Positions 1 to 63,519 of DNA of 63,519 bases, filler included, from Nitrospinae bacterium RIFCSPLOWO2_12_FULL_45_22 (GCA_001803565.1; 3 parts of 3 records of this genome joined end to end with filler, not necessarily neighbours in it). Notes: generated by a model.

Positions 1-61
1 AGGGGATAGGGAAGCTAGCCCCGACAAGGGTAGGTTAAACCTTGGCACCTATCTTTCCCCT
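1..61 (+). promoter_or_regulatory. Structured leader upstream of integrase (may be truncated by window edge)
   Basis: AGGGGA(TAGG) at 1-10 can pair with CCTA..TCCCCT at 48-61; shares GGGGATAGGGWAGC and CCGAYAAG words with the leader at 29633-29670 (minus strand). Confidence 0.4.
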
Positions 62-112
62 TTATTTATAAAAGCCAGGATAAATAACCTTAGCTAAGGG
101 AGGGATCAAGAC

Positions 113-1195
113 ATGGGAATCTACAGGAAAGAGAAGAGCTGGTACCTTAACTTTTACTATCAGGGCCAGCGGTATCAAGAATGTATAGGGCCGGTAAGTA
201 AAACAGTTGCTAAAGAAGTTGAAGCCAAACGAAGGGCCGAAGTCATAGAAGGCCGCTACAACCTGAACCAGAAGAAGCTAACACCTTTCTTTGAACAATT
301 TGCTCAACAATATCTTGAAGTATATTCAAGGGAGAACAAACGCCACAAGTCTTACATCAGAGATATTACCGCTATTAATCATTTCAATACCTATTTCACA
401 AATAAACGACTTGCAGATATAACCAATTGGCAGATAGAAAAATATAAGGCTATGCGTAAAAGTAAAGGGGTGAAAGAAGGCACTGTCAACCGTGAGCTAG
501 GAATTATACGCCATATGCTCAATATGGCGGTAAAGTGGGGATACCTTAAAATAAGTCCATTTAGGGGTATAAAGCTATTTAAAGAGAACAATAGCCGGAT
601 GAGGATACTTTCCTTTGAGGAAGAGCGTATCCTGTTTGATGTCATAAGAGCTAACCCTATGGCCAGGCATCTTGATGCGATAGTCACTACTGCCTTAAAT
701 ACCGGTATGAGGAGAGGAGAAATCCTTAGTCTTAAAAAGGATCAAATCAACTTTGAGGATGGTTATATCCTGGTAGAGGGGACAAAGAACGGAGAGATTA
801 GGCAAATACCCATGAATACACAATTGACAAAGACCTTAAAAAATGTTACAAAAAATAGCAAGCCAGATGATTATCTATTTTCAAAGAGTGATGGTAGTCC
901 TTTCGGAAGCATAAGGACAGCCTTTGAAAAGGCTGTAAAGAAGGCCGCCCTTAGAGGTCTTAGGTTCCATGACTTAAGACACACATTCGCAAGCAGGTTA
1001 GTTATGGGTGGGGTTGATTTAACCACGGTAGGCGAACTACTGGGCCATAAAGAGCTTAAGATGACCAAGAGATATTCTCACCCTACCCCGGAACATAAAA
1101 AGGCAGCGGTAAAAATTCTGGATCAAGTAACTACTATTTTAACTACTCAAGATAATATTCTTTTAAGTGATAGTCCTAAAAGGCTTGATAAATAA
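113..1195 (+). CDS. Tyrosine recombinase / phage integrase
   Basis: TGMRRGE, RFHDLRHTFASRL, LLGH and catalytic Tyr (TKRYSH); N-terminal arm-binding-like region; ends 6 bp before a tRNA. Confidence 0.97.
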   Translation: MGIYRKEKSWYLNFYYQGQRYQECIGPVSKTVAKEVEAKRRAEVIEGRYNLNQKKLTPFFEQFAQQYLEVYSRENKRHKSYIRDITAINHFNTYFTNKRLADITNWQIEKYKAMRKSKGVKEGTVNRELGIIRHMLNMAVKWGYLKISPFRGIKLFKENNSRMRILSFEEERILFDVIRANPMARHLDAIVTTALNTGMRRGEILSLKKDQINFEDGYILVEGTKNGEIRQIPMNTQLTKTLKNVTKNSKPDDYLFSKSDGSPFGSIRTAFEKAVKKAALRGLRFHDLRHTFASRLVMGGVDLTTVGELLGHKELKMTKRYSHPTPEHKKAAVKILDQVTTILTTQDNILLSDSPKRLDK

Positions 1196-1201
1196 TGTAT
1201 T

Positions 1202-1276
1202 GCGGGAATAGCTCAGCGGTAGAGCATCGCCTTGCCAAGGCGAGGGTCGCGGGTTCAAACCCCGTTTCCCGCTCCA
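1202..1276 (+). tRNA. tRNA-Gly(GCC)
   Basis: GCGGGAA/TTCCCGC acceptor stem, CGCC-TTGCCAA-GGCG anticodon arm, GGTTCAAA T-loop, CCA end. Confidence 0.97.
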
Positions 1277-1286
1277 CTTCTTTCCG

Positions 1287-1361
1287 GGCGGCATAGCCAA
1301 GTGGTTAAGGCAGAGGTCTGCAAAACCTCCATCCCCGGTTCGAATCCGGGTGCCGCCTCCA
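1287..1361 (+). tRNA. tRNA-Cys(GCA)
   Basis: GGCGGCA/TGCCGCC acceptor stem, GAGGT-CTGCAAA-ACCTC anticodon arm, GGTTCGAATCC, CCA end. Confidence 0.97.
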
Positions 1362-1369
1362 ACTATGCA

Positions 1370-2533
1370 TTGACTAAATATCCCTCCCCTAATCCTTACC
1401 TATTTCTTATTCTCAATTTCTTTTATAGTTATATTAATTGGATGCTCCTGGCTTATCTCCCTATTTATCTCAAGGAGATAAATGTAGGTGATGGCCAGAT
1501 TGGGGTTATGATCTCTCTTCTTTCTCTTGCGACCTTAATTGCGATCTTACCATCAGGGATTCTTTCTGATCGTCTATTAGCGGGCCGGATAATCCAGGTT
1601 GGTACCCTGCTTTTGGGCCTATATCCAGCGGGCCTCTTATTAACTACGGATATCAGGTGGCTTTTTATAGCTATTTTCATGGGTGGTATAGGCAGTGCTA
1701 TGATTCAGGTATTTTTGACCTCTATATTCTACAAAACCCTACCTGGTCATAATACTGGCAAAAGGGTAGCCTTATTCTTTATCGGTGGTTCTTTAGGCTT
1801 TTCTCTGGGGCCGTTTACGGGCGGGATAATATTAACTTATCTGAGTATAGCCGAGGTCTTTTATCTGGCAATAGGTTTAGCGGGCCTTTTATTATTACTT
1901 GCCCGAAGAATCCAGGAAACCCTACCGCTAACATATTCCCTGAAAGACTATGGTAAGGACTTATTAAAGCCCAAGGTATGGCTTCTGATTTTATCGGTAT
2001 TTACGGCAGCTACCCATGCGGGAGTAGAACAGGCGAGTTACTCCCTTTTATTAAAGAGGACACTACTCTTCAGTGATTTTCAGGTCGGGCTCCTTTATGG
2101 TATTATTGGGTTATGGGTCGGAGCATTAGCCGTTGTATCTGGCCACTTATTCGACCGGAAACAAAGAATTGTCATGGTTTTATCAGGCTCTATTTTCCTA
2201 TCCGGCGTATTTCAATGGCTTACCGCTTATGCCTCGGGGGTTTGGGGGTTATTAGGGATCCGGCTTATTCATACCTTTGGTGATGCCTTCTATCTGAGTT
2301 TAAATGCCATCTTAATCTCCCTGGTTTTTCCCCATGAGCGAGTGGGGGGTAATTTTGGTGTCATACATACTGTCCATATATTAGCTGTCTTTGCTGGAGC
2401 TCTTGGGAGCGGGTTTATTAATTCCTATTATGGCTATCAGTATTCTTTTACCTTGAGCGGGATAGTCATGATGTTGGTGGCTGTATTACTGGCACTTAAC
2501 CGTAAAACGTTAAACCGGGCTTTGGTTCTTTGA
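1370..2533 (+). CDS. MFS transporter
   Basis: About 12 hydrophobic segments, MFS motif A-like GILSDR and GHLFDRKQR; start moved to TTG 1370 because ORF 1232 overlaps the tRNAs. Confidence 0.85.
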
Positions 2534-2562
2534 TGGTAATGAGTTGATGTAATCCGTGGTTA

Positions 2563-3150
2563 TTAACGTGAGGTATAATTTTGCTTTATGATTACCAGTA
2601 TTATTACCACGAATACAACTACCACAGCCAGGTGTTCGAGATGGGTCAGACCTTTCTTTAGCATATCTAAGTGGTTGGCAAATAAGTAGCCCAAGCTCGT
2701 AAACAAAGGGACAGTTAAAAGGGCCCCTAAACCATCCATCAGGATAAAATTGACTGGCTTAACTTTCATGGTACCGGCTACCAGAAAGGTAGTGGCCCGT
2801 AGGATGGGAAAGTGTCGTGCCAGGAAGATGGTCTTGTTGCCATGTCGTCCAAAGAATAACTGGACTTTCCGGATCCTTCGCGGGCGTAATATCCTCTTTA
2901 TCATAGGCTTTTGCAGAATATTCTGACCATAGCGCCTGCCATAAGCATAGAGTATCAGGTCTCCGGAAACTACTCCCACAAGGCAGATGGGGATGCTCAG
3001 TAGGAATCGAATGATACCGTTGTAAGCCAGAAAACCACAGGTAATCAAGACCAGGTCTTCAGATACCGGTAACCCTAACCCGGCTGCCAGCAGGATAATC
3101 AATATACCAAGATAAGTAAACTGTTCTAAGTAGGGGGTAAAAAACTCCAT
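2563..3150 (-). CDS. dedA: DedA family membrane protein
   Basis: GLGLPVSEDL, GDLILYAYGRRYG, ARHFPILR..FLVAG motifs. Confidence 0.92.
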   Translation of the reverse strand: MEFFTPYLEQFTYLGILIILLAAGLGLPVSEDLVLITCGFLAYNGIIRFLLSIPICLVGVVSGDLILYAYGRRYGQNILQKPMIKRILRPRRIRKVQLFFGRHGNKTIFLARHFPILRATTFLVAGTMKVKPVNFILMDGLGALLTVPLFTSLGYLFANHLDMLKKGLTHLEHLAVVVVFVVIILVIIKQNYTSR

Positions 3151-3386
3151 GCTTCTTAACGAATCACCATTGACAATGTTTTGCCAACCCTCTTAATAAA
3201 CCTACTGTGATTATATCGGATGTCCTATGTTAAAGCAAGGGCCAGCTAGGGCTGGGTGCCTATAGAATCAATGGCGGCGGCAGTGTAATGGGAGAATCTT
3301 CTGACGTCAGGGCACAATATAGCCAGACTCGTTGTAGATTACGGATAATCCGGTATATAACGTAGCCCCCTGCGCTTTCTTCAGTC

Positions 3387-4136
3387 TCATAGCTCATTCA
3401 GATAAACGACCCCGCCGAGAAGGCGCATCTGCGCTAAAATCCAGGTGCAACGTTTCCTTACATACGCTGATGGACGATTGACATGAAACTTCAATGGGTT
3501 TGGGAGCACGGCTGCCAGAAGAGCGGCCTCTTCAGGCTGGAGATGAGTTGGTAACTTCCCAAAGAACCTCTCGCTTGCCAAGGCCACGCCAAAAATACCG
3601 TTCCCGAACTCGGCCACATTGAGATAAACCTCGAGAATGCGTTGCTTGCTCCACAAAAGCTCGATCAGTACCGTAAAGTACGCCTCGACCCCTTTTCGCA
3701 ACAAGCTTTTGCCCGGCCATAGGAAGAGGTTTTTCGCGACTTGCTGGGAAATCGTACTGGCGCCCCGCAAGGATCGTCCCTTTCTGTGTTCTGCCCGGGC
3801 CTCCGCGATGGATTCATGGTCAAAGCCTGCGTGCTTAGGAAACTTCTGATCCTCCGTCGCAATCACCGCCAGCGCAGCATAGGGCGAAATTTTATCCCAG
3901 TTCACCCATCGGTAGTAAGGTTTATAGTCCTTTTGGTCCTTCCACCACGCTACGAGAGCGTGCTGTATCATGAAGGAGGTAGTTGGTGGCGGTATCCAGC
4001 GCAGAAGCAGGGTTAGGAGTACAGTTGCAAGGAGAAAGAAGAGACTCCCTTTACTGACCAGCAAAGCGATTGATCGCAAAAATTGGCAACCTCGCTCTTT
4101 TCTCATTATCCGTAAGAGTTTAGCCACAAAAAGCAC
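3387..4136 (-). CDS. mtgA: Monofunctional peptidoglycan transglycosylase (start uncertain)
   Basis: TEDQKF..H.GFD, RGASTISQQVAKNLFLW, RKGVE, KQRILEVYLN GT51 motifs. Confidence 0.95.
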   Translation of the reverse strand: MLFVAKLLRIMRKERGCQFLRSIALLVSKGSLFFLLATVLLTLLLRWIPPPTTSFMIQHALVAWWKDQKDYKPYYRWVNWDKISPYAALAVIATEDQKFPKHAGFDHESIAEARAEHRKGRSLRGASTISQQVAKNLFLWPGKSLLRKGVEAYFTVLIELLWSKQRILEVYLNVAEFGNGIFGVALASERFFGKLPTHLQPEEAALLAAVLPNPLKFHVNRPSAYVRKRCTWILAQMRLLGGVVYLNEL

Positions 4137-4161
4137 AAGAGAATTTTTTGATTAACTTTTT

Positions 4162-4293
4162 TACCACAAAGACACTAAGGACACAAAGAAATAAGCAGTG
4201 AGCCGTTAGCCCTGTCTGCCGTCAGGCAGGAGTACGCAACAACTGCTCACTCCTTACTCCTAATTACATGCTTAGTGGTCTTAAAATAGCCAC
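4162..4293. repeat. Nested palindromic intergenic repeat
   Basis: GACACTAAG...CTTAGTGGTC outer arms, GTGAGC...GCTCAC middle arms, inner palindrome CCTGTCTGCCGTCAGGCAGG. Confidence 0.6.
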
Positions 4294-4325
4294 ACCCATA
4301 TCGCTCAATGGTTTTATCCTATTAC

Positions 4326-4353
4326 TTGAATAATTCGAAGAAGATTATATACT
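4326..4353 (+). promoter_or_regulatory. sigma70-like promoter of oxidoreductase/leu cluster
   Basis: TTGAAT-N16-TATACT 37 bp upstream of ATG 4391. Confidence 0.5.
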
Positions 4354-4390
4354 TAAAGGAAAAGTTTTTGCGAGATTTATCCCTAAAATA

Positions 4391-4618
4391 ATGTCAAAGA
4401 CAAACAAAGCTAAAGTAGTGATCCTGGAAGAGTATTGCAAGGGCTGTGGCTGTTGTAATGTGGCTTGCCCTAAAGGATTATTAACGCCTGGGACCCGGAT
4501 CAATATCTATGGTTATAACCCCGCGGTCTTTATAGATAACGATGGAGAATGTCAGGGTTGTGCCCTATGTGCCCGTTTCTGTTCCGATGCTGCTATAGAA
4601 ATATACCAGTATGACTAA
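4391..4618 (+). CDS. 2x[4Fe-4S] ferredoxin, delta subunit of 2-oxoacid:ferredoxin oxidoreductase
   Basis: CKGCGCCNVACP and CQGCALCARFC motifs; overlaps alpha subunit start. Confidence 0.92.
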   Translation: MSKTNKAKVVILEEYCKGCGCCNVACPKGLLTPGTRINIYGYNPAVFIDNDGECQGCALCARFCSDAAIEIYQYD

Positions 4619-5687
4619 GCAGAGCTTGATCAAGGGGAATGAGGCGGTTGCTATGGCAGCTATTATGGCCGGCTGTCGTAAATATTTTGCCTATCCTATT
4701 ACCCCCCAAAACGAGATACCAGAATATATGGCTGCTCATATGCCCGAGGTAGGGGGTGTTTTTTTGCAAGCCGAGAGCGAGCTGGCGGCCATAAATATGG
4801 TTTATGGAGCGGCCGCAGCCGGCGAACGGGCCATGACTTCTACTTCGGGCCCCGGCTATTCGTTGATGTTAGAAGGTATTTCGGGGATTGCCCGGGCCGA
4901 ACTGCCAGTTGTGCTGGTATTAGTTATGCGTGGTGGGCCTGGTATAGGGAGCTTAGAGAATGCCCAGTTGGACTATTTTTCTGCTACCAAAGGTGGTGGA
5001 CATGGAGGCTATCGCAATATTGTACTGGCTGCTTCATCGGTACAAGAACTATTTGACTTGACCCAACTAGCCTTTGAACTAGCCGATTATTATCGGGTAC
5101 TGGTTATGTTGTTAGTAGATGGTATTTTGGGGCAGATCATGGAACCTATAGAGATAATGCCTTTTAGTAATGGTAAGACAAGGTCTTTACCGGCCAAGAC
5201 CTGGGCTTTGACCGGTACCGGGAGGCAGCGGCCGCAAAACATTATCTCTACCATGCTGATGCGGGAAGATGAGACTTATCAGTGGCACCAGCGTATGGCA
5301 GTTAAATACCAGAAGATTCAGGCGGAAGAAGTTAGATACGATTCCTATTGCCTGGAGGATGCCCGGATCGCAGTAGTCGCCTACGGTATGACGTCCCGGG
5401 TAGCAGAAACCGCTATTGATGAGTGCCGTGAGCAAGGGCTACCGGTGGGGCTTATCCGGCCTATCTCCCTCTTCCCGTTTCCTTACCAGTTTATTAGCCA
5501 ATATACTCATCGGATAGAGGGTTTTCTGGTGACAGAAGTGAGTATGGGGCAGATGGTGGAAGATGTGCGCCTGGCGGTTAATGGTCGGAGTGAAGTGAGC
5601 TTTGTGGGCCGTGGTGGGGGATTATTGTCCCATCAGGAAATAACCAGAGGGATAAGAGAACTATGGTTGAAGTTAGCAACAAAATGA
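4611..5687 (+). CDS. vorB: 2-oxoacid (probably 2-ketoisovalerate):ferredoxin oxidoreductase alpha subunit
   Basis: KGNEA, AYPITPQ, QAESELAA, TSTSGPG, TKGGGHG motifs. Confidence 0.9.
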   Translation: MTKQSLIKGNEAVAMAAIMAGCRKYFAYPITPQNEIPEYMAAHMPEVGGVFLQAESELAAINMVYGAAAAGERAMTSTSGPGYSLMLEGISGIARAELPVVLVLVMRGGPGIGSLENAQLDYFSATKGGGHGGYRNIVLAASSVQELFDLTQLAFELADYYRVLVMLLVDGILGQIMEPIEIMPFSNGKTRSLPAKTWALTGTGRQRPQNIISTMLMREDETYQWHQRMAVKYQKIQAEEVRYDSYCLEDARIAVVAYGMTSRVAETAIDECREQGLPVGLIRPISLFPFPYQFISQYTHRIEGFLVTEVSMGQMVEDVRLAVNGRSEVSFVGRGGGLLSHQEITRGIRELWLKLATK

Positions 5688-6445
5688 CGGTAATGCCCGG
5701 GCTAAGGAAGATTTATGGCCGGCCCCAATCTCTCAAGGATGTCCGGACCCATTACTGCCCCGGGTGTGGTCATGGCATTATCCATCGCTTACTCTGCGAG
5801 GTAATAGATGAACTGGATATTCAAGGGAGAACCATCGGGGTTTCGCCCGTGGGCTGCTCGGTCTTTGCCTTTGACTATATCAATATTGATTTTGCCGACT
5901 CTTTACATGGCCGGGCGCCAGCCGTTGCTACTGGTATCAAGCGTTCTCAGCCGGACAAAATAGTATTTACTTATCAAGGCGATGGTGACCTGGCGGCTAT
6001 TGGCCTGGCCGAGATTGTTCATGCCGCTGTCCGCTCAGAGAAGATCACCACCATATTTGTTAATAATGCTAACTATGGCATGACCGGGGGCCAGATGGCC
6101 CCTACAACTTTGATCGGCCAGAAGACCACTACTACCCCTTTTGGACGGGATCATCGGGAATGCGGCTATCCGTTACGGATAGCGGAGCTTTTAGCCACGG
6201 TTGAAGGAGTAGTTTATCTGTGCCGTGAGGCCGTAGATACTTCAGCCAGGGTTATCCAGGCAAAGAAATCTATCAAAACCGCCTTTGAGCGGCAGATGGC
6301 GGGTGATGGTTTTAGCCTGGTAGAGATTCTCTCGCCCTGTCCCTCGGGCTGGGGTATGCCACCGATAAAGGCAAGAGAATGGCTCCGGGAGAATATGATG
6401 CCTCAGTATAAATTAGGGAAGTTTAAAGATACCCGGGAGGGATAG
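5663..6445 (+). CDS. 2-oxoacid:ferredoxin oxidoreductase beta (TPP-binding) subunit
   Basis: YCPGCGHG, HGRAPAVATG, GDGD...NNANYGMTGGQ TPP motif. Confidence 0.93.
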   Translation: MVEVSNKMTVMPGLRKIYGRPQSLKDVRTHYCPGCGHGIIHRLLCEVIDELDIQGRTIGVSPVGCSVFAFDYINIDFADSLHGRAPAVATGIKRSQPDKIVFTYQGDGDLAAIGLAEIVHAAVRSEKITTIFVNNANYGMTGGQMAPTTLIGQKTTTTPFGRDHRECGYPLRIAELLATVEGVVYLCREAVDTSARVIQAKKSIKTAFERQMAGDGFSLVEILSPCPSGWGMPPIKAREWLRENMMPQYKLGKFKDTREG

Positions 6446-6451
6446 ATACTT

Positions 6452-6994
6452 TTGCAAAGAGAGGTGATAATAGCCGGGTTTGGAGGTCAGGGTGTATTAT
6501 TAATCGGGCAATTGATCGCTTACTCTGGCATGTTGGAAGGTAAAGCAGTAACCTGGCTCCCTTCTTATGGTCCAGAGATCCGTGGGGGTACTTGCCACGT
6601 TATAGTCATTGTCTCAGACAGGCGCATAGGCTCTCCCTATGTTACTCAGCCTGCCGCTATCATAGTAATGAACCGTCCTTCCCTGGACAAGTTTGAGGAC
6701 CGGCTTAATTCGGGAGGCATTTTGCTCATTAACAGCTCATTAACCGATCGGCTCCCTGAGCGCAAGGACATACGAGTAATTGCTATCCCTGCCACTGACC
6801 TAGCCCATAAGCTGGGCAATAGCCGGGTAGCTAACCTGGTTATGCTGGGGGGCTATTTAGGCGCTACGGAAGTAGTTGGTTTGCCGACAATGCTGCAGGC
6901 ATTGCAAGAGGTCTTTCCAGAGGATAAGCACCATCTTTTGCCCTTAAATAAAAAGGCATTAGAGGTTGGTATGAGCTATTTGACAGAGCCATAA
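6452..6994 (+). CDS. 2-oxoacid:ferredoxin oxidoreductase gamma subunit
   Basis: AGFGGQG, PSYGPEIRGG, NLVMLG motifs. Confidence 0.93.
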   Translation: MQREVIIAGFGGQGVLLIGQLIAYSGMLEGKAVTWLPSYGPEIRGGTCHVIVIVSDRRIGSPYVTQPAAIIVMNRPSLDKFEDRLNSGGILLINSSLTDRLPERKDIRVIAIPATDLAHKLGNSRVANLVMLGGYLGATEVVGLPTMLQALQEVFPEDKHHLLPLNKKALEVGMSYLTEP

Positions 6995-7111
6995 TTATTC
7001 AAGTGGATTCAGGAGTCAGAATGAAAGGACGATCTGCTATTTCCATCCCTTCTTTCTATTCTGAATTCTGGCTCCTGTATGCTGACTACTGTATTTATCT
7101 GAATAGTGACT

Positions 7112-8371
7112 ATGGGAAGGACTATTACCGAGAAAATATTAGCTGCTCATGCGGGCCTGGCAGAGGTACATCCCGGGGAATTGATCAAGGCTAAGGTAGA
7201 TATTGCCCTGGGGAATGATGTTACTGCACCTTTAGCCATTGATGAGTTTGAAAAGGCTGGTGCCCAGAAGGTCTTTGATCCAAATAAGATAGTCCTTATA
7301 CCGGATCATTTTACTCCCAACAAAGATATTAAATCGGCCCAACTGTGCCTCAAAATGCGGCGGTTCGCTAAGGCACAGGGCTTGAGGCATTATTATGAGG
7401 TTGGCAGGATGGGTATTGAGCATGCCTTCCTGCCAGAGCAGGGTCTGGTACTGCCCGGTGACTTGATAATCGGTGCCGATTCGCATACCTGTACTTATGG
7501 GGCGTTAGGGGCCTTTGCGACCGGTATAGGGAGTACGGATTTAGCGGCGGCTATGATCACCGGTGAAGTCTGGCTCAAGGTACCGGAGTCTATAAAGTTT
7601 ATCTTCTGGGGCAAACTTAGACCATGGGTTTCGGGGAAAGACCTGATCCTTTATACTATCGGCAAGATCGGCGTAGACGGGGCCTTATATCAGGCAATGG
7701 AGTTTGTCGGGGAAGTGATGGATCAATTGGATATGGATAGCAGGTTTACCATGGCTAATATGGCGATAGAGGCGGGGGCAAAAAACGGGATCATTGCCCC
7801 GGACAATATAACCCTGGCTTATGTCAAATCCAGGGCCCAAAGGAATTTTAAGCTCTATCAGAGTGATAAAGAGGCCAGCTATAAGACCGTTTATGAGTTT
7901 GATGCGGCAGATATTGAGCCGCAAGTGGCCTTCCCTTCCTTGCCAGCTAATACCATGCCTATCAGCCAGGTTCCCAATATCTCTATAGATCAGGTGATAA
8001 TAGGCTCCTGTACTAATGGCCGCCTATCTGACCTTCGGGTTGCAGCTCAGGTATTACAAGGCCATAAGGTGCATCCAGATGTTCGGTTGATTATAATACC
8101 AGCAACGCAGGATATTTATAGACAGGCATTGATTGCGGGCTATATAGAGATTTTTTTAGATGCCCAGGCTGTAATCAGTACTCCAACATGTGGACCATGT
8201 CTGGGGGGGCATATGGGAGTACTGGCAGAAGGAGAGCGGGCAGTAGCTACTACCAACCGAAATTTTGTGGGCCGTATGGGAGACTCCAGGAGTGAGGTCT
8301 ATCTGACTAATCCGGCAGTAGCAGCCGCTTCAGCTATTATGGGGCGGATCGCTAACCCGGAAGAAATCTAG
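7112..8371 (+). CDS. leuC: 3-isopropylmalate dehydratase large subunit
   Basis: DHF, GADSHTCT, IGSCTNGR, CGPCLG, TTNRNF motifs; next to leuD and leuB. Confidence 0.95.
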   Translation: MGRTITEKILAAHAGLAEVHPGELIKAKVDIALGNDVTAPLAIDEFEKAGAQKVFDPNKIVLIPDHFTPNKDIKSAQLCLKMRRFAKAQGLRHYYEVGRMGIEHAFLPEQGLVLPGDLIIGADSHTCTYGALGAFATGIGSTDLAAAMITGEVWLKVPESIKFIFWGKLRPWVSGKDLILYTIGKIGVDGALYQAMEFVGEVMDQLDMDSRFTMANMAIEAGAKNGIIAPDNITLAYVKSRAQRNFKLYQSDKEASYKTVYEFDAADIEPQVAFPSLPANTMPISQVPNISIDQVIIGSCTNGRLSDLRVAAQVLQGHKVHPDVRLIIIPATQDIYRQALIAGYIEIFLDAQAVISTPTCGPCLGGHMGVLAEGERAVATTNRNFVGRMGDSRSEVYLTNPAVAAASAIMGRIANPEEI

Positions 8372-8387
8372 GAGGGAATAGATTGCG

Positions 8388-8681
8388 ATGGAAGCCTTAT
8401 TAGGAATAACAGGTGTTCTGGCGGCTATTCTTGGCCTTGTCCTTGCTTTTTATGCAGTCTTTGTTAATGGCCGGGCCAATAAAGAGATACTAAGGGAGAT
8501 ACAAAAAGGGACAGTGGAGATCCAAAAGGGGACGGTCGAGATGCAAAAAGGGACAGTGGAGATACAAAAGAGCGCTGAAAGACAGGTTCAGATACTTGAG
8601 AGGATAGAAGAGACGCAAAGACATATAGCAGAACTTGTCCGGATGGAAGGTGAAAAGACACGGTCCCTTATTAGCCGGTGA
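8388..8681 (+). CDS. Small membrane-anchored coiled-coil protein with EIQKGTV heptad repeats
   Basis: AGGAGG RBS, N-terminal TM helix, 21-bp tandem repeats. Confidence 0.7.
   Translation: MEALLGITGVLAAILGLVLAFYAVFVNGRANKEILREIQKGTVEIQKGTVEMQKGTVEIQKSAERQVQILERIEETQRHIAELVRMEGEKTRSLISR
8496..8570 (+). repeat. 21-bp coding tandem repeat (~3.5 copies)
   Basis: GAGATVCAAAARGGGACRGTS x3 plus partial GAGATACAAAAG. Confidence 0.9.
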
Positions 8682-8745
8682 GAGGTAACGAGCAGGTAGC
8701 GAGTATCGGGTAACAGTTACTGCTGTCATAGGAGAGACTGCCGGG

Positions 8746-9243
8746 ATGAAAATTATAGAAGGTAGGGTATGGAAATTTGGTGACAATATTGATACTGATG
8801 TTATTATACCGGCCCGCTACCTCAATACCTCAGACCCAGAAGAGCTGGCTAAACATTGTATGGAGGATATTGATTCTGGCTTTAGTAAGAAGGTCCGAAA
8901 AGGAGATCTGATAGTGGCAGGTGATAATTTTGGCTGTGGCTCATCCCGTGAACATGCCCCTATAGCTATAAAAGCGGCGGGCATAGCCGGCATCATAGCT
9001 AGATCTTTTGCCCGCATATTTTTTAGAAACGCTATTAATATTGGCTTACCAATCATTGAATGTCCGGAAGCGGTAGATAAGATTGAATCTGATACCCTGA
9101 TCCGGATAGACCTCTCTTCTGGGTTAATAACCGATATCAGGAATGGCAAGAGTTATCGGGCTACTCCTTTCCCACCCTTTATGCAGGAACTTATAGCGGC
9201 TGGAGGGCTAATGAATTACGTTATGCTTCAGCAGAGATTGTAG
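8746..9243 (+). CDS. leuD: 3-isopropylmalate dehydratase small subunit
   Basis: [27 protein letters not shown] motifs. Confidence 0.96.
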
Positions 9244-9314
9244 CCGCAGGGCCTTGCCCTGCCAGATAGGGAGGTTGATAAATTACGTCGTGCTAGAGCA
9301 GAGGAGCTAGGGTA

Positions 9315-10388
9315 ATGACATTTAAGATCGCTGTATTGTCCGGGGATGGTATCGGACCAGAGGTAGTCTCAGAGGCGGTAAAGGTCTTAAAGATAGTAGC
9401 GCATAAATATGGCATTTCTATGAGTTTTCAGGAGGGTATTATTGGTGGCCAGGCCCTTGATATTATGGGTGAGCCATTGCCACAGCAAACCCTTTCTCTC
9501 TGTAAAGATAGCCATGCCGTTCTACTGGGGGCGGTGGGTGGCCCTAAATGGGATAGGTTAGAGTTCCATAAGAGACCAGAGCGGGGCCTATTAGGAATAA
9601 GGGAGCAGTTGGGTCTCTATGCTAATCTTCGGCCAGCAAAGCTCTTCTCTCCTTTAGCCGATGCCTCGCCCCTTAAACGAGAAATTATTGAGGGGCTGGA
9701 TATTCTGGTGGTACGGGAATTGACCGGTGGTATTTACTATGGAAAACCTAAGGGCATAGAACCTATCCCGGGCGGCGAAAAAGGTTTTAATACCCTGGTT
9801 TATACTACTACAGAGATAGAGCGCATAGCCCGTTTAGCCTTCCAACTGGCTAACAGGCGCCGCCGGAAACTAACCTCGGTGGATAAGGCCAATATATTGG
9901 AGACGAGTGTCCTTTGGCGCAAAGTAGTTACCCGGGTAGCAGAAGAGTTCCCTGAGGTTTCTTTGAATCATATATTAGTAGATAATTGTGCTATGCAACT
10001 CATCAGGGATCCAAAACAATTCGATGTGTTGGTTATGGGGAATCTATTTGGGGATATTTTGAGCGATGAAGCGGCTATGCTTACGGGCTCTATAGGATTG
10101 CTCCCTTCAGCCAGTTTAGGCAGCGAGATAGGCCTCTATGAGCCGGTTCATGGCTCAGCACCGGATATAGCTGGTAAAGATATAGCTAACCCATTGGCTA
10201 CTATACTATCTGCAGCGATGATGCTGCGCTATTCCTTCAATAAGCCAGAAGTTGCTGATGAAATAGAAGGGGCCATTAACCAAATATTGGCAGAAGGGTA
10301 CAGGACCCAGGATATTTACCATAAAGGCACTAAGCTGGTAGGTACCAGAAAGATGGGGGACCTGGTAGTACAAAATATCTTTTTGTAA
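9315..10388 (+). CDS. leuB: 3-isopropylmalate dehydrogenase
   Basis: [37 protein letters not shown]. Confidence 0.97.
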
Positions 10389-10401
10389 TGAATTTTATTT
10401 C

Positions 10402-10520
10402 TGGACGCGGATAAGCGCAGGGATATCCAGGGATCAAGATTCGGGGGGCAGGGATTAGCCCTACTTCTGACAGCCGATCCCCGAACCCTGACCCCTAGTC
10501 AGTTCTGCGGGAGTCTGTGT
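10402..10520. repeat. Nested palindromic repeat (outer GGACGCGGA/TCTGTGTC arms enclosing heptamer-repeat palindrome)
   Basis: Outer arms resemble those at 43470-43604; inner GGGATCA-type and CCCTGAC-type heptamers resemble 50066-50208. Confidence 0.65.
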
Positions 10521-10565
10521 CTTAATTCTTAACTGTTTTTTTGTCGAAGAAGAGGGTGGTCATTT

Positions 10566-11576
10566 ATGCGGAGAGATGGTTTGAAAGTGGCAGTGGCAGG
10601 GGCAACGGGTGCAGTGGGTAACGCTATGCTCTCTATTTTAGAAGAGCGCAATTTCCCGGTAGGTCAATTAGTGCCTCTGGCATCCGAGCGGTCAGAGGGC
10701 CGAAAACTTGTTTTTAAGGGGCAGGAGGTGACTGTCAGGAAATTGTCCGAGGACTCTTTCCAGGGCATAGATTTGGCGCTATTTTCTGCAGGGGCATCTC
10801 GGAGCGAAGTCTTTGCTCCAGTAGCAGTTAGTGCTGGGGCAGTCGTGGTGGACAATAGCAGTGCCTTCCGCATGAAGCCCGAAGTACCTCTGGTAGTGCC
10901 CGAAGTTAATCCCCAGGCCATTAAAAGGCACCAGGGTCTTATTGCTAATCCTAATTGTTCTACGATCCAGATGGTAGTGGCATTAAAACCCTTGCATGAT
11001 GCTGCCCGAATTAAGCGGGTAGTAGTATCCACTTATCAGTCGGTTTCTGGTGCGGGCCTTAGGGCGATAGAGGAATTGAGGCTCCAGACCCACGCATTAC
11101 TTAATGGGCAGACTGAAGTGGCAAAAAGCGTCTTTCCCCACCAGATTGCCTTTAATTGCTTACCGCATATTGATGCCTTTCTGGAAAACGGCTATACCAA
11201 AGAAGAGATGAAGATGATCCTGGAGACCAAGAAGATCATGGAGGACGAGAGTATTGCTGTCTCTGCTACTACAGTAAGGGTACCGGTATTTTATGCCCAT
11301 TCTGAATCGGTAAACATAGAAACCGAGAGAAAGCTAGGTGCAGCCGAGGCGAAAGAGATTTTGGCTAAGGCCCCGGGGATAATCCTGGTAGATGACCCCA
11401 TTAATAAGCACTATCCTCTGGCCATCCATTGTGCAGGGAAAGACCCAGTCTTTATTGGCAGGGTAAGGGAAGACCCATCTATTGAGAATGGTTTAAACCT
11501 TTGGATTGTGGCAGATAACCTCCGCAAAGGGGCGGCCTTAAACGCTATCCAAATCGCTGAGCTATTAATCCGTTAA
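10566..11576 (+). CDS. asd: Aspartate-semialdehyde dehydrogenase
   Basis: GATGAVG, VDNSSAFRM, IANPNCST, STYQSVSGAG, DNLRKGAA. Confidence 0.97.
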   Translation: MRRDGLKVAVAGATGAVGNAMLSILEERNFPVGQLVPLASERSEGRKLVFKGQEVTVRKLSEDSFQGIDLALFSAGASRSEVFAPVAVSAGAVVVDNSSAFRMKPEVPLVVPEVNPQAIKRHQGLIANPNCSTIQMVVALKPLHDAARIKRVVVSTYQSVSGAGLRAIEELRLQTHALLNGQTEVAKSVFPHQIAFNCLPHIDAFLENGYTKEEMKMILETKKIMEDESIAVSATTVRVPVFYAHSESVNIETERKLGAAEAKEILAKAPGIILVDDPINKHYPLAIHCAGKDPVFIGRVREDPSIENGLNLWIVADNLRKGAALNAIQIAELLIR

Positions 11577-11591
11577 AAAACTAAAAACACA

Positions 11592-11697
11592 ATAATTATT
11601 CAGCCACAGAGGCACCGAGGACACAGAGAAAACGATTTAGTTAACATTCATCCTTTTTTTCTCTGTGACTTCTGGGGCTCCGTGGCTAATCGTCACG
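11592..11697. repeat. Palindromic intergenic repeat (GCCACAGAG family)
   Basis: AGCCACAGAGGCACCGAGGACACAGAG ... CTCTGTGACTTCTGGGGCTCCGTGGCT. Confidence 0.75.
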
Positions 11698-11701
11698 ATT
11701 T

Positions 11702-12586
11702 ATGACTGAGGGAGAGATATTAGCACGGGATGCCTTTCTGTTATTATATGAGTTAAGACTCTTCTGGTTGATTGTTATCCTTTATCTACTGAGTTTTTTC
11801 TCTTACCTCGCCCACATCTTCACTCCTGAGTCCTCTTCTGGCCAATGGGCTAAGGGCCTTCTTAGTGCAGGGGTCTTGTTTCACACGGTGTTGATAATAT
11901 TTCGTACCATAGAAGGACAGAGCCCCCCTTTCCAAACCCTTTATGAGAGCTTATCCTGGTTTGCCTGGTCATCCATAGTTACTTACTTGTTTATAAGCCG
12001 ACGCTGGAGGGAGGTATATCTGCCAGGCATATGGGTTAGTGGTATAGCTTTAGCTGCTTGTCTGTATGCCCTTATAAGCCGGGGCCCGGAAATAACACCA
12101 CTAGCTCCAGCCCTCCAGAGCCAATGGTTTGTCTGGCATGTGGTCCTGGCCTTTATGTCTTATGCGGTCTTTGTAGTAAGCTGTGCTAACGAAATTACTT
12201 ACCTTATCATTTATCCCTGCTTGAAAAAAGGGATTGGTACTAGTTATGGCCTTTTATTAGAAAATATAGAAAAATTCCATGAGACTGCTTACCGCTTAGT
12301 ATTATTTGGATTTCCCTTGCTGACCTTTGGTATCATATCCGGGGCAGCATGGGCTGACGAGGCCTGGGGCCGATTCTGGTCCTGGGACCCCAAAGAGACC
12401 TGGTCATTAATAACCTGGACGGTCTTTGCCCTCTATTTACATGCCATGGTAATGCCTGCGTGGCGGGGTAAGCCCGCATCTATTTTTAATATCCTGGGTT
12501 TTATCTGTATGATAATGACCTTTGTGGGAGTGAACTGGCTGGCAAAACTATTAGGCATCGAGAGTTTACATTTATATGCTATTTAG
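11702..12586 (+). CDS. ccsA: Cytochrome c biogenesis system II heme-delivery protein CcsA/ResC
   Basis: WWD motif WADEAWGRFWSWDPKETW, conserved His (WHV, YLH, LHLY). Confidence 0.93.
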   Translation: MTEGEILARDAFLLLYELRLFWLIVILYLLSFFSYLAHIFTPESSSGQWAKGLLSAGVLFHTVLIIFRTIEGQSPPFQTLYESLSWFAWSSIVTYLFISRRWREVYLPGIWVSGIALAACLYALISRGPEITPLAPALQSQWFVWHVVLAFMSYAVFVVSCANEITYLIIYPCLKKGIGTSYGLLLENIEKFHETAYRLVLFGFPLLTFGIISGAAWADEAWGRFWSWDPKETWSLITWTVFALYLHAMVMPAWRGKPASIFNILGFICMIMTFVGVNWLAKLLGIESLHLYAI

Positions 12587-14042
12587 GCCCTTACATTGTT
12601 TCTATGGGAAGTTTATCTCATTAAAAACTACCCTTATTTTTCTGGGCATCCTAATATTTTTTTACTTACTTGGGACTATCTTTCCCCAGGGCAAGGAATA
12701 TGCTTCGGACGGGGGAATCCTCCTGGCCATTATCAAATATCTGGACCTCCTAAACCTCTTTAGCTCACCCCTTTTCCTGCTCCTTTCGCTCCTGTTTTTT
12801 CTGCATCTAGGGCTCTGTACCTGGGAGCGGCTCCAGCACCTCTGGTCTAAACGACCGACAGCCAGCTTAGAGTTGGAAAAGGGCCAGTTAGTCTGTCAGA
12901 GCAAGACCATAATGCTTTCCTCTGGGCCGGCGACTAGCATGGATGCTATGAATAATATCTTTAAACAACTTGGGTTTCGGTCAGTAAAAGAAAGCCAGGA
13001 AGGTGAGACAGCAGTAATAGAAAAAGGATTATCCCATCACTGGCTCTCCCTGATCTATCATCTAGCCCTTTTTATTTGCCTTATCGGGTTCTTTATAACC
13101 TATCTCTTTGCCTTTGAAGGTGAGATAACCCTGCATCTACAGCAACGGCAGAAAGTCCCTGAACCTTCTTCTAAGCCTCGCTGGATCACTATACTGGAGG
13201 GGGTGAGGCTAAACCCTGGGCCGGTGCAGGGGTTGGAGCTAGAGTTAGAAAATTTTTCTACCGAGTATATCCAGCTAGCTAAACTCAACTACCCTAAGGA
13301 CTTTCTTGGCCGAATAGCCCTGGCTCTGGGCTTCTCTGCTCGTAAGCCCTTATATTCCGCTGATTCTAGCCTGTCCTATTTTCCTAAAGACTGGAAGAGT
13401 CATTTGACCCTCTATGATGAAGGTAAGCCGGTAAAAGAAAAGGCTATCGAAGTAAATGATCCCCTTCAATACCAGGGTCTTACCTTCTACCAGATGGCCT
13501 TCCAACAAGAGCTCAAACTGGTGATAGAAGCTAACCAGACCATAAGGGGAAAGGAAACGATCATATCGGTTAACTCAGGAGAAAAGTTTCGTCTGCCCCC
13601 ATTGCCGGGATATTTTAAGACCAGCACCTTACGCCTAGGGACCCTCTATAAAAAGGACGGAACCAAAGAAGATATTGTACCCTCAGCCAAGCTCTATTAT
13701 CTGGACCCAAAACCGGAAAAGGAACCAGTGGAGCTAGGCAGCTTAACCCTGAACCAGCCTTTGCCTTACCAGGGAATTTCTCTTACCCTGAGGGACTATT
13801 CTGAGGCCAGCATCCTGAGCTTCCGCTATGATCCGGGCAGACCCTGGCTCTGGCTGGCGTCGGTCTCGCTCTTGCTCTTCATGACGCTGCGGATCTGGGG
13901 TGGCTGGTATAGGGTCATATATTGGCTAGAGCGGGAAGCGGACGGTTGCTACCTACGCTATGTCTATAAAGGAATAGGGCTGGGAGCCGATGAAACCAGG
14001 CTCCTCACCCGCCTTAAACATTACCTGACTCAAAAAGAATAA
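12576..14042 (+). CDS. resB: Cytochrome c biogenesis protein ResB/CcsB
   Basis: GTIFPQ, N-terminal TMs with His, IEVNDPLQYQGLTFYQ, YDPG + C-terminal TM; overlaps ccsA. Confidence 0.88.
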   Translation: MLFRPLHCFYGKFISLKTTLIFLGILIFFYLLGTIFPQGKEYASDGGILLAIIKYLDLLNLFSSPLFLLLSLLFFLHLGLCTWERLQHLWSKRPTASLELEKGQLVCQSKTIMLSSGPATSMDAMNNIFKQLGFRSVKESQEGETAVIEKGLSHHWLSLIYHLALFICLIGFFITYLFAFEGEITLHLQQRQKVPEPSSKPRWITILEGVRLNPGPVQGLELELENFSTEYIQLAKLNYPKDFLGRIALALGFSARKPLYSADSSLSYFPKDWKSHLTLYDEGKPVKEKAIEVNDPLQYQGLTFYQMAFQQELKLVIEANQTIRGKETIISVNSGEKFRLPPLPGYFKTSTLRLGTLYKKDGTKEDIVPSAKLYYLDPKPEKEPVELGSLTLNQPLPYQGISLTLRDYSEASILSFRYDPGRPWLWLASVSLLLFMTLRIWGGWYRVIYWLEREADGCYLRYVYKGIGLGADETRLLTRLKHYLTQKE

Positions 14043-14236
14043 CTGTTCTCTGCCGAGGGAACACTAAAAAGTTTACAAACCTTTATACCTGCTATAAAAT
14101 AAGATCTTTGGTAGCAGTTTAGCCAAAATCTTCGGGATACTTTATTTAGCTAAACTGTTACGATTAGTGACAGATGTGATGCTGATAGTGGATAAGGCTT
14201 TGTGGTTAGTTTAACCGAGAGAAAGGAGAGAATCTT

Positions 14237-14875
14237 ATGCTTAAAAAACAAGGCGTGATGAAATATCTGGTGGGGTTTTCCCTGGTTTTCGTTGTCCTAG
14301 TCCTTGTCTTATCCTCGAGGTACTGGCATAAAGGAGGTACGGTAGGATACTCTAGCCAAGAGGTTTCTAATTATTCCCGGGGCCCTGATAGTGCCCCGGT
14401 AGTCCTTAAAGAATTTAGTGATTATCAATGACCCCATTGCCGCGAGATCCAGGTCGTGGTGGATCGCTTATTCCAAAAATATCCGGGGCAGATAAGGTTG
14501 GTACTCTACCATATGCCCTGGAGTCCCAAATCCTCCCAGGCCGCCGAGGCATCCCTTTGTGCTGGACAAGAGGGCAAATTTTGGGAATATCATGAGCTAC
14601 TGTTTGATTATCAAGAACAATGGCCGGGGACTCCTCATCCAGAGGAATACTTCATCGGCTATGCGAAGCTTTTAGGCCTGGATCAGCAAAAGTTCCGCAC
14701 TTGCCTGGATTCTCAGGAGATGAGAGATAAGGTAAGTCAGGATAAAAGCTATGGTAAATCCATTAATATTAATACTACCCCTACTATATTTGTAAATGAT
14801 AGCCGGATAGTAGGGGACGAGCCTATTGAGAAATATGAACGGGCAATAGAGCAGGAACTGAGGAGAAGTGGATAG
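14237..14875 (+). CDS. DsbA/BdbD-like thioredoxin-fold selenoprotein (UxxC, Sec at TGA 14429-14431)
   Basis: ORFs 14237 and 14456 are in the same frame; read-through gives EFSDYQ-U-PHC (homologues EFSDYQCPxC); cis-Pro motif TPTIFVN; N-terminal anchor. Confidence 0.88.
14442..14467 (+). promoter_or_regulatory. Putative bacterial SECIS hairpin
   Basis: GC-(GA)-GATCCA / loop GGTCGTGG / TGGATC-GC; G-initiated loop about 20 nt 3' of the UGA. Confidence 0.7.
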
Positions 14876-15401
14876 GTTAGATAAAAGAACACAGAGCCAA
14901 GATAAAAGAACACAGACTGGTCTTAGCTCTTTGTTCTTAGCTCTTAGCTCTTTCTCTTTCATCGCTGCCTTCCTTTTCAGAATGGTGGTAGGGATAACTT
15001 TCCTTGTCTCCGGTTTTGCTAAGCTCCTTTTGCCTCCAGAAGAATTTATCCAGGTACTACGTAGCTACCAGGTTATCCCAGAGGTATTATTTAGTCCCCT
15101 TACCATATTACTGCCAGGGATCGAGCTATTAAGCGGGAGTTGTCTTATCCTGGGCTTTTTCACCCGAGCGGCTTCCATAGTCATTCTTATCCAGTTAGGT
15201 AGTTTTATAGCCCTTATGTCTGTCGTAATATTTTCAGGAATAGAGCTGAAAGAGTGCGGCTGTTTTGGCAGTCTCGGTATTCAGGAGACACCAGAACAGG
15301 TTATAATAAGAGATGCTATCCTGTTGATAATGGCCCTGGTCCTTCTTATTACTAATAAGCATAGATATGCCCTGGATAACCTGTTCGATGGTAGCGATTG
15401 A
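14868..15401 (+). CDS. MauE/DoxX family redox membrane protein
   Basis: R..VG..FL.SG..K, LPGIE, CGCFG and IIRD motifs. Confidence 0.88.
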   Translation: MDRLDKRTQSQDKRTQTGLSSLFLALSSFSFIAAFLFRMVVGITFLVSGFAKLLLPPEEFIQVLRSYQVIPEVLFSPLTILLPGIELLSGSCLILGFFTRAASIVILIQLGSFIALMSVVIFSGIELKECGCFGSLGIQETPEQVIIRDAILLIMALVLLITNKHRYALDNLFDGSD

Positions 15402-15405
15402 AATC

Positions 15406-16470
15406 TCAGGTAAAAAGGCTCCTTATGCCTTCGGGAGTGGCTTTTGTTATTCCTTTTTCCGTTATGATACCGGTAATATAGGAGGCGGGGGTTACATCGA
15501 AGGCCGGATTTTTGGCCTTACTGCCCGGGGGAGAGACCCTTACGCGTTCAAAAATGCCCTGATCAGACCAACCCCAGGCATATAGCACCTCATCAGGGGT
15601 TCTCTCTTCTATGGGGATTTCCTCTCCAGAATGGCATTTAAGGTCAATAGTAGAAGTAGGGGCTGCTACATAGAAGGGGATACCGTTCTCTTTAGCTATT
15701 ACCGCACTGGAATAAGTACCAATCTTGTTAGCTACATCACCATTGGCTGTGATCCGGTCAGCCCCGACTATTACCAGGTCAATCTTGCCACTCTTCATAT
15801 AATATCCTGTTGCATTATCAGCAATAATAGTATGAGGTACTCCCTCCTGTCCTAATTCCCAGGCCGTAAGCCGAGAGCCCTGGCTGCGAGGGCGGGTCTC
15901 ATCTACATAAACAAATACCTTTTTTCCTTTGCGGGTAGCCAGATAAATGGGAGAAAGGGCAGTGCCCCAGTCTACAAAAGCCAACCAGCCAGCATTACAA
16001 TGGGTAGAAATGTTGTTTCCATCCTTGATCAATTCTTCACCATATTCGCCAATCTGCTTACAGGCCGCTACATCCTCATCTGCTATCTGCTGGGCCATGA
16101 CTACAGCCGCTTCCTTAGCCTTTTTAGGGTCAGCCTTTGCCTCTTCAATCTCTCCTAAGACTTTATCAATAGCATAGAAGAGGTTTTGGGCTGTTGGTCT
16201 GGTATTACGTAGGGCATAGGCTCCCCTACGGATATATTCTTCAAAATTGTCTGTCGGGGCTTCTAAGACCACCTGTGCCATACCATACCCACCGGTGGCC
16301 CCAATAGCTCCGGCACCCCGTACTATCATATCTTTTATGGCCTGGGCAGTAGCCCTGTGATCCTCCATAGCGACAATCTCGAACTTATGAGGAATCAAGG
16401 GTTGATTAATAAGCTTGACTATTGAGCCTTCCATCCACACCGTCCTATAATGCCTTTCCATTACCTTCAT
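15406..16470 (-). CDS. mtnA: Methylthioribose-1-phosphate isomerase
   Basis: MIVRGAGAIG, RPTA.NL, THCNAG.LA, DETRP, GADR, NKIGT, NPAFDVTP. Confidence 0.95.
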   Translation of the reverse strand: MKVMERHYRTVWMEGSIVKLINQPLIPHKFEIVAMEDHRATAQAIKDMIVRGAGAIGATGGYGMAQVVLEAPTDNFEEYIRRGAYALRNTRPTAQNLFYAIDKVLGEIEEAKADPKKAKEAAVVMAQQIADEDVAACKQIGEYGEELIKDGNNISTHCNAGWLAFVDWGTALSPIYLATRKGKKVFVYVDETRPRSQGSRLTAWELGQEGVPHTIIADNATGYYMKSGKIDLVIVGADRITANGDVANKIGTYSSAVIAKENGIPFYVAAPTSTIDLKCHSGEEIPIEERTPDEVLYAWGWSDQGIFERVRVSPPGSKAKNPAFDVTPASYITGIITEKGITKATPEGIRSLFT

Positions 16471-16619
16471 AAATGCCTTCTCCTGATTTATCCCTAAAAA
16501 ATATTGTAACTCTCTTAATTTTGGTCCTACACATTTTACCTTTAACAGGGGTTTTGTTTATAGCCTTTTTTAATCCCGTAAGGGACATTAATTTTTCCCG
16601 CATCAATAGAAAATGGTTA

Positions 16620-16713
16620 GGAACCCACAGAGGGCACAGAGGAAAATGCATTTAAGATAACTTACTTGTAGGCACGAATTAATTCGTGCCTACTCTCTGT
16701 GGTCCCTGTGGTT
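16620..16713. repeat. Nested palindromic repeat
   Basis: CCACAGAGGGCACAGAG...CTCTGTGGTCCCTGTGG enclosing perfect palindrome GTAGGCACGAATTAATTCGTGCCTAC. Confidence 0.8.
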
Positions 16714-16778
16714 AATATCAGGAAAAGACTTTTGTCTATAAATTATGTTTAAACAAAAACCCTGTTTAAGCTTTATCA

Positions 16779-16906
16779 ATTAGTTGCTAGTGAAAAATGG
16801 GAGATCGAGCAAGCTCGACCACTATATGGATCATTAAAACAGTGTTGCTATAATAAATATGTAGTGGCAGAGATTGCTTCGCAGAGATTTTTCACTGGCT
16901 AATTAA
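16779..16906. repeat. Palindromic intergenic repeat
   Basis: CTAGTGAAAA...TTTTCACTGG outer arms; inner CCACTA...TAGTGG arms with GAGCAAGCTC hairpin. Confidence 0.55.
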
Positions 16907-17035
16907 ATAGTTTATATAGCAGTATGTGGAAAATGCAAGGATAATTTATTATGACACACGGTTCTTCAAGAAAGATAAGGGAGAGGGACTTGTGAAGGAT
17001 TTCGTCAAGCTTGCTTAAACCAAACTGTCAATTAA

Positions 17036-17230
17036 CTATTTTACCAGGTTATGATAATACCTGAGCAATAAAGGATAAAGATCCTTGCCCTTGGATTTTA
17101 TCTTTATATTTCTTAGGGGGGTCAACATTGCCAATAGTACGGAGAACAAAAAAGGCAACACGGTAATCATATCTGCTACTACCCTCAAGCCATTTTGCCC
17201 GGTGCCAGGAAAGGTATAAAGATTTTCCAT
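17036..17230 (-). CDS. Small hypothetical membrane protein (64 aa)
   Basis: AAGGAGG RBS 8 nt before ATG, one hydrophobic helix, upstream promoter. Confidence 0.5.
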   Translation of the reverse strand: MENLYTFPGTGQNGLRVVADMITVLPFLFSVLLAMLTPLRNIKIKSKGKDLYPLLLRYYHNLVK

Positions 17231-17293
17231 TTTATTGTTCCTCCTTATTTAGAATTTAGCTTTAATTATTCATTCTATGAATATCTGTTCATT

Positions 17294-17322
17294 AAAATAA
17301 CATCTATTCCTTCTTTTGTCAA
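17294..17322 (-). promoter_or_regulatory. sigma70-like promoter
   Basis: Minus strand TTGACA-N17-TATTTT with TG extended -10. Confidence 0.55.
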
Positions 17323-17470
17323 CTTTTTCTGCCCTGGGTCTTTCTTCTGAGAATATCTTTTTGTCAGACTGGAACCCTGACCCATTAAGAACGACTAATA
17401 ACCATCATAGCTTGGGCGTCTCGGCTAAGTAATTTTTCGGCGTCCTTTTCCACAATTAATCCTACCAACG

Positions 17471-17730
17471 GTAATTACTCAATAAGTTGTGGAAAATGCC
17501 ATTGAACCGCAAAGACGCTGAGGCGCGGAGTCTTTATAATTAAACATTGTCCATTCATTTAGAACATGGATATAACGGATAGTTGGGATTAACACAGATA
17601 AAAAATTTAAGCAAACCTGTAGTGAGCGAAGCGAATCTATCTGTTAAAGCTGTGTTATCCGTGTCCCATTTAATTTCTTTTCCGCGCCTCTGCGGTGATA
17701 TTAATTCCCCACAAGATATTGAGCAATTAC
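17471..17730. mobile_element. MITE-like element with 27-bp terminal inverted repeats and 8-bp target-site duplication
   Basis: TIRs 17471-17497 and 17704-17730 match 22/27; TACCAACG directly flanks both ends (17463-17470, 17731-17738); no transposase inside. Confidence 0.8.
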
Positions 17731-17889
17731 TACCAACGGATAAGATTCTAGGGAATGTCCAATATAAGAAAGGTTGCATAATTTATGCTAATAATGATAT
17801 TTTATTATCTAGAAAGCCAGAAAGATTTTAGTGACTTTCATTTTAAATCAGTTCAAATTTATGAGACAAACTACTAGTTTTAAGCTATT

Positions 17890-20109
17890 ATGGATCCAGA
17901 AAAGAAGATAACCCGCTTAGAAGAAGTAATTGAAAACCTGTTGTCCTATTATCCCCAGGCAGATGTAGATATTATCTGGAAGGCCTATGTTTATATAGCT
18001 AAAGCCCACCGGGGGCAGACCCGTCTCTCGGGCAGTCCCTACCTTTCTCATCCCCTTGAAGTTGCCTATATCCTTACCCAACTAAAACAGGATCCTTATA
18101 CTATTGCCGCTGGTCTCCTTCACGATACTATAGAGGATACTTACTCAACCGCGGAAGAAATTCGAGATCAGTTTGGGCCTGAGGTTGAGTTGTTGGTGGA
18201 CGGGGTTACTAAGATCAGTAAAATGACTTTTTCTACCAGTGAAGAGCAACAGGCAGAAAATTTCCGCAAGATGCTTCTGGCCATGGCAAAAGATATCCGG
18301 GTGATCTTGATAAAATTAGCTGATAGATTACACAATATGCGTACTATCCTGTTCATTTCACCAGCGAAGCAAAAAGAGATTGTTCAGGAAACTCTGGATA
18401 TCTATGCCCCTTTAGCTAATAGGTTAGGGATAGGGTGGTTGAAATGTGAGCTAGAAGAACTTAGTTTTCACTGCCTATATCCTGATGCCTTTGCTGGACT
18501 TCAGGCAAAGATTGATAAAGGTCAAGAGGCAAGAGATAAGATAATTAATGAAATAGAGAAGGTAGTAACCTTGGAATTAGAGAAGGCCGTAATCCCGGCT
18601 AAAGTCCAGGGTCGTTCTAAGCACTTATATAGTATTTATCAGAAGATGGAACGAGAAAGTATTGATTTTCATGAAGTCTATGACCTCTTGGGCTTACGCA
18701 TTATAACTGATTCCATAAGGAACTGTTATGCCATCCTTGGCATTATTCACTCCCTCTGGAGACCCATACCCGGCCGCTTTAAGGATTATATTGCCTTACC
18801 TAAAGCCAATATGTACCAAACTCTGCATACAACCGTAATTGCCTCTCGAGGGGAGCGGGTAGAGTTTCAGATCCGCACGGAAGAGATGCATAGGATTGCT
18901 GAAGAAGGGATTGCGGCCCACTGGCGTTATAAAGAAGGAGGGGTTGGGGAAAAGGGTTATGATGAGAAATTTGTCTGGCTGCGTCATCTCTTGGACTGGC
19001 AGCAGGAATTAAAAGACCCTAAAGAATTTATGGATACCTTAAAGATAGATCTCTTCCCCGAAGAGGTGTATGTATTCACCCCCAAAGGCGATGTTAAGTC
19101 TTTCCCCTTCGGGGCTACCCCAGTAGACTTTGCCTATAGCGTCCATACCGATATTGGTAACCAATGTGTGGGTACCAAAGTCAATTCTCGCCTCGTTCCC
19201 TTAAATTATAAGCTAAAAAATGGGGATATAATAGAGATTCTCACTAACCCCCGACATACCCCCAGCCGTGACTGGCTGAAATTTGTCAAGACCTGCCGGG
19301 CCAGGAATAAGATCCGTTCATGGATAAAGGCAGAGCAGAAAGAACGTAGTAGAGAGTTGGGGCGCGAGATATTAGAGAAACAGGTAGCTAAGTATAACCA
19401 GGATCCGGCTACAGTCCTCAAAACTAAGGATTTAAATGATATAGCTAAGCGTCTGAATTACTCATCGGTGGAGGATCTGTTAGCAGCTATAGGGTTTGGT
19501 AAAATTACGGGTAGGCAAGTAGTGGAAGAATTAATCCCCCGGGAAGAGCTAGAAAAATATGATAAAGCTAGAGAGACTTCACCTTTAAAAAGGTTAGTTA
19601 AAGCAGTCAGCAAAAGAGCAGTCGAGGGGGCGGTTAAAGTAAAGGGAATGGATGATATATTTGTCCGGTTTGCCAAATGCTGTTCCCCAGTACCAGGAGA
19701 TTTTATTATAGGCTATATTACGCGGGGCCGGGGTATATCCATCCATACCCGCGATTGTCCTAGTATGGCTGGATTAGAATATGATGCTGAGAGGAAGATC
19801 GAGGTAGAGTGGGGAAAAAAAGCACAGAATGCTTATCCTGTCAGGGTAAATATTGGCACTGAAAATAGGCCAGGGCTCCTGGGCATGATCAGCTCAGCTA
19901 TTGCCTCTTGGGATGTAAATATTAGTTGGGCTAATGTAGAGACTTTTGGTGATAAGACAGCAACCCTTGATTTTGATATCGAGATTACTGACCTGGATCA
20001 ATTGAATAAAGTAATAAGCACTATCAAGAATATAAAGGGGGTTACTAGAGTGGAAAGGATCAGGAATCCATCTAAGTATAAAGCCAAAATAAAAGGTAAG
20101 AGGTTATAA
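17890..20109 (+). CDS. relA: Bifunctional (p)ppGpp synthetase/hydrolase (long RSH)
   Basis: HD hydrolase LHDTIEDT, KLADRLHNMRT, synthetase GRFKDYI..YQTLHT, TGS and ACT domains. Confidence 0.96.
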   Translation: MDPEKKITRLEEVIENLLSYYPQADVDIIWKAYVYIAKAHRGQTRLSGSPYLSHPLEVAYILTQLKQDPYTIAAGLLHDTIEDTYSTAEEIRDQFGPEVELLVDGVTKISKMTFSTSEEQQAENFRKMLLAMAKDIRVILIKLADRLHNMRTILFISPAKQKEIVQETLDIYAPLANRLGIGWLKCELEELSFHCLYPDAFAGLQAKIDKGQEARDKIINEIEKVVTLELEKAVIPAKVQGRSKHLYSIYQKMERESIDFHEVYDLLGLRIITDSIRNCYAILGIIHSLWRPIPGRFKDYIALPKANMYQTLHTTVIASRGERVEFQIRTEEMHRIAEEGIAAHWRYKEGGVGEKGYDEKFVWLRHLLDWQQELKDPKEFMDTLKIDLFPEEVYVFTPKGDVKSFPFGATPVDFAYSVHTDIGNQCVGTKVNSRLVPLNYKLKNGDIIEILTNPRHTPSRDWLKFVKTCRARNKIRSWIKAEQKERSRELGREILEKQVAKYNQDPATVLKTKDLNDIAKRLNYSSVEDLLAAIGFGKITGRQVVEELIPREELEKYDKARETSPLKRLVKAVSKRAVEGAVKVKGMDDIFVRFAKCCSPVPGDFIIGYITRGRGISIHTRDCPSMAGLEYDAERKIEVEWGKKAQNAYPVRVNIGTENRPGLLGMISSAIASWDVNISWANVETFGDKTATLDFDIEITDLDQLNKVISTIKNIKGVTRVERIRNPSKYKAKIKGKRL

Positions 20110-20304
20110 CTACGCAATAGCCTTAAGTACCCGGCCTCCCTTTATGCAGCGAGTACACACCCGCATCGTTTTGGAACCACTGCTTGTATTAACTTTTATC
20201 CTCTGTAAATTGGGGTTCCATCTTCGATTAGTCACATTGTGGGCATGACTTATCCGATGACCGAATTGGGGCCCTTTTCCACATATAGCACACCTTCTCG
20301 CCAA
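20110..20304 (-). CDS. rpmB: 50S ribosomal protein L28
   Basis: RRCAICGK..GHRISHAH..RRWNPNLQ..VCTRC. Confidence 0.96.
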   Translation of the reverse strand: MARRCAICGKGPQFGHRISHAHNVTNRRWNPNLQRIKVNTSSGSKTMRVCTRCIKGGRVLKAIA

Positions 20305-20495
20305 GTCCTATGTCTCCTCTACTATCCTTTAGTTACCCAGAAGAGCTTTTACTTAAATGAATGATGCCAAACATAGCATATTATCTTTTAGATAGCAATA
20401 TAAAAAATGGTGGGCATGGCGTAAAACCTCCATTAAACCGGGGGGGCCGAAGAGATTATCAAAGACATCCTCTATTCTGGATTACTTGATTTTGC

Positions 20496-20551
20496 TGGTG
20501 CCGAAGGGGGGACTCGAACCCCCACGAGGATACCCCCACATGACCCTGAAT
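20496..20551 (-). pseudogene. 3' half of tRNA-Leu(CAG); att-site duplication
   Basis: Minus strand ATTCAGGGTCATG, variable arm, GGGGGTTCGAGTCCCCC, TTCGGCACCA; 5' half absent, homology stops at the anticodon loop. Confidence 0.88.
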
Positions 20552-20706
20552 AATATGATTGCAATTTGGCTGTTCTAAATATCCTTATTTTTCAATGACT
20601 TACGAGGAGTCAATTTATTCCGTTGGACTCATTTTGGGGTCATTTCGGGGTCATTTCGGACACGCTCACGCCATAGGGACGCCATAAAGTTCTGGGGCTA
20701 ATCCCT

Positions 20707-20988
20707 TTATTTTTGCGCTTTTAGGGCACGGCGAGCGATATTTTGCAGTTCATTGTGGGAGAGAATATTTTGTTTGACCTTATAGTTTTTCCTATGCCGA
20801 TCCTTTAACCACTCAATCACGTCCAGGGGCATGAAACGCCACTCCTTGCCTATCTTGAATCCCGCTTGCATACCTAATCCCTCAGCTAGATAGTCCTGGA
20901 GGGTGTATTTGCTGACCCTCAAGTATGCTTTAAGTTCCTCAAAGGTCATGGGAAAATTAGGATCAACTGGTTGTCTGGTATCACACAT
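20707..20988 (-). CDS. Excisionase-like HTH protein
   Basis: MTFEELKAYLRVSKYTL...FKIGKEWRF..DVIEWL pattern; next to att. Confidence 0.85.
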   Translation of the reverse strand: MCDTRQPVDPNFPMTFEELKAYLRVSKYTLQDYLAEGLGMQAGFKIGKEWRFMPLDVIEWLKDRHRKNYKVKQNILSHNELQNIARRALKAQK

Positions 20989-21005
20989 AGATTATAAAAT
21001 CTTAT

Positions 21006-21737
21006 CTACTGGTACTCTTCTTCATACTCTTCATCTAAATCAACCAGCATCTCGCTATTCTCTTTCCCCACTTCTATAGCATTTTTTTGCTGCCCAGGAT
21101 TATTAAGTGTAAGCCGCATCTTGACCAAAACCCCTGGGCCCATACCCTCTCTTTTTTCTGCCTCCCCTAACCCAGACAACTGTGCCGCTAGCTTCATAGC
21201 CGCTATCCTATCCCCTGCATCCCCACCGACTTCACTGGCCATAATGGTCCTCCAGGCCTCGGTTTCTAAGGCTGCCTGTACAGCCTTCTTGCGCTTGGGG
21301 TCTTCCCATCTGGCCTTTTTATGGTGCCAGTTCCGATAGTAGGCATGATAGCCCAGGTCTTTAGACGTGATGTTAAAATAGTTATGCAGAACCGGGCTAG
21401 GAGTGCCTGCTATGTATAATTCCTCAAGTAGCTTGAGTTTATCGCTCTCAAGATTACACACAGAGCAAGTATCGGAGTTCTTACAGAAGTCTTTTCGGTA
21501 TTGTTCTATGACTGTCTGATTGCGAGAGGGGTTACAGGGGGGGGTAGCATGTGTCACCTGATTGTCGCCTTGATTGCTAGTTGTTGTCACCCGATCCTTA
21601 TAGGTCCCCATTTTTACCAGGACCCGCTTTATAGCATTAGGATAAGTGTTTAATTCCTTGGCTATGGCTTTGATGCCTTTACCTGCCCGATAGAGTATCA
21701 GAGCCTTTTCCTTATCCATTTTGCCTATCCTTTTCAT
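21006..21737 (-). CDS. HTH protein, terminase small subunit-like
   Basis: N-terminal HTH, CSVC motif, C-terminal DRIAAMKLAAQLSGL resembling the TerS oligomerisation helix, acidic tail. Confidence 0.5.
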   Translation of the reverse strand: MKRIGKMDKEKALILYRAGKGIKAIAKELNTYPNAIKRVLVKMGTYKDRVTTTSNQGDNQVTHATPPCNPSRNQTVIEQYRKDFCKNSDTCSVCNLESDKLKLLEELYIAGTPSPVLHNYFNITSKDLGYHAYYRNWHHKKARWEDPKRKKAVQAALETEAWRTIMASEVGGDAGDRIAAMKLAAQLSGLGEAEKREGMGPGVLVKMRLTLNNPGQQKNAIEVGKENSEMLVDLDEEYEEEYQ

Positions 21738-21742
21738 ATTTG

Positions 21743-22042
21743 CTATTTAGACAGAAGTTTTTGGAGAGCTATGATAGCTTCGTCTAATAAAGCGAAGTTA
21801 GAGTTATTGACCTGGTTATCAGAGGTATCACCTAAGCCCTCGATATTGGCTATTCTAGCTGATAACGGGTTATCGTCCTGGATACTGGTAGAGGTTATCA
21901 TTTCCTGGTTATGCCCTTGCAAAAGCCCCAATTTGATTAACCTCTTCCTTACTGCCGGCTGGCTAATGCCTAATTGCCTGGCTATCTCCCGTTGTCCCTT
22001 GCCTTGACGGTACAATTTTATTATTTCGTTATCCTGAATCAT
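21743..22042 (-). CDS. HTH DNA-binding protein
   Basis: LYRQGKGQREIARQLGISQPAVRKRL. Confidence 0.8.
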   Translation of the reverse strand: MIQDNEIIKLYRQGKGQREIARQLGISQPAVRKRLIKLGLLQGHNQEMITSTSIQDDNPLSARIANIEGLGDTSDNQVNNSNFALLDEAIIALQKLLSK

Positions 22043-22285
22043 TTAAAGCTCCTTTTTTTGTTGCTGAGTTAGGGCCTTATCCAGTGCCTGTATGGCTTTC
22101 TTTAGCTCTGGTAGTAATCCTATCGCCAGGGTTAAACCTTTCTTGGTGGGCCGCCAGTCCCCATCTTCCCGGTAATATAGGCGGATATCAAAATAGTCCT
22201 TCCCTTTGTATTCAGTCAAAGAGACCCGGACTACCTCAAGATCATTTTTCTGGATTTCAGCTACCAGCTTGTTTTCTTGGCTCAT
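22043..22285 (-). CDS. PC4/p15 family ssDNA-binding protein
   Basis: VRVSLTEYKGKDYFDIRLYY...WRPTKKGLTL signature. Confidence 0.9.
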   Translation of the reverse strand: MSQENKLVAEIQKNDLEVVRVSLTEYKGKDYFDIRLYYREDGDWRPTKKGLTLAIGLLPELKKAIQALDKALTQQQKKEL

Positions 22286-22288
22286 AGT

Positions 22289-22429
22289 TTATATCCCTAT
22301 CTGGCTAATAATTCCTTGTAATCTGATTTGTTCCTGTTCTTCTGTTTCTTGCACTTGTGCCAAAAGCTCTAATGATTTCTTTTGAAGGCCCCCTCTCTTT
22401 TTTAGCCCTCTTGTTTTTACAATTGCCAT
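22289..22429 (-). CDS. Small hypothetical protein (46 aa, MAIVKTRGLKK...)
   Basis: Hand-translated ORF filling the gap between co-oriented genes. Confidence 0.4.
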   Translation of the reverse strand: MAIVKTRGLKKRGGLQKKSLELLAQVQETEEQEQIRLQGIISQIGI

Positions 22430-22440
22430 CCTTTTTAACC

Positions 22441-23082
22441 TCAATCTAGCCCTACATATTCGTCTTTGCCATTGTCCCGCCAGCGGAGGACATCACTATA
22501 CTGTTCTTTGAACCGACTCCACCAATCCTTAGTAGGCCCGTGCTGTAATACAATCCCCTGGGATATAGTCTTCCCTCGGTTGAGCAGGTCGAAGGCTACC
22601 AGGACATAATAGGTGTAATGTTTCCTGGATAAACCCTCAATGTCAGGTGCGACGTATCCATCCGGGTCAAAGCAATCAGGCCTAGGGGGAACGGATTTCT
22701 CTTGTTCACCCTTATTGTGGCTTCTATTCTCCTCTAACCATTTAAGCCGCTTTTGCCACCATGCAAGCAGATGTTTACACTCTTTGGCCTTGTATATGTA
22801 GCATGGCGGGTTACATTCTTCGGCAGGTACGGCCATTTCTTGCCATGAGCAGAATTTGGTCTGGGGAGTACGGGTAGCATCCTGAGCAGATAGAAAATCA
22901 ATGGCATCTTGCTTCCGAGACTTAAGTTCTTTTATTAAAGGCTCCGCCGCTATCCGGTTAGGCCGAATGCCAGGTAAAGGTTTAAGGCGAATATTTTCAC
23001 CATGTACATTTATCTGATAACCAAGCCCTTCAAGTGCTGCAATAACTTCCATTTCAGATAACAATCTCCTCTTCTTCATCAA
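22441..23082 (-). CDS. Hypothetical protein with TubC-N-like N-terminus, downstream of primase
   Basis: LEGLGYQINVHGENIRL...LIKELKSRKQDAIDFL pattern; start probably ATG near 23052. Confidence 0.6.
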   Translation of the reverse strand: MMKKRRLLSEMEVIAALEGLGYQINVHGENIRLKPLPGIRPNRIAAEPLIKELKSRKQDAIDFLSAQDATRTPQTKFCSWQEMAVPAEECNPPCYIYKAKECKHLLAWWQKRLKWLEENRSHNKGEQEKSVPPRPDCFDPDGYVAPDIEGLSRKHYTYYVLVAFDLLNRGKTISQGIVLQHGPTKDWWSRFKEQYSDVLRWRDNGKDEYVGLD

Positions 23083-25273
23083 ATAATATGTTGTCTACCC
23101 CTTCGGCAACATGTCCCTCTTGTCCCTCTTGTCCTAAACCATTATCAGTATTGGTTTCTGAGAGGGACATTTGTCTGGACATTAGGGACAAGTCATTATT
23201 TTGGCTATTACCGCATGACCCTATGGAAACGCTTATCTGAGCGTTATCTTGGACATTAGGGTCATTAGGGTTGACTTTTCTAACCCCGTGCTTCTCAAAA
23301 AGTTTTTCCATTTTTTCAGGGTCGATTATTCTCTGTCTGACATCAGAAGATTTCGCCGGTTGAATCCCTAATGCACTAAGCCGCATCCCTATCTTTTGGC
23401 TGCTCACTTGCCATTTCTCAGGAACACCCTCATTAACCATCTTTGTAATTTCCCCTACCTCGATCTTTCCATGCCGAATCTTATCCCAAAGCTTCGCTAT
23501 GGCCTCCAAAATCCTTCCATCTAGGGTTTCCCTCCTATCGTTTTTTCGCTGGGACTCTAACTCTTTAAGCACATTAATAAGGATGTTTTCTCGATCAGGA
23601 TTGACTAACCTGATGGTCTGAATAAGGGGACGGGCAATATCACCTAAACGACCATCAGTGGGTTTACTGGCTTGTGGTAACTCTTTATCCAAGCATCTTG
23701 CCCGGAAGGCCACGAGCCGTTCTTTAAGGGATAGGGCATCTTCAGGGGTGACATCATTTTCAAAGCGTCTAAAACTGTCCGGCATACTAATCTGAAGCGC
23801 CCGGCTCTGTAGGATCTGGCTCACCGGTTCATTGGTAGCTACGACCGTTGCCCCAAAAACGTTAAAATAAACTGTATCTCTATGAGCACCTCGCTCAGGA
23901 TAAAGCACCCGTGGGACACAAGCGCCTCTCTCATATCTGTGTAATAATAAATCCTCCGTCCCGTTTTTCTCGGCCTTACGCCACAAATCCAGGGTATCAA
24001 TGAAGAGAGTAGCGCAGTAATTATTAGCAACTCTAACTAGGTAGGCATCTCTTAAAGATTCAACATGAATACCTCGATAAGCAACATAAATCAATCCTTT
24101 ACCGGTGCGGCTTTTCCCCCGCTCCGGGACTGCAAAAAGGTAAAGATAAGGTGAGTATTGAACCTGCTCTAGCAGATAAGTATGAAAATCCCAGGTGGCT
24201 AATAAGTCATAATAGGAATCGCTGGGCAGCTCTGATATGCCCCTATGATAAGTAATCAGATCATTATAAAGGGCTTGATCACTATCTTCTTTGTAAAAGC
24301 GCAAAACCATATCTGCCCGGGGCACCAACCAAGGTATTTTGTCCTTTGGTGGGGGTAAGTAGCAGATCCCCTCTAGCTCAACCTGGCTTAATATTTTTAA
24401 CCCGCGACTTTCTTTAACTAGAAAAGCAGGTTTGTCGTCGTATTCGACAATGTCTACTAAGCCTGGGAATAGCGCCGTATAATTCTCCTTAGCTTCCGTA
24501 GTGACTTTGGCATCTTTCTTCCAGTTCTTATACCATTTTTTAACTTGCCCGAAAGCTGAATGATCAAGGGTTATTAATCTTAGCTTCTTTAGTCCCTCTA
24601 CACCCTCTGCTACCAAGAAATCGTCTATGCCTTGTTTTTCTGCCCCCCGCTGGGGTATAACTGCTATCTTGGCATTAGCCCCGCGGTTCTCTAATTCTTT
24701 TGCAAAAACATAAAGAGCCTGCAACGCAGAAGGGTTGGCCCATATATCGCTATCGAAATATATCGTCTCTTCTCTATCTACGTGAGCGATTCTGTCTATC
24801 TCTGCGATTGCTTCCTTTGTGTCAGAAGCCGTCCAGTTCCAAATCCCGCCAAGCCCAATACAGGGGATTCCCTCCTGGCACCCTTTAAGAGCCTTCTTTT
24901 CGCCCTCCGTCCAGGCCAGAGGGATAGAGGGGTCTTTTAACACCTCTTGAACCGGGTGAGGGATGTAAAGATGAACTCCAGAACCTGAAGCCTGATAGTA
25001 GCGCATTGTGTGCCCATTTTTAATTTGCAGGGGTGGAAACAACTTAAATCTTGTAAAGCCATTACAGCCGGGATAGGGAAAGGCAAGAAGGGATTTTAGC
25101 TCAGGGGGGTCCCATCCGATTATTCTTTTGATCTCACCGGGGCATACGCTATAGATACCATGTTGCGCTATAGTTTCATCCGATAAGCCACTCTGACGCA
25201 CGTCGGCTAAATGGGCTGGGTGTACTTTTGATTCTATATTGGATGGGTCAGATCGCATAACTATTACCCTCAA
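23054..25273 (-). CDS. DUF3854/Toprim primase fused to helicase-like replication domain
   Basis: RYYQ, TEGEKKA, GLGGIWNW, FDSD, GIDDFL Toprim motifs; degenerate P-loop PERGKSRTGK. Confidence 0.85.
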   Translation of the reverse strand: MRVIVMRSDPSNIESKVHPAHLADVRQSGLSDETIAQHGIYSVCPGEIKRIIGWDPPELKSLLAFPYPGCNGFTRFKLFPPLQIKNGHTMRYYQASGSGVHLYIPHPVQEVLKDPSIPLAWTEGEKKALKGCQEGIPCIGLGGIWNWTASDTKEAIAEIDRIAHVDREETIYFDSDIWANPSALQALYVFAKELENRGANAKIAVIPQRGAEKQGIDDFLVAEGVEGLKKLRLITLDHSAFGQVKKWYKNWKKDAKVTTEAKENYTALFPGLVDIVEYDDKPAFLVKESRGLKILSQVELEGICYLPPPKDKIPWLVPRADMVLRFYKEDSDQALYNDLITYHRGISELPSDSYYDLLATWDFHTYLLEQVQYSPYLYLFAVPERGKSRTGKGLIYVAYRGIHVESLRDAYLVRVANNYCATLFIDTLDLWRKAEKNGTEDLLLHRYERGACVPRVLYPERGAHRDTVYFNVFGATVVATNEPVSQILQSRALQISMPDSFRRFENDVTPEDALSLKERLVAFRARCLDKELPQASKPTDGRLGDIARPLIQTIRLVNPDRENILINVLKELESQRKNDRRETLDGRILEAIAKLWDKIRHGKIEVGEITKMVNEGVPEKWQVSSQKIGMRLSALGIQPAKSSDVRQRIIDPEKMEKLFEKHGVRKVNPNDPNVQDNAQISVSIGSCGNSQNNDLSLMSRQMSLSETNTDNGLGQEGQEGHVAEGVDNILFDEEEEIVI

Positions 25274-25503
25274 AGATTACGAGTTAAAGCTTTTATGTCC
25301 TTTATCGCGTTAATAAAAGACCGGATCTCCACCAAGCCGCCGTTATAGAATGTCTTATGCAACTCCTTACGACGAGGGGTTTCTTCAAAGAAAAAATTAA
25401 CCCTTCGGGGGTCTTGGGTGTCTCTCGCATAATCAACAACCGGCAGTCCATGAGATTTGAGGTAGGCTGTTAGATAAAGGTCTGAGGTGCTGTATAATTG
25501 CAT
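25270..25503 (-). CDS. DUF5659-like small protein
   Basis: TSDLYLTAYL...RVNFFF...FINAIKDIK pattern. Confidence 0.7.
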   Translation of the reverse strand: MQLYSTSDLYLTAYLKSHGLPVVDYARDTQDPRRVNFFFEETPRRKELHKTFYNGGLVEIRSFINAIKDIKALTRNL

Positions 25504-25673
25504 AGAGATACTCCCATAAATCTTTTTATTTTTGTGGATAAAATCTTATCGGCAGACATAGACTACCATCTTGCACACCTCGGCTAAATGGGCTGGGTGG
25601 AGTTTTCCGCTAGGATTTATCAAGCGCATATTCCCCCACCCTTTTCCCCGTGAATCCCACAAAGCAAAAGTTC

Positions 25674-25826
25674 TCATCTGAACAACTCACTCTTTTTAGT
25701 CTGAAGAATCTTTGCAATCCGGGCTTTAACAGATTCAGGCATGGGCATCAATCCCCTGACCATCTTACTAAAGTTGCCCTCAGCAATGGCAAGCCTATGG
25801 GCCAATTCACCTAGTGTATCTATCAA
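25674..25826 (-). CDS. XRE/Cro-like HTH protein (50 aa, not in ORF track)
   Basis: TTG start; LGELAHRLAIAEGNFSKMVRG...RIAKILQ..KSELF; in frame with and directly after the stop of the upstream ORF. Confidence 0.65.
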   Translation of the reverse strand: MIDTLGELAHRLAIAEGNFSKMVRGLMPMPESVKARIAKILQTKKSELFR

Positions 25827-26039
25827 TCATCTAATCCGCTCTAAGTTTAAGTACTTTAGAAGTTTTTCACACTCAGATAGCGCAAAACGCCGGTGTCCAT
25901 TCCTATCCCGTTGCGCAGAGATTATCCCAGCCCGCTCTAAATTTCTTACAGTGTCTGGATGTATCCCTGCCTCCGCAGCCATCTCCGCTACTCGATAAAA
26001 CTTCTTTTTCATAAATATTACCCCCCGGGGATTTCTCAT
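25827..26039 (-). CDS. MerR-type HTH protein
   Basis: YRVAEMAAEAGIHPDTVRNLERAGII..RDRNGHRRF. Confidence 0.85.
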   Translation of the reverse strand: MRNPRGVIFMKKKFYRVAEMAAEAGIHPDTVRNLERAGIISAQRDRNGHRRFALSECEKLLKYLNLERIR

Positions 26040-26191
26040 CTTGGGTTTCTTGTCTAAATCTAATGATTTACCTCGATTTTAAAGCAAAAAAAATTTTTGA
26101 GCAGAGTATCAGATAAGAAATAAGGGGGGACTTATGGAGCCTTATCCAGACGGGTTTTTAGAAAAACATCGGGGGGGGTAGACAATGAAAA

Positions 26192-27436
26192 TTATTCTTT
26201 ATTTAACGCGGTGCTAATCAGTTCCTCAGCCTTAACTACATAGTAACAGGCCCGGACTATAAGGGCTATTAGCCCTTTACTTTTCTTCGAGGGGTTTTGT
26301 CCATAAAATTTATCTTCAGCCTCCTTTACTGCTTTCGCCTTCGGTATTCCCTTAGCAATCAGGCTTTCAGCATATCTCTTACATTCTTCTTGTTTTGCCA
26401 CCAGTTCATTATATTCATCATCTGTGGGAATCCGATCCCAAACCTTATTAATAGGTTGATTCTTTTTCTCTAACCTGGCGTATTCCTTAGGCCATAATAT
26501 CTTAGCAATTTCTGGATAACTCTTTTCCTCCTGGCGCAAATCCCATGCTTTGTAATATTTTTGGTGGTCTCTGAACCTAGTCCCAGAGCTTTTAAACCGT
26601 TTCGCTACCTGCTCTTTTATCTGATTTATCAACTCCTTCCGGGGCACCAGATCAAGGTCAAATTCTAAAATTAAATGGCCATCATCTCTTATTTCGCACA
26701 TAGTAATAGCATTAGCCTCTACATCTCTCAGGAATTTTTTAGTTGCTTTACCAGGCCTGAACCTTACTATTTGGCCAGCTATTTGATACAGTAGTTGCTC
26801 CAGGGTCATACCAAGGGATAAGTGGATGTCTAACTTCAAGTATCTACCTTCCCTTAACTCCTCGTAAACTGGGGTTTTCTCCCAATCAAACTCCTCATCC
26901 CCTATAAACCCTTTAAACCCTTCAATGCCTTCAAGGGGGGAAGGGTTAGCAGAGATTACCTTTACATTTACCGGCGGTTTAACAAAGATAGGGTCAGTAG
27001 TAAAAATCTCTTTAGGATATTCCTGGTAGGGGTCTAAGGGGTAGAAAATATCAAAACCAGCCCTTATTTCTTCCTGAATAGTGGCTATTTCTCCCTCAAT
27101 AATTCCTATTTCTGTCTCAATATCTCTTATACGTGGTTCAATATTCTTTATTCCCCTTTTTGATACCGAAAGAGGTAAGGGGGCCAGGAAAAGCTCAGGG
27201 GAGCGACTTCGTAGTTTCTCCGAAGCGAGGCAGAAAAAGCGGGTTGTATAAAACCCTAAACGGTCTTCTAATCTTTGATGCTTGTTTTTCTTTTCTTGAA
27301 GCCTACCCTCTGCTTCCTGAAGCCTCTCCCATAATCTCCGATACTCACCATGCCTCTTTATCCTTTCCCATCGGTCATAATTAAACTCAATTAAGTATCG
27401 CTTAAGGTCATCCTTAGCCCTTTTTGCCATTACCAT
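26192..27436 (-). CDS. Hypothetical protein with C-terminal HTH (putative element regulator)
   Basis: Coiled coil plus YYKAWDLRQEEKSYPEIAKILWP HTH. Confidence 0.6.
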   Translation of the reverse strand: MVMAKRAKDDLKRYLIEFNYDRWERIKRHGEYRRLWERLQEAEGRLQEKKNKHQRLEDRLGFYTTRFFCLASEKLRSRSPELFLAPLPLSVSKRGIKNIEPRIRDIETEIGIIEGEIATIQEEIRAGFDIFYPLDPYQEYPKEIFTTDPIFVKPPVNVKVISANPSPLEGIEGFKGFIGDEEFDWEKTPVYEELREGRYLKLDIHLSLGMTLEQLLYQIAGQIVRFRPGKATKKFLRDVEANAITMCEIRDDGHLILEFDLDLVPRKELINQIKEQVAKRFKSSGTRFRDHQKYYKAWDLRQEEKSYPEIAKILWPKEYARLEKKNQPINKVWDRIPTDDEYNELVAKQEECKRYAESLIAKGIPKAKAVKEAEDKFYGQNPSKKSKGLIALIVRACYYVVKAEELISTALNKE

Positions 27437-27467
27437 CTCTCCTTATGGTTCTCCATTAAGGGAAAAA

Positions 27468-27523
27468 GACCCCAGGCGGGTGGAGATTGCCCGCTCTTCG
27501 CCCTGCAGAAAGCTAGGGGCCTC
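27468..27523 (-). ncRNA. Structured leader motif, copy A (putative cis/antisense RNA)
   Basis: Minus strand GGCCCC...GGGGTC outer stem, GCGGG/CCCGC inner stem; 19-bp and 13-bp blocks identical to 29266-29304. Confidence 0.5.
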
Positions 27524-27902
27524 CAAATTGTTCTTCTTTAATTATTAATTATAAATGATTATGGGATTATCTTGCACATTTGCCAAATAAGCTAGGTTCT
27601 CATCTAACTCCATATAAACCCATTAGGATAGAGCAAGAACCCCCGCATATGGCTTGTTTTGGGCCTTGGATTCCCCAGCTTGGGTTCCCTTCTCTTTGGA
27701 GGTGTTCATTTAATCTTATAGAAGGGGGGAAATAGTAGCAGATGGTCATACAGGGTTGCTTGTAGCTAAGAATATTGCAGCAACAGATATATCAGTTTAT
27801 GGGTATAATTTTTTGAATGATGGGTGGAAGATGGAAAGGTCAAAAATACAATCTTTTTGGTCTACTATAGATTACCGTTGGCTTATTGTCGGATAACAAA
27901 AA

Positions 27903-29234
27903 TCAGTATCCCAAATTGGTCGCTCTATTTATAAAATCTTGAACATCCTCTTTTTCATAATCAGGATATTTGCTTCTCAATTCCAAAAGATATTCTTTTG
28001 CCTTTTTATAATTTCTCTTGTTCCAATAAGTTAGCGCAATGTTATATTGGACGTTAGCCAGACAGAGTGAACCGTATGGATTACCCCACTTTTTGGCATA
28101 TGCTAATATTTCCCGATAATAACTCCTTGCTGCACTATAATCTTTCTTATCAAAAGCCTTATCTGCCTTTTCTCCTAACATAGCGATATTCTTAACGATA
28201 GAAGCTTTTTTACAATCGTCTATTAGAGTTTTTATCTTTTTAGTATTATATTTGGGAAAATCTTTTTGCAGTTGGGTTAAAAACTTTTTTGCTTCCAAAT
28301 AATTTTCTTCATTATAGTAGCTAATGGCAATATTATATTTTACTTCTGGAATTATATCCCTATAGTATATATCTCCTCTTTCGTAATTTATTACGGCTTC
28401 TTCCCAATGTTTCCTGGCTGTTTTATAATCCTCTTTTTTAAAAGCTTTGCTACCGAGATCGTTTAATTCAGTCGCAAAATAACTATATCTATATTTTCTA
28501 AGCTCCTCTCTGTCACCCAAATGGTGATAATAAACCATCCAAGCATATTGTGATATTGCTTCCCGTGCTTCCTCATACTTCCCCTCCAGCCAAAAAGTTA
28601 TAGCAAAATTGGCCCTATTTTCACAATGTTGCCCCATAGCTTCATAATAAAAATAATATTCCGATTTAATCTCATCACCACTCACCGTACTCAAGTTAAA
28701 ATTTTCCTCCTCCCACTTGTCTACTGGTGGCAATTTTGCCAATGTCCAGTCTAGCCCAAATTCCCTCTTCGTTAATTCAGCTTTGGATGTGAAATATAAA
28801 CCCTCCCTTTCATAATTGGTCCTTGCTAATTTATAATCCTTTTCTTGCATAGCCTTTTCAGCTTCTTCTCTGTATTTCTCAGCTACCTCACTATAAGTAT
28901 TTTTTAATAAGCTATAAGAGCTCCTCCGCAAATCGGTTACTTCTTTTGTCTTTGCTTCCCTATAAACTATCTCTAACACTTCAATTGCTTGCTCTTCATG
29001 TTTTGCCTTTAGCAATAACCTGGCCAAATCAAACTTAGTTTTTATATCATCAGGATTTCTTATTAAGTATTTTTTATAGTTCTCTATTGCCTTATCATAT
29101 TCCCCAATTCCTTCATATCCCTTGGCCTCTTGGAGGTATTTCCTCACAGAGTAGTAAGAGTAATATTCATAGCCAGCTACACCTATACCTAAAACAACTA
29201 TTATGGATACCACCCAAATTAATATTCTTTTCAT
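27903..29234 (-). CDS. Membrane-anchored TPR-repeat protein
   Basis: N-terminal TM helix, repeated YNIA..Y...NY..AK TPR units, AT-rich. Confidence 0.85.
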   Translation of the reverse strand: MKRILIWVVSIIVVLGIGVAGYEYYSYYSVRKYLQEAKGYEGIGEYDKAIENYKKYLIRNPDDIKTKFDLARLLLKAKHEEQAIEVLEIVYREAKTKEVTDLRRSSYSLLKNTYSEVAEKYREEAEKAMQEKDYKLARTNYEREGLYFTSKAELTKREFGLDWTLAKLPPVDKWEEENFNLSTVSGDEIKSEYYFYYEAMGQHCENRANFAITFWLEGKYEEAREAISQYAWMVYYHHLGDREELRKYRYSYFATELNDLGSKAFKKEDYKTARKHWEEAVINYERGDIYYRDIIPEVKYNIAISYYNEENYLEAKKFLTQLQKDFPKYNTKKIKTLIDDCKKASIVKNIAMLGEKADKAFDKKDYSAARSYYREILAYAKKWGNPYGSLCLANVQYNIALTYWNKRNYKKAKEYLLELRSKYPDYEKEDVQDFINRATNLGY

Positions 29235-29241
29235 AACCAAG

Positions 29242-29304
29242 CCCTCCTCTCTGGTAATTAAGCCAGAGATTGCCCGCTCTTCGCTGCGTCCAGCTAGGGG
29301 CCTC
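29242..29304 (-). repeat. Leader motif copy B (mosaic of copies A and C)
   Basis: GAGATTGCCCGCTCTTCGC and AGCTAGGGGCCTC shared with copy A; CCCTCC..TCTGKTAATTAAGCCAG shared with copy C. Confidence 0.8.
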
Positions 29305-29310
29305 TAAGCC

Positions 29311-29601
29311 CTATTTTGGCCACTCATACAGGTAAGGCTTATACCGGTTATAGGACTTATTAGGATTATCATACCGATAGGGATTCAAGGGATTGTCCAA
29401 CCGATAGCGATTGTAAGGATTGTAAGGGTTATCCAGCTTATACCGGTTATAAGGATTGGCTGGATTGTCCATCCTGTAGCGGTTAGATGGGTTATAGGGA
29501 CTGTCTGGCCTCCGGGAATGCTTAGGGTTCAAGTCCCATTCCGCAGCCATCACCCAGCACGGTACTAAAACCATAATTAAGGCAATAATAACCTTCTTCA
29601 T
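29311..29601 (-). CDS. Small secreted protein with 12-aa DNPxNPYNRYxL repeats
   Basis: Signal peptide MKKVIIALIMVLVPCWVMA, 4-5 tandem repeats, GGAGG RBS. Confidence 0.75.
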   Translation of the reverse strand: MKKVIIALIMVLVPCWVMAAEWDLNPKHSRRPDSPYNPSNRYRMDNPANPYNRYKLDNPYNPYNRYRLDNPLNPYRYDNPNKSYNRYKPYLYEWPK

Positions 29602-29608
29602 AACATGA

Positions 29609-29670
29609 CCCTCCCTCTGTTAATTAAGCCAGGGGGTAGCCGACTTATCGGTTGCGCTACCCTATCCCCC
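29609..29670 (-). repeat. Leader motif copy C
   Basis: Minus strand GGGTAGC...GCTACCC stem with inner CCGA-TAAG-TCGG hairpin; RBS block shared with copy B. Confidence 0.65.
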
Positions 29671-29909
29671 AAAGTAATCTTTTATCCTGTCTGGTGTTTA
29701 GGCTAACTCCTGTATTAGTCTTATTTTACTACATTAATTTAGGTAGTGACAGGATTAGCTATTTCTGATAAAATTATAACTAACCTTTTTAACAAATGCC
29801 GAAAAAACCGAATAAAGCCCAACTTATACGTGGGTATCATAGTCCCTGCCCCTGGGGCTATAGTAAATTATGAGTTGTGGGCTATATCATTGCAAGGAGG
29901 TAAGGGGAA

Positions 29910-30086
29910 ATGAAAACTAAAGACCCAGAGAAAATGAGGAAGGCTGCTGAAAGATTAGATCAGATAGCTAAAGAAGCAGCAAAGAATAGAGAGAAAATTC
30001 CTGGAGGTAGAGAATTTAATAGTACTGTAGCGTTAAGGCAAATGAGGTATGGAGCTGATCATACCAGACGCAAGCGTAATCCTTAA
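29910..30086 (+). CDS. Putative antitoxin (58 aa, not in ORF track)
   Basis: AAGGAGG/GGGG RBS; MKTKDPEKMRKAAERLDQIAKE...STVALRQMR; overlaps a PIN-like start. Confidence 0.55.
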   Translation: MKTKDPEKMRKAAERLDQIAKEAAKNREKIPGGREFNSTVALRQMRYGADHTRRKRNP

Positions 30087-30087
30087 A
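30049..30087 (+). CDS. VapC-like PIN toxin, N-terminal fragment (cut by contig end)
   Basis: GAGGT RBS; MELIIPDASVILK matches the PIN N-terminal hhhDAShhhK motif. Confidence 0.55.
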
Positions 30088-30187
30088 NNNNNNNNNNNNN
30101 NNNNNNNNNNNNNNNNNNNNNNNNNNNNNNNTTAATTAATTAANNNNNNNNNNNNNNNNNNNNNNNNNNNNNNNNNNNNNNNNNNNN
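30088..30187. other. Artificial contig linker
   Basis: N-run + TTAATTAATTAA (stops in six frames) + N-run. Confidence 0.95.
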
Positions 30188-30264
30188 AATGGCTTGGCCA
30201 TAATACCTCCTTTGTTTTTGGTGGTATTATACCAAATGCCTACTTATCAGTCTAATAAATAATG

Positions 30265-31509
30265 TTACATACTACTAGTGACTAATGACGGATTTTCTAA
30301 GCCAAAGGTCTTATGGAGGGTCCTGACGGCCAGTTCAGTATATTTTGCCTCAATAACACAGGATATCTTGATCTCAGAGGTGCTTATCATCAGGATATTA
30401 ATATTTTCTGCAGCAAGGGCGCTGAACATCCGGGCAGCTACCCCAGAATGGCTCCGCATACCTACCCCTACTATGGAGACTTTAGCAATGTCGGTATCTA
30501 ATGCGACCTCTTCTTTTGCTCCGATTCCCTTAGCCACTTCTTTAACCAGTTCTAATGCCTTTTTGGATTCAGTCCTGGGGAGGGTGAAAGAAATATCAGC
30601 TAATCCCTGGTCACTTACGTTCTGGATAATCATATCTATAACAATCTCTTTTTCCGCAATCCGGCTGAAGATATTCCCGGCAATACCAGGCCGATCTGGG
30701 ACACCAGAGATAGTGATCTTGGCCTGATTTTTGTCATGGGCTACTCCCGCTACCAGCACCTTCTCCATATCCCGGTCTTCTTCTACTACCATAGTCCCTT
30801 TACCCTCCTTCTCAAAGGTAGACTTTACTAACAAAGGCACTTGATATTTCTTGGCAAACTCTACTGATCTAGTCTGCAATACCTTGGCCCCTAAGCTGGC
30901 TAACTCCAGCATCTCTTCGTAAGAGATCTTATCCAGCCGCCGGGCATCAGCAACAATATTAGGGTCTGCGGTATAGACTCCATCTACATCGGTATAGATG
31001 ATGCACAGATCGGCATTCAGGGCTGCTGCCAGGGCAACTGCGGTAGTGTCTGATCCACCCCGACCCAGGGTAGTTACATCTTCTGCCTCATCTATCCCCT
31101 GGAATCCCGCTACTACTGCGATCTTTCCCTTCTCTATGGCAGTTTTAACGCGGTCGGCTGTGATCCGCTTTATGCGCGCTTTGGTATGGGCACTATCGGT
31201 AACAATACCTACCTGCCTGCCAGTAAATGCCTCTGCGTTATATCCTAATGCCTGTAAAGCCAGGGTCAATAAAGAACAAGATATCCGCTCACCCGAAGAG
31301 AGCAAGAGGTCTAGTTCCCGCTCCCTAGGAATATCACATATCTGGTGAGCTAAACCAATGAGCCGATCCGTCTCACCCGCCATAGCAGATACTACTACTA
31401 CCACCTCATCTCCAGCATTTTTAGCCTCAGCAATCTTCTCGGCCACTGCTTTAATCTTCGATATATCTCCTACTGATGTACCACCATACTTATGCACAAC
31501 CAGCGCCAT
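30265..31509 (-). CDS. lysC: Aspartate kinase
   Basis: [28 protein letters not shown], two ACT domains. Confidence 0.97.
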
Positions 31510-31643
31510 AAATTATCATCCCTCTCCTCTTTCTATTTTATAAAACTTCAATTAGTTCCCACTGAAAAAAACCAGCAAAGCAAGCTTTCACGCTACAATT
31601 TAAGGCATTAAAAAATTGCATATTAATTGTGACCACTACAGTT

Positions 31644-32864
31644 TTAAGCAGATTTGCTGTAAATAAAATAATCCATTAATTCATAGCCGTGGGGGAAATG
31701 GAGAGAGCCTTCGGTCAATAATGATTCATCAAACCTAGTGGTCCTATCAGCCTTGCCCTTAGGGGAGAAGATAGCAAAAGGGACGGCTCCGTGGGTATGG
31801 GTTTTAAGGGCCACCGGAGTAAGGTGGTCAGTGGTCAGTAAGATTTTATACTCATCAAATTCCTGCATAGCAGATAGGATCGGGCCGACTACTTTGCTAT
31901 CAAAATCCTCCAGGGCCTGGACTTTCTTTTTCCAGTTCCCTTCATGGCTCGCCTCATCTGGCGCCTCAACATGGAGGAAGACAAAATCTCTCGTTTTCAG
32001 GGCTTCTATGGCATATTGGGCCTTACCGCTATAGTTAGTATCCAGGTAGCCCGTTGCCCCGGGTACTTCTATAACATCTAATCCTAAATAAATCCCCAGT
32101 CCTTTTAGCAGGTCTACTGCCGATATTATAGCCCCGTTTAGATTATACTTCTCGTGAAACCGGGGCAATTTTGGTGGAGTACCCGCACCCCAAAACCAGA
32201 TATTATTAGCTGGCTTTAAGCCCCGCTCCACTCTCTGACGGTTAATAGGGTGGTTCGCGAGGATAGGCCTGGCATTCCCCATTAGTTGTAGTAACATATC
32301 CTGACCATTACCGCAAGGTAGATACTGGGCAATATCTTGCCCGGAAATATCGTGAGGGGGGACCAGGTTTAATTTCTTTAAGTTTATCACTGTTGCGCCA
32401 TCTTGCCAAATCAGTAGATTACGGTAGCTAGTCCCAGGATAAAACCGGCGGCCCTCGACAGCCAGGGTTCGGTTCAAATCCTCTATCAGGCCCCGGGCCT
32501 CCTGGCTAGTGATGTGTCCCGCACTAAAATCTGCCATGTTATAACTGGCACCATTAGGTTCTAAGGTAACTAGATTACAGCGGAAGGAAATATCATCCGG
32601 GCTCAGTTGTACTCCAATACTGGCGGCTTCTAAGGGGGATCGGCCAGTATAGTATAAGGCAGGATCATAGCCCAAAAGGCTCAGGTTAGCTACATCGCTA
32701 CCCGCGGGATAATTTTCCGGAATAGTATGGGTTGAGCCCGTAATACCCCTTCTGGCCAGATCATCCAGGAAAGGGGTAGAGGCTACTTCTAATGGCGTTT
32801 TACTCCCCAGGGCTGCTATGGGCCAGTCTGCCATCCCATCTCCCACTAAGACTAAGTACTTCAT
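31644..32864 (-). CDS. apgM: Cofactor-independent phosphoglycerate mutase ApgM family (proposed homoserine kinase)
   Basis: GDGMAD, GSDVAN, YTGRSPLEA, HVEAPDEASH, DH.TP...TH. Confidence 0.9.
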   Translation of the reverse strand: MKYLVLVGDGMADWPIAALGSKTPLEVASTPFLDDLARRGITGSTHTIPENYPAGSDVANLSLLGYDPALYYTGRSPLEAASIGVQLSPDDISFRCNLVTLEPNGASYNMADFSAGHITSQEARGLIEDLNRTLAVEGRRFYPGTSYRNLLIWQDGATVINLKKLNLVPPHDISGQDIAQYLPCGNGQDMLLQLMGNARPILANHPINRQRVERGLKPANNIWFWGAGTPPKLPRFHEKYNLNGAIISAVDLLKGLGIYLGLDVIEVPGATGYLDTNYSGKAQYAIEALKTRDFVFLHVEAPDEASHEGNWKKKVQALEDFDSKVVGPILSAMQEFDEYKILLTTDHLTPVALKTHTHGAVPFAIFSPKGKADRTTRFDESLLTEGSLHFPHGYELMDYFIYSKSA

Positions 32865-34195
32865 GAAATGTCTCTTTCTGCCCGAATAAGGGTGGTTCTG
32901 GCCAGGACTACTTCTAGTTGATCAATCTTTTTTAAGGCCAGTTGAATATCCTTTTCTAATGCCTCATGGGTCATCATAACTACTGGTACCCCTTCTTTTG
33001 GCTCACGATCTTTTTGCAGTACAGAGGCAATACTGATAGAATGATCCCCCAGGATGCCTGAAATACGAGCCAAAACCCCAGGCTGGTCTACTGCCATGAA
33101 CCGTAAATAATATTCTGACCTTATCTCTCCTATTTTTCTTATCGGGCAATCCGCTATCAGGGGGTTCAGAACCCCTAGAGCTGGTACTCTACCCCCTTGT
33201 CCCCGGAGGATATTCCTACTAACCTCAATAATATCCCCTACTACAGCGCTGCCGGTAGGCATAGCTCCGGCGCCCTCACCTACAAACATGTTCTTACCCA
33301 CAGCATCTCCCACAATATAGAGGGCATTCAAGATATTGTCAACATTGGCCAGGGGAGTTTCCTGGGGAAGTAGGGTAGGATGAACCCGAATATCAATCTC
33401 TTCTCCTACTCTTTTCGCAATGGCCAATAGTTTTATCCGGTAACCCAGATGCCGGGCATATTGAATATCCAGGGGGGATATTGCGGCAATGCCCTCAGTA
33501 TAGACTCTGCTCAGTGGAATATTAGCACCAAAGGCCAAAGAGGCTAGTATGGTTATTTTATGGGCAGAATCAATCCCCTCAATGTCTAATGAAGGGTCCT
33601 GCTCAGCATATCCTTTCCGCTGGGCCTCTTCCAATACCTGAGTAAAATCCCCTCCTTCATTGGTCATCTTACTCAGGATATAGTTAGCGGTACCGTTAAC
33701 TATACCATAGATAGCCTCAATATTGTTCGCCGCAAACCCTTCTCTGATAGCCCTAATAATGGGTATACCACCGCCGACACTGGCCTCAAACCCTACATCC
33801 AGCGAGGCATGGCTGGCCTTTTGGAAAATCTCGTGGCCATAATGGGCCAGGAGGGCTTTATTGGCAGTAACTACATGCTTCCCCTTATCCAGGGCCCTCA
33901 GGATAAAGGTTTTCGCTGGTTCTAATCCACCAATCAACTCTACGGCTATATCTATCTCGGGATCATCTATTACTTTATAGGCATCAGTAGTTAATAGATC
34001 CTTATTCAAGGAAGGTATCCCCCGATCGCTATCCAGGTCAAGGTCGGCAATCCTCTTTATCTCTAGTGGTACCCCCAGCCGCTTTTTTATGAGCTGGTTA
34101 TTCCGGGTAAGGATTTTATATGCCCCAGTACCTACTGTACCTAAGCCGATAATACCAATATATATAGGCCGGTTGAAGGTCTCTACCTGGTTCAT
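32861..34195 (-). CDS. hom: Homoserine dehydrogenase
   Basis: [32 protein letters not shown]-terminal ACT. Confidence 0.97.
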
Positions 34196-35367
34196 AAGGC
34201 CGCCTTAATACCTCTTATGGCCTGCCGGGTGCGATGTTCATTTTCTACCAAGGCAAACCTTACATAACCCTCTCCATTCTCACCAAAGCCTATTCCAGGA
34301 GAGACGGCTACCTTGGCTTCTTTCAATAAAAATTTAGCAAATTCTAATGAGCCCATTTTCTTGTATGGCGCCGGTATCTCAGCCCAAAGGAACATGGTAG
34401 CTTTGGGTTTCTCTACCGGCCAGCCTACCCGGTTCAATCCCTCTACTAAGACATCCCTCCGGGCCTGGTAGGTATTTCTTATTTCTTCTACCATTTCCCT
34501 GGGACTATTTAGGGCGATTATACTGGCTACCTGAATAGGCTGGAATATCCCATAGTCTAAATAGCTCTTAAGCCTCCTTAGGGCCGTGATTATCTGGCCA
34601 TTGCCCACAGCAAACCCTACCCGCCATCCCGGCATGTTATAACTCTTGGAGAGGGTAAAAAATTCTACCCCTACTTCTTTTGCCCCTTTAACTTCCAGCA
34701 TACTGGGGGCCTTATAGTTGTCAAATACTAAATCTGCATAGGCAAAGTCATGGATTACTATTATGCGGTTTTCCTGGGCAAAGGCGATGATCTTTTCAAA
34801 AAAATCCAGATCAACACATGTTGTAGTGGGATTATGGGGGAAGTTTAAGATTATGGCTTTAGGTCTAGGCCAAAGGGCCTTAAAAACTCGCAGCATATTC
34901 TCCAAAAAATCCTCACCCTGGTTCAGAGGCACTTGTACTACATCACCATTGGCTATAATGATCCCATACGTATGGATGGGGTAAGTAGGGGAGGGTACCA
35001 TTACCAGATCGCCAGGGCCAACCAGGGCGAGAGCCAAATGCGAGATACCTTCTTTAGAACCAATAGTCACAATAGCCTCGGTTTCCGGGTCGAGCTCCAC
35101 CTGGTAATTCCGCATATACCAATCAACAATGGCCTGGCGTAGCTTGCTGATACCACGCGAGGCAGAGTAGCGGTGGTTATGGGATTTCTGGGCAGCCTCA
35201 CAAATCTTAGCAATTATATGGGGTGGGGGGGGCTGGTCAGGATTGCCCATACCAAAATCTATTATATCATCCCCCCGTCTTCGAGCCTCTAGCTTTAATT
35301 CATCTATGATGCTGAAAATATAGGGTGGTAATCTTTTTATCCGGGGGAATTCCCAAAAACCTTCCAT
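34192..35367 (-). CDS. alaC: Class I PLP aminotransferase (AlaC / LL-DAP aminotransferase-like)
   Basis: [41 protein letters not shown]. Confidence 0.8.
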
Positions 35368-35448
35368 TATCCTCTCCTCTTAAAATTCGTAAAGAGTAAG
35401 GAGTGAGAGGGTAAGGAGAATTTTTTTACCCCTTACCCCTCACGCTTT

Positions 35449-36345
35449 TTATATACCTGCTTGTTCAAAAAGTTCAGGAAGCTCTCGCTCTAACCCAATA
35501 GGCATTATATGAAACCCGCTCACATAGCTCTTTATTTTTGCCATAAGCTCGGCTGCAATAGTGATTCCTTCTCTAACAGGGTCTTTAGCCTTATTAATCC
35601 GCTCAGCAACCGCCATTGGTATAGGCTTGACCAGTATCTTATGGTTCATAAACTCTACCATCCGGGCAGATTTCAAAGGAGTTATCCCGATAAGGAAGCG
35701 TACATTAAGACCAGAAGTCATTTCCAGGAACTTCTCTAGTGGTTCCTGGTCAAATATAGGCTGGGTTTGAATAAATTCTATTCCCGCAGCGACTTTTTTC
35801 CGCAGTTTTATCAATTGAGGCTCTAGGGGTTCAGCCAGGGGGTTAGCCACTGCCCCGATAACAAAGCTAGGGACACCGCTCAGTTTACGGCCAGCAAAAT
35901 CTTCTCCCCTCTCCAGTCCCCTGGCCAGGCTTATAAGCTGGACAGAGTCACAATCATAAACGGGCTTGCCGGTAGGGTGATCACCTAACAGGGGATGGTC
36001 CCCGGTCATAAAGCAAAAATTTTCTATCCCTAAGGCATATGCACTAAGGAGTTCTGATTGCAAGGCCAAGCGGTTTCGGTCTCGACAGGTCAACTGTAAG
36101 ATCGGCTCAAGGCCCCGCTCTTTTAAGAGATGACTAAGGGCTAACGGGCTCATTCGCATTATGGCCCGCTGATTATCGGTTACATTAAAAGCATCAACTT
36201 TCTCCCTTAGTAGATCGGCATGCAGGAGAATTTCTTCGGTGGCCGTACCTTTAGGTGGGGATAATTCTACTGTCACTATCAGATCTTTTTCTCTTAATTT
36301 ATTTCTGAATCGGCCTTTGGGGCCTTCTGGGTCGCCTACCGTCAC
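35449..36345 (-). CDS. metF: Methylenetetrahydrofolate reductase
   Basis: ELSPPKG, NVTDNQ, TCRDRNRLALQ, TGD, QTQ motifs. Confidence 0.92.
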   Translation of the reverse strand: MTVGDPEGPKGRFRNKLREKDLIVTVELSPPKGTATEEILLHADLLREKVDAFNVTDNQRAIMRMSPLALSHLLKERGLEPILQLTCRDRNRLALQSELLSAYALGIENFCFMTGDHPLLGDHPTGKPVYDCDSVQLISLARGLERGEDFAGRKLSGVPSFVIGAVANPLAEPLEPQLIKLRKKVAAGIEFIQTQPIFDQEPLEKFLEMTSGLNVRFLIGITPLKSARMVEFMNHKILVKPIPMAVAERINKAKDPVREGITIAAELMAKIKSYVSGFHIMPIGLERELPELFEQAGI

Positions 36346-37007
36346 TTCTTCTTGAGCATCTCCCTCCCTAAAGTGATCTTCTGGGGATGTTGGCCTTTAG
36401 AAAAGTCTTGAGGTTGATGGATCATTTCCATAAGGTACAATTTCCCTCTCTGCTTTAATCTTTCATAAATAAGATACCAACCGCAGTCCCGATCATCTAT
36501 TATTTCACACTTACCCTGCTTAGAACCACCGCAGGGGCCGTTAAGGAGCCCTTTGGAGCACTGATTTATAGCGCATATACCTCCGGTATACTCCAGGATA
36601 CACTGTCCACAGAGAGCGCAGAGCTCTTCATAATGGCCTACCCGCCTCAAAGAACCGATAAATAGGGTATCCAATGCCGGAAAGACAGGTTTTTCTGTTA
36701 GTTCCGCTACCGTTTGAACCCCTACTCCGCAGGACATTACCAATATAGCATCCGCTTCTTCTATAAAGGTGCTCTTCTTCGTTAACTCTTTCTTGGTTTT
36801 TTGGGTGGTACAGACCGATTCCAGGACGAAGGATAAGGGTACTGCCTTGCCCACTCCTTCTAGCTCCCGCTTCATATCCTGAACCTCTTCTTCTCCTCCG
36901 GCATGGCATTGGGTGGCACAGGTACCACACCCGATAATGACCACTACATCTGACCCGTCCAGGGATTGAAGAATATCAGGCAATAGTTTTTGCTGAGATA
37001 TGATCAT
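36342..37007 (-). CDS. metV: MTHFR Fe-S/Zn subunit MetV
   Basis: GCGTCATQC..GG, CGVGVQ, CALCGQC, CSKGLLNGPCGG, KCE..DCGW. Confidence 0.9.
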   Translation of the reverse strand: MIISQQKLLPDILQSLDGSDVVVIIGCGTCATQCHAGGEEEVQDMKRELEGVGKAVPLSFVLESVCTTQKTKKELTKKSTFIEEADAILVMSCGVGVQTVAELTEKPVFPALDTLFIGSLRRVGHYEELCALCGQCILEYTGGICAINQCSKGLLNGPCGGSKQGKCEIIDDRDCGWYLIYERLKQRGKLYLMEMIHQPQDFSKGQHPQKITLGREMLKKK

Positions 37008-37050
37008 TTGTTATCAGTTATTAGTTATAGGTTATAAGTTATAAGTTAAT

Positions 37051-37800
37051 TTAGTAGGCATATAGTCTACCATAGGGCCGGTGAGAGACAGGGACAAGTT
37101 TTATGAATGGACGGCTCATACTTTCATTATAATCCAAATTAAAATCCTCACAGTACTCCCGGAGCAAAGGTTCTATAAGTTTATGGTCTTGAGGGCCTAT
37201 TTCCTGGATACCTACTTCGGCGCCTAATTGATGCTTTTCTACCTTACCCCGGACAAATATCTGACCTCCGTGCATACCCGTGCCCAGATAATTACCTACT
37301 ATGGATTGATTATTTGGGCAGGTCAATCCTAAAAGGATCAATATCCCACCCGCCATATATTCTCCAAAGAAGTCCACGGCCTTACCTCCTACAATAATTA
37401 CCGGGACCTGGTCTTTATAGGACTTCATATGGATTCCTACCCGGTAGCCTACATTACCTTTTATAAATACTTTACCGCCCCGCATCCCGTAACCTATCAC
37501 ATCACCGGCATCACCATGGATAATCACCTTGCCATCATTCATGGTATTACCTACACCATCCTGGGCATTGGCGTTAACAATAACGGTGGGGCCGTCCATA
37601 AAGGCCGAGAGATCATTACCCGGGACACCGTCAATAATTATCATCACTTTTTGCTTTATGCCATCGGCTATATAGCGCTGTCCGTTTACCCCGATCAACT
37701 CTATCTCCTGTTCGCCAGCGGCTATAGCCTCTCTGATCATCCGGTTTAATTCCCGGTAATAGATACCACTAGCATTGATTTTCGCCCTGCCATTCTTCAT
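37051..37800 (-). CDS. Glutamate synthase GXGXG beta-helix subunit (GltB3-like)
   Basis: Repeated G..M.GG motifs (GNTMNDG, GYGMRGG, GEYMAGG, GTGMHGG). Confidence 0.9.
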   Translation of the reverse strand: MKNGRAKINASGIYYRELNRMIREAIAAGEQEIELIGVNGQRYIADGIKQKVMIIIDGVPGNDLSAFMDGPTVIVNANAQDGVGNTMNDGKVIIHGDAGDVIGYGMRGGKVFIKGNVGYRVGIHMKSYKDQVPVIIVGGKAVDFFGEYMAGGILILLGLTCPNNQSIVGNYLGTGMHGGQIFVRGKVEKHQLGAEVGIQEIGPQDHKLIEPLLREYCEDFNLDYNESMSRPFIKLVPVSHRPYGRLYAY

Positions 37801-37803
37801 TTT

Positions 37804-39396
37804 TTAACCTAATATCTTATCAACCTCTTCTTTATCAAGCTCGGATATATAGGGTATTCCTGATATAGCTGCCGCCTCTTGCGTAAGGGCAACTAGATCA
37901 TCCCGCTTAATATAAGCCGAAGCAAATTTTCTGGCACCACACATAAACTGCTGAAGACCTTGGGCCAGCCTCTGGAAATATGTATACACCCCAATAGCTG
38001 CCGGAGGAATCCTATTGAAATCCTTACCAAACCTCTTTTTTAGCTCTACACTGGTGATGAATATTTCATCTACATCCTTTCCATATTTCTCTAAGGAACT
38101 AGGTATGTTTTCATCGAAAATTAATCTACCCAAGGTTTTCCCCACCATAGCCGCAGCTATAGGGGCTCGGGCCATTCCTACCGCCTTGACAAAAGGTGCC
38201 CCCAGGGCCAAGGCCTTAAATATATGATCTTCTAAGGTAATCCCACCCGCTATCACTATATGAGGGACATATTTCCCTTTATCTGCCAATCTCTGGGCAT
38301 ATTGATAAGCCAGGCACTCGATTGCTACTGTAGGTATACCCCATTCATTCATCATTCTCCAGGGGCTCATTCCGGTCCCCCCACCAGCGCCATCTATTGT
38401 CAAGACATCTATCCTCGCATCGGAGGAATATTTGATGGCCCTCGCCAAATCTACCGGGCGATAAGCCCCGGTCTTCAGGGAGATAAATTTAGCCCCGAGG
38501 CTCCTAAGCTCCTCTACCCTTTTAGAGAAATCCTCTTCATTAACCATTCCGACACGAGAATGCCTCTCAAATTCCTTAAAGGTCCCCTTCTGAAAAGCAT
38601 CTAGCACTTCTGGGTCGTCTGGGTCAGGAAATACTATATAACCACGAGATTTTAGTAGTTGGGCCTTTTTAGGGTCCGAAATTTTTACCTCCCCGCCAAT
38701 AGTCTTTGCCCCCTGCCCCCATTTAAGCTCTACTGCCTCAACTCCAAGCTGCTCTATGGCATACTCTTGCACCCTCATTCTACTATCTTCTACATTGGAT
38801 TGTACTACTATAGCCCCATAACCGTCCTGCCATTCTTGATATTGCCTGACCCTTCTTTCCAGGTCGGGTGATTGGACAACCCTACCATTCTTTATTTTAG
38901 CCTCTTCGTCCATTCCACAGACATTTTCGCCTATAGTCAAAATTATACCAGAAACAGCCGCCCCTATGGCTAGCCCTTCCCAATTTCTCTTAGCCACATC
39001 AGTGGACCCTAATCCTGGGATTAGGATAGGGAGTTTGCATTTAATACCCCTCTTTTGACCGAGGGAGACCTCCAGTTTTACCTTAGGGAAAATAGCCTGG
39101 TCGCTATCAGCCTCTACCCCTTCGGCCCCAACCGTGGTTCCTAGGATATTGAAATGCGAATAATCAATAGGGTAATCCTTCTGTGCCCCAGAAGTGGTTG
39201 GTCCAAAGGGTTGCGGGTAGATTATTTCCGCACCTCGATAAGCAGACCTGCCGATCTCACAGAGGCCTATACACCCCTCTATACAGGTCACGCACATACC
39301 ACTAAAAGGAGAAACCTCTCTGTCGGTCCTTAGTTTTGTCATGGTAGCGGCTGATGAATTTGGCTTAGATAACGTCATTGCTTCCTCCTTTCCCAA
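37804..39396 (-). CDS. FMN-binding glutamate synthase family protein (second FMN subunit)
   Basis: ELKWGQGAK..GGE, DGAGGGTG, KALALGA; N-terminal CVTCIEGCIGLC. Confidence 0.88.
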   Translation of the reverse strand: MGKEEAMTLSKPNSSAATMTKLRTDREVSPFSGMCVTCIEGCIGLCEIGRSAYRGAEIIYPQPFGPTTSGAQKDYPIDYSHFNILGTTVGAEGVEADSDQAIFPKVKLEVSLGQKRGIKCKLPILIPGLGSTDVAKRNWEGLAIGAAVSGIILTIGENVCGMDEEAKIKNGRVVQSPDLERRVRQYQEWQDGYGAIVVQSNVEDSRMRVQEYAIEQLGVEAVELKWGQGAKTIGGEVKISDPKKAQLLKSRGYIVFPDPDDPEVLDAFQKGTFKEFERHSRVGMVNEEDFSKRVEELRSLGAKFISLKTGAYRPVDLARAIKYSSDARIDVLTIDGAGGGTGMSPWRMMNEWGIPTVAIECLAYQYAQRLADKGKYVPHIVIAGGITLEDHIFKALALGAPFVKAVGMARAPIAAAMVGKTLGRLIFDENIPSSLEKYGKDVDEIFITSVELKKRFGKDFNRIPPAAIGVYTYFQRLAQGLQQFMCGARKFASAYIKRDDLVALTQEAAAISGIPYISELDKEEVDKILG

Positions 39397-39434
39397 AGGG
39401 TTTTAATCCCAATTTGGGTGGGAAAACTAAATCT

Positions 39435-40940
39435 TTAACGGCCTGCTGGTTTAATACCCATGATATCTAAGGTTAGGGCATCCAGCCCAATACCCCGCAG
39501 TCTCTCCCTGCTGCCCCGGAGACTCTCAATAGCATTTACCCCTAGAGAACCCAGGATTTCTTTAAGCTCTGAGCTCCAGGCATGTAATAAATTCACCAGG
39601 CGCTGGGCCGCTACTTCAGGGTCAAGTCGTCGGGTCAATTCTGGCCGCTGGGTAGCTATACCCCAGGCACAATTGCCGGTATAGCATTTCTGACACACCC
39701 GGCAGCCCATAGCAATTAGTGCCCCAGTACCAATAGCAACGGCATCTGCACCTAAGGCGATGGCCTTTGCTACATCGGCACTGGACCTTATGCTGCCCGC
39801 AGCTATTATCGAGGCCTGGTTACGGATCCCTTCCTGCCGCAGACGGTCATCTACCGCAGCTAGAGCCAACTCAATCGGTATCCCTACATGGTCCCGGATA
39901 ATAGTAGGTGATGCCCCGGTACCTCCCCGGAAGCCATCCAGGTAGAGAATATCTGCCCCAGCCCGTACTATGCCACTGGCAATAGCGGCTACATTATGTA
40001 CAGCAGCAATCTTTACTGATACAGGTTTATAATCAATAGCCTCTTTAATGGCATAGATAAGCTGCCGCAAATCTTCTATAGAATAGATATCATGATGTGG
40101 TGCCGGAGATAAGGCATCTGTCCCCCGAGGGATCATCCGGGTCTTAGATATCTCTTCCCCAATCTTCTCACCCGGCAAATGGCCACCAATACCGGGCTTA
40201 GCCCCTTGCCCGATCTTGATCTCTACCCCTACACCGGCATTGAGATATTCGGCATGGACCCCGAAGCGACCCGAGGCGCACTGGACAATGATATGATCTT
40301 TGTAGGGATACAAGTCTCGATGGAGGCCACCTTCGCCAGTCTCTAGCACGGTGCCAAATTCTGCGGCAGCTATAGCCATGGCCTTGTGGGCATTGAAACT
40401 CAATGCACCATAAGACATGGGGGCAAAGATAATAGGGGTTTCTATCGCTATCTGGGGAGGCATCTTGGTCTTAAGCCGCAATGTGCCATCTGCCCCGGTG
40501 TCAAATTCTAAGAAATCCGGTTTACTGCCCAGAAAGGTCTTGAGCTCCATAGGTTCTCGCAAGGGGTCAATAGATGGGTTAGTAACCTGGCAGGCATCTA
40601 AGACCAAACAATCCCAGATGATAGGATAAGGCAACTCATTGCCCATACCCGTCAAGAGGACACCGCCCGTCTCGGCCTGTTTCCAGATATTCTTACGCAA
40701 TTGGGGCGACCAGTTATGGCTATATTTGAACCCTAAAGGATTAGCCTCTACGGAGATAGCCCCTTCAGGACAGAAGGTAAGGCAGCGATGGCAGGCCACG
40801 CATTGTTCGTGGAGAGGGGTTACCCGATCTTTAAACTCCAAGGCCCCGAAGCTACAATTTAGTAAACACCGCTTGCAGCGCCGGCACTTTTCGTGATCTA
40901 CTTCTACAATAAATTCTGCTGGGATATAGCTCCGTACCAA
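39435..40940 (-). CDS. Glutamate synthase FMN subunit with N-terminal ferredoxin (GltB2-like)
   Basis: PMSYGALS, TGEGG, QCASGRFG, EIKIGQGAKPGIGGHLPG, SPAPHHDIYSIEDL, 3Fe-4S GCRVCQKCYTGNC. Confidence 0.93.
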   Translation of the reverse strand: MVRSYIPAEFIVEVDHEKCRRCKRCLLNCSFGALEFKDRVTPLHEQCVACHRCLTFCPEGAISVEANPLGFKYSHNWSPQLRKNIWKQAETGGVLLTGMGNELPYPIIWDCLVLDACQVTNPSIDPLREPMELKTFLGSKPDFLEFDTGADGTLRLKTKMPPQIAIETPIIFAPMSYGALSFNAHKAMAIAAAEFGTVLETGEGGLHRDLYPYKDHIIVQCASGRFGVHAEYLNAGVGVEIKIGQGAKPGIGGHLPGEKIGEEISKTRMIPRGTDALSPAPHHDIYSIEDLRQLIYAIKEAIDYKPVSVKIAAVHNVAAIASGIVRAGADILYLDGFRGGTGASPTIIRDHVGIPIELALAAVDDRLRQEGIRNQASIIAAGSIRSSADVAKAIALGADAVAIGTGALIAMGCRVCQKCYTGNCAWGIATQRPELTRRLDPEVAAQRLVNLLHAWSSELKEILGSLGVNAIESLRGSRERLRGIGLDALTLDIMGIKPAGR

Positions 40941-40953
40941 TCTTTCTCGCCTC

Positions 40954-42123
40954 CTACAATCTCAGAGATGCCCCTTCAGAGATAGACGCTAACTCCGCTG
41001 TTATTCCCGTTCCTTCCTCTTCCAGCCAGGCTATAACTGGGTAGCCGGCCCGGGGAGACCATACCCGCTCTGGGTTAGAGCAAATCTCTCTTATAGCCGA
41101 TTCTTCACTAGCCATATAAAGGAGGGGACCCTTTTCAGCCGCAACTAATGGCCTTAATTTAATCCTATCATTGAGACCTACCAATCCTTTACTATGGGCA
41201 AAGAGGATAGCAAACGGGCCATTAACCAGGGCACTACCATACACCATCCGCAGGCTCTTAAGGGCCATCTTCTCCTCCTCGGGTAATCGCTCGATATCCT
41301 TCCAAAAAGGTGCTGCCAGGGCCATACATGCTGTTTCTATTGATAGATGGTGCTTCCTTATAAGTAAATCAAAGAGATAGGCCATGACCTCGGTATCGGT
41401 CATTAATGTACAGCGGTAGCCAAACATCTCTAGATATCTTTTATTAATACCATAGGAAGATATTTCACCATTATGGACAATAGACCAGTCCAGCAGAGTG
41501 AAGGGATGAGCCCCGCCCCACCAGCCCGGGGTATTAGTAGGAAACCGATTATGCCCGGTCCAGATATAGGCTTCATATTCATTAATCCCGTAAAACTCGG
41601 CAATATCCTTCGGAAAACCAACCCCTTTGAAGGCCCCCATATTCTTCCCGCTAGAAAATACATAGGCACCATTCTCTTCCACGTTTATCTTCATTACTGT
41701 CCGAACCACAAAGTCATCATCGGAGAGCTCGGCCACTTCCCTATCAGGCCGGTCCTTTTTCGGCCTAACAAAATAGCGCCGCAGCCGGGGGTGAAAGACA
41801 ATCGAGCTCACATGATAATGAGGTATCCGCTCTATCTTGGCAACTTCATAATTCTCTCTAATAAATCTTTCCACGCCTTCTATATCAGCCCTTTCGCCAT
41901 ACATGATATGGAAGGCATAGTAGTCCTTATATTCCGGATAGATACCATAGGCAGCAAAACCTGACCCTAGCCCATTACCCCGGTCATTCATCAGATTTAT
42001 AGATTTGACTATCTCTGAACCTGGAATAAGCTTTCTCTGGCGATGGATTATCCCCGCAAGGCCACAACCACTAATGTCTTTTTGATAGTTATAATCTGGT
42101 CTCGGATTATTTTTTAGCCACAA
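40954..42123 (-). CDS. Class II glutamine amidotransferase subunit (GltB1-like)
   Basis: SGCG nucleophile region, DRGNGLG, HNRFPTN, HPF, VHNGEI, TDTEV, DRIKLRP. Confidence 0.92.
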   Translation of the reverse strand: MWLKNNPRPDYNYQKDISGCGLAGIIHRQRKLIPGSEIVKSINLMNDRGNGLGSGFAAYGIYPEYKDYYAFHIMYGERADIEGVERFIRENYEVAKIERIPHYHVSSIVFHPRLRRYFVRPKKDRPDREVAELSDDDFVVRTVMKINVEENGAYVFSSGKNMGAFKGVGFPKDIAEFYGINEYEAYIWTGHNRFPTNTPGWWGGAHPFTLLDWSIVHNGEISSYGINKRYLEMFGYRCTLMTDTEVMAYLFDLLIRKHHLSIETACMALAAPFWKDIERLPEEEKMALKSLRMVYGSALVNGPFAILFAHSKGLVGLNDRIKLRPLVAAEKGPLLYMASEESAIREICSNPERVWSPRAGYPVIAWLEEEGTGITAELASISEGASLRL

Positions 42124-43429
42124 TCTTTTTCCACTCCTTTACCCCACTTGCTGGTGGTTCTGGTAGATTTAGTTTTTTCCGCTGGGTCTTTTGTGGTTCG
42201 CCTAGCTTACCACTCTTCTCAAAAGTCTCGATGGCCTGCTTGACCGTAGCGGGTATTAAACCCTTAGTCATAGCCATACCTTTCAAGGTAGTGAAGACGG
42301 TTTCCATACCGTATCTTTGGGGGCATAGCTCATAGCAGGTATGACACTCCAGACAGTGCCATATATCCTGCCGGTTTAAGAGTTCTTCTACCTTTCCTTC
42401 TAGTATCTTTTCCATGATTTGATCGGGCTGGAAATCAGGAAAATTCAAGCAACCAGGGCAATCATCCAGGCAGGCCCGGCATTGATAACAACGCTCCAGG
42501 GACTCTAAATCAAACCCCTCCTCAATCTTCTTTATTCTTTCCGACTGAGCATGGCGGCGCTCGTAAAAAGGTTGTGTATCTATCCTATGGAAGGCAAGGC
42601 CGATCTCATCCGGCATGATACCGTATGCCAGGCAGACCAGCTCGGGATAAAAGAATATTGGTATAGCCATATCCTCGCCCTGGCGTTGCATCATGTACTG
42701 CTTATTATCGAATTGCATAAAGCAGGCAGGGCACATAACCACGAGAGCATCTATATCCAGGCTTTTTATCTCCAGGAGTTTTTCCCGGGCCATAATTAAT
42801 GCCTCTTCCATACTGCCAACATTGCTATACTCACCACCGCAGCATTGCATCTTCCTGGGATATTCGATACTCCTCGCCCCCAGCGCTGTTACCAGGGCAT
42901 CGAACTTTTGCGGCAAGAGGGGGTCGTCAAACTGGATGGCATAGCTGGGCCGGATCATGTGGCAGCCATAATGTACCGCTATCTGCATCCCTGATAAAGG
43001 CTCAATGATACCTTCCTTTAGTTTAGCCAGGCCTATCTTGTCATGAAGATATTCTGCCAGGTGCATTACCGTAATCCGGCCTTGATACTCTAACCCATAG
43101 GTTTCCAATTTCCGATTTATTTCATCCTTAAGAGAAAGATTTAAAATTAGAGATGTCTTTACCGTCTTCAAGGTGCTATAGCAGCCATTACAAGGCTCAA
43201 TGAGCACTTCTACTCCAGCATCTTCGGCTACAGCCAGGTTCCTGGCTGCAGTCAGGTACCATACCTTTGGGTCCAGGTTTTTGACCAGGGCCTTTTCCGG
43301 GCAGCAAGTAAACCCTGGAATATCTTCTACTTTAATGCCCAGTTGCTTCATGAGGAGCCGGACTGACTTCTCCATAAAGGGGAATCGAGCCGGTATTTGA
43401 CAACCCCAGAAAAAAGTCACTGATTCCAT
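42107..43429 (-). CDS. Heterodisulfide reductase-like HdrB-HdrC fusion
   Basis: Two CCG domains (FTCCP..PCNGC; HYGCH..CCGG..CPAC) followed by 2x[4Fe-4S] CYQCRACLDDCP / CLECHTCYELCP. Confidence 0.9.
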   Translation of the reverse strand: MESVTFFWGCQIPARFPFMEKSVRLLMKQLGIKVEDIPGFTCCPEKALVKNLDPKVWYLTAARNLAVAEDAGVEVLIEPCNGCYSTLKTVKTSLILNLSLKDEINRKLETYGLEYQGRITVMHLAEYLHDKIGLAKLKEGIIEPLSGMQIAVHYGCHMIRPSYAIQFDDPLLPQKFDALVTALGARSIEYPRKMQCCGGEYSNVGSMEEALIMAREKLLEIKSLDIDALVVMCPACFMQFDNKQYMMQRQGEDMAIPIFFYPELVCLAYGIMPDEIGLAFHRIDTQPFYERRHAQSERIKKIEEGFDLESLERCYQCRACLDDCPGCLNFPDFQPDQIMEKILEGKVEELLNRQDIWHCLECHTCYELCPQRYGMETVFTTLKGMAMTKGLIPATVKQAIETFEKSGKLGEPQKTQRKKLNLPEPPASGVKEWKKIVAKK

Positions 43430-43469
43430 AATGCGTTATTTATATTCGTGATATAATTAAGTAGTATTT

Positions 43470-43604
43470 AGGACGCAGATTCACGCAGATAACTCTTTTT
43501 ATGAGTTGTGTGTTGCAGAGTTTAGTCCATAATCTGCTACGCATGATCCATAACTCGATAGCAGAGGAATTTATAATCTTAAAAATCTGCCGTCATCTGC
43601 GTCC
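43470..43604. repeat. Nested palindromic repeat in the 5' leader of the hdrBC operon
   Basis: GGACGCAGATTCACGCAGAT...ATCTGCCGTCATCTGCGTCC enclosing a GAGTTG..TAACTC palindrome. Confidence 0.8.
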
Positions 43605-43681
43605 AAAAAGGAAATTGCTATGCTATTAAATTACACTTTGCTTTGTTCCGTAGGAATTTGGCAACAGAGCCCAAACTTTCA

Positions 43682-43709
43682 ATTATATTAATCAAAACCT
43701 GATTGTCAA
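43682..43709 (-). promoter_or_regulatory. Consensus sigma70 promoter for hdrBC-glt-metVF operon
   Basis: Minus strand TTGACA-N16-TATAAT; overlapping palindrome AATCA-N5-TGATT. Confidence 0.75.
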
Positions 43710-43755
43710 CTGCTTTCTGCCAAATTTGTTGAAGGGAACAAAAATTTTTTATGTT

Positions 43756-44211
43756 ATGACTCAGAAGACGGTTTGTCAAAATCGGAAGGCCTGGCATGAC
43801 TATGAGGTACAGGACACTTACGAAGCAGGGCTGGTGTTGCAGGGCAGCGAAGTAAAGTCCCTTCGTGAGGGTTGGGGGAACCTGAGAGATAGCTATGCTA
43901 GACTAAAGGGTGGTGAAGTCTATCTGTATAATTTCCATATCAGCCCCTATCCCCAGGCCGGTCAATTCAACCATGATCCCCTACGGCCCCGAAAGCTCTT
44001 GCTACACAAACGAGAGATCAAGAAACTTGTGGGAAAAACCACTGAGAAAGGTCTTACGCTAGTACCTTTAAGGGTATATTTTTCTCGGGGTCTGGCTAAG
44101 GTAGAGCTGGCCTTAGCCAAGGGTAAAAAAGTTTATGATAAGCGTGAAGAACTAAAACGCCGTTCAGCCAAAATGGAGTTAGAAAGAAGTCTCCGGGAAA
44201 AGCAAAAATAG
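43756..44211 (+). CDS. smpB: SsrA-binding protein
   Basis: [42 protein letters not shown]. Confidence 0.98.
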
Positions 44212-44212
44212 T

Positions 44213-44241
44213 TTGCTAAACAAAGGAAAGAGTGTTAAACT
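44213..44241 (+). promoter_or_regulatory. tmRNA promoter
   Basis: TTGCTA-N17-TAAACT with TG extension. Confidence 0.6.
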
Positions 44242-44260
44242 ATTATTTAGTCTGCATTCT

Positions 44261-44625
44261 GGGGGCGAAATGGGTTCGACGGGGATAGTTGAGGCTGAGG
44301 TGGCATGCCGAGGTCCCGTTAGCTCGTAAAACAAATGGGAAATAAAATAAACGCAAACTCTTATGAGTATGCCTTAGCTGCTTAATCGCAGCTAACGTCC
44401 TCTCAACTCTCGCCCGTGGGGTTGAGAAGGGCGCCGACTAGCGGGCCTGGTTCCTTTCTTTTTGCCTGGAGGAGAAAGGGATAAGAACTAATCCGGGCTA
44501 GCACCTTAAATCCATCCCTGTCTGTGGGGATCGGAGGGTGTGAAGAGCTTAAACACAGAATAAGCATGTAGAGGCCTCGAGCCAAAGGTTTCCGGACGCG
44601 GGTTCGATTCCCGCCGCCTCCACCA
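44261..44625 (+). ncRNA. ssrA: tmRNA, tag peptide (A)ANSYEYALAA
   Basis: GGGGGCG...GGTTCGAC 5' end, GGTTCGATTCCCGCCGCCTCCACCA 3' end, tag ORF 44353-44385, downstream of smpB. Confidence 0.97.
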
Positions 44626-44667
44626 ACAAATCATAAGTTCAGATACCAACATTCAAAGCCCAAACAG

Positions 44668-44764
44668 TAACTGTTTCAGCCACGAAGGAGCACTAAAAAA
44701 AGAATAAGAGAAGCGGTATATTCTAACTTCTCCATGTCTCTGTGCCTCTGTGGTGAACGATTAC
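44668..44764. repeat. Palindromic intergenic repeat (GTAAC..TTCAGCCAC family)
   Basis: GTAACTGTTTCAGCCAC...GTGGTGAACGATTAC arms. Confidence 0.65.
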
Positions 44765-45432
44765 ATAGTGGGTATACGGGTCAATTCCCCGGTCAAAGTA
44801 TCTAGCAGATAATATTCTTGCTTGAATTCGGCCAGGGAGATGACCCGTACCTCATGGTTATAAATTATTTCCTTATAGAGATGGGTATGACCACAAAACA
44901 TAAACTGTGGCTCTATCTCATCTAATAACCACCGCAAGGGCTTATCACCCATATCCTGCCCTCGCCACTCAAAACCCAAGCCCCAGGGGCAGCCGTGAGC
45001 CAGAAAAATATCCAGCCCTTTCAAGCCACGACAGGCCTCCAGGTCTTCTTTTACAAAGTATCCCTTCTGCCATTCTTCCGTGAGCTGATCCTTGAGGAGG
45101 GGGTAGAGAAAAGGGTCATAAGCCCCATTGAGGCCCGACAGCCTTATCATCTCGCTCCCTTTCTGAAAAGTGAGGATCTCGCCGGTCTTAATAGGGATGA
45201 GGTTATTCAGGCTACCCTCTCCTCTTTCGATTTTCTGGATCACTGCCACAGAATCATTATTTCCATAGATCCAATGTATAGGTTGAGCATGGGAGGTGTA
45301 ATAACACATATCCCCTACCTGGAGGATAATGTCTACTTCGAGGGAGCCAACTACCTCATGAAAGACCTGGATAGCAGAAGAGCGGCCATGCTCGAAAAAA
45401 CCGTGAATATCACCAAATAGGGCGATTATCAT
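44761..45432 (-). CDS. Calcineurin-like metallophosphoesterase
   Basis: GDIHG, QVGD, GNND, AHG, GHTH motifs. Confidence 0.9.
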   Translation of the reverse strand: MIIALFGDIHGFFEHGRSSAIQVFHEVVGSLEVDIILQVGDMCYYTSHAQPIHWIYGNNDSVAVIQKIERGEGSLNNLIPIKTGEILTFQKGSEMIRLSGLNGAYDPFLYPLLKDQLTEEWQKGYFVKEDLEACRGLKGLDIFLAHGCPWGLGFEWRGQDMGDKPLRWLLDEIEPQFMFCGHTHLYKEIIYNHEVRVISLAEFKQEYYLLDTLTGELTRIPTM

Positions 45433-47837
45433 ATTGCTCCGGCAGCCTTAAGTTCTTGGACTTTAGCAACACTTAAGCCTACTAATGCCTGCAGGATTTC
45501 CTCGTTATCCTGGCCCAACCCCGGACCCAACCTCCTTATGCAGCCGGGGCTCAGGGAGAACCTGGGTACAATACCTTGCATCTTGACCTTCCCCAGCACG
45601 GGGTCTTCTACCTCTACTATGCTGCCCCGGGCCTGGTAATGGGGGTCTTCAAAGGCATCCTTTACACTATAGACTAAGCTGGCTGGGACCTGGTTTTGCC
45701 ACAATAACTGGATTAAGTCTTTGGTAGTATAGTTACTAAAGATAGAGATTATTATCTCATTCAGGGCTTTGCAATTTGCTACCCGGTGGACGATAGTGGT
45801 GAATCTAGGGTCCTGGGCTAGCTCCTTCCTGCCCACGGCTTCTGCAAACCGGGCAAAGTCTCTATCCTCTACCAGGAGCATAGCTATCCAACCACCATCA
45901 CCTACCGGGAAGACCACCTGGATACCGGCATTGCCAGTTATATTAAGTACCGGGCCTAGTCGCTCCTTTACCAGTCCGAGTTTATGGTAAGCGGGGATGT
46001 TATCATGGGCGAAGCGTAAAAATGGGCTATACATAGCCAGGTCTATCCATTGGCCTTCACCTTTATGGTCCCGATGATACAGGGCGGCCAGGATAGCAAT
46101 AGCGCCAAATATCCCGGTAATATAAGCCCCGATAGAGACGCTAGGTTTGGAAGGAGGGCCATCCGGTGAGCCAGTAAGGGCCTGGAAACCACCTATAGCT
46201 GCTGCTGTAGGCTCATAGGCCAGCCGGTGGGCATAAGGGCCTTCCTGACCAAAACCGGTTACCCGGAGCAAGATTATCTTCGAGTTAGCTTTCACCAACT
46301 CATCATAACCTAAGCCCCACTTTTCTAAGGTACCGGGCCGAAAACCATCCACCACTACATCTGACACGGCTACCAGCTTTTTAAAGACCTCCTGGGCTTC
46401 AGGGTATCTCAGGTTAAGGGTAATGGAGCACTTATTCCTGGCATCTACCGCCCACCATAAGGAGGTGCCATTATAAAACGGTGGCAGGTGCCTCACGATA
46501 TCCCCTACACCTGGATCTTCAACTTTTATTACCTCACTGCCAAAGTCTGCCAGGAGCGTACAGCTAAAGCCACCGGCTAAGCCCTGTCCTAACTCTATTA
46601 TCCTTAGTCCTCCTAGCGGAGGGTTGGCTTGAACGGTGCTGGTCGCTTTGATAGAGCCCGGGACAGCTTTGGGCTTCAGCTCAGCAAGGAGGGAATTATG
46701 CTCCCCGAGCTTTGGACCTCCATCCCTTATCCGGCCCGGGGTCTTAGAGAACCTGGAGGCTACCTCTGGTACCATAACTCTTCCTAACTCGCAATCTTCA
46801 ATCTCGATCAGGTCTTGTCTGGCCTTTATATGTGGATCATCAAAGATATCCTTGATATTGTATACCGGAGAGAAGGGGATATTGACCTTTTCCAGGATGG
46901 GGATAATCTCATGAGCCCGATAAGATTTTACCCAGCCTTCTACTATCCCGTTTATTGCTTCACTGTTTTCTGCCCTGGTCCGTATATTTTTAAACCGTGG
47001 GTCAGCTTGTAAGTCCTTGGATCCGATATCTTTAGCCATAACTCTGGCTAATTTAGCAAAATTTTTGTCATCCCCGGCTGAGATGGTTATCCACTTACCA
47101 TCTCTGGTTCGATAAGTATCAGAGGGGGCAAAGCTGGGGTGACGGTTACCACTCCGCTGCCTTACGGTCCCTAGCTTATCATAAGCTGCTACAGAAAATT
47201 CCATGAAACGGAAGAACCCTTCATATTGGGCTATATCAGCACATTGACCCTGGCCGGTCTTCCTCCGGTAATACTCGGCAATGAGGGCTGCCAGGGCATT
47301 GAAGGCCCCTGAGGTATAATCACAGTAGGCCATTCCGATGGGCAATGGTGGACCATCCGGGGAGCCAGTCAGATGGATCATCCCACCCATAGCCGACCCA
47401 ATAGCATCATAAGAGGTCCGCCGACTATATGGCCCCTCCTGGCCAAAGCCACTTACCCGGACAAAAATAACCTTCTCATTGACCTTCTTCATATCTTCGT
47501 AACCCAGATTCCAGCGCTCAAAGGTCCCGGGCCGATAATTTTCTGAAACAATATCATATTCTTTGAGCAACTCTTTTATTATCCTCTGCCCTTCCTCAGT
47601 CCGCATATCTAATGCAATAGATTTTTTATTCCGCATATCTATGGGTTTCCATAAAGATACCCCCTGATGTAAGGGTGGGATACGCCGGATCAGAGTACCC
47701 ATTTCCGGCATCTCTACCTTGATCACCTCTGCCCCTAGCTCAGCCAGCAGAGTTGGTCCCACTGGCCCGGCAGCCGCTACGCCTAGATCTAATACCTTCA
47801 ATCCTTGCAATGGCCCCTGACATTCTTTCATCTCCAT
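45429..47837 (-). CDS. Tandem two-domain family III CoA-transferase (CaiB/BaiF)
   Basis: Two copies of L.GL.V.(D/E)L..GP/..LA(E/D).G.EVIKVE..RNK.SI.L..RPG motifs. Confidence 0.93.
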   Translation of the reverse strand: MEMKECQGPLQGLKVLDLGVAAAGPVGPTLLAELGAEVIKVEMPEMGTLIRRIPPLHQGVSLWKPIDMRNKKSIALDMRTEEGQRIIKELLKEYDIVSENYRPGTFERWNLGYEDMKKVNEKVIFVRVSGFGQEGPYSRRTSYDAIGSAMGGMIHLTGSPDGPPLPIGMAYCDYTSGAFNALAALIAEYYRRKTGQGQCADIAQYEGFFRFMEFSVAAYDKLGTVRQRSGNRHPSFAPSDTYRTRDGKWITISAGDDKNFAKLARVMAKDIGSKDLQADPRFKNIRTRAENSEAINGIVEGWVKSYRAHEIIPILEKVNIPFSPVYNIKDIFDDPHIKARQDLIEIEDCELGRVMVPEVASRFSKTPGRIRDGGPKLGEHNSLLAELKPKAVPGSIKATSTVQANPPLGGLRIIELGQGLAGGFSCTLLADFGSEVIKVEDPGVGDIVRHLPPFYNGTSLWWAVDARNKCSITLNLRYPEAQEVFKKLVAVSDVVVDGFRPGTLEKWGLGYDELVKANSKIILLRVTGFGQEGPYAHRLAYEPTAAAIGGFQALTGSPDGPPSKPSVSIGAYITGIFGAIAILAALYHRDHKGEGQWIDLAMYSPFLRFAHDNIPAYHKLGLVKERLGPVLNITGNAGIQVVFPVGDGGWIAMLLVEDRDFARFAEAVGRKELAQDPRFTTIVHRVANCKALNEIIISIFSNYTTKDLIQLLWQNQVPASLVYSVKDAFEDPHYQARGSIVEVEDPVLGKVKMQGIVPRFSLSPGCIRRLGPGLGQDNEEILQALVGLSVAKVQELKAAGAI

Positions 47838-47859
47838 ACCTCCTACCCAAGTTGTTAAA

Positions 47860-48642
47860 CTATTTGCCTTTAAACACAGGCTTCTTTTTTTCCAGAAAGG
47901 CCCTTACGGCTTCCTGGTGGTCTTCTGTCTTAATACATTCGGATTGGACATAGGCTTCATATTGGAGGGCATTGGCTAAATCCATCTGCCATACTTTATG
48001 CAGGAAGGTCTTCATCATACCGATGGCCCGGGTAGCGGATTGAGCTAGCTGAGCAGCCAGGTTCATTACGGTCTCTTCCAATTGGTCAGCCGGAACCACT
48101 TGATTTATCAACCCTATCTGTTCCGCTTCGCGGGCACTGATTATTTTACCAGTAAACAGGAGTTCTTTTGCCTTAGCCAGCCCGATTAACCGGGGCAAGA
48201 AATATGCCCCGCCCCAATCAGGTCCCAGGCCTAGCCGGACAAAAACTTCCCCAAAACGGGCCGCTTCGGCTGCTATAACCAGGTCACAGGCCAGGGCCAA
48301 GTTGCAGCCCGCCCCTACAGCATCACCATTGACCATGGCAATTACCGGCTTTTCCAGCATTGTTACAGCGCTGACAGCCCGGTGGGCGAGGGTCATTATC
48401 AACTTCCTCCGCCCTTCATCCTTCAAATCACCCCACCCTTTGATATCGCCCCCCGCACTAAAGGCTTTACCCGCACCAGTCAGCACAACCACCCTCACTG
48501 CCTCATCATTAACAAAACTCTCAAATAGTGTCCCTATCCCTTCCCGCATCTCTATACTAAAGGCATTCAGTACCTCAGGCCGATTAAGAGTAACTTTGGC
48601 TATCCCGTCCCGCTTTTCTACCAAAATATCCTTCAGCTCCAT
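47860..48642 (-). CDS. Enoyl-CoA hydratase/isomerase family protein
   Basis: LNRPEVLNA, AFSAGGD, AVGAG.NLALACD, PDWGG. Confidence 0.93.
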   Translation of the reverse strand: MELKDILVEKRDGIAKVTLNRPEVLNAFSIEMREGIGTLFESFVNDEAVRVVVLTGAGKAFSAGGDIKGWGDLKDEGRRKLIMTLAHRAVSAVTMLEKPVIAMVNGDAVGAGCNLALACDLVIAAEAARFGEVFVRLGLGPDWGGAYFLPRLIGLAKAKELLFTGKIISAREAEQIGLINQVVPADQLEETVMNLAAQLAQSATRAIGMMKTFLHKVWQMDLANALQYEAYVQSECIKTEDHQEAVRAFLEKKKPVFKGK

Positions 48643-48891
48643 AACACTTCCCCCTTACAATTTATTTTTCTCTTAGCATATTTCATTCCTTTTGTTCCGT
48701 CAATATCCAAAAACAATCCTGCCCTGGTAACAGTTTACAGGGCTCAGGGATCAGTTGTCAGACAGGCTTTTCCTCAAAAACATCTCCGGGGCTATGAATC
48801 GTTTGCCCAATCTCCAAATAACGATCACCATTTTAGCCATCCTTCAAAAGTAGTTAACAGTTTGACAAAAGGAAAATAGTTTTTTAACCCT

Positions 48892-48991
48892 NNNNNNNNN
48901 NNNNNNNNNNNNNNNNNNNNNNNNNNNNNNNNNNNTTAATTAATTAANNNNNNNNNNNNNNNNNNNNNNNNNNNNNNNNNNNNNNNNNNNN
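48892..48991. other. Artificial contig linker
   Basis: N-run + TTAATTAATTAA + N-run. Confidence 0.95.
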
Positions 48992-51900
48992 TAGCATGGC
49001 TCCAGCAATAGTTCCGGGCATACAGGTGAAGGGCATAACCAGGATGAGACCGCTGGCACCCTGGTAGATAAAATCCATGGCCCGGCCCAGACTCAGGACC
49101 GCCTCGGTGCCGCAGCTATGGTGGAGGTACTTATCAGAATATTTTAGAATTAATTCTATTTCTGGCTCTTCTATATGAGTTGAGTAGCTTTTAAATAGGC
49201 CAGAAATCTTCTTCTCGTCCCGCTTCTGGAAATATCGCTTAAGGTATGCCCGCAAAAATCCTTTATAGTCACCCCTCTCCCAGCTATCACGCTCCAGCCA
49301 ATGGCTGACAAACATTATCCACTCCTGGGTAGTAGCCTGCCATACCTCCCCACCTAGCTCTTCGATCCTGGCTATGAGATAATTATTGCTGAAGGGATGG
49401 GAGCGAAGATAAATTTCACCTACAATGCCAATGATAGGTTTTTTCTTGCCCCGGTCTAAAGGAATCTGGCCATATATGGGCAATATCTCTTCCAGCGTGG
49501 CGGAGAGCCGATGTTCTATTACCCCCTGGGCAAGGGTTTTTAACCCATCTCTATAAACTTGATTTAGATGCTCCTTATCTAAGGCATAAGGCCGGTAAGC
49601 GTGGTATAGTTTCTCAAGAGACTCAAAGGCCACGATGGCTTGCCAGGCCGTGCGAGAAAAGCCGGGGGGGAATTTGGCCAGCTCATTATAGTACCCGTTA
49701 GCACTGCCCTGGTTAGGGCTGATAAAGGGGATATTGCCATAGCCTAGTTGCTGGAAGATCTGCTTATGGCGGTGGAAATAGAGTCCAAAACGGCATGGCC
49801 CATCGGATGTAGGCATGAAAAATGCACTTGTCTCGGGATCGAAGCTGCCTTCCTGGAGCTTCTTCAAGAAATCACCCAGGGTAATAATAAAAGGGAGACA
49901 TTCTTTACCGATAGCATGTTTTTTCCCTAACTCCAGGGATTCATCGTCTGAGACCGGCAATACCTGAGCATCTATGCCATGGGCCTTAAAGGCCGCTTCT
50001 AAGGCATAAGAGCCATCGCCCATATAGGGTATGAAGATGGTCTGCGGAAAAGGGGCAGACTTTAATTGTCGGGGATCAGTTGTCAGGGATCGGGGGTCGG
50101 GGGTGGGGGATCGGGGATCAGAGAAGAGTCTTACCTCTAATATCTCATCTTTGACCTCTGCCCCCTGACTTCTGACCCCTGGCCCCTGATCCCTGATCCC
50201 TGATCCCCGCTTATTCCATCCTGCTTTGCTCCAGAGCTGCTCAATGCTGTCCAGGAAAGCCTCACAGCGGGTTATTAAGCCAGCATCAGCGCTGTGTTCA
50301 TCTAACTCGATTAGCAACAAGGGATAATCGGGTAGTTCCTTTTTGAAAAACCCTATCAGGAAAGAGTCAGGTCCGCACCCAAAGTTAGTAAGATAGAGGG
50401 GATACAGGGCTTTACCCATCTCTTTCCATTGACGGATGTGTTGAGCCGCCTGGATAATCCGTTGGCCATAACGCCAATACATATTGAGATCAGTAGCTTC
50501 TGACGGGCTAAAGCCCGGGGGTTCCTGGGCCAGGAGATAATCTAGTGGAATAGCTAGAATACCCATATTTTTTAGCTTGTTTACTATACCCAGGTTTATC
50601 CCAGGGTCACAGCCGTTATAAGGACGGCTTATTATGACAAGGGCCTTATCTGCAGACTGGAGGTCAGCCAGGGCTTTCTGTCCGCGCTCCCTTACGGCAT
50701 CATAGAAGGCTTGCTGGGCGCTTAATGCGGCATCAATAGCCTTTTTAATCTCTCCCGTGGAGCGGTTAAGTTCCTTGCCCATTTCTATTAAGGCCCCTTG
50801 CCAGTGCTTCGCTCCCCACTGAAAATTTAATCTGGGCGACAGGAGCTTTCCTTTGCCGGTAAAGTCCTGGTTTTTGATGAAAGAGTCCACCATATAGGGT
50901 AATGCCGGTATATACGGACAGGTCTGGTTCTTTTTCGGGCAGTGAATATCACCAAAATCAGGGTAATGGAGGAGGCTGGGGAGGAAGATAAAATCCAGGT
51001 CTTGCTTCAGTAGATGGATAATATGGCCGAAGGCTACTTTTACAGGGAAACAGGTCTCAGCCAGGGAATATTCGGTAGCAAAGTTTATGCTCTTCTGGTT
51101 TGTGGTAGGGGATAGAACTGTTTCGCAACGCAGATAGGAGAAAAAAGCCAGCCAAAAGGGCAGGAACTCATGGAAATGCAATATGCGGGGTATACCAATT
51201 TTTAGAGAGTTTTCTCTCCCCGGTACTAAGCCCATAGGGGGTGAGACAAAGTTAGAGAGGAGTAAACTTTCTCTTTCCTGGAACAAATTAGGCAATGACT
51301 GACCCAGCTTCTTCTCATCTCCTACTTCATAACGTTCGCAGCGGGCACCATAGAAGAGGGGCTTCTCCTGGCCAAACTGTATTTTGTTTATTTCGCATTG
51401 GTTTTCACAGGCTGAGCAATGGAAATTCTCTACCTGATAGGGCCGCTGGCTCAGGTCAAACCCTTTAAACCGTGAAGCTCCTCCGGGGCCCATTTCTTTG
51501 GCCAGGATAGCCATCCCAATAGCCCCGGTAACATCATGATGGGGCGGGACGATAACCTCCTGGCCTAATACTTTGCTAAAGGCCGCTACTACTCCCTGGT
51601 TAGAGGCAACCCCTCCCTGGAAAAAGACCTTTTCACCTATTCTCCGCTCCCCTACTACCCGGTGCAAATAATTATAGACAATGGAATAACTCAGACCCGC
51701 TACCAGCCCTTGAAAGTCTGCCCCTTTGCACTGATTAGCCACCAGATCGGATTCCATAAAGACCGTACAGCGATCACCCAGGCGGCAGGGGCTCTCGGCC
51801 ATGAGGGCCAGGTTACCAAACTGATCTACGATATCTATCCCTAATCTCTCTGCTTGTTCCTCTAAGAATGAGCCTGTGCCGGCTGCACAGACCTTATTCA

Positions 51901-53260
51901 TCTCAAAATCCACTATTATGCCTCTATCCAGGCTAATATATTTAGAGTCCTGACCACCGATCTCAAAGATAGTATCTACGCCGGGATCAATATGGATAGC
52001 TGCGGTGGCCTGGGCTGTGATCTCATTCTTTATCAGGTCTGCCCCTACAAACTGGGCCGTGAGGTACCTGCCAGATCCGGTAGTGCCTGCGCCGAGCACC
52101 TTCACCTGAGGGCCAAGCTCCTCGCCTATCTCTTTAAGCCCTTGTTTAACCGCTTCTAATGGTTTACCGGCAGTCTTCAAATAGCGCCGGGCCAATACCT
52201 GACCATCTTCATCTATAGCTACCACATTAGTGCTTAACGACCCTACATCTATCCCTACATATACCCCTTTTTGTACAGTTGGTTCTGGGAGGATATTGCG
52301 GATGGTGGTGGTTCTCTTTTCCGAATAACCGCTTCCTGAAAGGGAGTGGAGGGTCTTTATCTCTGGTTTTTGTTGGGCCATAATGCCTCTTAGCGAATCC
52401 AGAGCCAATATAGCGGGGTCAATCCTCTCGCCTTGCTCCATACTTATCAGTGCCGCACCAACCGCCCCTATGGTAGCATAATGTTTGGGAATTATGAATT
52501 CTCCCTGGCTTAGCTCAAGGGTATCTTCAAATGCCCTGACCATCCCGGCATTAGCTGCTACTCCCCCCAGGAAGGCGATAGGTTTCTGGAACTTTTTCCC
52601 TTTACCTAGAGTGCTTTTAAAATTCCTGGCTACGGCATAACATAAACCTGAGACAATATCGGCAGTGGTGGTACCGATTTGCTGGAGGTGTATCATATCT
52701 GACTTGGCAAAGACCGAACAACGTCCTGCAATACGGGGCGGGTTGGTACATTTCAGGGCTTCAGCACCAAATTCACCTTCGATATCGAGCCCGAGCCGGA
52801 GGGCTTGTTGGTCTAAAAAAGAGCCAGTACCTGCGGCACAAATAGTATTCATAGAGAAGTCTTTAATTATAATATGCCCTGAAAGGTCATCCTGTTCCAG
52901 AAAGATCAGCTTGGAGTCTTCCCCCCCCATTTCAATGACCGAACGTACCTCTGGATGGAACAATTCTATGCCCCGTGTCTGGGCAATGACCTCATTAATT
53001 AAATCCTTCCCTAATAGGTCTGCCAGCCGCTGTCCCCCGGAGCCGGTAATTCCAATATTGATAATCTGGGCAGGTAATAACGGCTGACTCTGACTAAAAA
53101 TTTCCTCCAGACATTCATAGAATATTTCCATCGGCTGTCCCCTAAACCGCCGGTAACACTCGATCACTACCTGCTTATCCTGATCCAGGGCGATTATCTT
53201 TATGCTAATAGAGCCTATATCAATCCCGAGAAACAATGGGAGCTTCTCTTCTCTTTTCAC
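48992..53260 (-). CDS. CoA-substrate-specific enzyme activase (two ASKHA ATPase domains + DUF2229-like domains), 3' truncated
   Basis: GIDIGS/GIDVGS, GGEDSK/GGQDSK, CAAGTGSFL twice, CFPVK, FGCGPD, DEH, ECLP, PFTCMP. Confidence 0.92.
50066..50208. repeat. Heptamer-repeat palindrome inserted in frame in the activase
   Basis: (GGGATCR)n ... (CCCTGAT)n arms; encodes GSGIRDQGPGVRSQG...SDPRSPTPDPRSLTTDPRQ. Confidence 0.85.
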
Positions 53261-53389
53261 GTTTGATCAACCCCCCTTATTTGTATTTTTCCTGTCTTCT
53301 TAGCCACCAGAGTTCAAAGGCAATGGTAATAATAACCGTCATCTCGCTTATTTTAGGACACCTATTATATTTTTGACCACGATATAGAC

Positions 53390-53457
53390 AATGCAAAATG
53401 CAAAATTAGCAATTAACAACGAGGAATTAATTTTGAAATGCTAATTGCTAATTTTCT
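53390..53457. repeat. AT-rich heptamer palindrome
   Basis: AATGCAAAATGCAAAATTAGCAATTA...TGCTAATTGCTAATTTT. Confidence 0.65.
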
Positions 53458-53526
53458 ATGAGCGAAAATAACGGCTGGGACGCCAGAAAGCCATCCTATT
53501 AAAGGTATTACGACTTTTTTTATTTT

Positions 53527-54168
53527 GTGATCAAGCATGCGCATTATCAAATGAACTCAATTTTTATGAATTTTGACATAAAATACTGGGAATTCCAAAC
53601 AAAAAAGTTGCTTTCTCCCCCCCTCTCTTACCCACAAGGGTTGTCCCTACTGAATTTTTTTCAGATTTTCCAATCAGTTTGGTATATCTATGAACTAGCG
53701 CCCATCCCTTACCCCACCCCATTGGTCCTATCCACCGCCCTTGATAACCTTGGATGGAAAGCAGGAGGGAGCAGTTTTGCAAACGATGCCTTTTATGCTA
53801 TTGATAACGTTTTAAAGACCCGTTGGTCTACCCAGGTACCACAAAGACCTGGGGGTTGGTTCCTGGTAGATTTAGGTAAAAAGCACCAGATTAATGGCTT
53901 AAGAATACATCTAGGAAGATATGTGGCTGACTATCCCCGGGGTTATAAGCTAGAGGTATCAGTCGATAAACATACCTGGAGATTAATAAAGGAAGAAAAG
54001 GCTGCGCTGCCGTCCTTACTCTCTTTTGCTTTGAATAATAAAGACCCTTTGTTTGAACTCTACTTCCCTGCTCAAGAAGCCCGTTACTTGAAGATTACCC
54101 AGACCGGTTCAGATCCCGTTCACTTTTGGTCTATCCCTGAGATAGAAATACTAACTCCTATTCGCTAA
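53527..54168 (+). pseudogene. Discoidin (F5/8 type C) domain protein, probably 5'-truncated
   Basis: AIDN..TRWST, WFLVDLG, DYPRGYKLEVS.D..W, ARYLKI, WSIPEI; no clear RBS/start. Confidence 0.6.
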
Positions 54169-54218
54169 AAGATGGCCTCATCCTATCCCTCTTGGATACT
54201 TATTTATGCCGCCTTTTC

Positions 54219-55886
54219 CTATTGCGCTGAAGAATAGGTGAAGGTTTCTATATTTTTGCTGATTTCCTCTCCTGTAATAGAATTTAGTAAGCGTGCCCCA
54301 ACCTTATAGGTGCCAAGGGGGAAATCCCCGGTAAAGGGTATACTTATAAATTCTTTCAAGGAATAATCCATACAACCAGTCAAATTAACACCTGCAGAAC
54401 TGATATAAGATATCAGACCTAAGCTTGGAACTTCAAACCAGATCTTGATATCAACATTCCTGGGAGTAGAGGTATTGGTAATATGCAGGTCGATATTGAG
54501 GGTATCCCCTGGCTTCAAGGTTGTTTTATTCAAAGTCAGGTTTAAAGAGGTTGATCCAGGACAACCGGGTGTTTAAGTTATATTGGCCTCAGCATCGACC
54601 ACTATTAAATTAGTCTTTGCTATACCCCCCAAAAATCCTGCTCCACCATCCTGAACACACCACTGCCCTTTAATCATATGGGTACCTGCTGATAGGCGCT
54701 GAACAGTAACAATCGTTATTGGGAGCGATTGCGTCCCCGCAGAAGTATTAGTGTAGACCCCATCTGCCACTACCTTCCCATCAATATCAATTGCAAACCT
54801 TACCCCTACACTACCAACACTGTTCCAGGTATCTGGGGCATTCAGGATAATAAGATAGTCTTTCTCTTGATCTGGGTTTACCTCAATGGAAGAAAGATCG
54901 TTGATGTCTTCATAAGATGGATATTGGGAATCCGTATAATTGACTGCCCCGCTCCGCGAGCTCATATAAGACTTTGCCCCAGCCGGTATTTCTATAACAG
55001 ATAGGGTCGTGTCAGATATTCCCCCCAAATATCCCGCTCCACCATCCTGAGTGCACCACTGTCCTTTAATTACATGGGTACCTGCTGATAGGCGTTGCAA
55101 AGTAACGATCGTTATAGGTATTTCTTGTTGCCCCGCAGAGGTATTAGTGTAGACCCCATCTGCTACTATCTGCCCATCAATATTGATGGCAAATCTAACC
55201 CCTGCAGTTGCATTACTGTTCCATGAATCCGGGGCATTTAAGATTATAAGATAATCCTTCTCTTGATCCGGGCTGACCTGAATGGGAGAAAGATCGCTGA
55301 TATCTCCATAAGAAGTGTAGAAGGAATCTGTATAATTAAGCTCACCGCTCCGCGAGCTCATATAAGACTTTGCCCCAGCCGGTATTTCTACAACAGATAG
55401 GATAGTATCAGATACCTCACCTAAATATCCTACACCACCATCCTGAACACACCATTGCCCTTTAATTACATGGGTACCTGCTGATAGGCCTTGCAAAGTA
55501 ACGATCGTTATGGGGATTCCCTGCTGTCCCGCAGAGGTATTAGTGTAGACCCCATCTGCTACTATCTGCCCATCAATATTGATGGCAAATCTAACCCCTG
55601 CGGTTGCATTACTGTTCCAGGTATCCGGGGCATTTAAGACTATGAGATAGCCTTTTTCTTGGTCAGGGTTTACCTGAATAGAGGATAAATCGCTTATGTC
55701 CTCATAGGAAGGATAGATAGAAGTCGTGGAAATCAGGGCACCACTTCTGGATTTGTAATAGAACTTAAACCCCTCTGCATAACTATTTTTTATAAAGTTT
55801 GGTAAAATTAATGTAACAAGAAGTAATGCCACAAGACCATAAAGGCCTTTTCTGCAACCAGTAGATAGTTTTAATTGTGTGGTCAT
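54219..55886 (-). pseudogene. Secreted protein with three 132-aa repeats and C-terminal Ig-like domain, interrupted by in-frame TAA at 54573-54575
   Basis: ORFs 54573..55964 and 54219..54533 are in frame with a stop-free linker TPGCPGSTSLNLT; signal peptide; GAGGAGG RBS before ATG 55886. Confidence 0.7.
54590..55770 (-). repeat. Three 396-bp coding tandem repeats (ends approximate)
   Basis: GTATTAGTGTAGACCCCATCTGC recurs at 54745, 55141 and 55537. Confidence 0.9.
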
Positions 55887-55897
55887 AATACCTCCTC

Positions 55898-58800
55898 TTA
55901 ATTTGTATCCATGCCCTTTTCTAGGGCCATTGAGGCGCCAATAGCTGCCCATCCCGTTACCCAACTCATGTATCCAGTATCCGGGTCTATAGGTGATATG
56001 TTCCCTTTATCCCATAGGGAATCTGTAGCCCAAAAACTTTCAACCCCTAAACCTTCAGGTAATATATCGCCATCAAAACGTCCGAATTGTTGCACAGTAT
56101 ACTCGGTCAAATCCAGGGCCCTTTCTAGATAGTATTTATCTTTAGTAATAGAATAGAGGTTGGAATAATCCTCAATATTAAAGACCCCATAACTAACGGA
56201 ATGGACATTGGCTGGACTAGCCGCTTCCGAACCTAACCCTGACCATCCCTGTATATATAACTCACTACCTGCAGCTACGGGCCATTGATGGGCAAACTGG
56301 AAAGATAGACGCCAATCAGCGGATTCCATAGCATAGGTAAGATACTCTTGATTCTGGGTCTCTAAATAAAGCTCTAAAAAGCCATGGAGATACCACATGG
56401 GTACTTCACTATTAACTAAAGCCTCAATGTCACCTGGCCCGCCGTATAAGAAGCCCTTACGGAGCCAACCAGCATAATAGTGCGCTGCCTCCTCAGCAGA
56501 AGAGAGATACCTTTTGTCTCCCGTTAAACGATAGGTTTCTACCAGACCGGCCATAACCCCAGCTTCAATATTGGTACTATCATAATCATCTTCATACTCC
56601 CCCATGGCCTCGCTCTTGTGAGGGTATGACCCATCTGCTCGCTGATGGTCCACCCAGGCATCAGAACAACGCACAATTGCTTCGTACCAGTTAATATGTT
56701 CCTTACCCCTCTTAAATTCTTCTTTATAGGCTTTTTGTAGGGCATACAATGCGGTCATAATGACATAGCCGGGTTCTCCTGAAGCGCTATGCCAGCCTTT
56801 ATTATATCCCAGGTAGGGAAATTCAGGCCCATTGTTAAAGGCCCAGGCAATATTATCCAATACAGCCAGGCCTGTATTATACCATAGAGTATTATCCAGC
56901 AGCTTCCCTGCTAGCATTGAGGCCAGGGCAACATGAGCACCACCAGTAAAACCAAGAGGTGTCCATTGGGCTTTAGGCCCTGTGCCATAAGAAAATATAT
57001 TATCTCTTGGCTTGTAAAAATTGTTATATAGGCTTCGGGCAATTTTTGTAACCCCTTCTTTCAGGGTCATCTTATAGGGATTTCCCCTATAACCTGCTAT
57101 TAAGCCGTAGAGGGCCTGGGCATATCTGCCCCAGGCATTTAGGTTAGTAGTAATTCTACCACTATAGACGATATTCCACCGAAGAGATTCTCCAGGTTGA
57201 GAAACATAGGTGTCATATCGAGGTTGCCTGGCAAAACTACTATATCCGGTGGGGATCCAGGGTTCATATGTAGTAGGAGTTTGGATGGTAAGCCTTACCT
57301 TTTCCCCTTCATATGCATAAAATCCTACACTATTCTCTCCCAATGGAGAAGTCGGATAGGCCCCCACAAAGGCCAATAAGTTATGGTCTCCATCAATGGC
57401 GGCAACAAAAGGAAGCGGGAGCCGTGACGATGGAAATACCCAATGGTTAGCATGCCCGCCAGTGTTAAATTTGTCTTTTTCATCTCCTACTGGATAATCA
57501 CTAGGACCCCATTTTGGTCCGCCACCATGGAAATGGTCAGGGTGGTAATTGGTCTTATAGAACTGTCCGGGAATAACGATAGTATTGTTAGAATCCCACG
57601 TTGGGTGGCCTATATCTGTTGAGACGAGATTAACAAAACGGATACTGGAGGATGAATCACCAATATGGAAATAAGCTCTTACTTCTTCGAAGATAATAGT
57701 ACCATCTATCATCCTGGGGAAGAACTGACTTTCTACCCTCCAATACTGCCCGTTTGGCCCGGATAGAACTCCTTCCATTTTTAGGGTATGTCCATCAAAA
57801 CTTGCTGTAGCGGCAGGGGAACTTGAAGAGATACGGGTTCCATTTTCTATTTGATACATAGGGTCCACTTCTAATATTTTCCTCATCCTATAGCCATCAT
57901 TAATATATAACCCATAGTGAAAACCATTTTCATTCTGCAAAGCCACGGAGGTATAGTTATCCACCCATAATATCAGATCCTGGTATCCATTGTTATCAAT
58001 ATCCCATTGGTCCCTCTGGATAAACAAGTCGGGCCGGGCCTCTTCTCTTTCCATTTCTAGGCTATAATTATGGGATGTTGAAAAATAGTCCTTATAGCTC
58101 CGGGCCAGATCTAAGTTATAGGCCCCGGAATATGGGGTGGGTATCAGATAAATTGTCCCAGAAACTGTCTGGTTGGGAGATAATGAGCTGTATCCTATCC
58201 CTGAGGCGCCATATTCTCCGGTAGTATCATAATGTTCAAAGTTATCAAATCCTACGTTTGTGTTAAACCCCAGTATGACATAGCCCGATTGAGAAGATAA
58301 CATATAGCCATCAAAGGGGAGTGATGACGCTAAACTCAATGAATCACCCCCAATTCCGTCCACCGCATCTACCATTTCGTTCGGGGTTATAACATAGCCG
58401 GAGGAGGAGGCATGCCAGACCCGCAAGGGTATAACCTTTGATATTTCGGTTCCGACCGTTATTTGATAATCCATAGTAAAAAAAGATGGATAAAAAGTAT
58501 AAATTTTATCTATTTGGATATTAGAGGAGGTGGTTTTTGATAGATATAAAGATACATAAGGAGGAACATCTTCTATGACGCTAATTGATGGTTTGGTCAA
58601 TAGGCTTCCATGCCACCCTTCTTTTTTATTATAAGTATCGGTAAATGCGCCATAGTCCAGACTCAGGATCTCAATACCCACATTCTTATATTTCATGCTT
58701 CGAATAACTCCATAATCATCGAATTGCAACTGATAAAAAGGGGTTTTTATCACCCTTGTACCCTCATCCCAAGATACCAGATCAGTTGAATACCCCCCCT

Positions 58801-59623
58801 TTATTCCCCCATAATAGATGTCTATCTCGGCTAAGAAATCGCGATCAAAGGTATTGCTGGTGGGAACTATTAAAGTGGCACTCATGATAGAGCCGTCTTC
58901 ATAGGCGCTATATTCGTCAATCTCAAATGGTATGGGGTGTTTGGCAGCAACAATTATCTCATCGGCTGAACCAATATGGCCCCTGGGGAAGAAGAGCTTG
59001 ATCTCGTAAAACCATTTCTGGGGATTACCGGTAATTGTCACGTGCTGGCGGTATTTCGAGGCTAGGTCATACCAATTGTTAGAAGAACCCGTTCCATACT
59101 GAGCAAAGGAAAACTTTGCTAAGCCCACATCACCCACCAATTGAATGGCACCTACCTGCACAGAGCCCGGTTCAGCAAAGAAAGCAAAGGCAATATAATC
59201 GCCTGATGGAATAACAGGTAACCTTAACTCATAGATGACCTGGTTTAATAAACTAAAATTTTCTTTTAGCTCCAAAGCAGATATTGTAGGGATAAAGGAG
59301 GAAGGAGCGGTAATATTGGCAGGGATTAGTGCGAGAGAGGGATTGAAAAAGTACAGGCTTTCATCAGGCAATTTAAAACCTAGAAAGAGGTCTATTTGTC
59401 TTTTATCACCCGGGTTAGTTATGCTTAAAGAGAGCGTTAAAATGTCTCCTACAGTATAATAGGATTGGTTGGTAGAAATTTTGATGGTCGGGGCTAAACT
59501 AGAATTATTTGCAATATCTTTAATAATAGGGATAGAGGGGTGAAAACCCGCAGAAATTCCTTCATTCCGAGAAAAGATAATGAAGATACTAAAGACCCAT
59601 ATCGAGATTATACGCTTTATCAC
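55898..59623 (-). CDS. Large secreted protein with C-terminal six-hairpin (alpha/alpha)6 glycosidase-like domain
   Basis: Signal peptide; beta-rich middle; LVETYRLTGDKRYLSSAEEA, LELYLETQNQEYL, LYSITKDKYYLERA helical-hairpin repeats. Confidence 0.65.
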   Translation of the reverse strand: MIKRIISIWVFSIFIIFSRNEGISAGFHPSIPIIKDIANNSSLAPTIKISTNQSYYTVGDILTLSLSITNPGDKRQIDLFLGFKLPDESLYFFNPSLALIPANITAPSSFIPTISALELKENFSLLNQVIYELRLPVIPSGDYIAFAFFAEPGSVQVGAIQLVGDVGLAKFSFAQYGTGSSNNWYDLASKYRQHVTITGNPQKWFYEIKLFFPRGHIGSADEIIVAAKHPIPFEIDEYSAYEDGSIMSATLIVPTSNTFDRDFLAEIDIYYGGIKGGYSTDLVSWDEGTRVIKTPFYQLQFDDYGVIRSMKYKNVGIEILSLDYGAFTDTYNKKEGWHGSLLTKPSISVIEDVPPYVSLYLSKTTSSNIQIDKIYTFYPSFFTMDYQITVGTEISKVIPLRVWHASSSGYVITPNEMVDAVDGIGGDSLSLASSLPFDGYMLSSQSGYVILGFNTNVGFDNFEHYDTTGEYGASGIGYSSLSPNQTVSGTIYLIPTPYSGAYNLDLARSYKDYFSTSHNYSLEMEREEARPDLFIQRDQWDIDNNGYQDLILWVDNYTSVALQNENGFHYGLYINDGYRMRKILEVDPMYQIENGTRISSSSPAATASFDGHTLKMEGVLSGPNGQYWRVESQFFPRMIDGTIIFEEVRAYFHIGDSSSSIRFVNLVSTDIGHPTWDSNNTIVIPGQFYKTNYHPDHFHGGGPKWGPSDYPVGDEKDKFNTGGHANHWVFPSSRLPLPFVAAIDGDHNLLAFVGAYPTSPLGENSVGFYAYEGEKVRLTIQTPTTYEPWIPTGYSSFARQPRYDTYVSQPGESLRWNIVYSGRITTNLNAWGRYAQALYGLIAGYRGNPYKMTLKEGVTKIARSLYNNFYKPRDNIFSYGTGPKAQWTPLGFTGGAHVALASMLAGKLLDNTLWYNTGLAVLDNIAWAFNNGPEFPYLGYNKGWHSASGEPGYVIMTALYALQKAYKEEFKRGKEHINWYEAIVRCSDAWVDHQRADGSYPHKSEAMGEYEDDYDSTNIEAGVMAGLVETYRLTGDKRYLSSAEEAAHYYAGWLRKGFLYGGPGDIEALVNSEVPMWYLHGFLELYLETQNQEYLTYAMESADWRLSFQFAHQWPVAAGSELYIQGWSGLGSEAASPANVHSVSYGVFNIEDYSNLYSITKDKYYLERALDLTEYTVQQFGRFDGDILPEGLGVESFWATDSLWDKGNISPIDPDTGYMSWVTGWAAIGASMALEKGMDTN

Positions 59624-59776
59624 TCCAGCTTCCTAGTTCTCTGCTGACCTCACCTACCCTAAAATTCCTCTGTGGCAAGTATTCTTCCTGCTGAACGCTT
59701 AAAACCGATTTTAATCGATAATCTCTTAACTTGACATTGTCACATTATCTGAATCCATTGATACTACTACTTTAAT

Positions 59777-59832
59777 TGTAGGCACGAGTTTTATTCGTGC
59801 TATTCAGGGGCACGGATTTATCCGTGCCTACA
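59777..59832. repeat. REP-like doublet
   Basis: GTAGGCACGAG..TTCGTGC and GGGCACGGATTTATCCGTGCCTACA; same family as 16668-16693. Confidence 0.7.
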
Positions 59833-59869
59833 AAAAAGAGGGAGTTTAAATGTGACAAAGTCAAGATAA

Positions 59870-61605
59870 TTAATGGTTTCCATATATTTTATACCGGTTA
59901 TAGTATAAGGGTTGATCCCCTAATTTGGCTACATAAATACACCTTCNNNNNNNNNNNNNNNNNNNNNNNNNGGTTGATCCCCTAATTTGGCTACATAAAT
60001 ACACCTTCCTGAGGGCATAGGCTGATCTTGTAACCAAGCCGGCCTGGGGAACCTGGTATCAGGACTATCAATGACCCATACCAGCGTATCAATAGCATTG
60101 GGCAACCCTAAATTCACTATTTTACCCAACGAAGAAGAGTGGATATAATTCTGGGCGGGTATCAGGTTCTCTTTCTCATAATGAGCAAAAGAAATATTTA
60201 TTCCCTTATGCCCCTTTAGGTGGATAAAATTAGGGGTGGTGGTCTGTGGTATCGTTATCTCAAAAATATGATACTCAGGTAAATAGTACATGACATGCCT
60301 GAGCCAGCGCCTGCTATTTTCGTTGCCCCATTCTGTTATCAGGGCAGTATTAGTCGGTGAATAATGGGAGCGGATAAATCTGATCTCTTCCGCTATTAAT
60401 TTATCTCGGGCCTCAATGGTTTTATATGATAATTGAAATTCCGGGTGTTTAGGATAGAGGAAAGCGCCAAAGTTTTCAATCAGGCAATAGGCCAGAAAGA
60501 TACCTATGAGCCCATAGGGATTTAGATAGCCGGTCAGTTGATGAACTCTTCTAGCTAAATTCACCACCAGGTAGCTGAAAGTTATATACACTGGTGGCAG
60601 AAAAGTCAAAAGATATCCTTCCTTGGGTAAGTGGAAGCATAGATAAAAGGAGAGGGGACACAATATCCAGATAGCTAAAAAGAGAATCTTTTTTCCCTCC
60701 CAGGTAGCAATAGAAAGCATCCTTTTTCGGTTTAATAATAGATAGCCTAGTAGTAATAAAGGAAAGAGATAGAGGTCCCTCAATATCCATACCTGTGTCC
60801 GGTTGCCCAATCGGTGCAAAAAAGATAGGTTTGCCCCAAAAAAGATCGAGCTACCTTCCACCATACCGCGCCAGAGGGTATATGTAGCATGGGAATATTC
60901 TTCCCAGCCACCATTGAGCCAGATAGTAGGCAGATACCAGGACAGGGTAGAACAAAGTAGAAGCACAAGGGCGACTAGCAGCTCCTTCTTACTAGAGAGC
61001 TTCTTCTGGTAAACTAAAGCAAAACACCACAAGGGCAAAAGGAGCATCTCGGCCGTCTGCCTTATTCCCCCAGCCAGGCCCAGGGCGATGGCTGAGGGGT
61101 AAAGGCTCCTCTTGTCCCCCATAAGGAATTGGTAACTCAAATAGGCTATAGTAACACTAATAAATGCCTCCGCAATATAGGCCGAGGTTATTTCTCCATA
61201 AAACCAGAATATCCGACAAAAAAGAAAAGTCAGACCCGATACTACCCCGACCCAACGATCAAACATGGTTCGGGCCAGGAGGTACAATATAGCCACAGTA
61301 AAGGTGCTCAGAATGATATTCAACGCAATATAGCTAAAGTTAGGGTCATTAAAAACATAATTTAGGGCCTTGGCCAGGCCTACCAAAAAAATATAGCCTG
61401 GTGGGTGGGGTTGATGGTCAGGCACATCATAATCGCTTAAGGCCAGGGCAAATTGTACGGCATCCCAGTCATAGAGCATCTGGCTCTTTAAAGGCCACCG
61501 ACTTATAAATACCAGGATGGCCGCAAGCGATATTATTATGGGATCAGGTTTTACTAATCCGGCCTTTTGGGCTCGAAAATATAGCTTCTTCATTTTTTGT
61601 AACAT
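59870..61605 (-). CDS. GT-C fold (ArnT/PMT-like) membrane glycosyltransferase
   Basis: DWDAVQFALAL..YD...HQPHPPGY motif, many TMs; end corrected for the duplicated 37 bp around the N gap (C-terminus ..GDQPLYYNRYKIYGNH). Confidence 0.8.
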
Positions 61606-61648
61606 TTTTTTTCGTTCAAACTTGTAGTGAGCAAAGCGAACCTATCTT

Positions 61649-63154
61649 TCATCTCAGTGTCTCAGTCTTTCTGTGGCAAGTATTCTCCTTACTGAACGGT
61701 TGCATCTTTTTTATCCCGATAAAGGATAGCTTAATAAGGCGGTAGAATCGTTGCGGATGGATCAATCCCATCAGGCTGCTATGGCGGAATATGCGAAATT
61801 CTACACAATATAATTCAAATATGCCAAACACCAGGGTATATAACTGGAATAAACTTTTACTCTTCGTCTGGATGAGCCGTCTAAAAAACCTGATAAGCCA
61901 GGGGAATTCCACTATCAAAGGCAACAGCTTATGCAGATTGTCTATTTCATGCCGATTAGGGAGTTGTAAGGGAGTCCTCAGGAGATAGTGCCGTTCCATT
62001 TTATCTGGTGGGTCTATCTCAATACCCATCTGTCTCGTTATCTGATAAATGGCGGTCTTAGGGTAGGGGTGCATAATAGAGGCCCAGGCATAATCTACCC
62101 CACATTCTATATTCAGCTTAATAGTTTCCAGCTCATCCTCGATAGTACTACCCGGTATTCCTACAATACTGGCCGTATTCAGTTTTATCCCATAGCGCTT
62201 TATCAGGTGGCAGGCATCTAGTATCTGCTGATTAGTCATTTTACGGTTAAGTACCTGCGCTCGTAATTGCTCATTGGCAGTTTCAATACCCAGGCCTATG
62301 CTATAACAGCCGGCCATTTTCAGGAGTCTTATCCGGTTCTTAGTGACCAGGTCAGCCCTCAATCCGCAGAAGAAAGGTAGGCCAATCTTTCGCCGATAGC
62401 TCTCAGCAAACTCCCCCAACCATTCTTCTTGCACAATGAAGATGTCATCGGTAAAACGCACTAAAGACAAAGGATATCTGTCTTTAACCTGGTGGATTTC
62501 TTCTAAGAGGTTATTGACTGAACGGTATCTGAGCGGGCGGCCCTTTCCCTTATAGATATTATTAAAGGCATGGTTGAAGCAGTAGGAGCACTGGTAGGGG
62601 CAACCCCGGCCAGCCAGGAAAGTCTTTAAGCCAGAGCTTCCTAGCTGCTTATAGCAGTAAAAAATACTGCGGTCGGGAAAAGCTAACTGGTCAAGGTCTT
62701 CTATTAAAGGAGCTACCGGATTGCGGGATATAGTGCCATTGGTCTTTATCCATATACCTGGGATTTCTCTAATATCCGCCAGGGATTGGCCCTGATCTAA
62801 CCTATTCGCCAACTCTACTATAGCCGCTTCTCCTTCGCCTATACAAATTGCATCCAGAGGATATTCTTCCAGCGTTTCCGGTGAAAAGGTCGGGTGTGGG
62901 CCACCGAAAATTACATAAGTGCGAAAATTGGTTTTAACCCATTGAGCAATGTTAATGTAGAACTTTTCCCAGCCCGTCATAACGCTGAAAGCGACTATCT
63001 CTGGCTGATAGTGGGTAATTTCTTGCGAGAGGGCCTTATAGCTCCCGAAGAAATGACAACGGCCCTGATGCCCGTTCTCTTTTAGAGCCCCAGCTAAATA
63101 GCCTATACCTAATGGCTCTTGATGCAGTTCATCTATAACGAAGAGCACCCTCAT
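61649..63154 (-). CDS. B12-binding radical SAM protein
   Basis: PLGIGYLA, GGPHPT, IGEGE, RGCPYQCSYC, FTDD, GIET. Confidence 0.93.
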   Translation of the reverse strand: MRVLFVIDELHQEPLGIGYLAGALKENGHQGRCHFFGSYKALSQEITHYQPEIVAFSVMTGWEKFYINIAQWVKTNFRTYVIFGGPHPTFSPETLEEYPLDAICIGEGEAAIVELANRLDQGQSLADIREIPGIWIKTNGTISRNPVAPLIEDLDQLAFPDRSIFYCYKQLGSSGLKTFLAGRGCPYQCSYCFNHAFNNIYKGKGRPLRYRSVNNLLEEIHQVKDRYPLSLVRFTDDIFIVQEEWLGEFAESYRRKIGLPFFCGLRADLVTKNRIRLLKMAGCYSIGLGIETANEQLRAQVLNRKMTNQQILDACHLIKRYGIKLNTASIVGIPGSTIEDELETIKLNIECGVDYAWASIMHPYPKTAIYQITRQMGIEIDPPDKMERHYLLRTPLQLPNRHEIDNLHKLLPLIVEFPWLIRFFRRLIQTKSKSLFQLYTLVFGIFELYCVEFRIFRHSSLMGLIHPQRFYRLIKLSFIGIKKMQPFSKENTCHRKTETLR

Positions 63155-63519
63155 CGTAACACTTTTTGATAGATTTCTAATACTTTATCGGCTTGCCGAT
63201 CCAGGGAAAAGTGTTGCAATATCCGCTGCCGGGCAGCCTGCCCCATCTCCTGCCGTTGCTTGCTATCCTTAAAAAGCATCACTATGGCCTTAGCCAGGTT
63301 TTCCGGGATATCGTCCTGGACAACATAACCGGTTACACCATCCTCCACCAGCTCAGGTAATACTCCTCTACCAGAGGCCACGACTGGTTTACCCATGACC
63401 ATGGCCTCCATCACTGCCCGGCAGGAGCCATCGGAACCCGGCACCAGATAAGCCTTAGCGTCCATACAAGCCAATACATCTTGATAGTCATTATCTCGAT
63501 AGCCAGTAAAGATGACATT
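63151..63519 (-). CDS. Glycosyltransferase family 4, C-terminal part
   Basis: DGSCRAVMEAMVMGKPVVAS..G.LPELVEDGVTG motif; runs off the window. Confidence 0.88.
   Translation of the reverse strand, partial: NVIFTGYRDNDYQDVLACMDAKAYLVPGSDGSCRAVMEAMVMGKPVVASGRGVLPELVEDGVTGYVVQDDIPENLAKAIVMLFKDSKQRQEMGQAARQRILQHFSLDRQADKVLEIYQKVLR

What the first reader, a model, noticed from the sequence alone, without database searches (positions are those of the whole stretch)
35449..43429. HdrB-HdrC fusion + split glutamate synthase + MetVF in one operon: candidate new redox/C1-N complex
Seen: seven tightly packed genes (overlaps or gaps under 45 bp) behind a consensus promoter, with no GltD, HdrA or MvhD. 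Known: MetVF associates with Hdr subunits in some acetogens (Moorella); three-subunit GltB homologues also act as N-methylglutamate synthase (MgsABC). Inference: either HdrBC couples a thiol/disulfide pool to both glutamate synthase and MTHFR, or this is an anaerobic methylamine/C1-to-folate pathway. I know no characterised system with this composition.
Basis: partly seen in the sequence, partly recalled or inferred. Interest (0 to 1): 0.75.

Follow-up and report, generated by a model that had tools for sequence, protein, structure and literature searches.

The report
Glutamate synthase with Hdr-type electron subunit
The operon is real, but its conserved core is a four-part glutamate synthase whose extra subunit is a fused heterodisulfide-reductase B/C protein, probably a thiol-driven electron inlet for nitrogen assimilation, while the folate reductase genes are a local add-on.

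Summary
The seven co-directional genes, their spacing and the perfect sigma-70 promoter are confirmed. The conserved unit is HdrB-HdrC fusion + GltB1 + GltB2 + GltB3. All four lie on one strand in 62 of 80 related loci from Methanoperedens, ANME-2, Nitrospirota, Bacillota, Coriobacteriia and others. In an even sample of 201 Bacillota genomes, 9 of 9 fusions lie within 11 kb of gltB2.

MetV/MetF accompany it in 0 of 80 loci. In four checked genomes they lie elsewhere; a fifth gave no MetV match. Shared HdrBC-GOGAT-MTHFR chemistry and a methylamine route are therefore not supported.

In a Bacillota clade the fusion sits beside a true dihydrolipoyl dehydrogenase, LipB, LipA and a 76-aa free lipoyl-domain protein. 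In ANME-2 it sits beside a lipoate-protein ligase.

Best reading: HdrBC is the fourth, electron-input subunit of split GOGAT and oxidises a dithiol. That dithiol is a lipoyl protein in Bacillota and unknown in this window.

The fifth gene, a 524-aa FMN protein, belongs to nitrogen-assimilation clusters. Eight literature searches found no description of this arrangement. Binding and activity are untested.

The parts
43682..43709 (-). sigma-70-type promoter, TTGACA-16-TATAAT
   Evidence: 12 of 12 consensus matches, the best of 34 sites in the region scanned. Function not shown.
43430..43681 (-). about 250-nt leader, non-coding, with a long-range helix GGACGCAGAU...AUCUGCGUCC
   Evidence: Sequence read. 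No Rfam match even at E <= 1. MFE -55.8 kcal/mol, z -2.16. Any regulatory role is unproven.
42107..43429 (-). HdrB-HdrC fusion (440 aa): two CCG domains, then 2x[4Fe-4S]; proposed electron-input subunit
   Evidence: Pfam CCG 5.9e-29 and Fer4_8. phmmer to solved HdrB 7.9e-63 over residues 3-291 and to HdrC 7e-14 over 308-399. Model pLDDT 86.2, TM 0.90-0.92 to HdrB chains and 0.58-0.65 to HdrC chains. Nine CCG-motif Cys invariant and the tenth (C10) nearly so, with 8 invariant HdrC Cys, in 18 homologues; all 18 Cys invariant in a second set of 16.
40954..42123 (-). GltB1, Ntn glutamine amidotransferase subunit with a short propeptide
   Evidence: PF00310 2.3e-12. Invariant S18-G19-C20 in 9 of 9 aligned sequences. 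52-72% identical to the gene next to HdrBC in related loci.
39435..40940 (-). GltB2, FMN synthase subunit with an N-terminal 2x[4Fe-4S] domain and a C-terminal 4-Cys cluster
   Evidence: PF01645 1.3e-139. 2e-66 to Fd-GOGAT 1llw and 5.8e-65 to NADPH-GOGAT large chains. 63-77% identity across all related loci.
37804..39396 (-). GSX530: FMN-binding glutamate-synthase-family protein (probable start at 39378, 524 aa), function unknown, member of nitrogen-assimilation clusters
   Evidence: PF01645 8.2e-18, no NCBIfam hit. 65-74% identical homologues in many phyla. Generic FMN TIM-barrel fold. Next to GlnA-like genes in 11 and ANTAR genes in 14 of 20 Bacillota loci.
37051..37800 (-). GltB3, GXGXG subunit
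   Evidence: PF01493 1.6e-32. 48-67% identity in related loci.
36342..37007 (-). MetV, Fe-S subunit of MetFV-type MTHFR
   Evidence: PF12225 7.8e-34. NGPCGG motif in the translation, named as the MetV hallmark in PMC8515935 section 13.
35449..36345 (-). MetF, flavin subunit of MTHFR, overlapping metV by 4 nt
   Evidence: PF02219 6.6e-34. 8.5e-75 to the MTHFR half of NF006396.
35403..35443 (-). 15-bp hairpin just after the metF stop, a likely terminator or stabiliser that ends the seven-gene unit
   Evidence: The 88-nt fold gives -34.2 kcal/mol, z -5.0, with 0 of 200 shuffles as stable. The tail is pyrimidine-rich and not a clean U-tract.
30265..35367 (-). downstream co-directional context: aminotransferase, homoserine dehydrogenase, ApgM-like protein, aspartate kinase
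   Evidence: Pfam and NCBIfam. The aminotransferase scores 644.4 bits against the 647 cut-off for alanine transaminase NF006033.

Best explanation
The window encodes a four-subunit glutamate synthase. GltB1 is the glutaminase, GltB2 is the Fe-S/FMN synthase and GltB3 is the GXGXG subunit. The fourth subunit is an HdrB-HdrC fusion, which acts as the electron inlet.

In this model the HdrB part oxidises a dithiol at its two non-cubane [4Fe-4S] sites. Electrons then pass singly through the two HdrC clusters and the two clusters of the GltB2 N-terminal domain to the FMN, which reduces 2-iminoglutarate to glutamate.

In a Bacillota clade the dithiol is most likely a small lipoylated carrier protein, kept reduced by a dedicated dihydrolipoyl dehydrogenase using NAD(P)H. 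In Methanoperedens and ANME-2 it could be a GcvH-like lipoyl protein or HS-CoM + HS-CoB. In the window's own lineage the donor is unknown.

MetV-MetF is a self-contained 2S-type methylene-THF reductase that this lineage has placed at the end of the operon, next to aspartate-family genes, probably for methionine supply. GSX530 is a separate FMN enzyme of the nitrogen regulon.

Shown: the gene identities, the conservation and the neighbourhoods. Inferred: the physical complex, the direction of electron flow and the donor.
For: HdrBC identity:
- The fusion is a genuine HdrB + HdrC by sequence, invariant cysteines and fold.

Conservation of the core:
- 363 of 387 pattern-matched stretches in genome contigs encode a relative.
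- Among the best 80 loci, all four genes lie on one strand in 62.
- GltB1 lies within 1.5 kb downstream of HdrBC in 66 of the 72 loci that have room.

Independent sample:
- Of 201 Bacillota genomes, 67 have GltB2 and 9 have the fusion. All 9 fusions sit on the GltB2 contig within 11 kb.
- Those 9 are among the 11 GltB2 proteins most like the window's, at 70-76% identity.
- In the GltB2 tree, linked forms cluster: 4 label changes against a shuffled mean of 13.8, with 0 of 500 shuffles as low.

Nitrogen context (80 loci):
- GlnA in 22 and an ANTAR regulator in 12.
- The clustered GltB2 is the only strong PF01645 hit in 3 of 5 genomes.

Dithiol link (80 loci):
- Lpd in 10, at 503-570 bits against the TIGR01350 cut-off of 408.8.
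- A free lipoyl domain with an invariant Lys in 9, LipA in 4, LipB in 2 and LplA in 10 ANME-2 loci.

Precedents:
- Thiol:fumarate reductase uses HS-CoM/HS-CoB through an Hdr-like domain for an anabolic reduction (PMC8764690, passage).
- sHdr works with lipoate-binding proteins and E3; lipoamide E0' is -0.29 V (PMC6067878, passages).
- The F420-dependent GOGAT of Methanothermobacter has a fourth, FrhB-like subunit (PMC3087415, passage).

MetVF:
- 0 of 80 loci carry it. MetFV alone is an active ferredoxin-dependent enzyme (PMC8515935, abstract).
- D. copahuensis keeps a separate MetFV-MvhD-HdrA cluster on another contig.
Against: - No protein-protein or enzymatic evidence exists. No structure or model of the assembled subunits could be obtained.
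- No HdrBC-GltB fusion protein was found among longer proteins (weak evidence).
- 58 of 67 Bacillota genomes with GltB2 lack the fusion. GOGAT therefore does not need it, and GltB2's own ferredoxin-like domain could take electrons directly from ferredoxin.
- The lipoyl and Lpd genes are confined to one Bacillota clade, and LplA to ANME-2. None lies in the 63.5-kb window. The window's fusion groups weakly (support 80-88) with lineages that lack such neighbours.
- The fusion scores below the NCBIfam equivalog cut-offs for HdrB (271.5 against 345.15) and HdrC (58.3 against 160), so its substrate may differ.
- In three Bacillota loci Lpd directly precedes HdrBC with no carrier gene found.
- metV follows gltB3 after 43 nt with no terminator between them. 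Co-transcription, and a lineage-specific functional tie to MetVF, cannot be excluded.
Confidence: 0.6

Rival explanations
1. One supercomplex: HdrBC feeds or links both glutamate synthase and MetVF. A thiol/disulfide pool would then drive nitrogen assimilation and methylene-THF reduction together in this lineage.
For: The seven genes are tightly packed behind one consensus promoter and end in one strong hairpin. MetV carries Fe-S clusters able to accept electrons from an Fe-S chain. Moorella-type MTHFR does use HdrABC-MvhD (PMC8515935, section 13). The arrangement is stable in an independent sample.
Against: MetV/MetF appear in 0 of 80 related loci, 52 of which have at least 2 kb beyond the last core gene. 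MetVF lies elsewhere in the four of five checked genomes that gave a MetV match. HdrA and MvhD, which the Moorella enzyme needs, are absent from the window. D. copahuensis has the Moorella-type cluster and the HdrBC-Glt cluster as separate units.
Confidence: 0.1
2. HdrBC is not the electron donor module. It is a redox-sensing or regulatory subunit, or an alternative electron outlet, and reduced ferredoxin feeds GltB2 directly.
For: GltB2 has its own 2x[4Fe-4S] domain, with 8 invariant Cys. Most split GOGATs in the Bacillota sample (58 of 67) work without the fusion. The split GOGAT of C. thermocellum is thought to be ferredoxin-linked (PMC9888227, passages).
Against: All cluster-binding cysteines of a catalytic HdrB/HdrC are invariant. 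A dedicated Lpd, lipoyl carrier and lipoylation genes in the same operons point to real dithiol turnover. HdrBC-linked GltB2 proteins form a distinct sequence group.
Confidence: 0.2
3. The GltB-like genes encode an N-methylglutamate synthase (MgsABC-like) in an anaerobic methylamine-to-folate pathway that ends in MetVF.
For: The three-subunit GltB-like architecture resembles MgsABC (recalled, not tested here). A folate enzyme lies in the same operon.
Against: The window holds no GmaS or NMG-dehydrogenase-like genes. The neighbours in relatives are GlnA and nitrogen regulators. GltB2 matches true GOGAT synthase domains at 2e-66 and is the only such protein in 3 of 5 genomes. GltB1 keeps the glutaminase Cys. 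MetVF is not conserved with the cluster.
Confidence: 0.03

Closest known systems
Split (archaeal-type) glutamate synthase GltB1/GltB2/GltB3, including the F420-dependent form with a fourth FrhB-like subunit (Methanothermobacter MTH193; PMC3087415, passage)
   Same: It has the same three catalytic or structural subunits. It shares the principle that a separate fourth protein supplies electrons.
   Different: The fourth subunit here is an HdrB-HdrC fusion with non-cubane-cluster motifs rather than an F420-binding FrhB homologue or GltD. The donor would be a dithiol.
Thiol:fumarate reductase TfrAB of Methanothermobacter (PMC8764690, passage; original papers not read)
   Same: An Hdr-like CCG/Fe-S module oxidises thiols to drive an anabolic reduction. 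TfrB is a weak NCBIfam hit of the fusion (1.3e-19).
   Different: The acceptor enzyme is a flavoprotein fumarate reductase and not GOGAT. The domain order differs, and it is restricted to methanogens.
sHdr-LbpA sulfur-oxidising system (PMC6067878, passages)
   Same: HdrB/HdrC-type proteins are genetically tied to lipoate-binding proteins, dedicated lipoylation enzymes and, in archaea, a dihydrolipoamide dehydrogenase.
   Different: sHdr has HdrA and sulfur transferases and oxidises sulfur, with electrons proposed to flow to lipoamide and NAD+. Here there is no HdrA. The carrier in Bacillota is an E2-type lipoyl domain rather than GcvH-like, and flow is proposed in the opposite direction, into GOGAT.
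Moorella thermoacetica 6S-type MTHFR, HdrABC-MvhD-MetFV (PMC8515935, section 13)
   Same: Hdr-type subunits and MetFV are encoded together.
   Different: It needs HdrA (the NADH site) and MvhD, both absent here. Its HdrB and HdrC are separate proteins. The linkage of the fusion with MetFV is not conserved.
2S-type MetFV MTHFR of Clostridium ljungdahlii (PMC8515935, abstract and section 13)
   Same: metV lies upstream of and overlaps metF. The NGPCGG motif and two-subunit composition match.
   Different: Its genomic context is Wood-Ljungdahl genes there, and a GOGAT operon plus aspartate-family genes here. The donor was not tested.
N-methylglutamate synthase MgsABC
   Same: Three GltB-like subunits (recalled).
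   Different: There are no partner genes of that pathway. The Fe-S-rich GltB2, the glutaminase Cys and the nitrogen-assimilation neighbours all point to GOGAT.

Membership tests
Split glutamine-dependent glutamate synthase (GltB1/2/3) | Ntn amidotransferase subunit with catalytic Cys | tested here: met
   PF00310 2.3e-12. S-G-C20 is invariant in 9 of 9 sequences, preceded by a short propeptide.
Split glutamine-dependent glutamate synthase (GltB1/2/3) | FMN synthase domain with an Fe-S cluster | tested here: met
   PF01645 1.3e-139. 2e-66 and 5.8e-65 to solved GOGAT large chains. C413, C416, C419 and C424 are invariant.
Split glutamine-dependent glutamate synthase (GltB1/2/3) | GXGXG subunit | tested here: met
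   PF01493 1.6e-32, above the 32.5-bit cut-off at 113 bits.
Split glutamine-dependent glutamate synthase (GltB1/2/3) | Glutamate formation from Gln + 2-oxoglutarate | not testable with these tools
   Needs an enzyme assay.
Heterodisulfide reductase HdrB/HdrC | Two CCG motifs (10 Cys) and two CX2CX2CX3C motifs | tested here: met
   In 18 sequences, C42, 43, 80, 83, 156, 196, 197, 233, 236 and C314, 317, 320, 324, 359, 362, 365, 369 are invariant and C10 is at least 90% conserved. All are invariant in 16 sequences.
Heterodisulfide reductase HdrB/HdrC | HdrB and HdrC folds | tested here: met
   TM 0.90-0.92, rmsd 2.1-2.4 A, to six HdrB chains. TM 0.58-0.65 to HdrC chains. Model pLDDT 86.2.
Heterodisulfide reductase HdrB/HdrC | Score above the curated equivalog cut-off | tested here: not met
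   TIGR03288 scores 271.5 against 345.15. TIGR03290 scores 58.3 against 160.
Heterodisulfide reductase HdrB/HdrC | Partner HdrA (or HdrE) and CoM-S-S-CoB as substrate | tested here: not met
   The window has no HdrA or MvhD, and neither is a recurrent core neighbour. The substrate itself is not testable here.
6S-type MTHFR (HdrABC-MvhD-MetFV) | HdrA and MvhD encoded with MetFV; conserved linkage | tested here: not met
   Absent from the window. MetV/MetF in 0 of 80 loci.
2S-type MetFV MTHFR | metV upstream of and overlapping metF; MetV NGPCGG motif; PF12225 + PF02219 | tested here: met
   4-nt overlap. The motif is in the translation. Pfam 7.8e-34 and 6.6e-34.
2S-type MetFV MTHFR | Reduced ferredoxin as donor | not testable with these tools
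   Known only for characterised members (PMC8515935, abstract).
N-methylglutamate synthase MgsABC | Co-occurrence with GmaS and NMG dehydrogenase genes | tested here: not met
   No such genes among the window ORFs. Neighbours in relatives are GlnA, ANTAR, Lpd and lipoyl genes.
N-methylglutamate synthase MgsABC | Family-specific sequence model | not tested
   No Mgs model appeared among the NCBIfam or Pfam hits. I did not verify that the libraries hold one.
Hdr-like system with lipoate-binding protein | HdrB-type protein encoded with a lipoyl carrier and lipoylation enzymes | tested here: inconclusive
   Met in relatives: carrier in 9, Lpd in 10, LipA in 4, LipB in 2 and LplA in 10 of 80 loci. 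Not met in the window's 63.5 kb. The rest of its genome is not held.

The most novel reading that the evidence does not exclude
A dithiol-driven glutamate synthase. An HdrB-HdrC fusion is the electron-input subunit of split GOGAT in hundreds of anaerobic species, including Methanoperedens, ANME-2 and Argoarchaeum. Protein-bound lipoamide, recharged by a dedicated E3 from NAD(P)H in Bacillota, would act as a soluble two-electron carrier into nitrogen assimilation. That would be a new physiological role for lipoate and for Hdr-type non-cubane clusters. In methane-oxidising archaea the same module could link glutamate synthesis to the CoM/CoB thiol pool. In the window's lineage it may also hand electrons to MetV.
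Probability: 0.4. Interest if true: 0.85.

Novelty: new variant of a known kind. Interest (0 to 1): 0.7.

Why it matters
The electron donor of split (archaeal-type) glutamate synthase in anaerobes is an open question. In C. thermocellum, NAD(P)H-dependent activity was never measured, and ferredoxin dependence rests on annotation alone (PMC9888227, passages).

A conserved Hdr-type fourth subunit, with lipoyl-carrier and E3 genes beside it in one clade, gives a concrete and testable donor chain. If it holds, three things follow:
- It adds a third kind of electron inlet to GOGAT, beside GltD and FrhB-like subunits.
- It extends lipoate and HdrB chemistry from sulfur oxidation and methanogenesis to nitrogen assimilation.
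- It bears on the energy budget of energy-limited organisms such as ANME, Methanoperedens and subsurface Nitrospirota and Bacillota.

It also warns against reading these clusters as Mgs (methylamine) genes or as catabolic Hdr.

Tried and rejected
- Complex prediction (HdrBC + GltB2 alignments) was not available, so no interface test was made.
- No whole genome is held for the window. The metagenome scan returned only a contig 100% identical to the window. Close relatives (76-88% identity) could therefore not be inspected for the metVF linkage.
- Sequencing runs: no RNA holder listed. Two runs labelled metatranscriptomic but flagged as probably DNA gave four short contigs each, over gltB2, hdrBC and the leader including the promoter. 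This is not usable as expression evidence.
- Leader: no Rfam family at the gathering threshold or at E <= 1.
- Longer fused forms of HdrBC: none at E <= 1e-40 (weak evidence).
- GSX530: phmmer against PDB gave only de novo TIM barrels. The model (pLDDT 73.2, N-terminal 100 residues poor) matched generic FMN TIM-barrel oxidases, with GOGAT at rank 44. No function could be assigned.
- G005's phylum holds only 5 genomes. The best MetF identity there is 48%, so no closer organism was found.
- The careful tree search did not finish, so both trees are quick trees with SH-aLRT support only. One row (L049) was an over-long ORF artefact.
- Literature searches, plus the eight held supplement files of PMC9012536, gave no description of an HdrBC-fusion-GOGAT or lipoyl-GOGAT cluster. 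Subscription journals and unheld supplements were not seen.

Full report
**Observation.** The region holds seven minus-strand genes at exactly the reported coordinates, with spacings of -17, 13, 38, 3, 43 and -4 nt. A perfect TTGACA-16-TATAAT site lies at 43709-43682, about 250 nt upstream of the first start codon. A 15-bp hairpin follows the metF stop (88-nt fold -34.2 kcal/mol, z -5.0) before the next gene.

None of the window ORFs of 120 aa or more that were Pfam-scanned is an HdrA, MvhD or GltD homologue. Those calls left out four antisense shadow ORFs, a 433-aa ORF over the two tRNA genes and the cut ORF at the window's end. No whole genome is held for the window.

Contigs of an independent soil run, about 99.5% identical, bridge metF-metV-gltB3 and gltB3-to-promoter. 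The gene order is therefore real.

**Gene identities.**
- Gene 1 (440 aa) is an HdrB-HdrC fusion.
  - It has two CCG domains followed by a 4Fe-4S dicluster domain.
  - It matches solved HdrB chains at 7.9e-63 over residues 3-291 and HdrC at 7e-14 over 308-399.
  - Its cluster cysteines are invariant or nearly so in 18 and in 16 aligned homologues.
  - A model of pLDDT 86.2 superposes on HdrB chains at TM 0.90-0.92 and on HdrC chains at 0.58-0.65.
  - It stays below the NCBIfam equivalog cut-offs, so it is a diverged member.
- Gene 2 is the Ntn amidotransferase GltB1, with an invariant Ser-Gly-Cys20 behind a short propeptide.
- Gene 3 is GltB2: a 2x[4Fe-4S] domain plus the FMN synthase domain, 2e-66 to ferredoxin-GOGAT.
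- Gene 5 is the GXGXG subunit GltB3.
- Genes 6 and 7 are MetV, with its NGPCGG motif, and MetF.
- Gene 4, here called GSX530, is a weak PF01645 member with no NCBIfam hit.

**What is conserved.** An alignment-based scan of one genome per species found 363 relatives of the fusion, and the best 80 loci were kept. tblastn with the window's proteins gave the following:
- All four of HdrBC, GltB1, GltB2 and GltB3 lie on one strand in 62 of 80 loci.
- GltB1 lies within 1.5 kb downstream of HdrBC in 66 of the 72 loci with room.
- The orders are HdrBC-B1-B2-B3 (52 loci), B3-HdrBC-B1-B2 (6) and B1-B2-B3-HdrBC (4). The remaining 18 loci showed only part of the set, many of them on short contigs.
- The hosts include Methanoperedens, ANME-2/Methanogaster, Argoarchaeum, Nitrospirota, Bacillota, Coriobacteriia, Schekmanbacteria, Sumerlaeota and Thermodesulfobacteriota.

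ORF clustering found no other gene shared by more than 16 loci.

An independent even sample of 201 Bacillota genomes gave further support:
- GltB2 was found in 67 genomes and the fusion in 9.
- All 9 fusions lie on the GltB2 contig within 11 kb.
- These 9 are among the 11 GltB2 proteins most similar to the window's.

In a quick GltB2 tree, all 20 linked sequences, archaeal ones included, lie in a group of 26 (support 90). Fourteen unlinked ones lie outside it. The tree needs 4 label changes against a shuffled mean of 13.8, and 0 of 500 shuffles were as low.

The clustered GltB2 is the only strong PF01645 protein in 3 of 5 genomes. GlnA lies in 22 and an ANTAR regulator in 12 of the 80 loci. 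This is a nitrogen-assimilation module.

**The dithiol lead.** Pfam and NCBIfam scans of neighbours and tblastn show that a Bacillota clade (SH-aLRT 95) carries several lipoate genes next to the fusion:
- A true dihydrolipoyl dehydrogenase in 10 of 80 loci. The three scanned score 503-570 bits against the 408.8 cut-off.
- A free 76-85-aa lipoyl domain with an invariant Lys immediately upstream of HdrBC in 9 loci. In one of them it is fused to LipA.
- LipA in 4 loci and LipB in 2.

ANME-2 loci carry a lipoate-protein ligase right after gltB3 (10 loci). All five genomes checked, among them ANME-2 and Methanoperedens, encode GcvH-like proteins; of the 14 control genomes, 13 matched the family and M. 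acetivorans did not.

The genome of the closest relative of the window's cluster (L001) has a separate HdrA-MvhD-HdrC-HdrB-GcvH-like-LplA-radical-SAM cluster. None of these genes lies in the window. The window's fusion groups weakly with lineages that lack such neighbours.

**MetVF.**
- MetV/MetF were found in none of the 80 loci, 52 of which have at least 2 kb beyond the last core gene.
- In four of five genomes MetV sits on another contig or more than 200 kb away; the fifth gave no match.
- Contexts differ between hosts. Methanoperedens has MetFV-FolP.
- D. copahuensis has a Moorella-type MetF-MetV-MvhD-HdrA cluster plus HdrC-HdrB-HdrA on a different contig from its HdrBC-Glt cluster.
- MetFV alone is an active, reduced-ferredoxin-dependent enzyme, and no published MTHFR type includes GOGAT genes (PMC8515935, abstract and section 13).
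- In the window metVF is followed by an aminotransferase, homoserine dehydrogenase, an ApgM-like protein and aspartate kinase. An anabolic placement for methionine supply is the simplest reading. This is an inference.

**GSX530.** It belongs to a very large family of about 525 aa that is 65-74% identical across phyla.
- It is single-copy in 54 of 201 Bacillota genomes.
- Of 20 such loci fetched, GlnA-like genes lie nearby in 11, ANTAR genes in 14, GltB subunits in 7 and Lpd + HdrBC in 3. In 5 loci none of the queries matched.
- It lies within the flanks of only 4 of the 80 HdrBC loci.
- Its model is a generic FMN TIM barrel.

It is a nitrogen-regulon enzyme of unknown reaction and not a core part of the module.

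**Mechanism.** I propose that HdrBC is the fourth, electron-input subunit of this GOGAT. The HdrB sites oxidise a dithiol. Electrons run through the HdrC clusters and the GltB2 ferredoxin domain to the FMN.

Lipoamide has an E0' of -0.29 V (PMC6067878). I recall about -0.14 V for CoM-S-S-CoB. From recalled values, the glutamine-dependent amination of 2-oxoglutarate is more positive than either, so both donors are thermodynamically feasible.

Three precedents exist:
- Thiol:fumarate reductase (PMC8764690).
- The sHdr-LbpA system (PMC6067878).
- The FrhB-like fourth subunit of F420-GOGAT (PMC3087415).

Against this model:
- Most Bacillota split GOGATs lack the fusion.
- GltB2 could take ferredoxin directly.
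- No fusion proteins were found.
- The multimer prediction could not be run.

**Novelty.** Eight full-text searches and the supplement files held for one paper found no description of this cluster. The donor of split GOGAT is explicitly unresolved in C. thermocellum (PMC9888227). Papers outside the held library were not seen.

Noticed in passing
L011-L027 (ANME-2 loci), e.g. L011:6764-9247: Directly after gltB3 come a lipoate-protein ligase, then canonical hdrC and hdrB, and in six loci (L012, L013, L015, L016, L055, L067) a 763-aa HdrA-MvhD fusion, all on the same strand. The GOGAT module and a classical Hdr may be co-expressed there.
   Followed up: partly
L085 (G005:C8:21000-32000): The genome of the window cluster's closest relative has a cluster of a 1127-aa HdrA-like protein, MvhD, HdrC, HdrB, a GcvH-like protein, LplA and two radical-SAM proteins. 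This is another Hdr + lipoyl-carrier set, and it carries no sulfur transferases.
   Followed up: partly
L102-L121 (Bacillota): A recurrent triad of ANTAR regulator, GlnA-like paralogue (46-54% identical to GlnA queries) and GSX530 suggests an unrecognised nitrogen-regulated enzyme pair.
   Followed up: partly
G001:C4:258398-259033 (Methanoperedens MetV): The MetV match has one in-frame TGA. It could be selenocysteine, a sequencing error or a pseudogene.
   Followed up: no
window 43726-44625: smpB (43726-44211, + strand) starts 17 nt from the -35 box of the divergent operon promoter and is followed by the tmRNA gene (44261-44625, 225.5 bits). The two promoters must share the short divergent region or the leader.
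   Followed up: no
window 113-1358 and 21000-29300: A phage-type integrase sits beside two tRNA genes at the window's start. A low-GC stretch holds a DUF3854 protein and an int-alpA RNA match (27453-27523). These are probably mobile elements.
   Followed up: no
window 44761-53260: Upstream of the operon lie an 802-aa double family-III CoA-transferase, an enoyl-CoA hydratase and a 1438-aa BcrAD/BadFG-type activase with DUF2229. This looks like a 2-hydroxyacyl-CoA-dehydratase-style set.
   Followed up: no
G166:C25:24860-26362: The GltB2 match lies in an 839-aa open frame, which may be a GltB1-GltB2 fusion next to the HdrBC fusion.
   Followed up: no
window 39398: The strain in run X2 lacks one base here, in the spacer just upstream of the annotated GSX530 start. 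The protein atlas holds the protein from residue 7, so the true start is probably 39378.
   Followed up: partly
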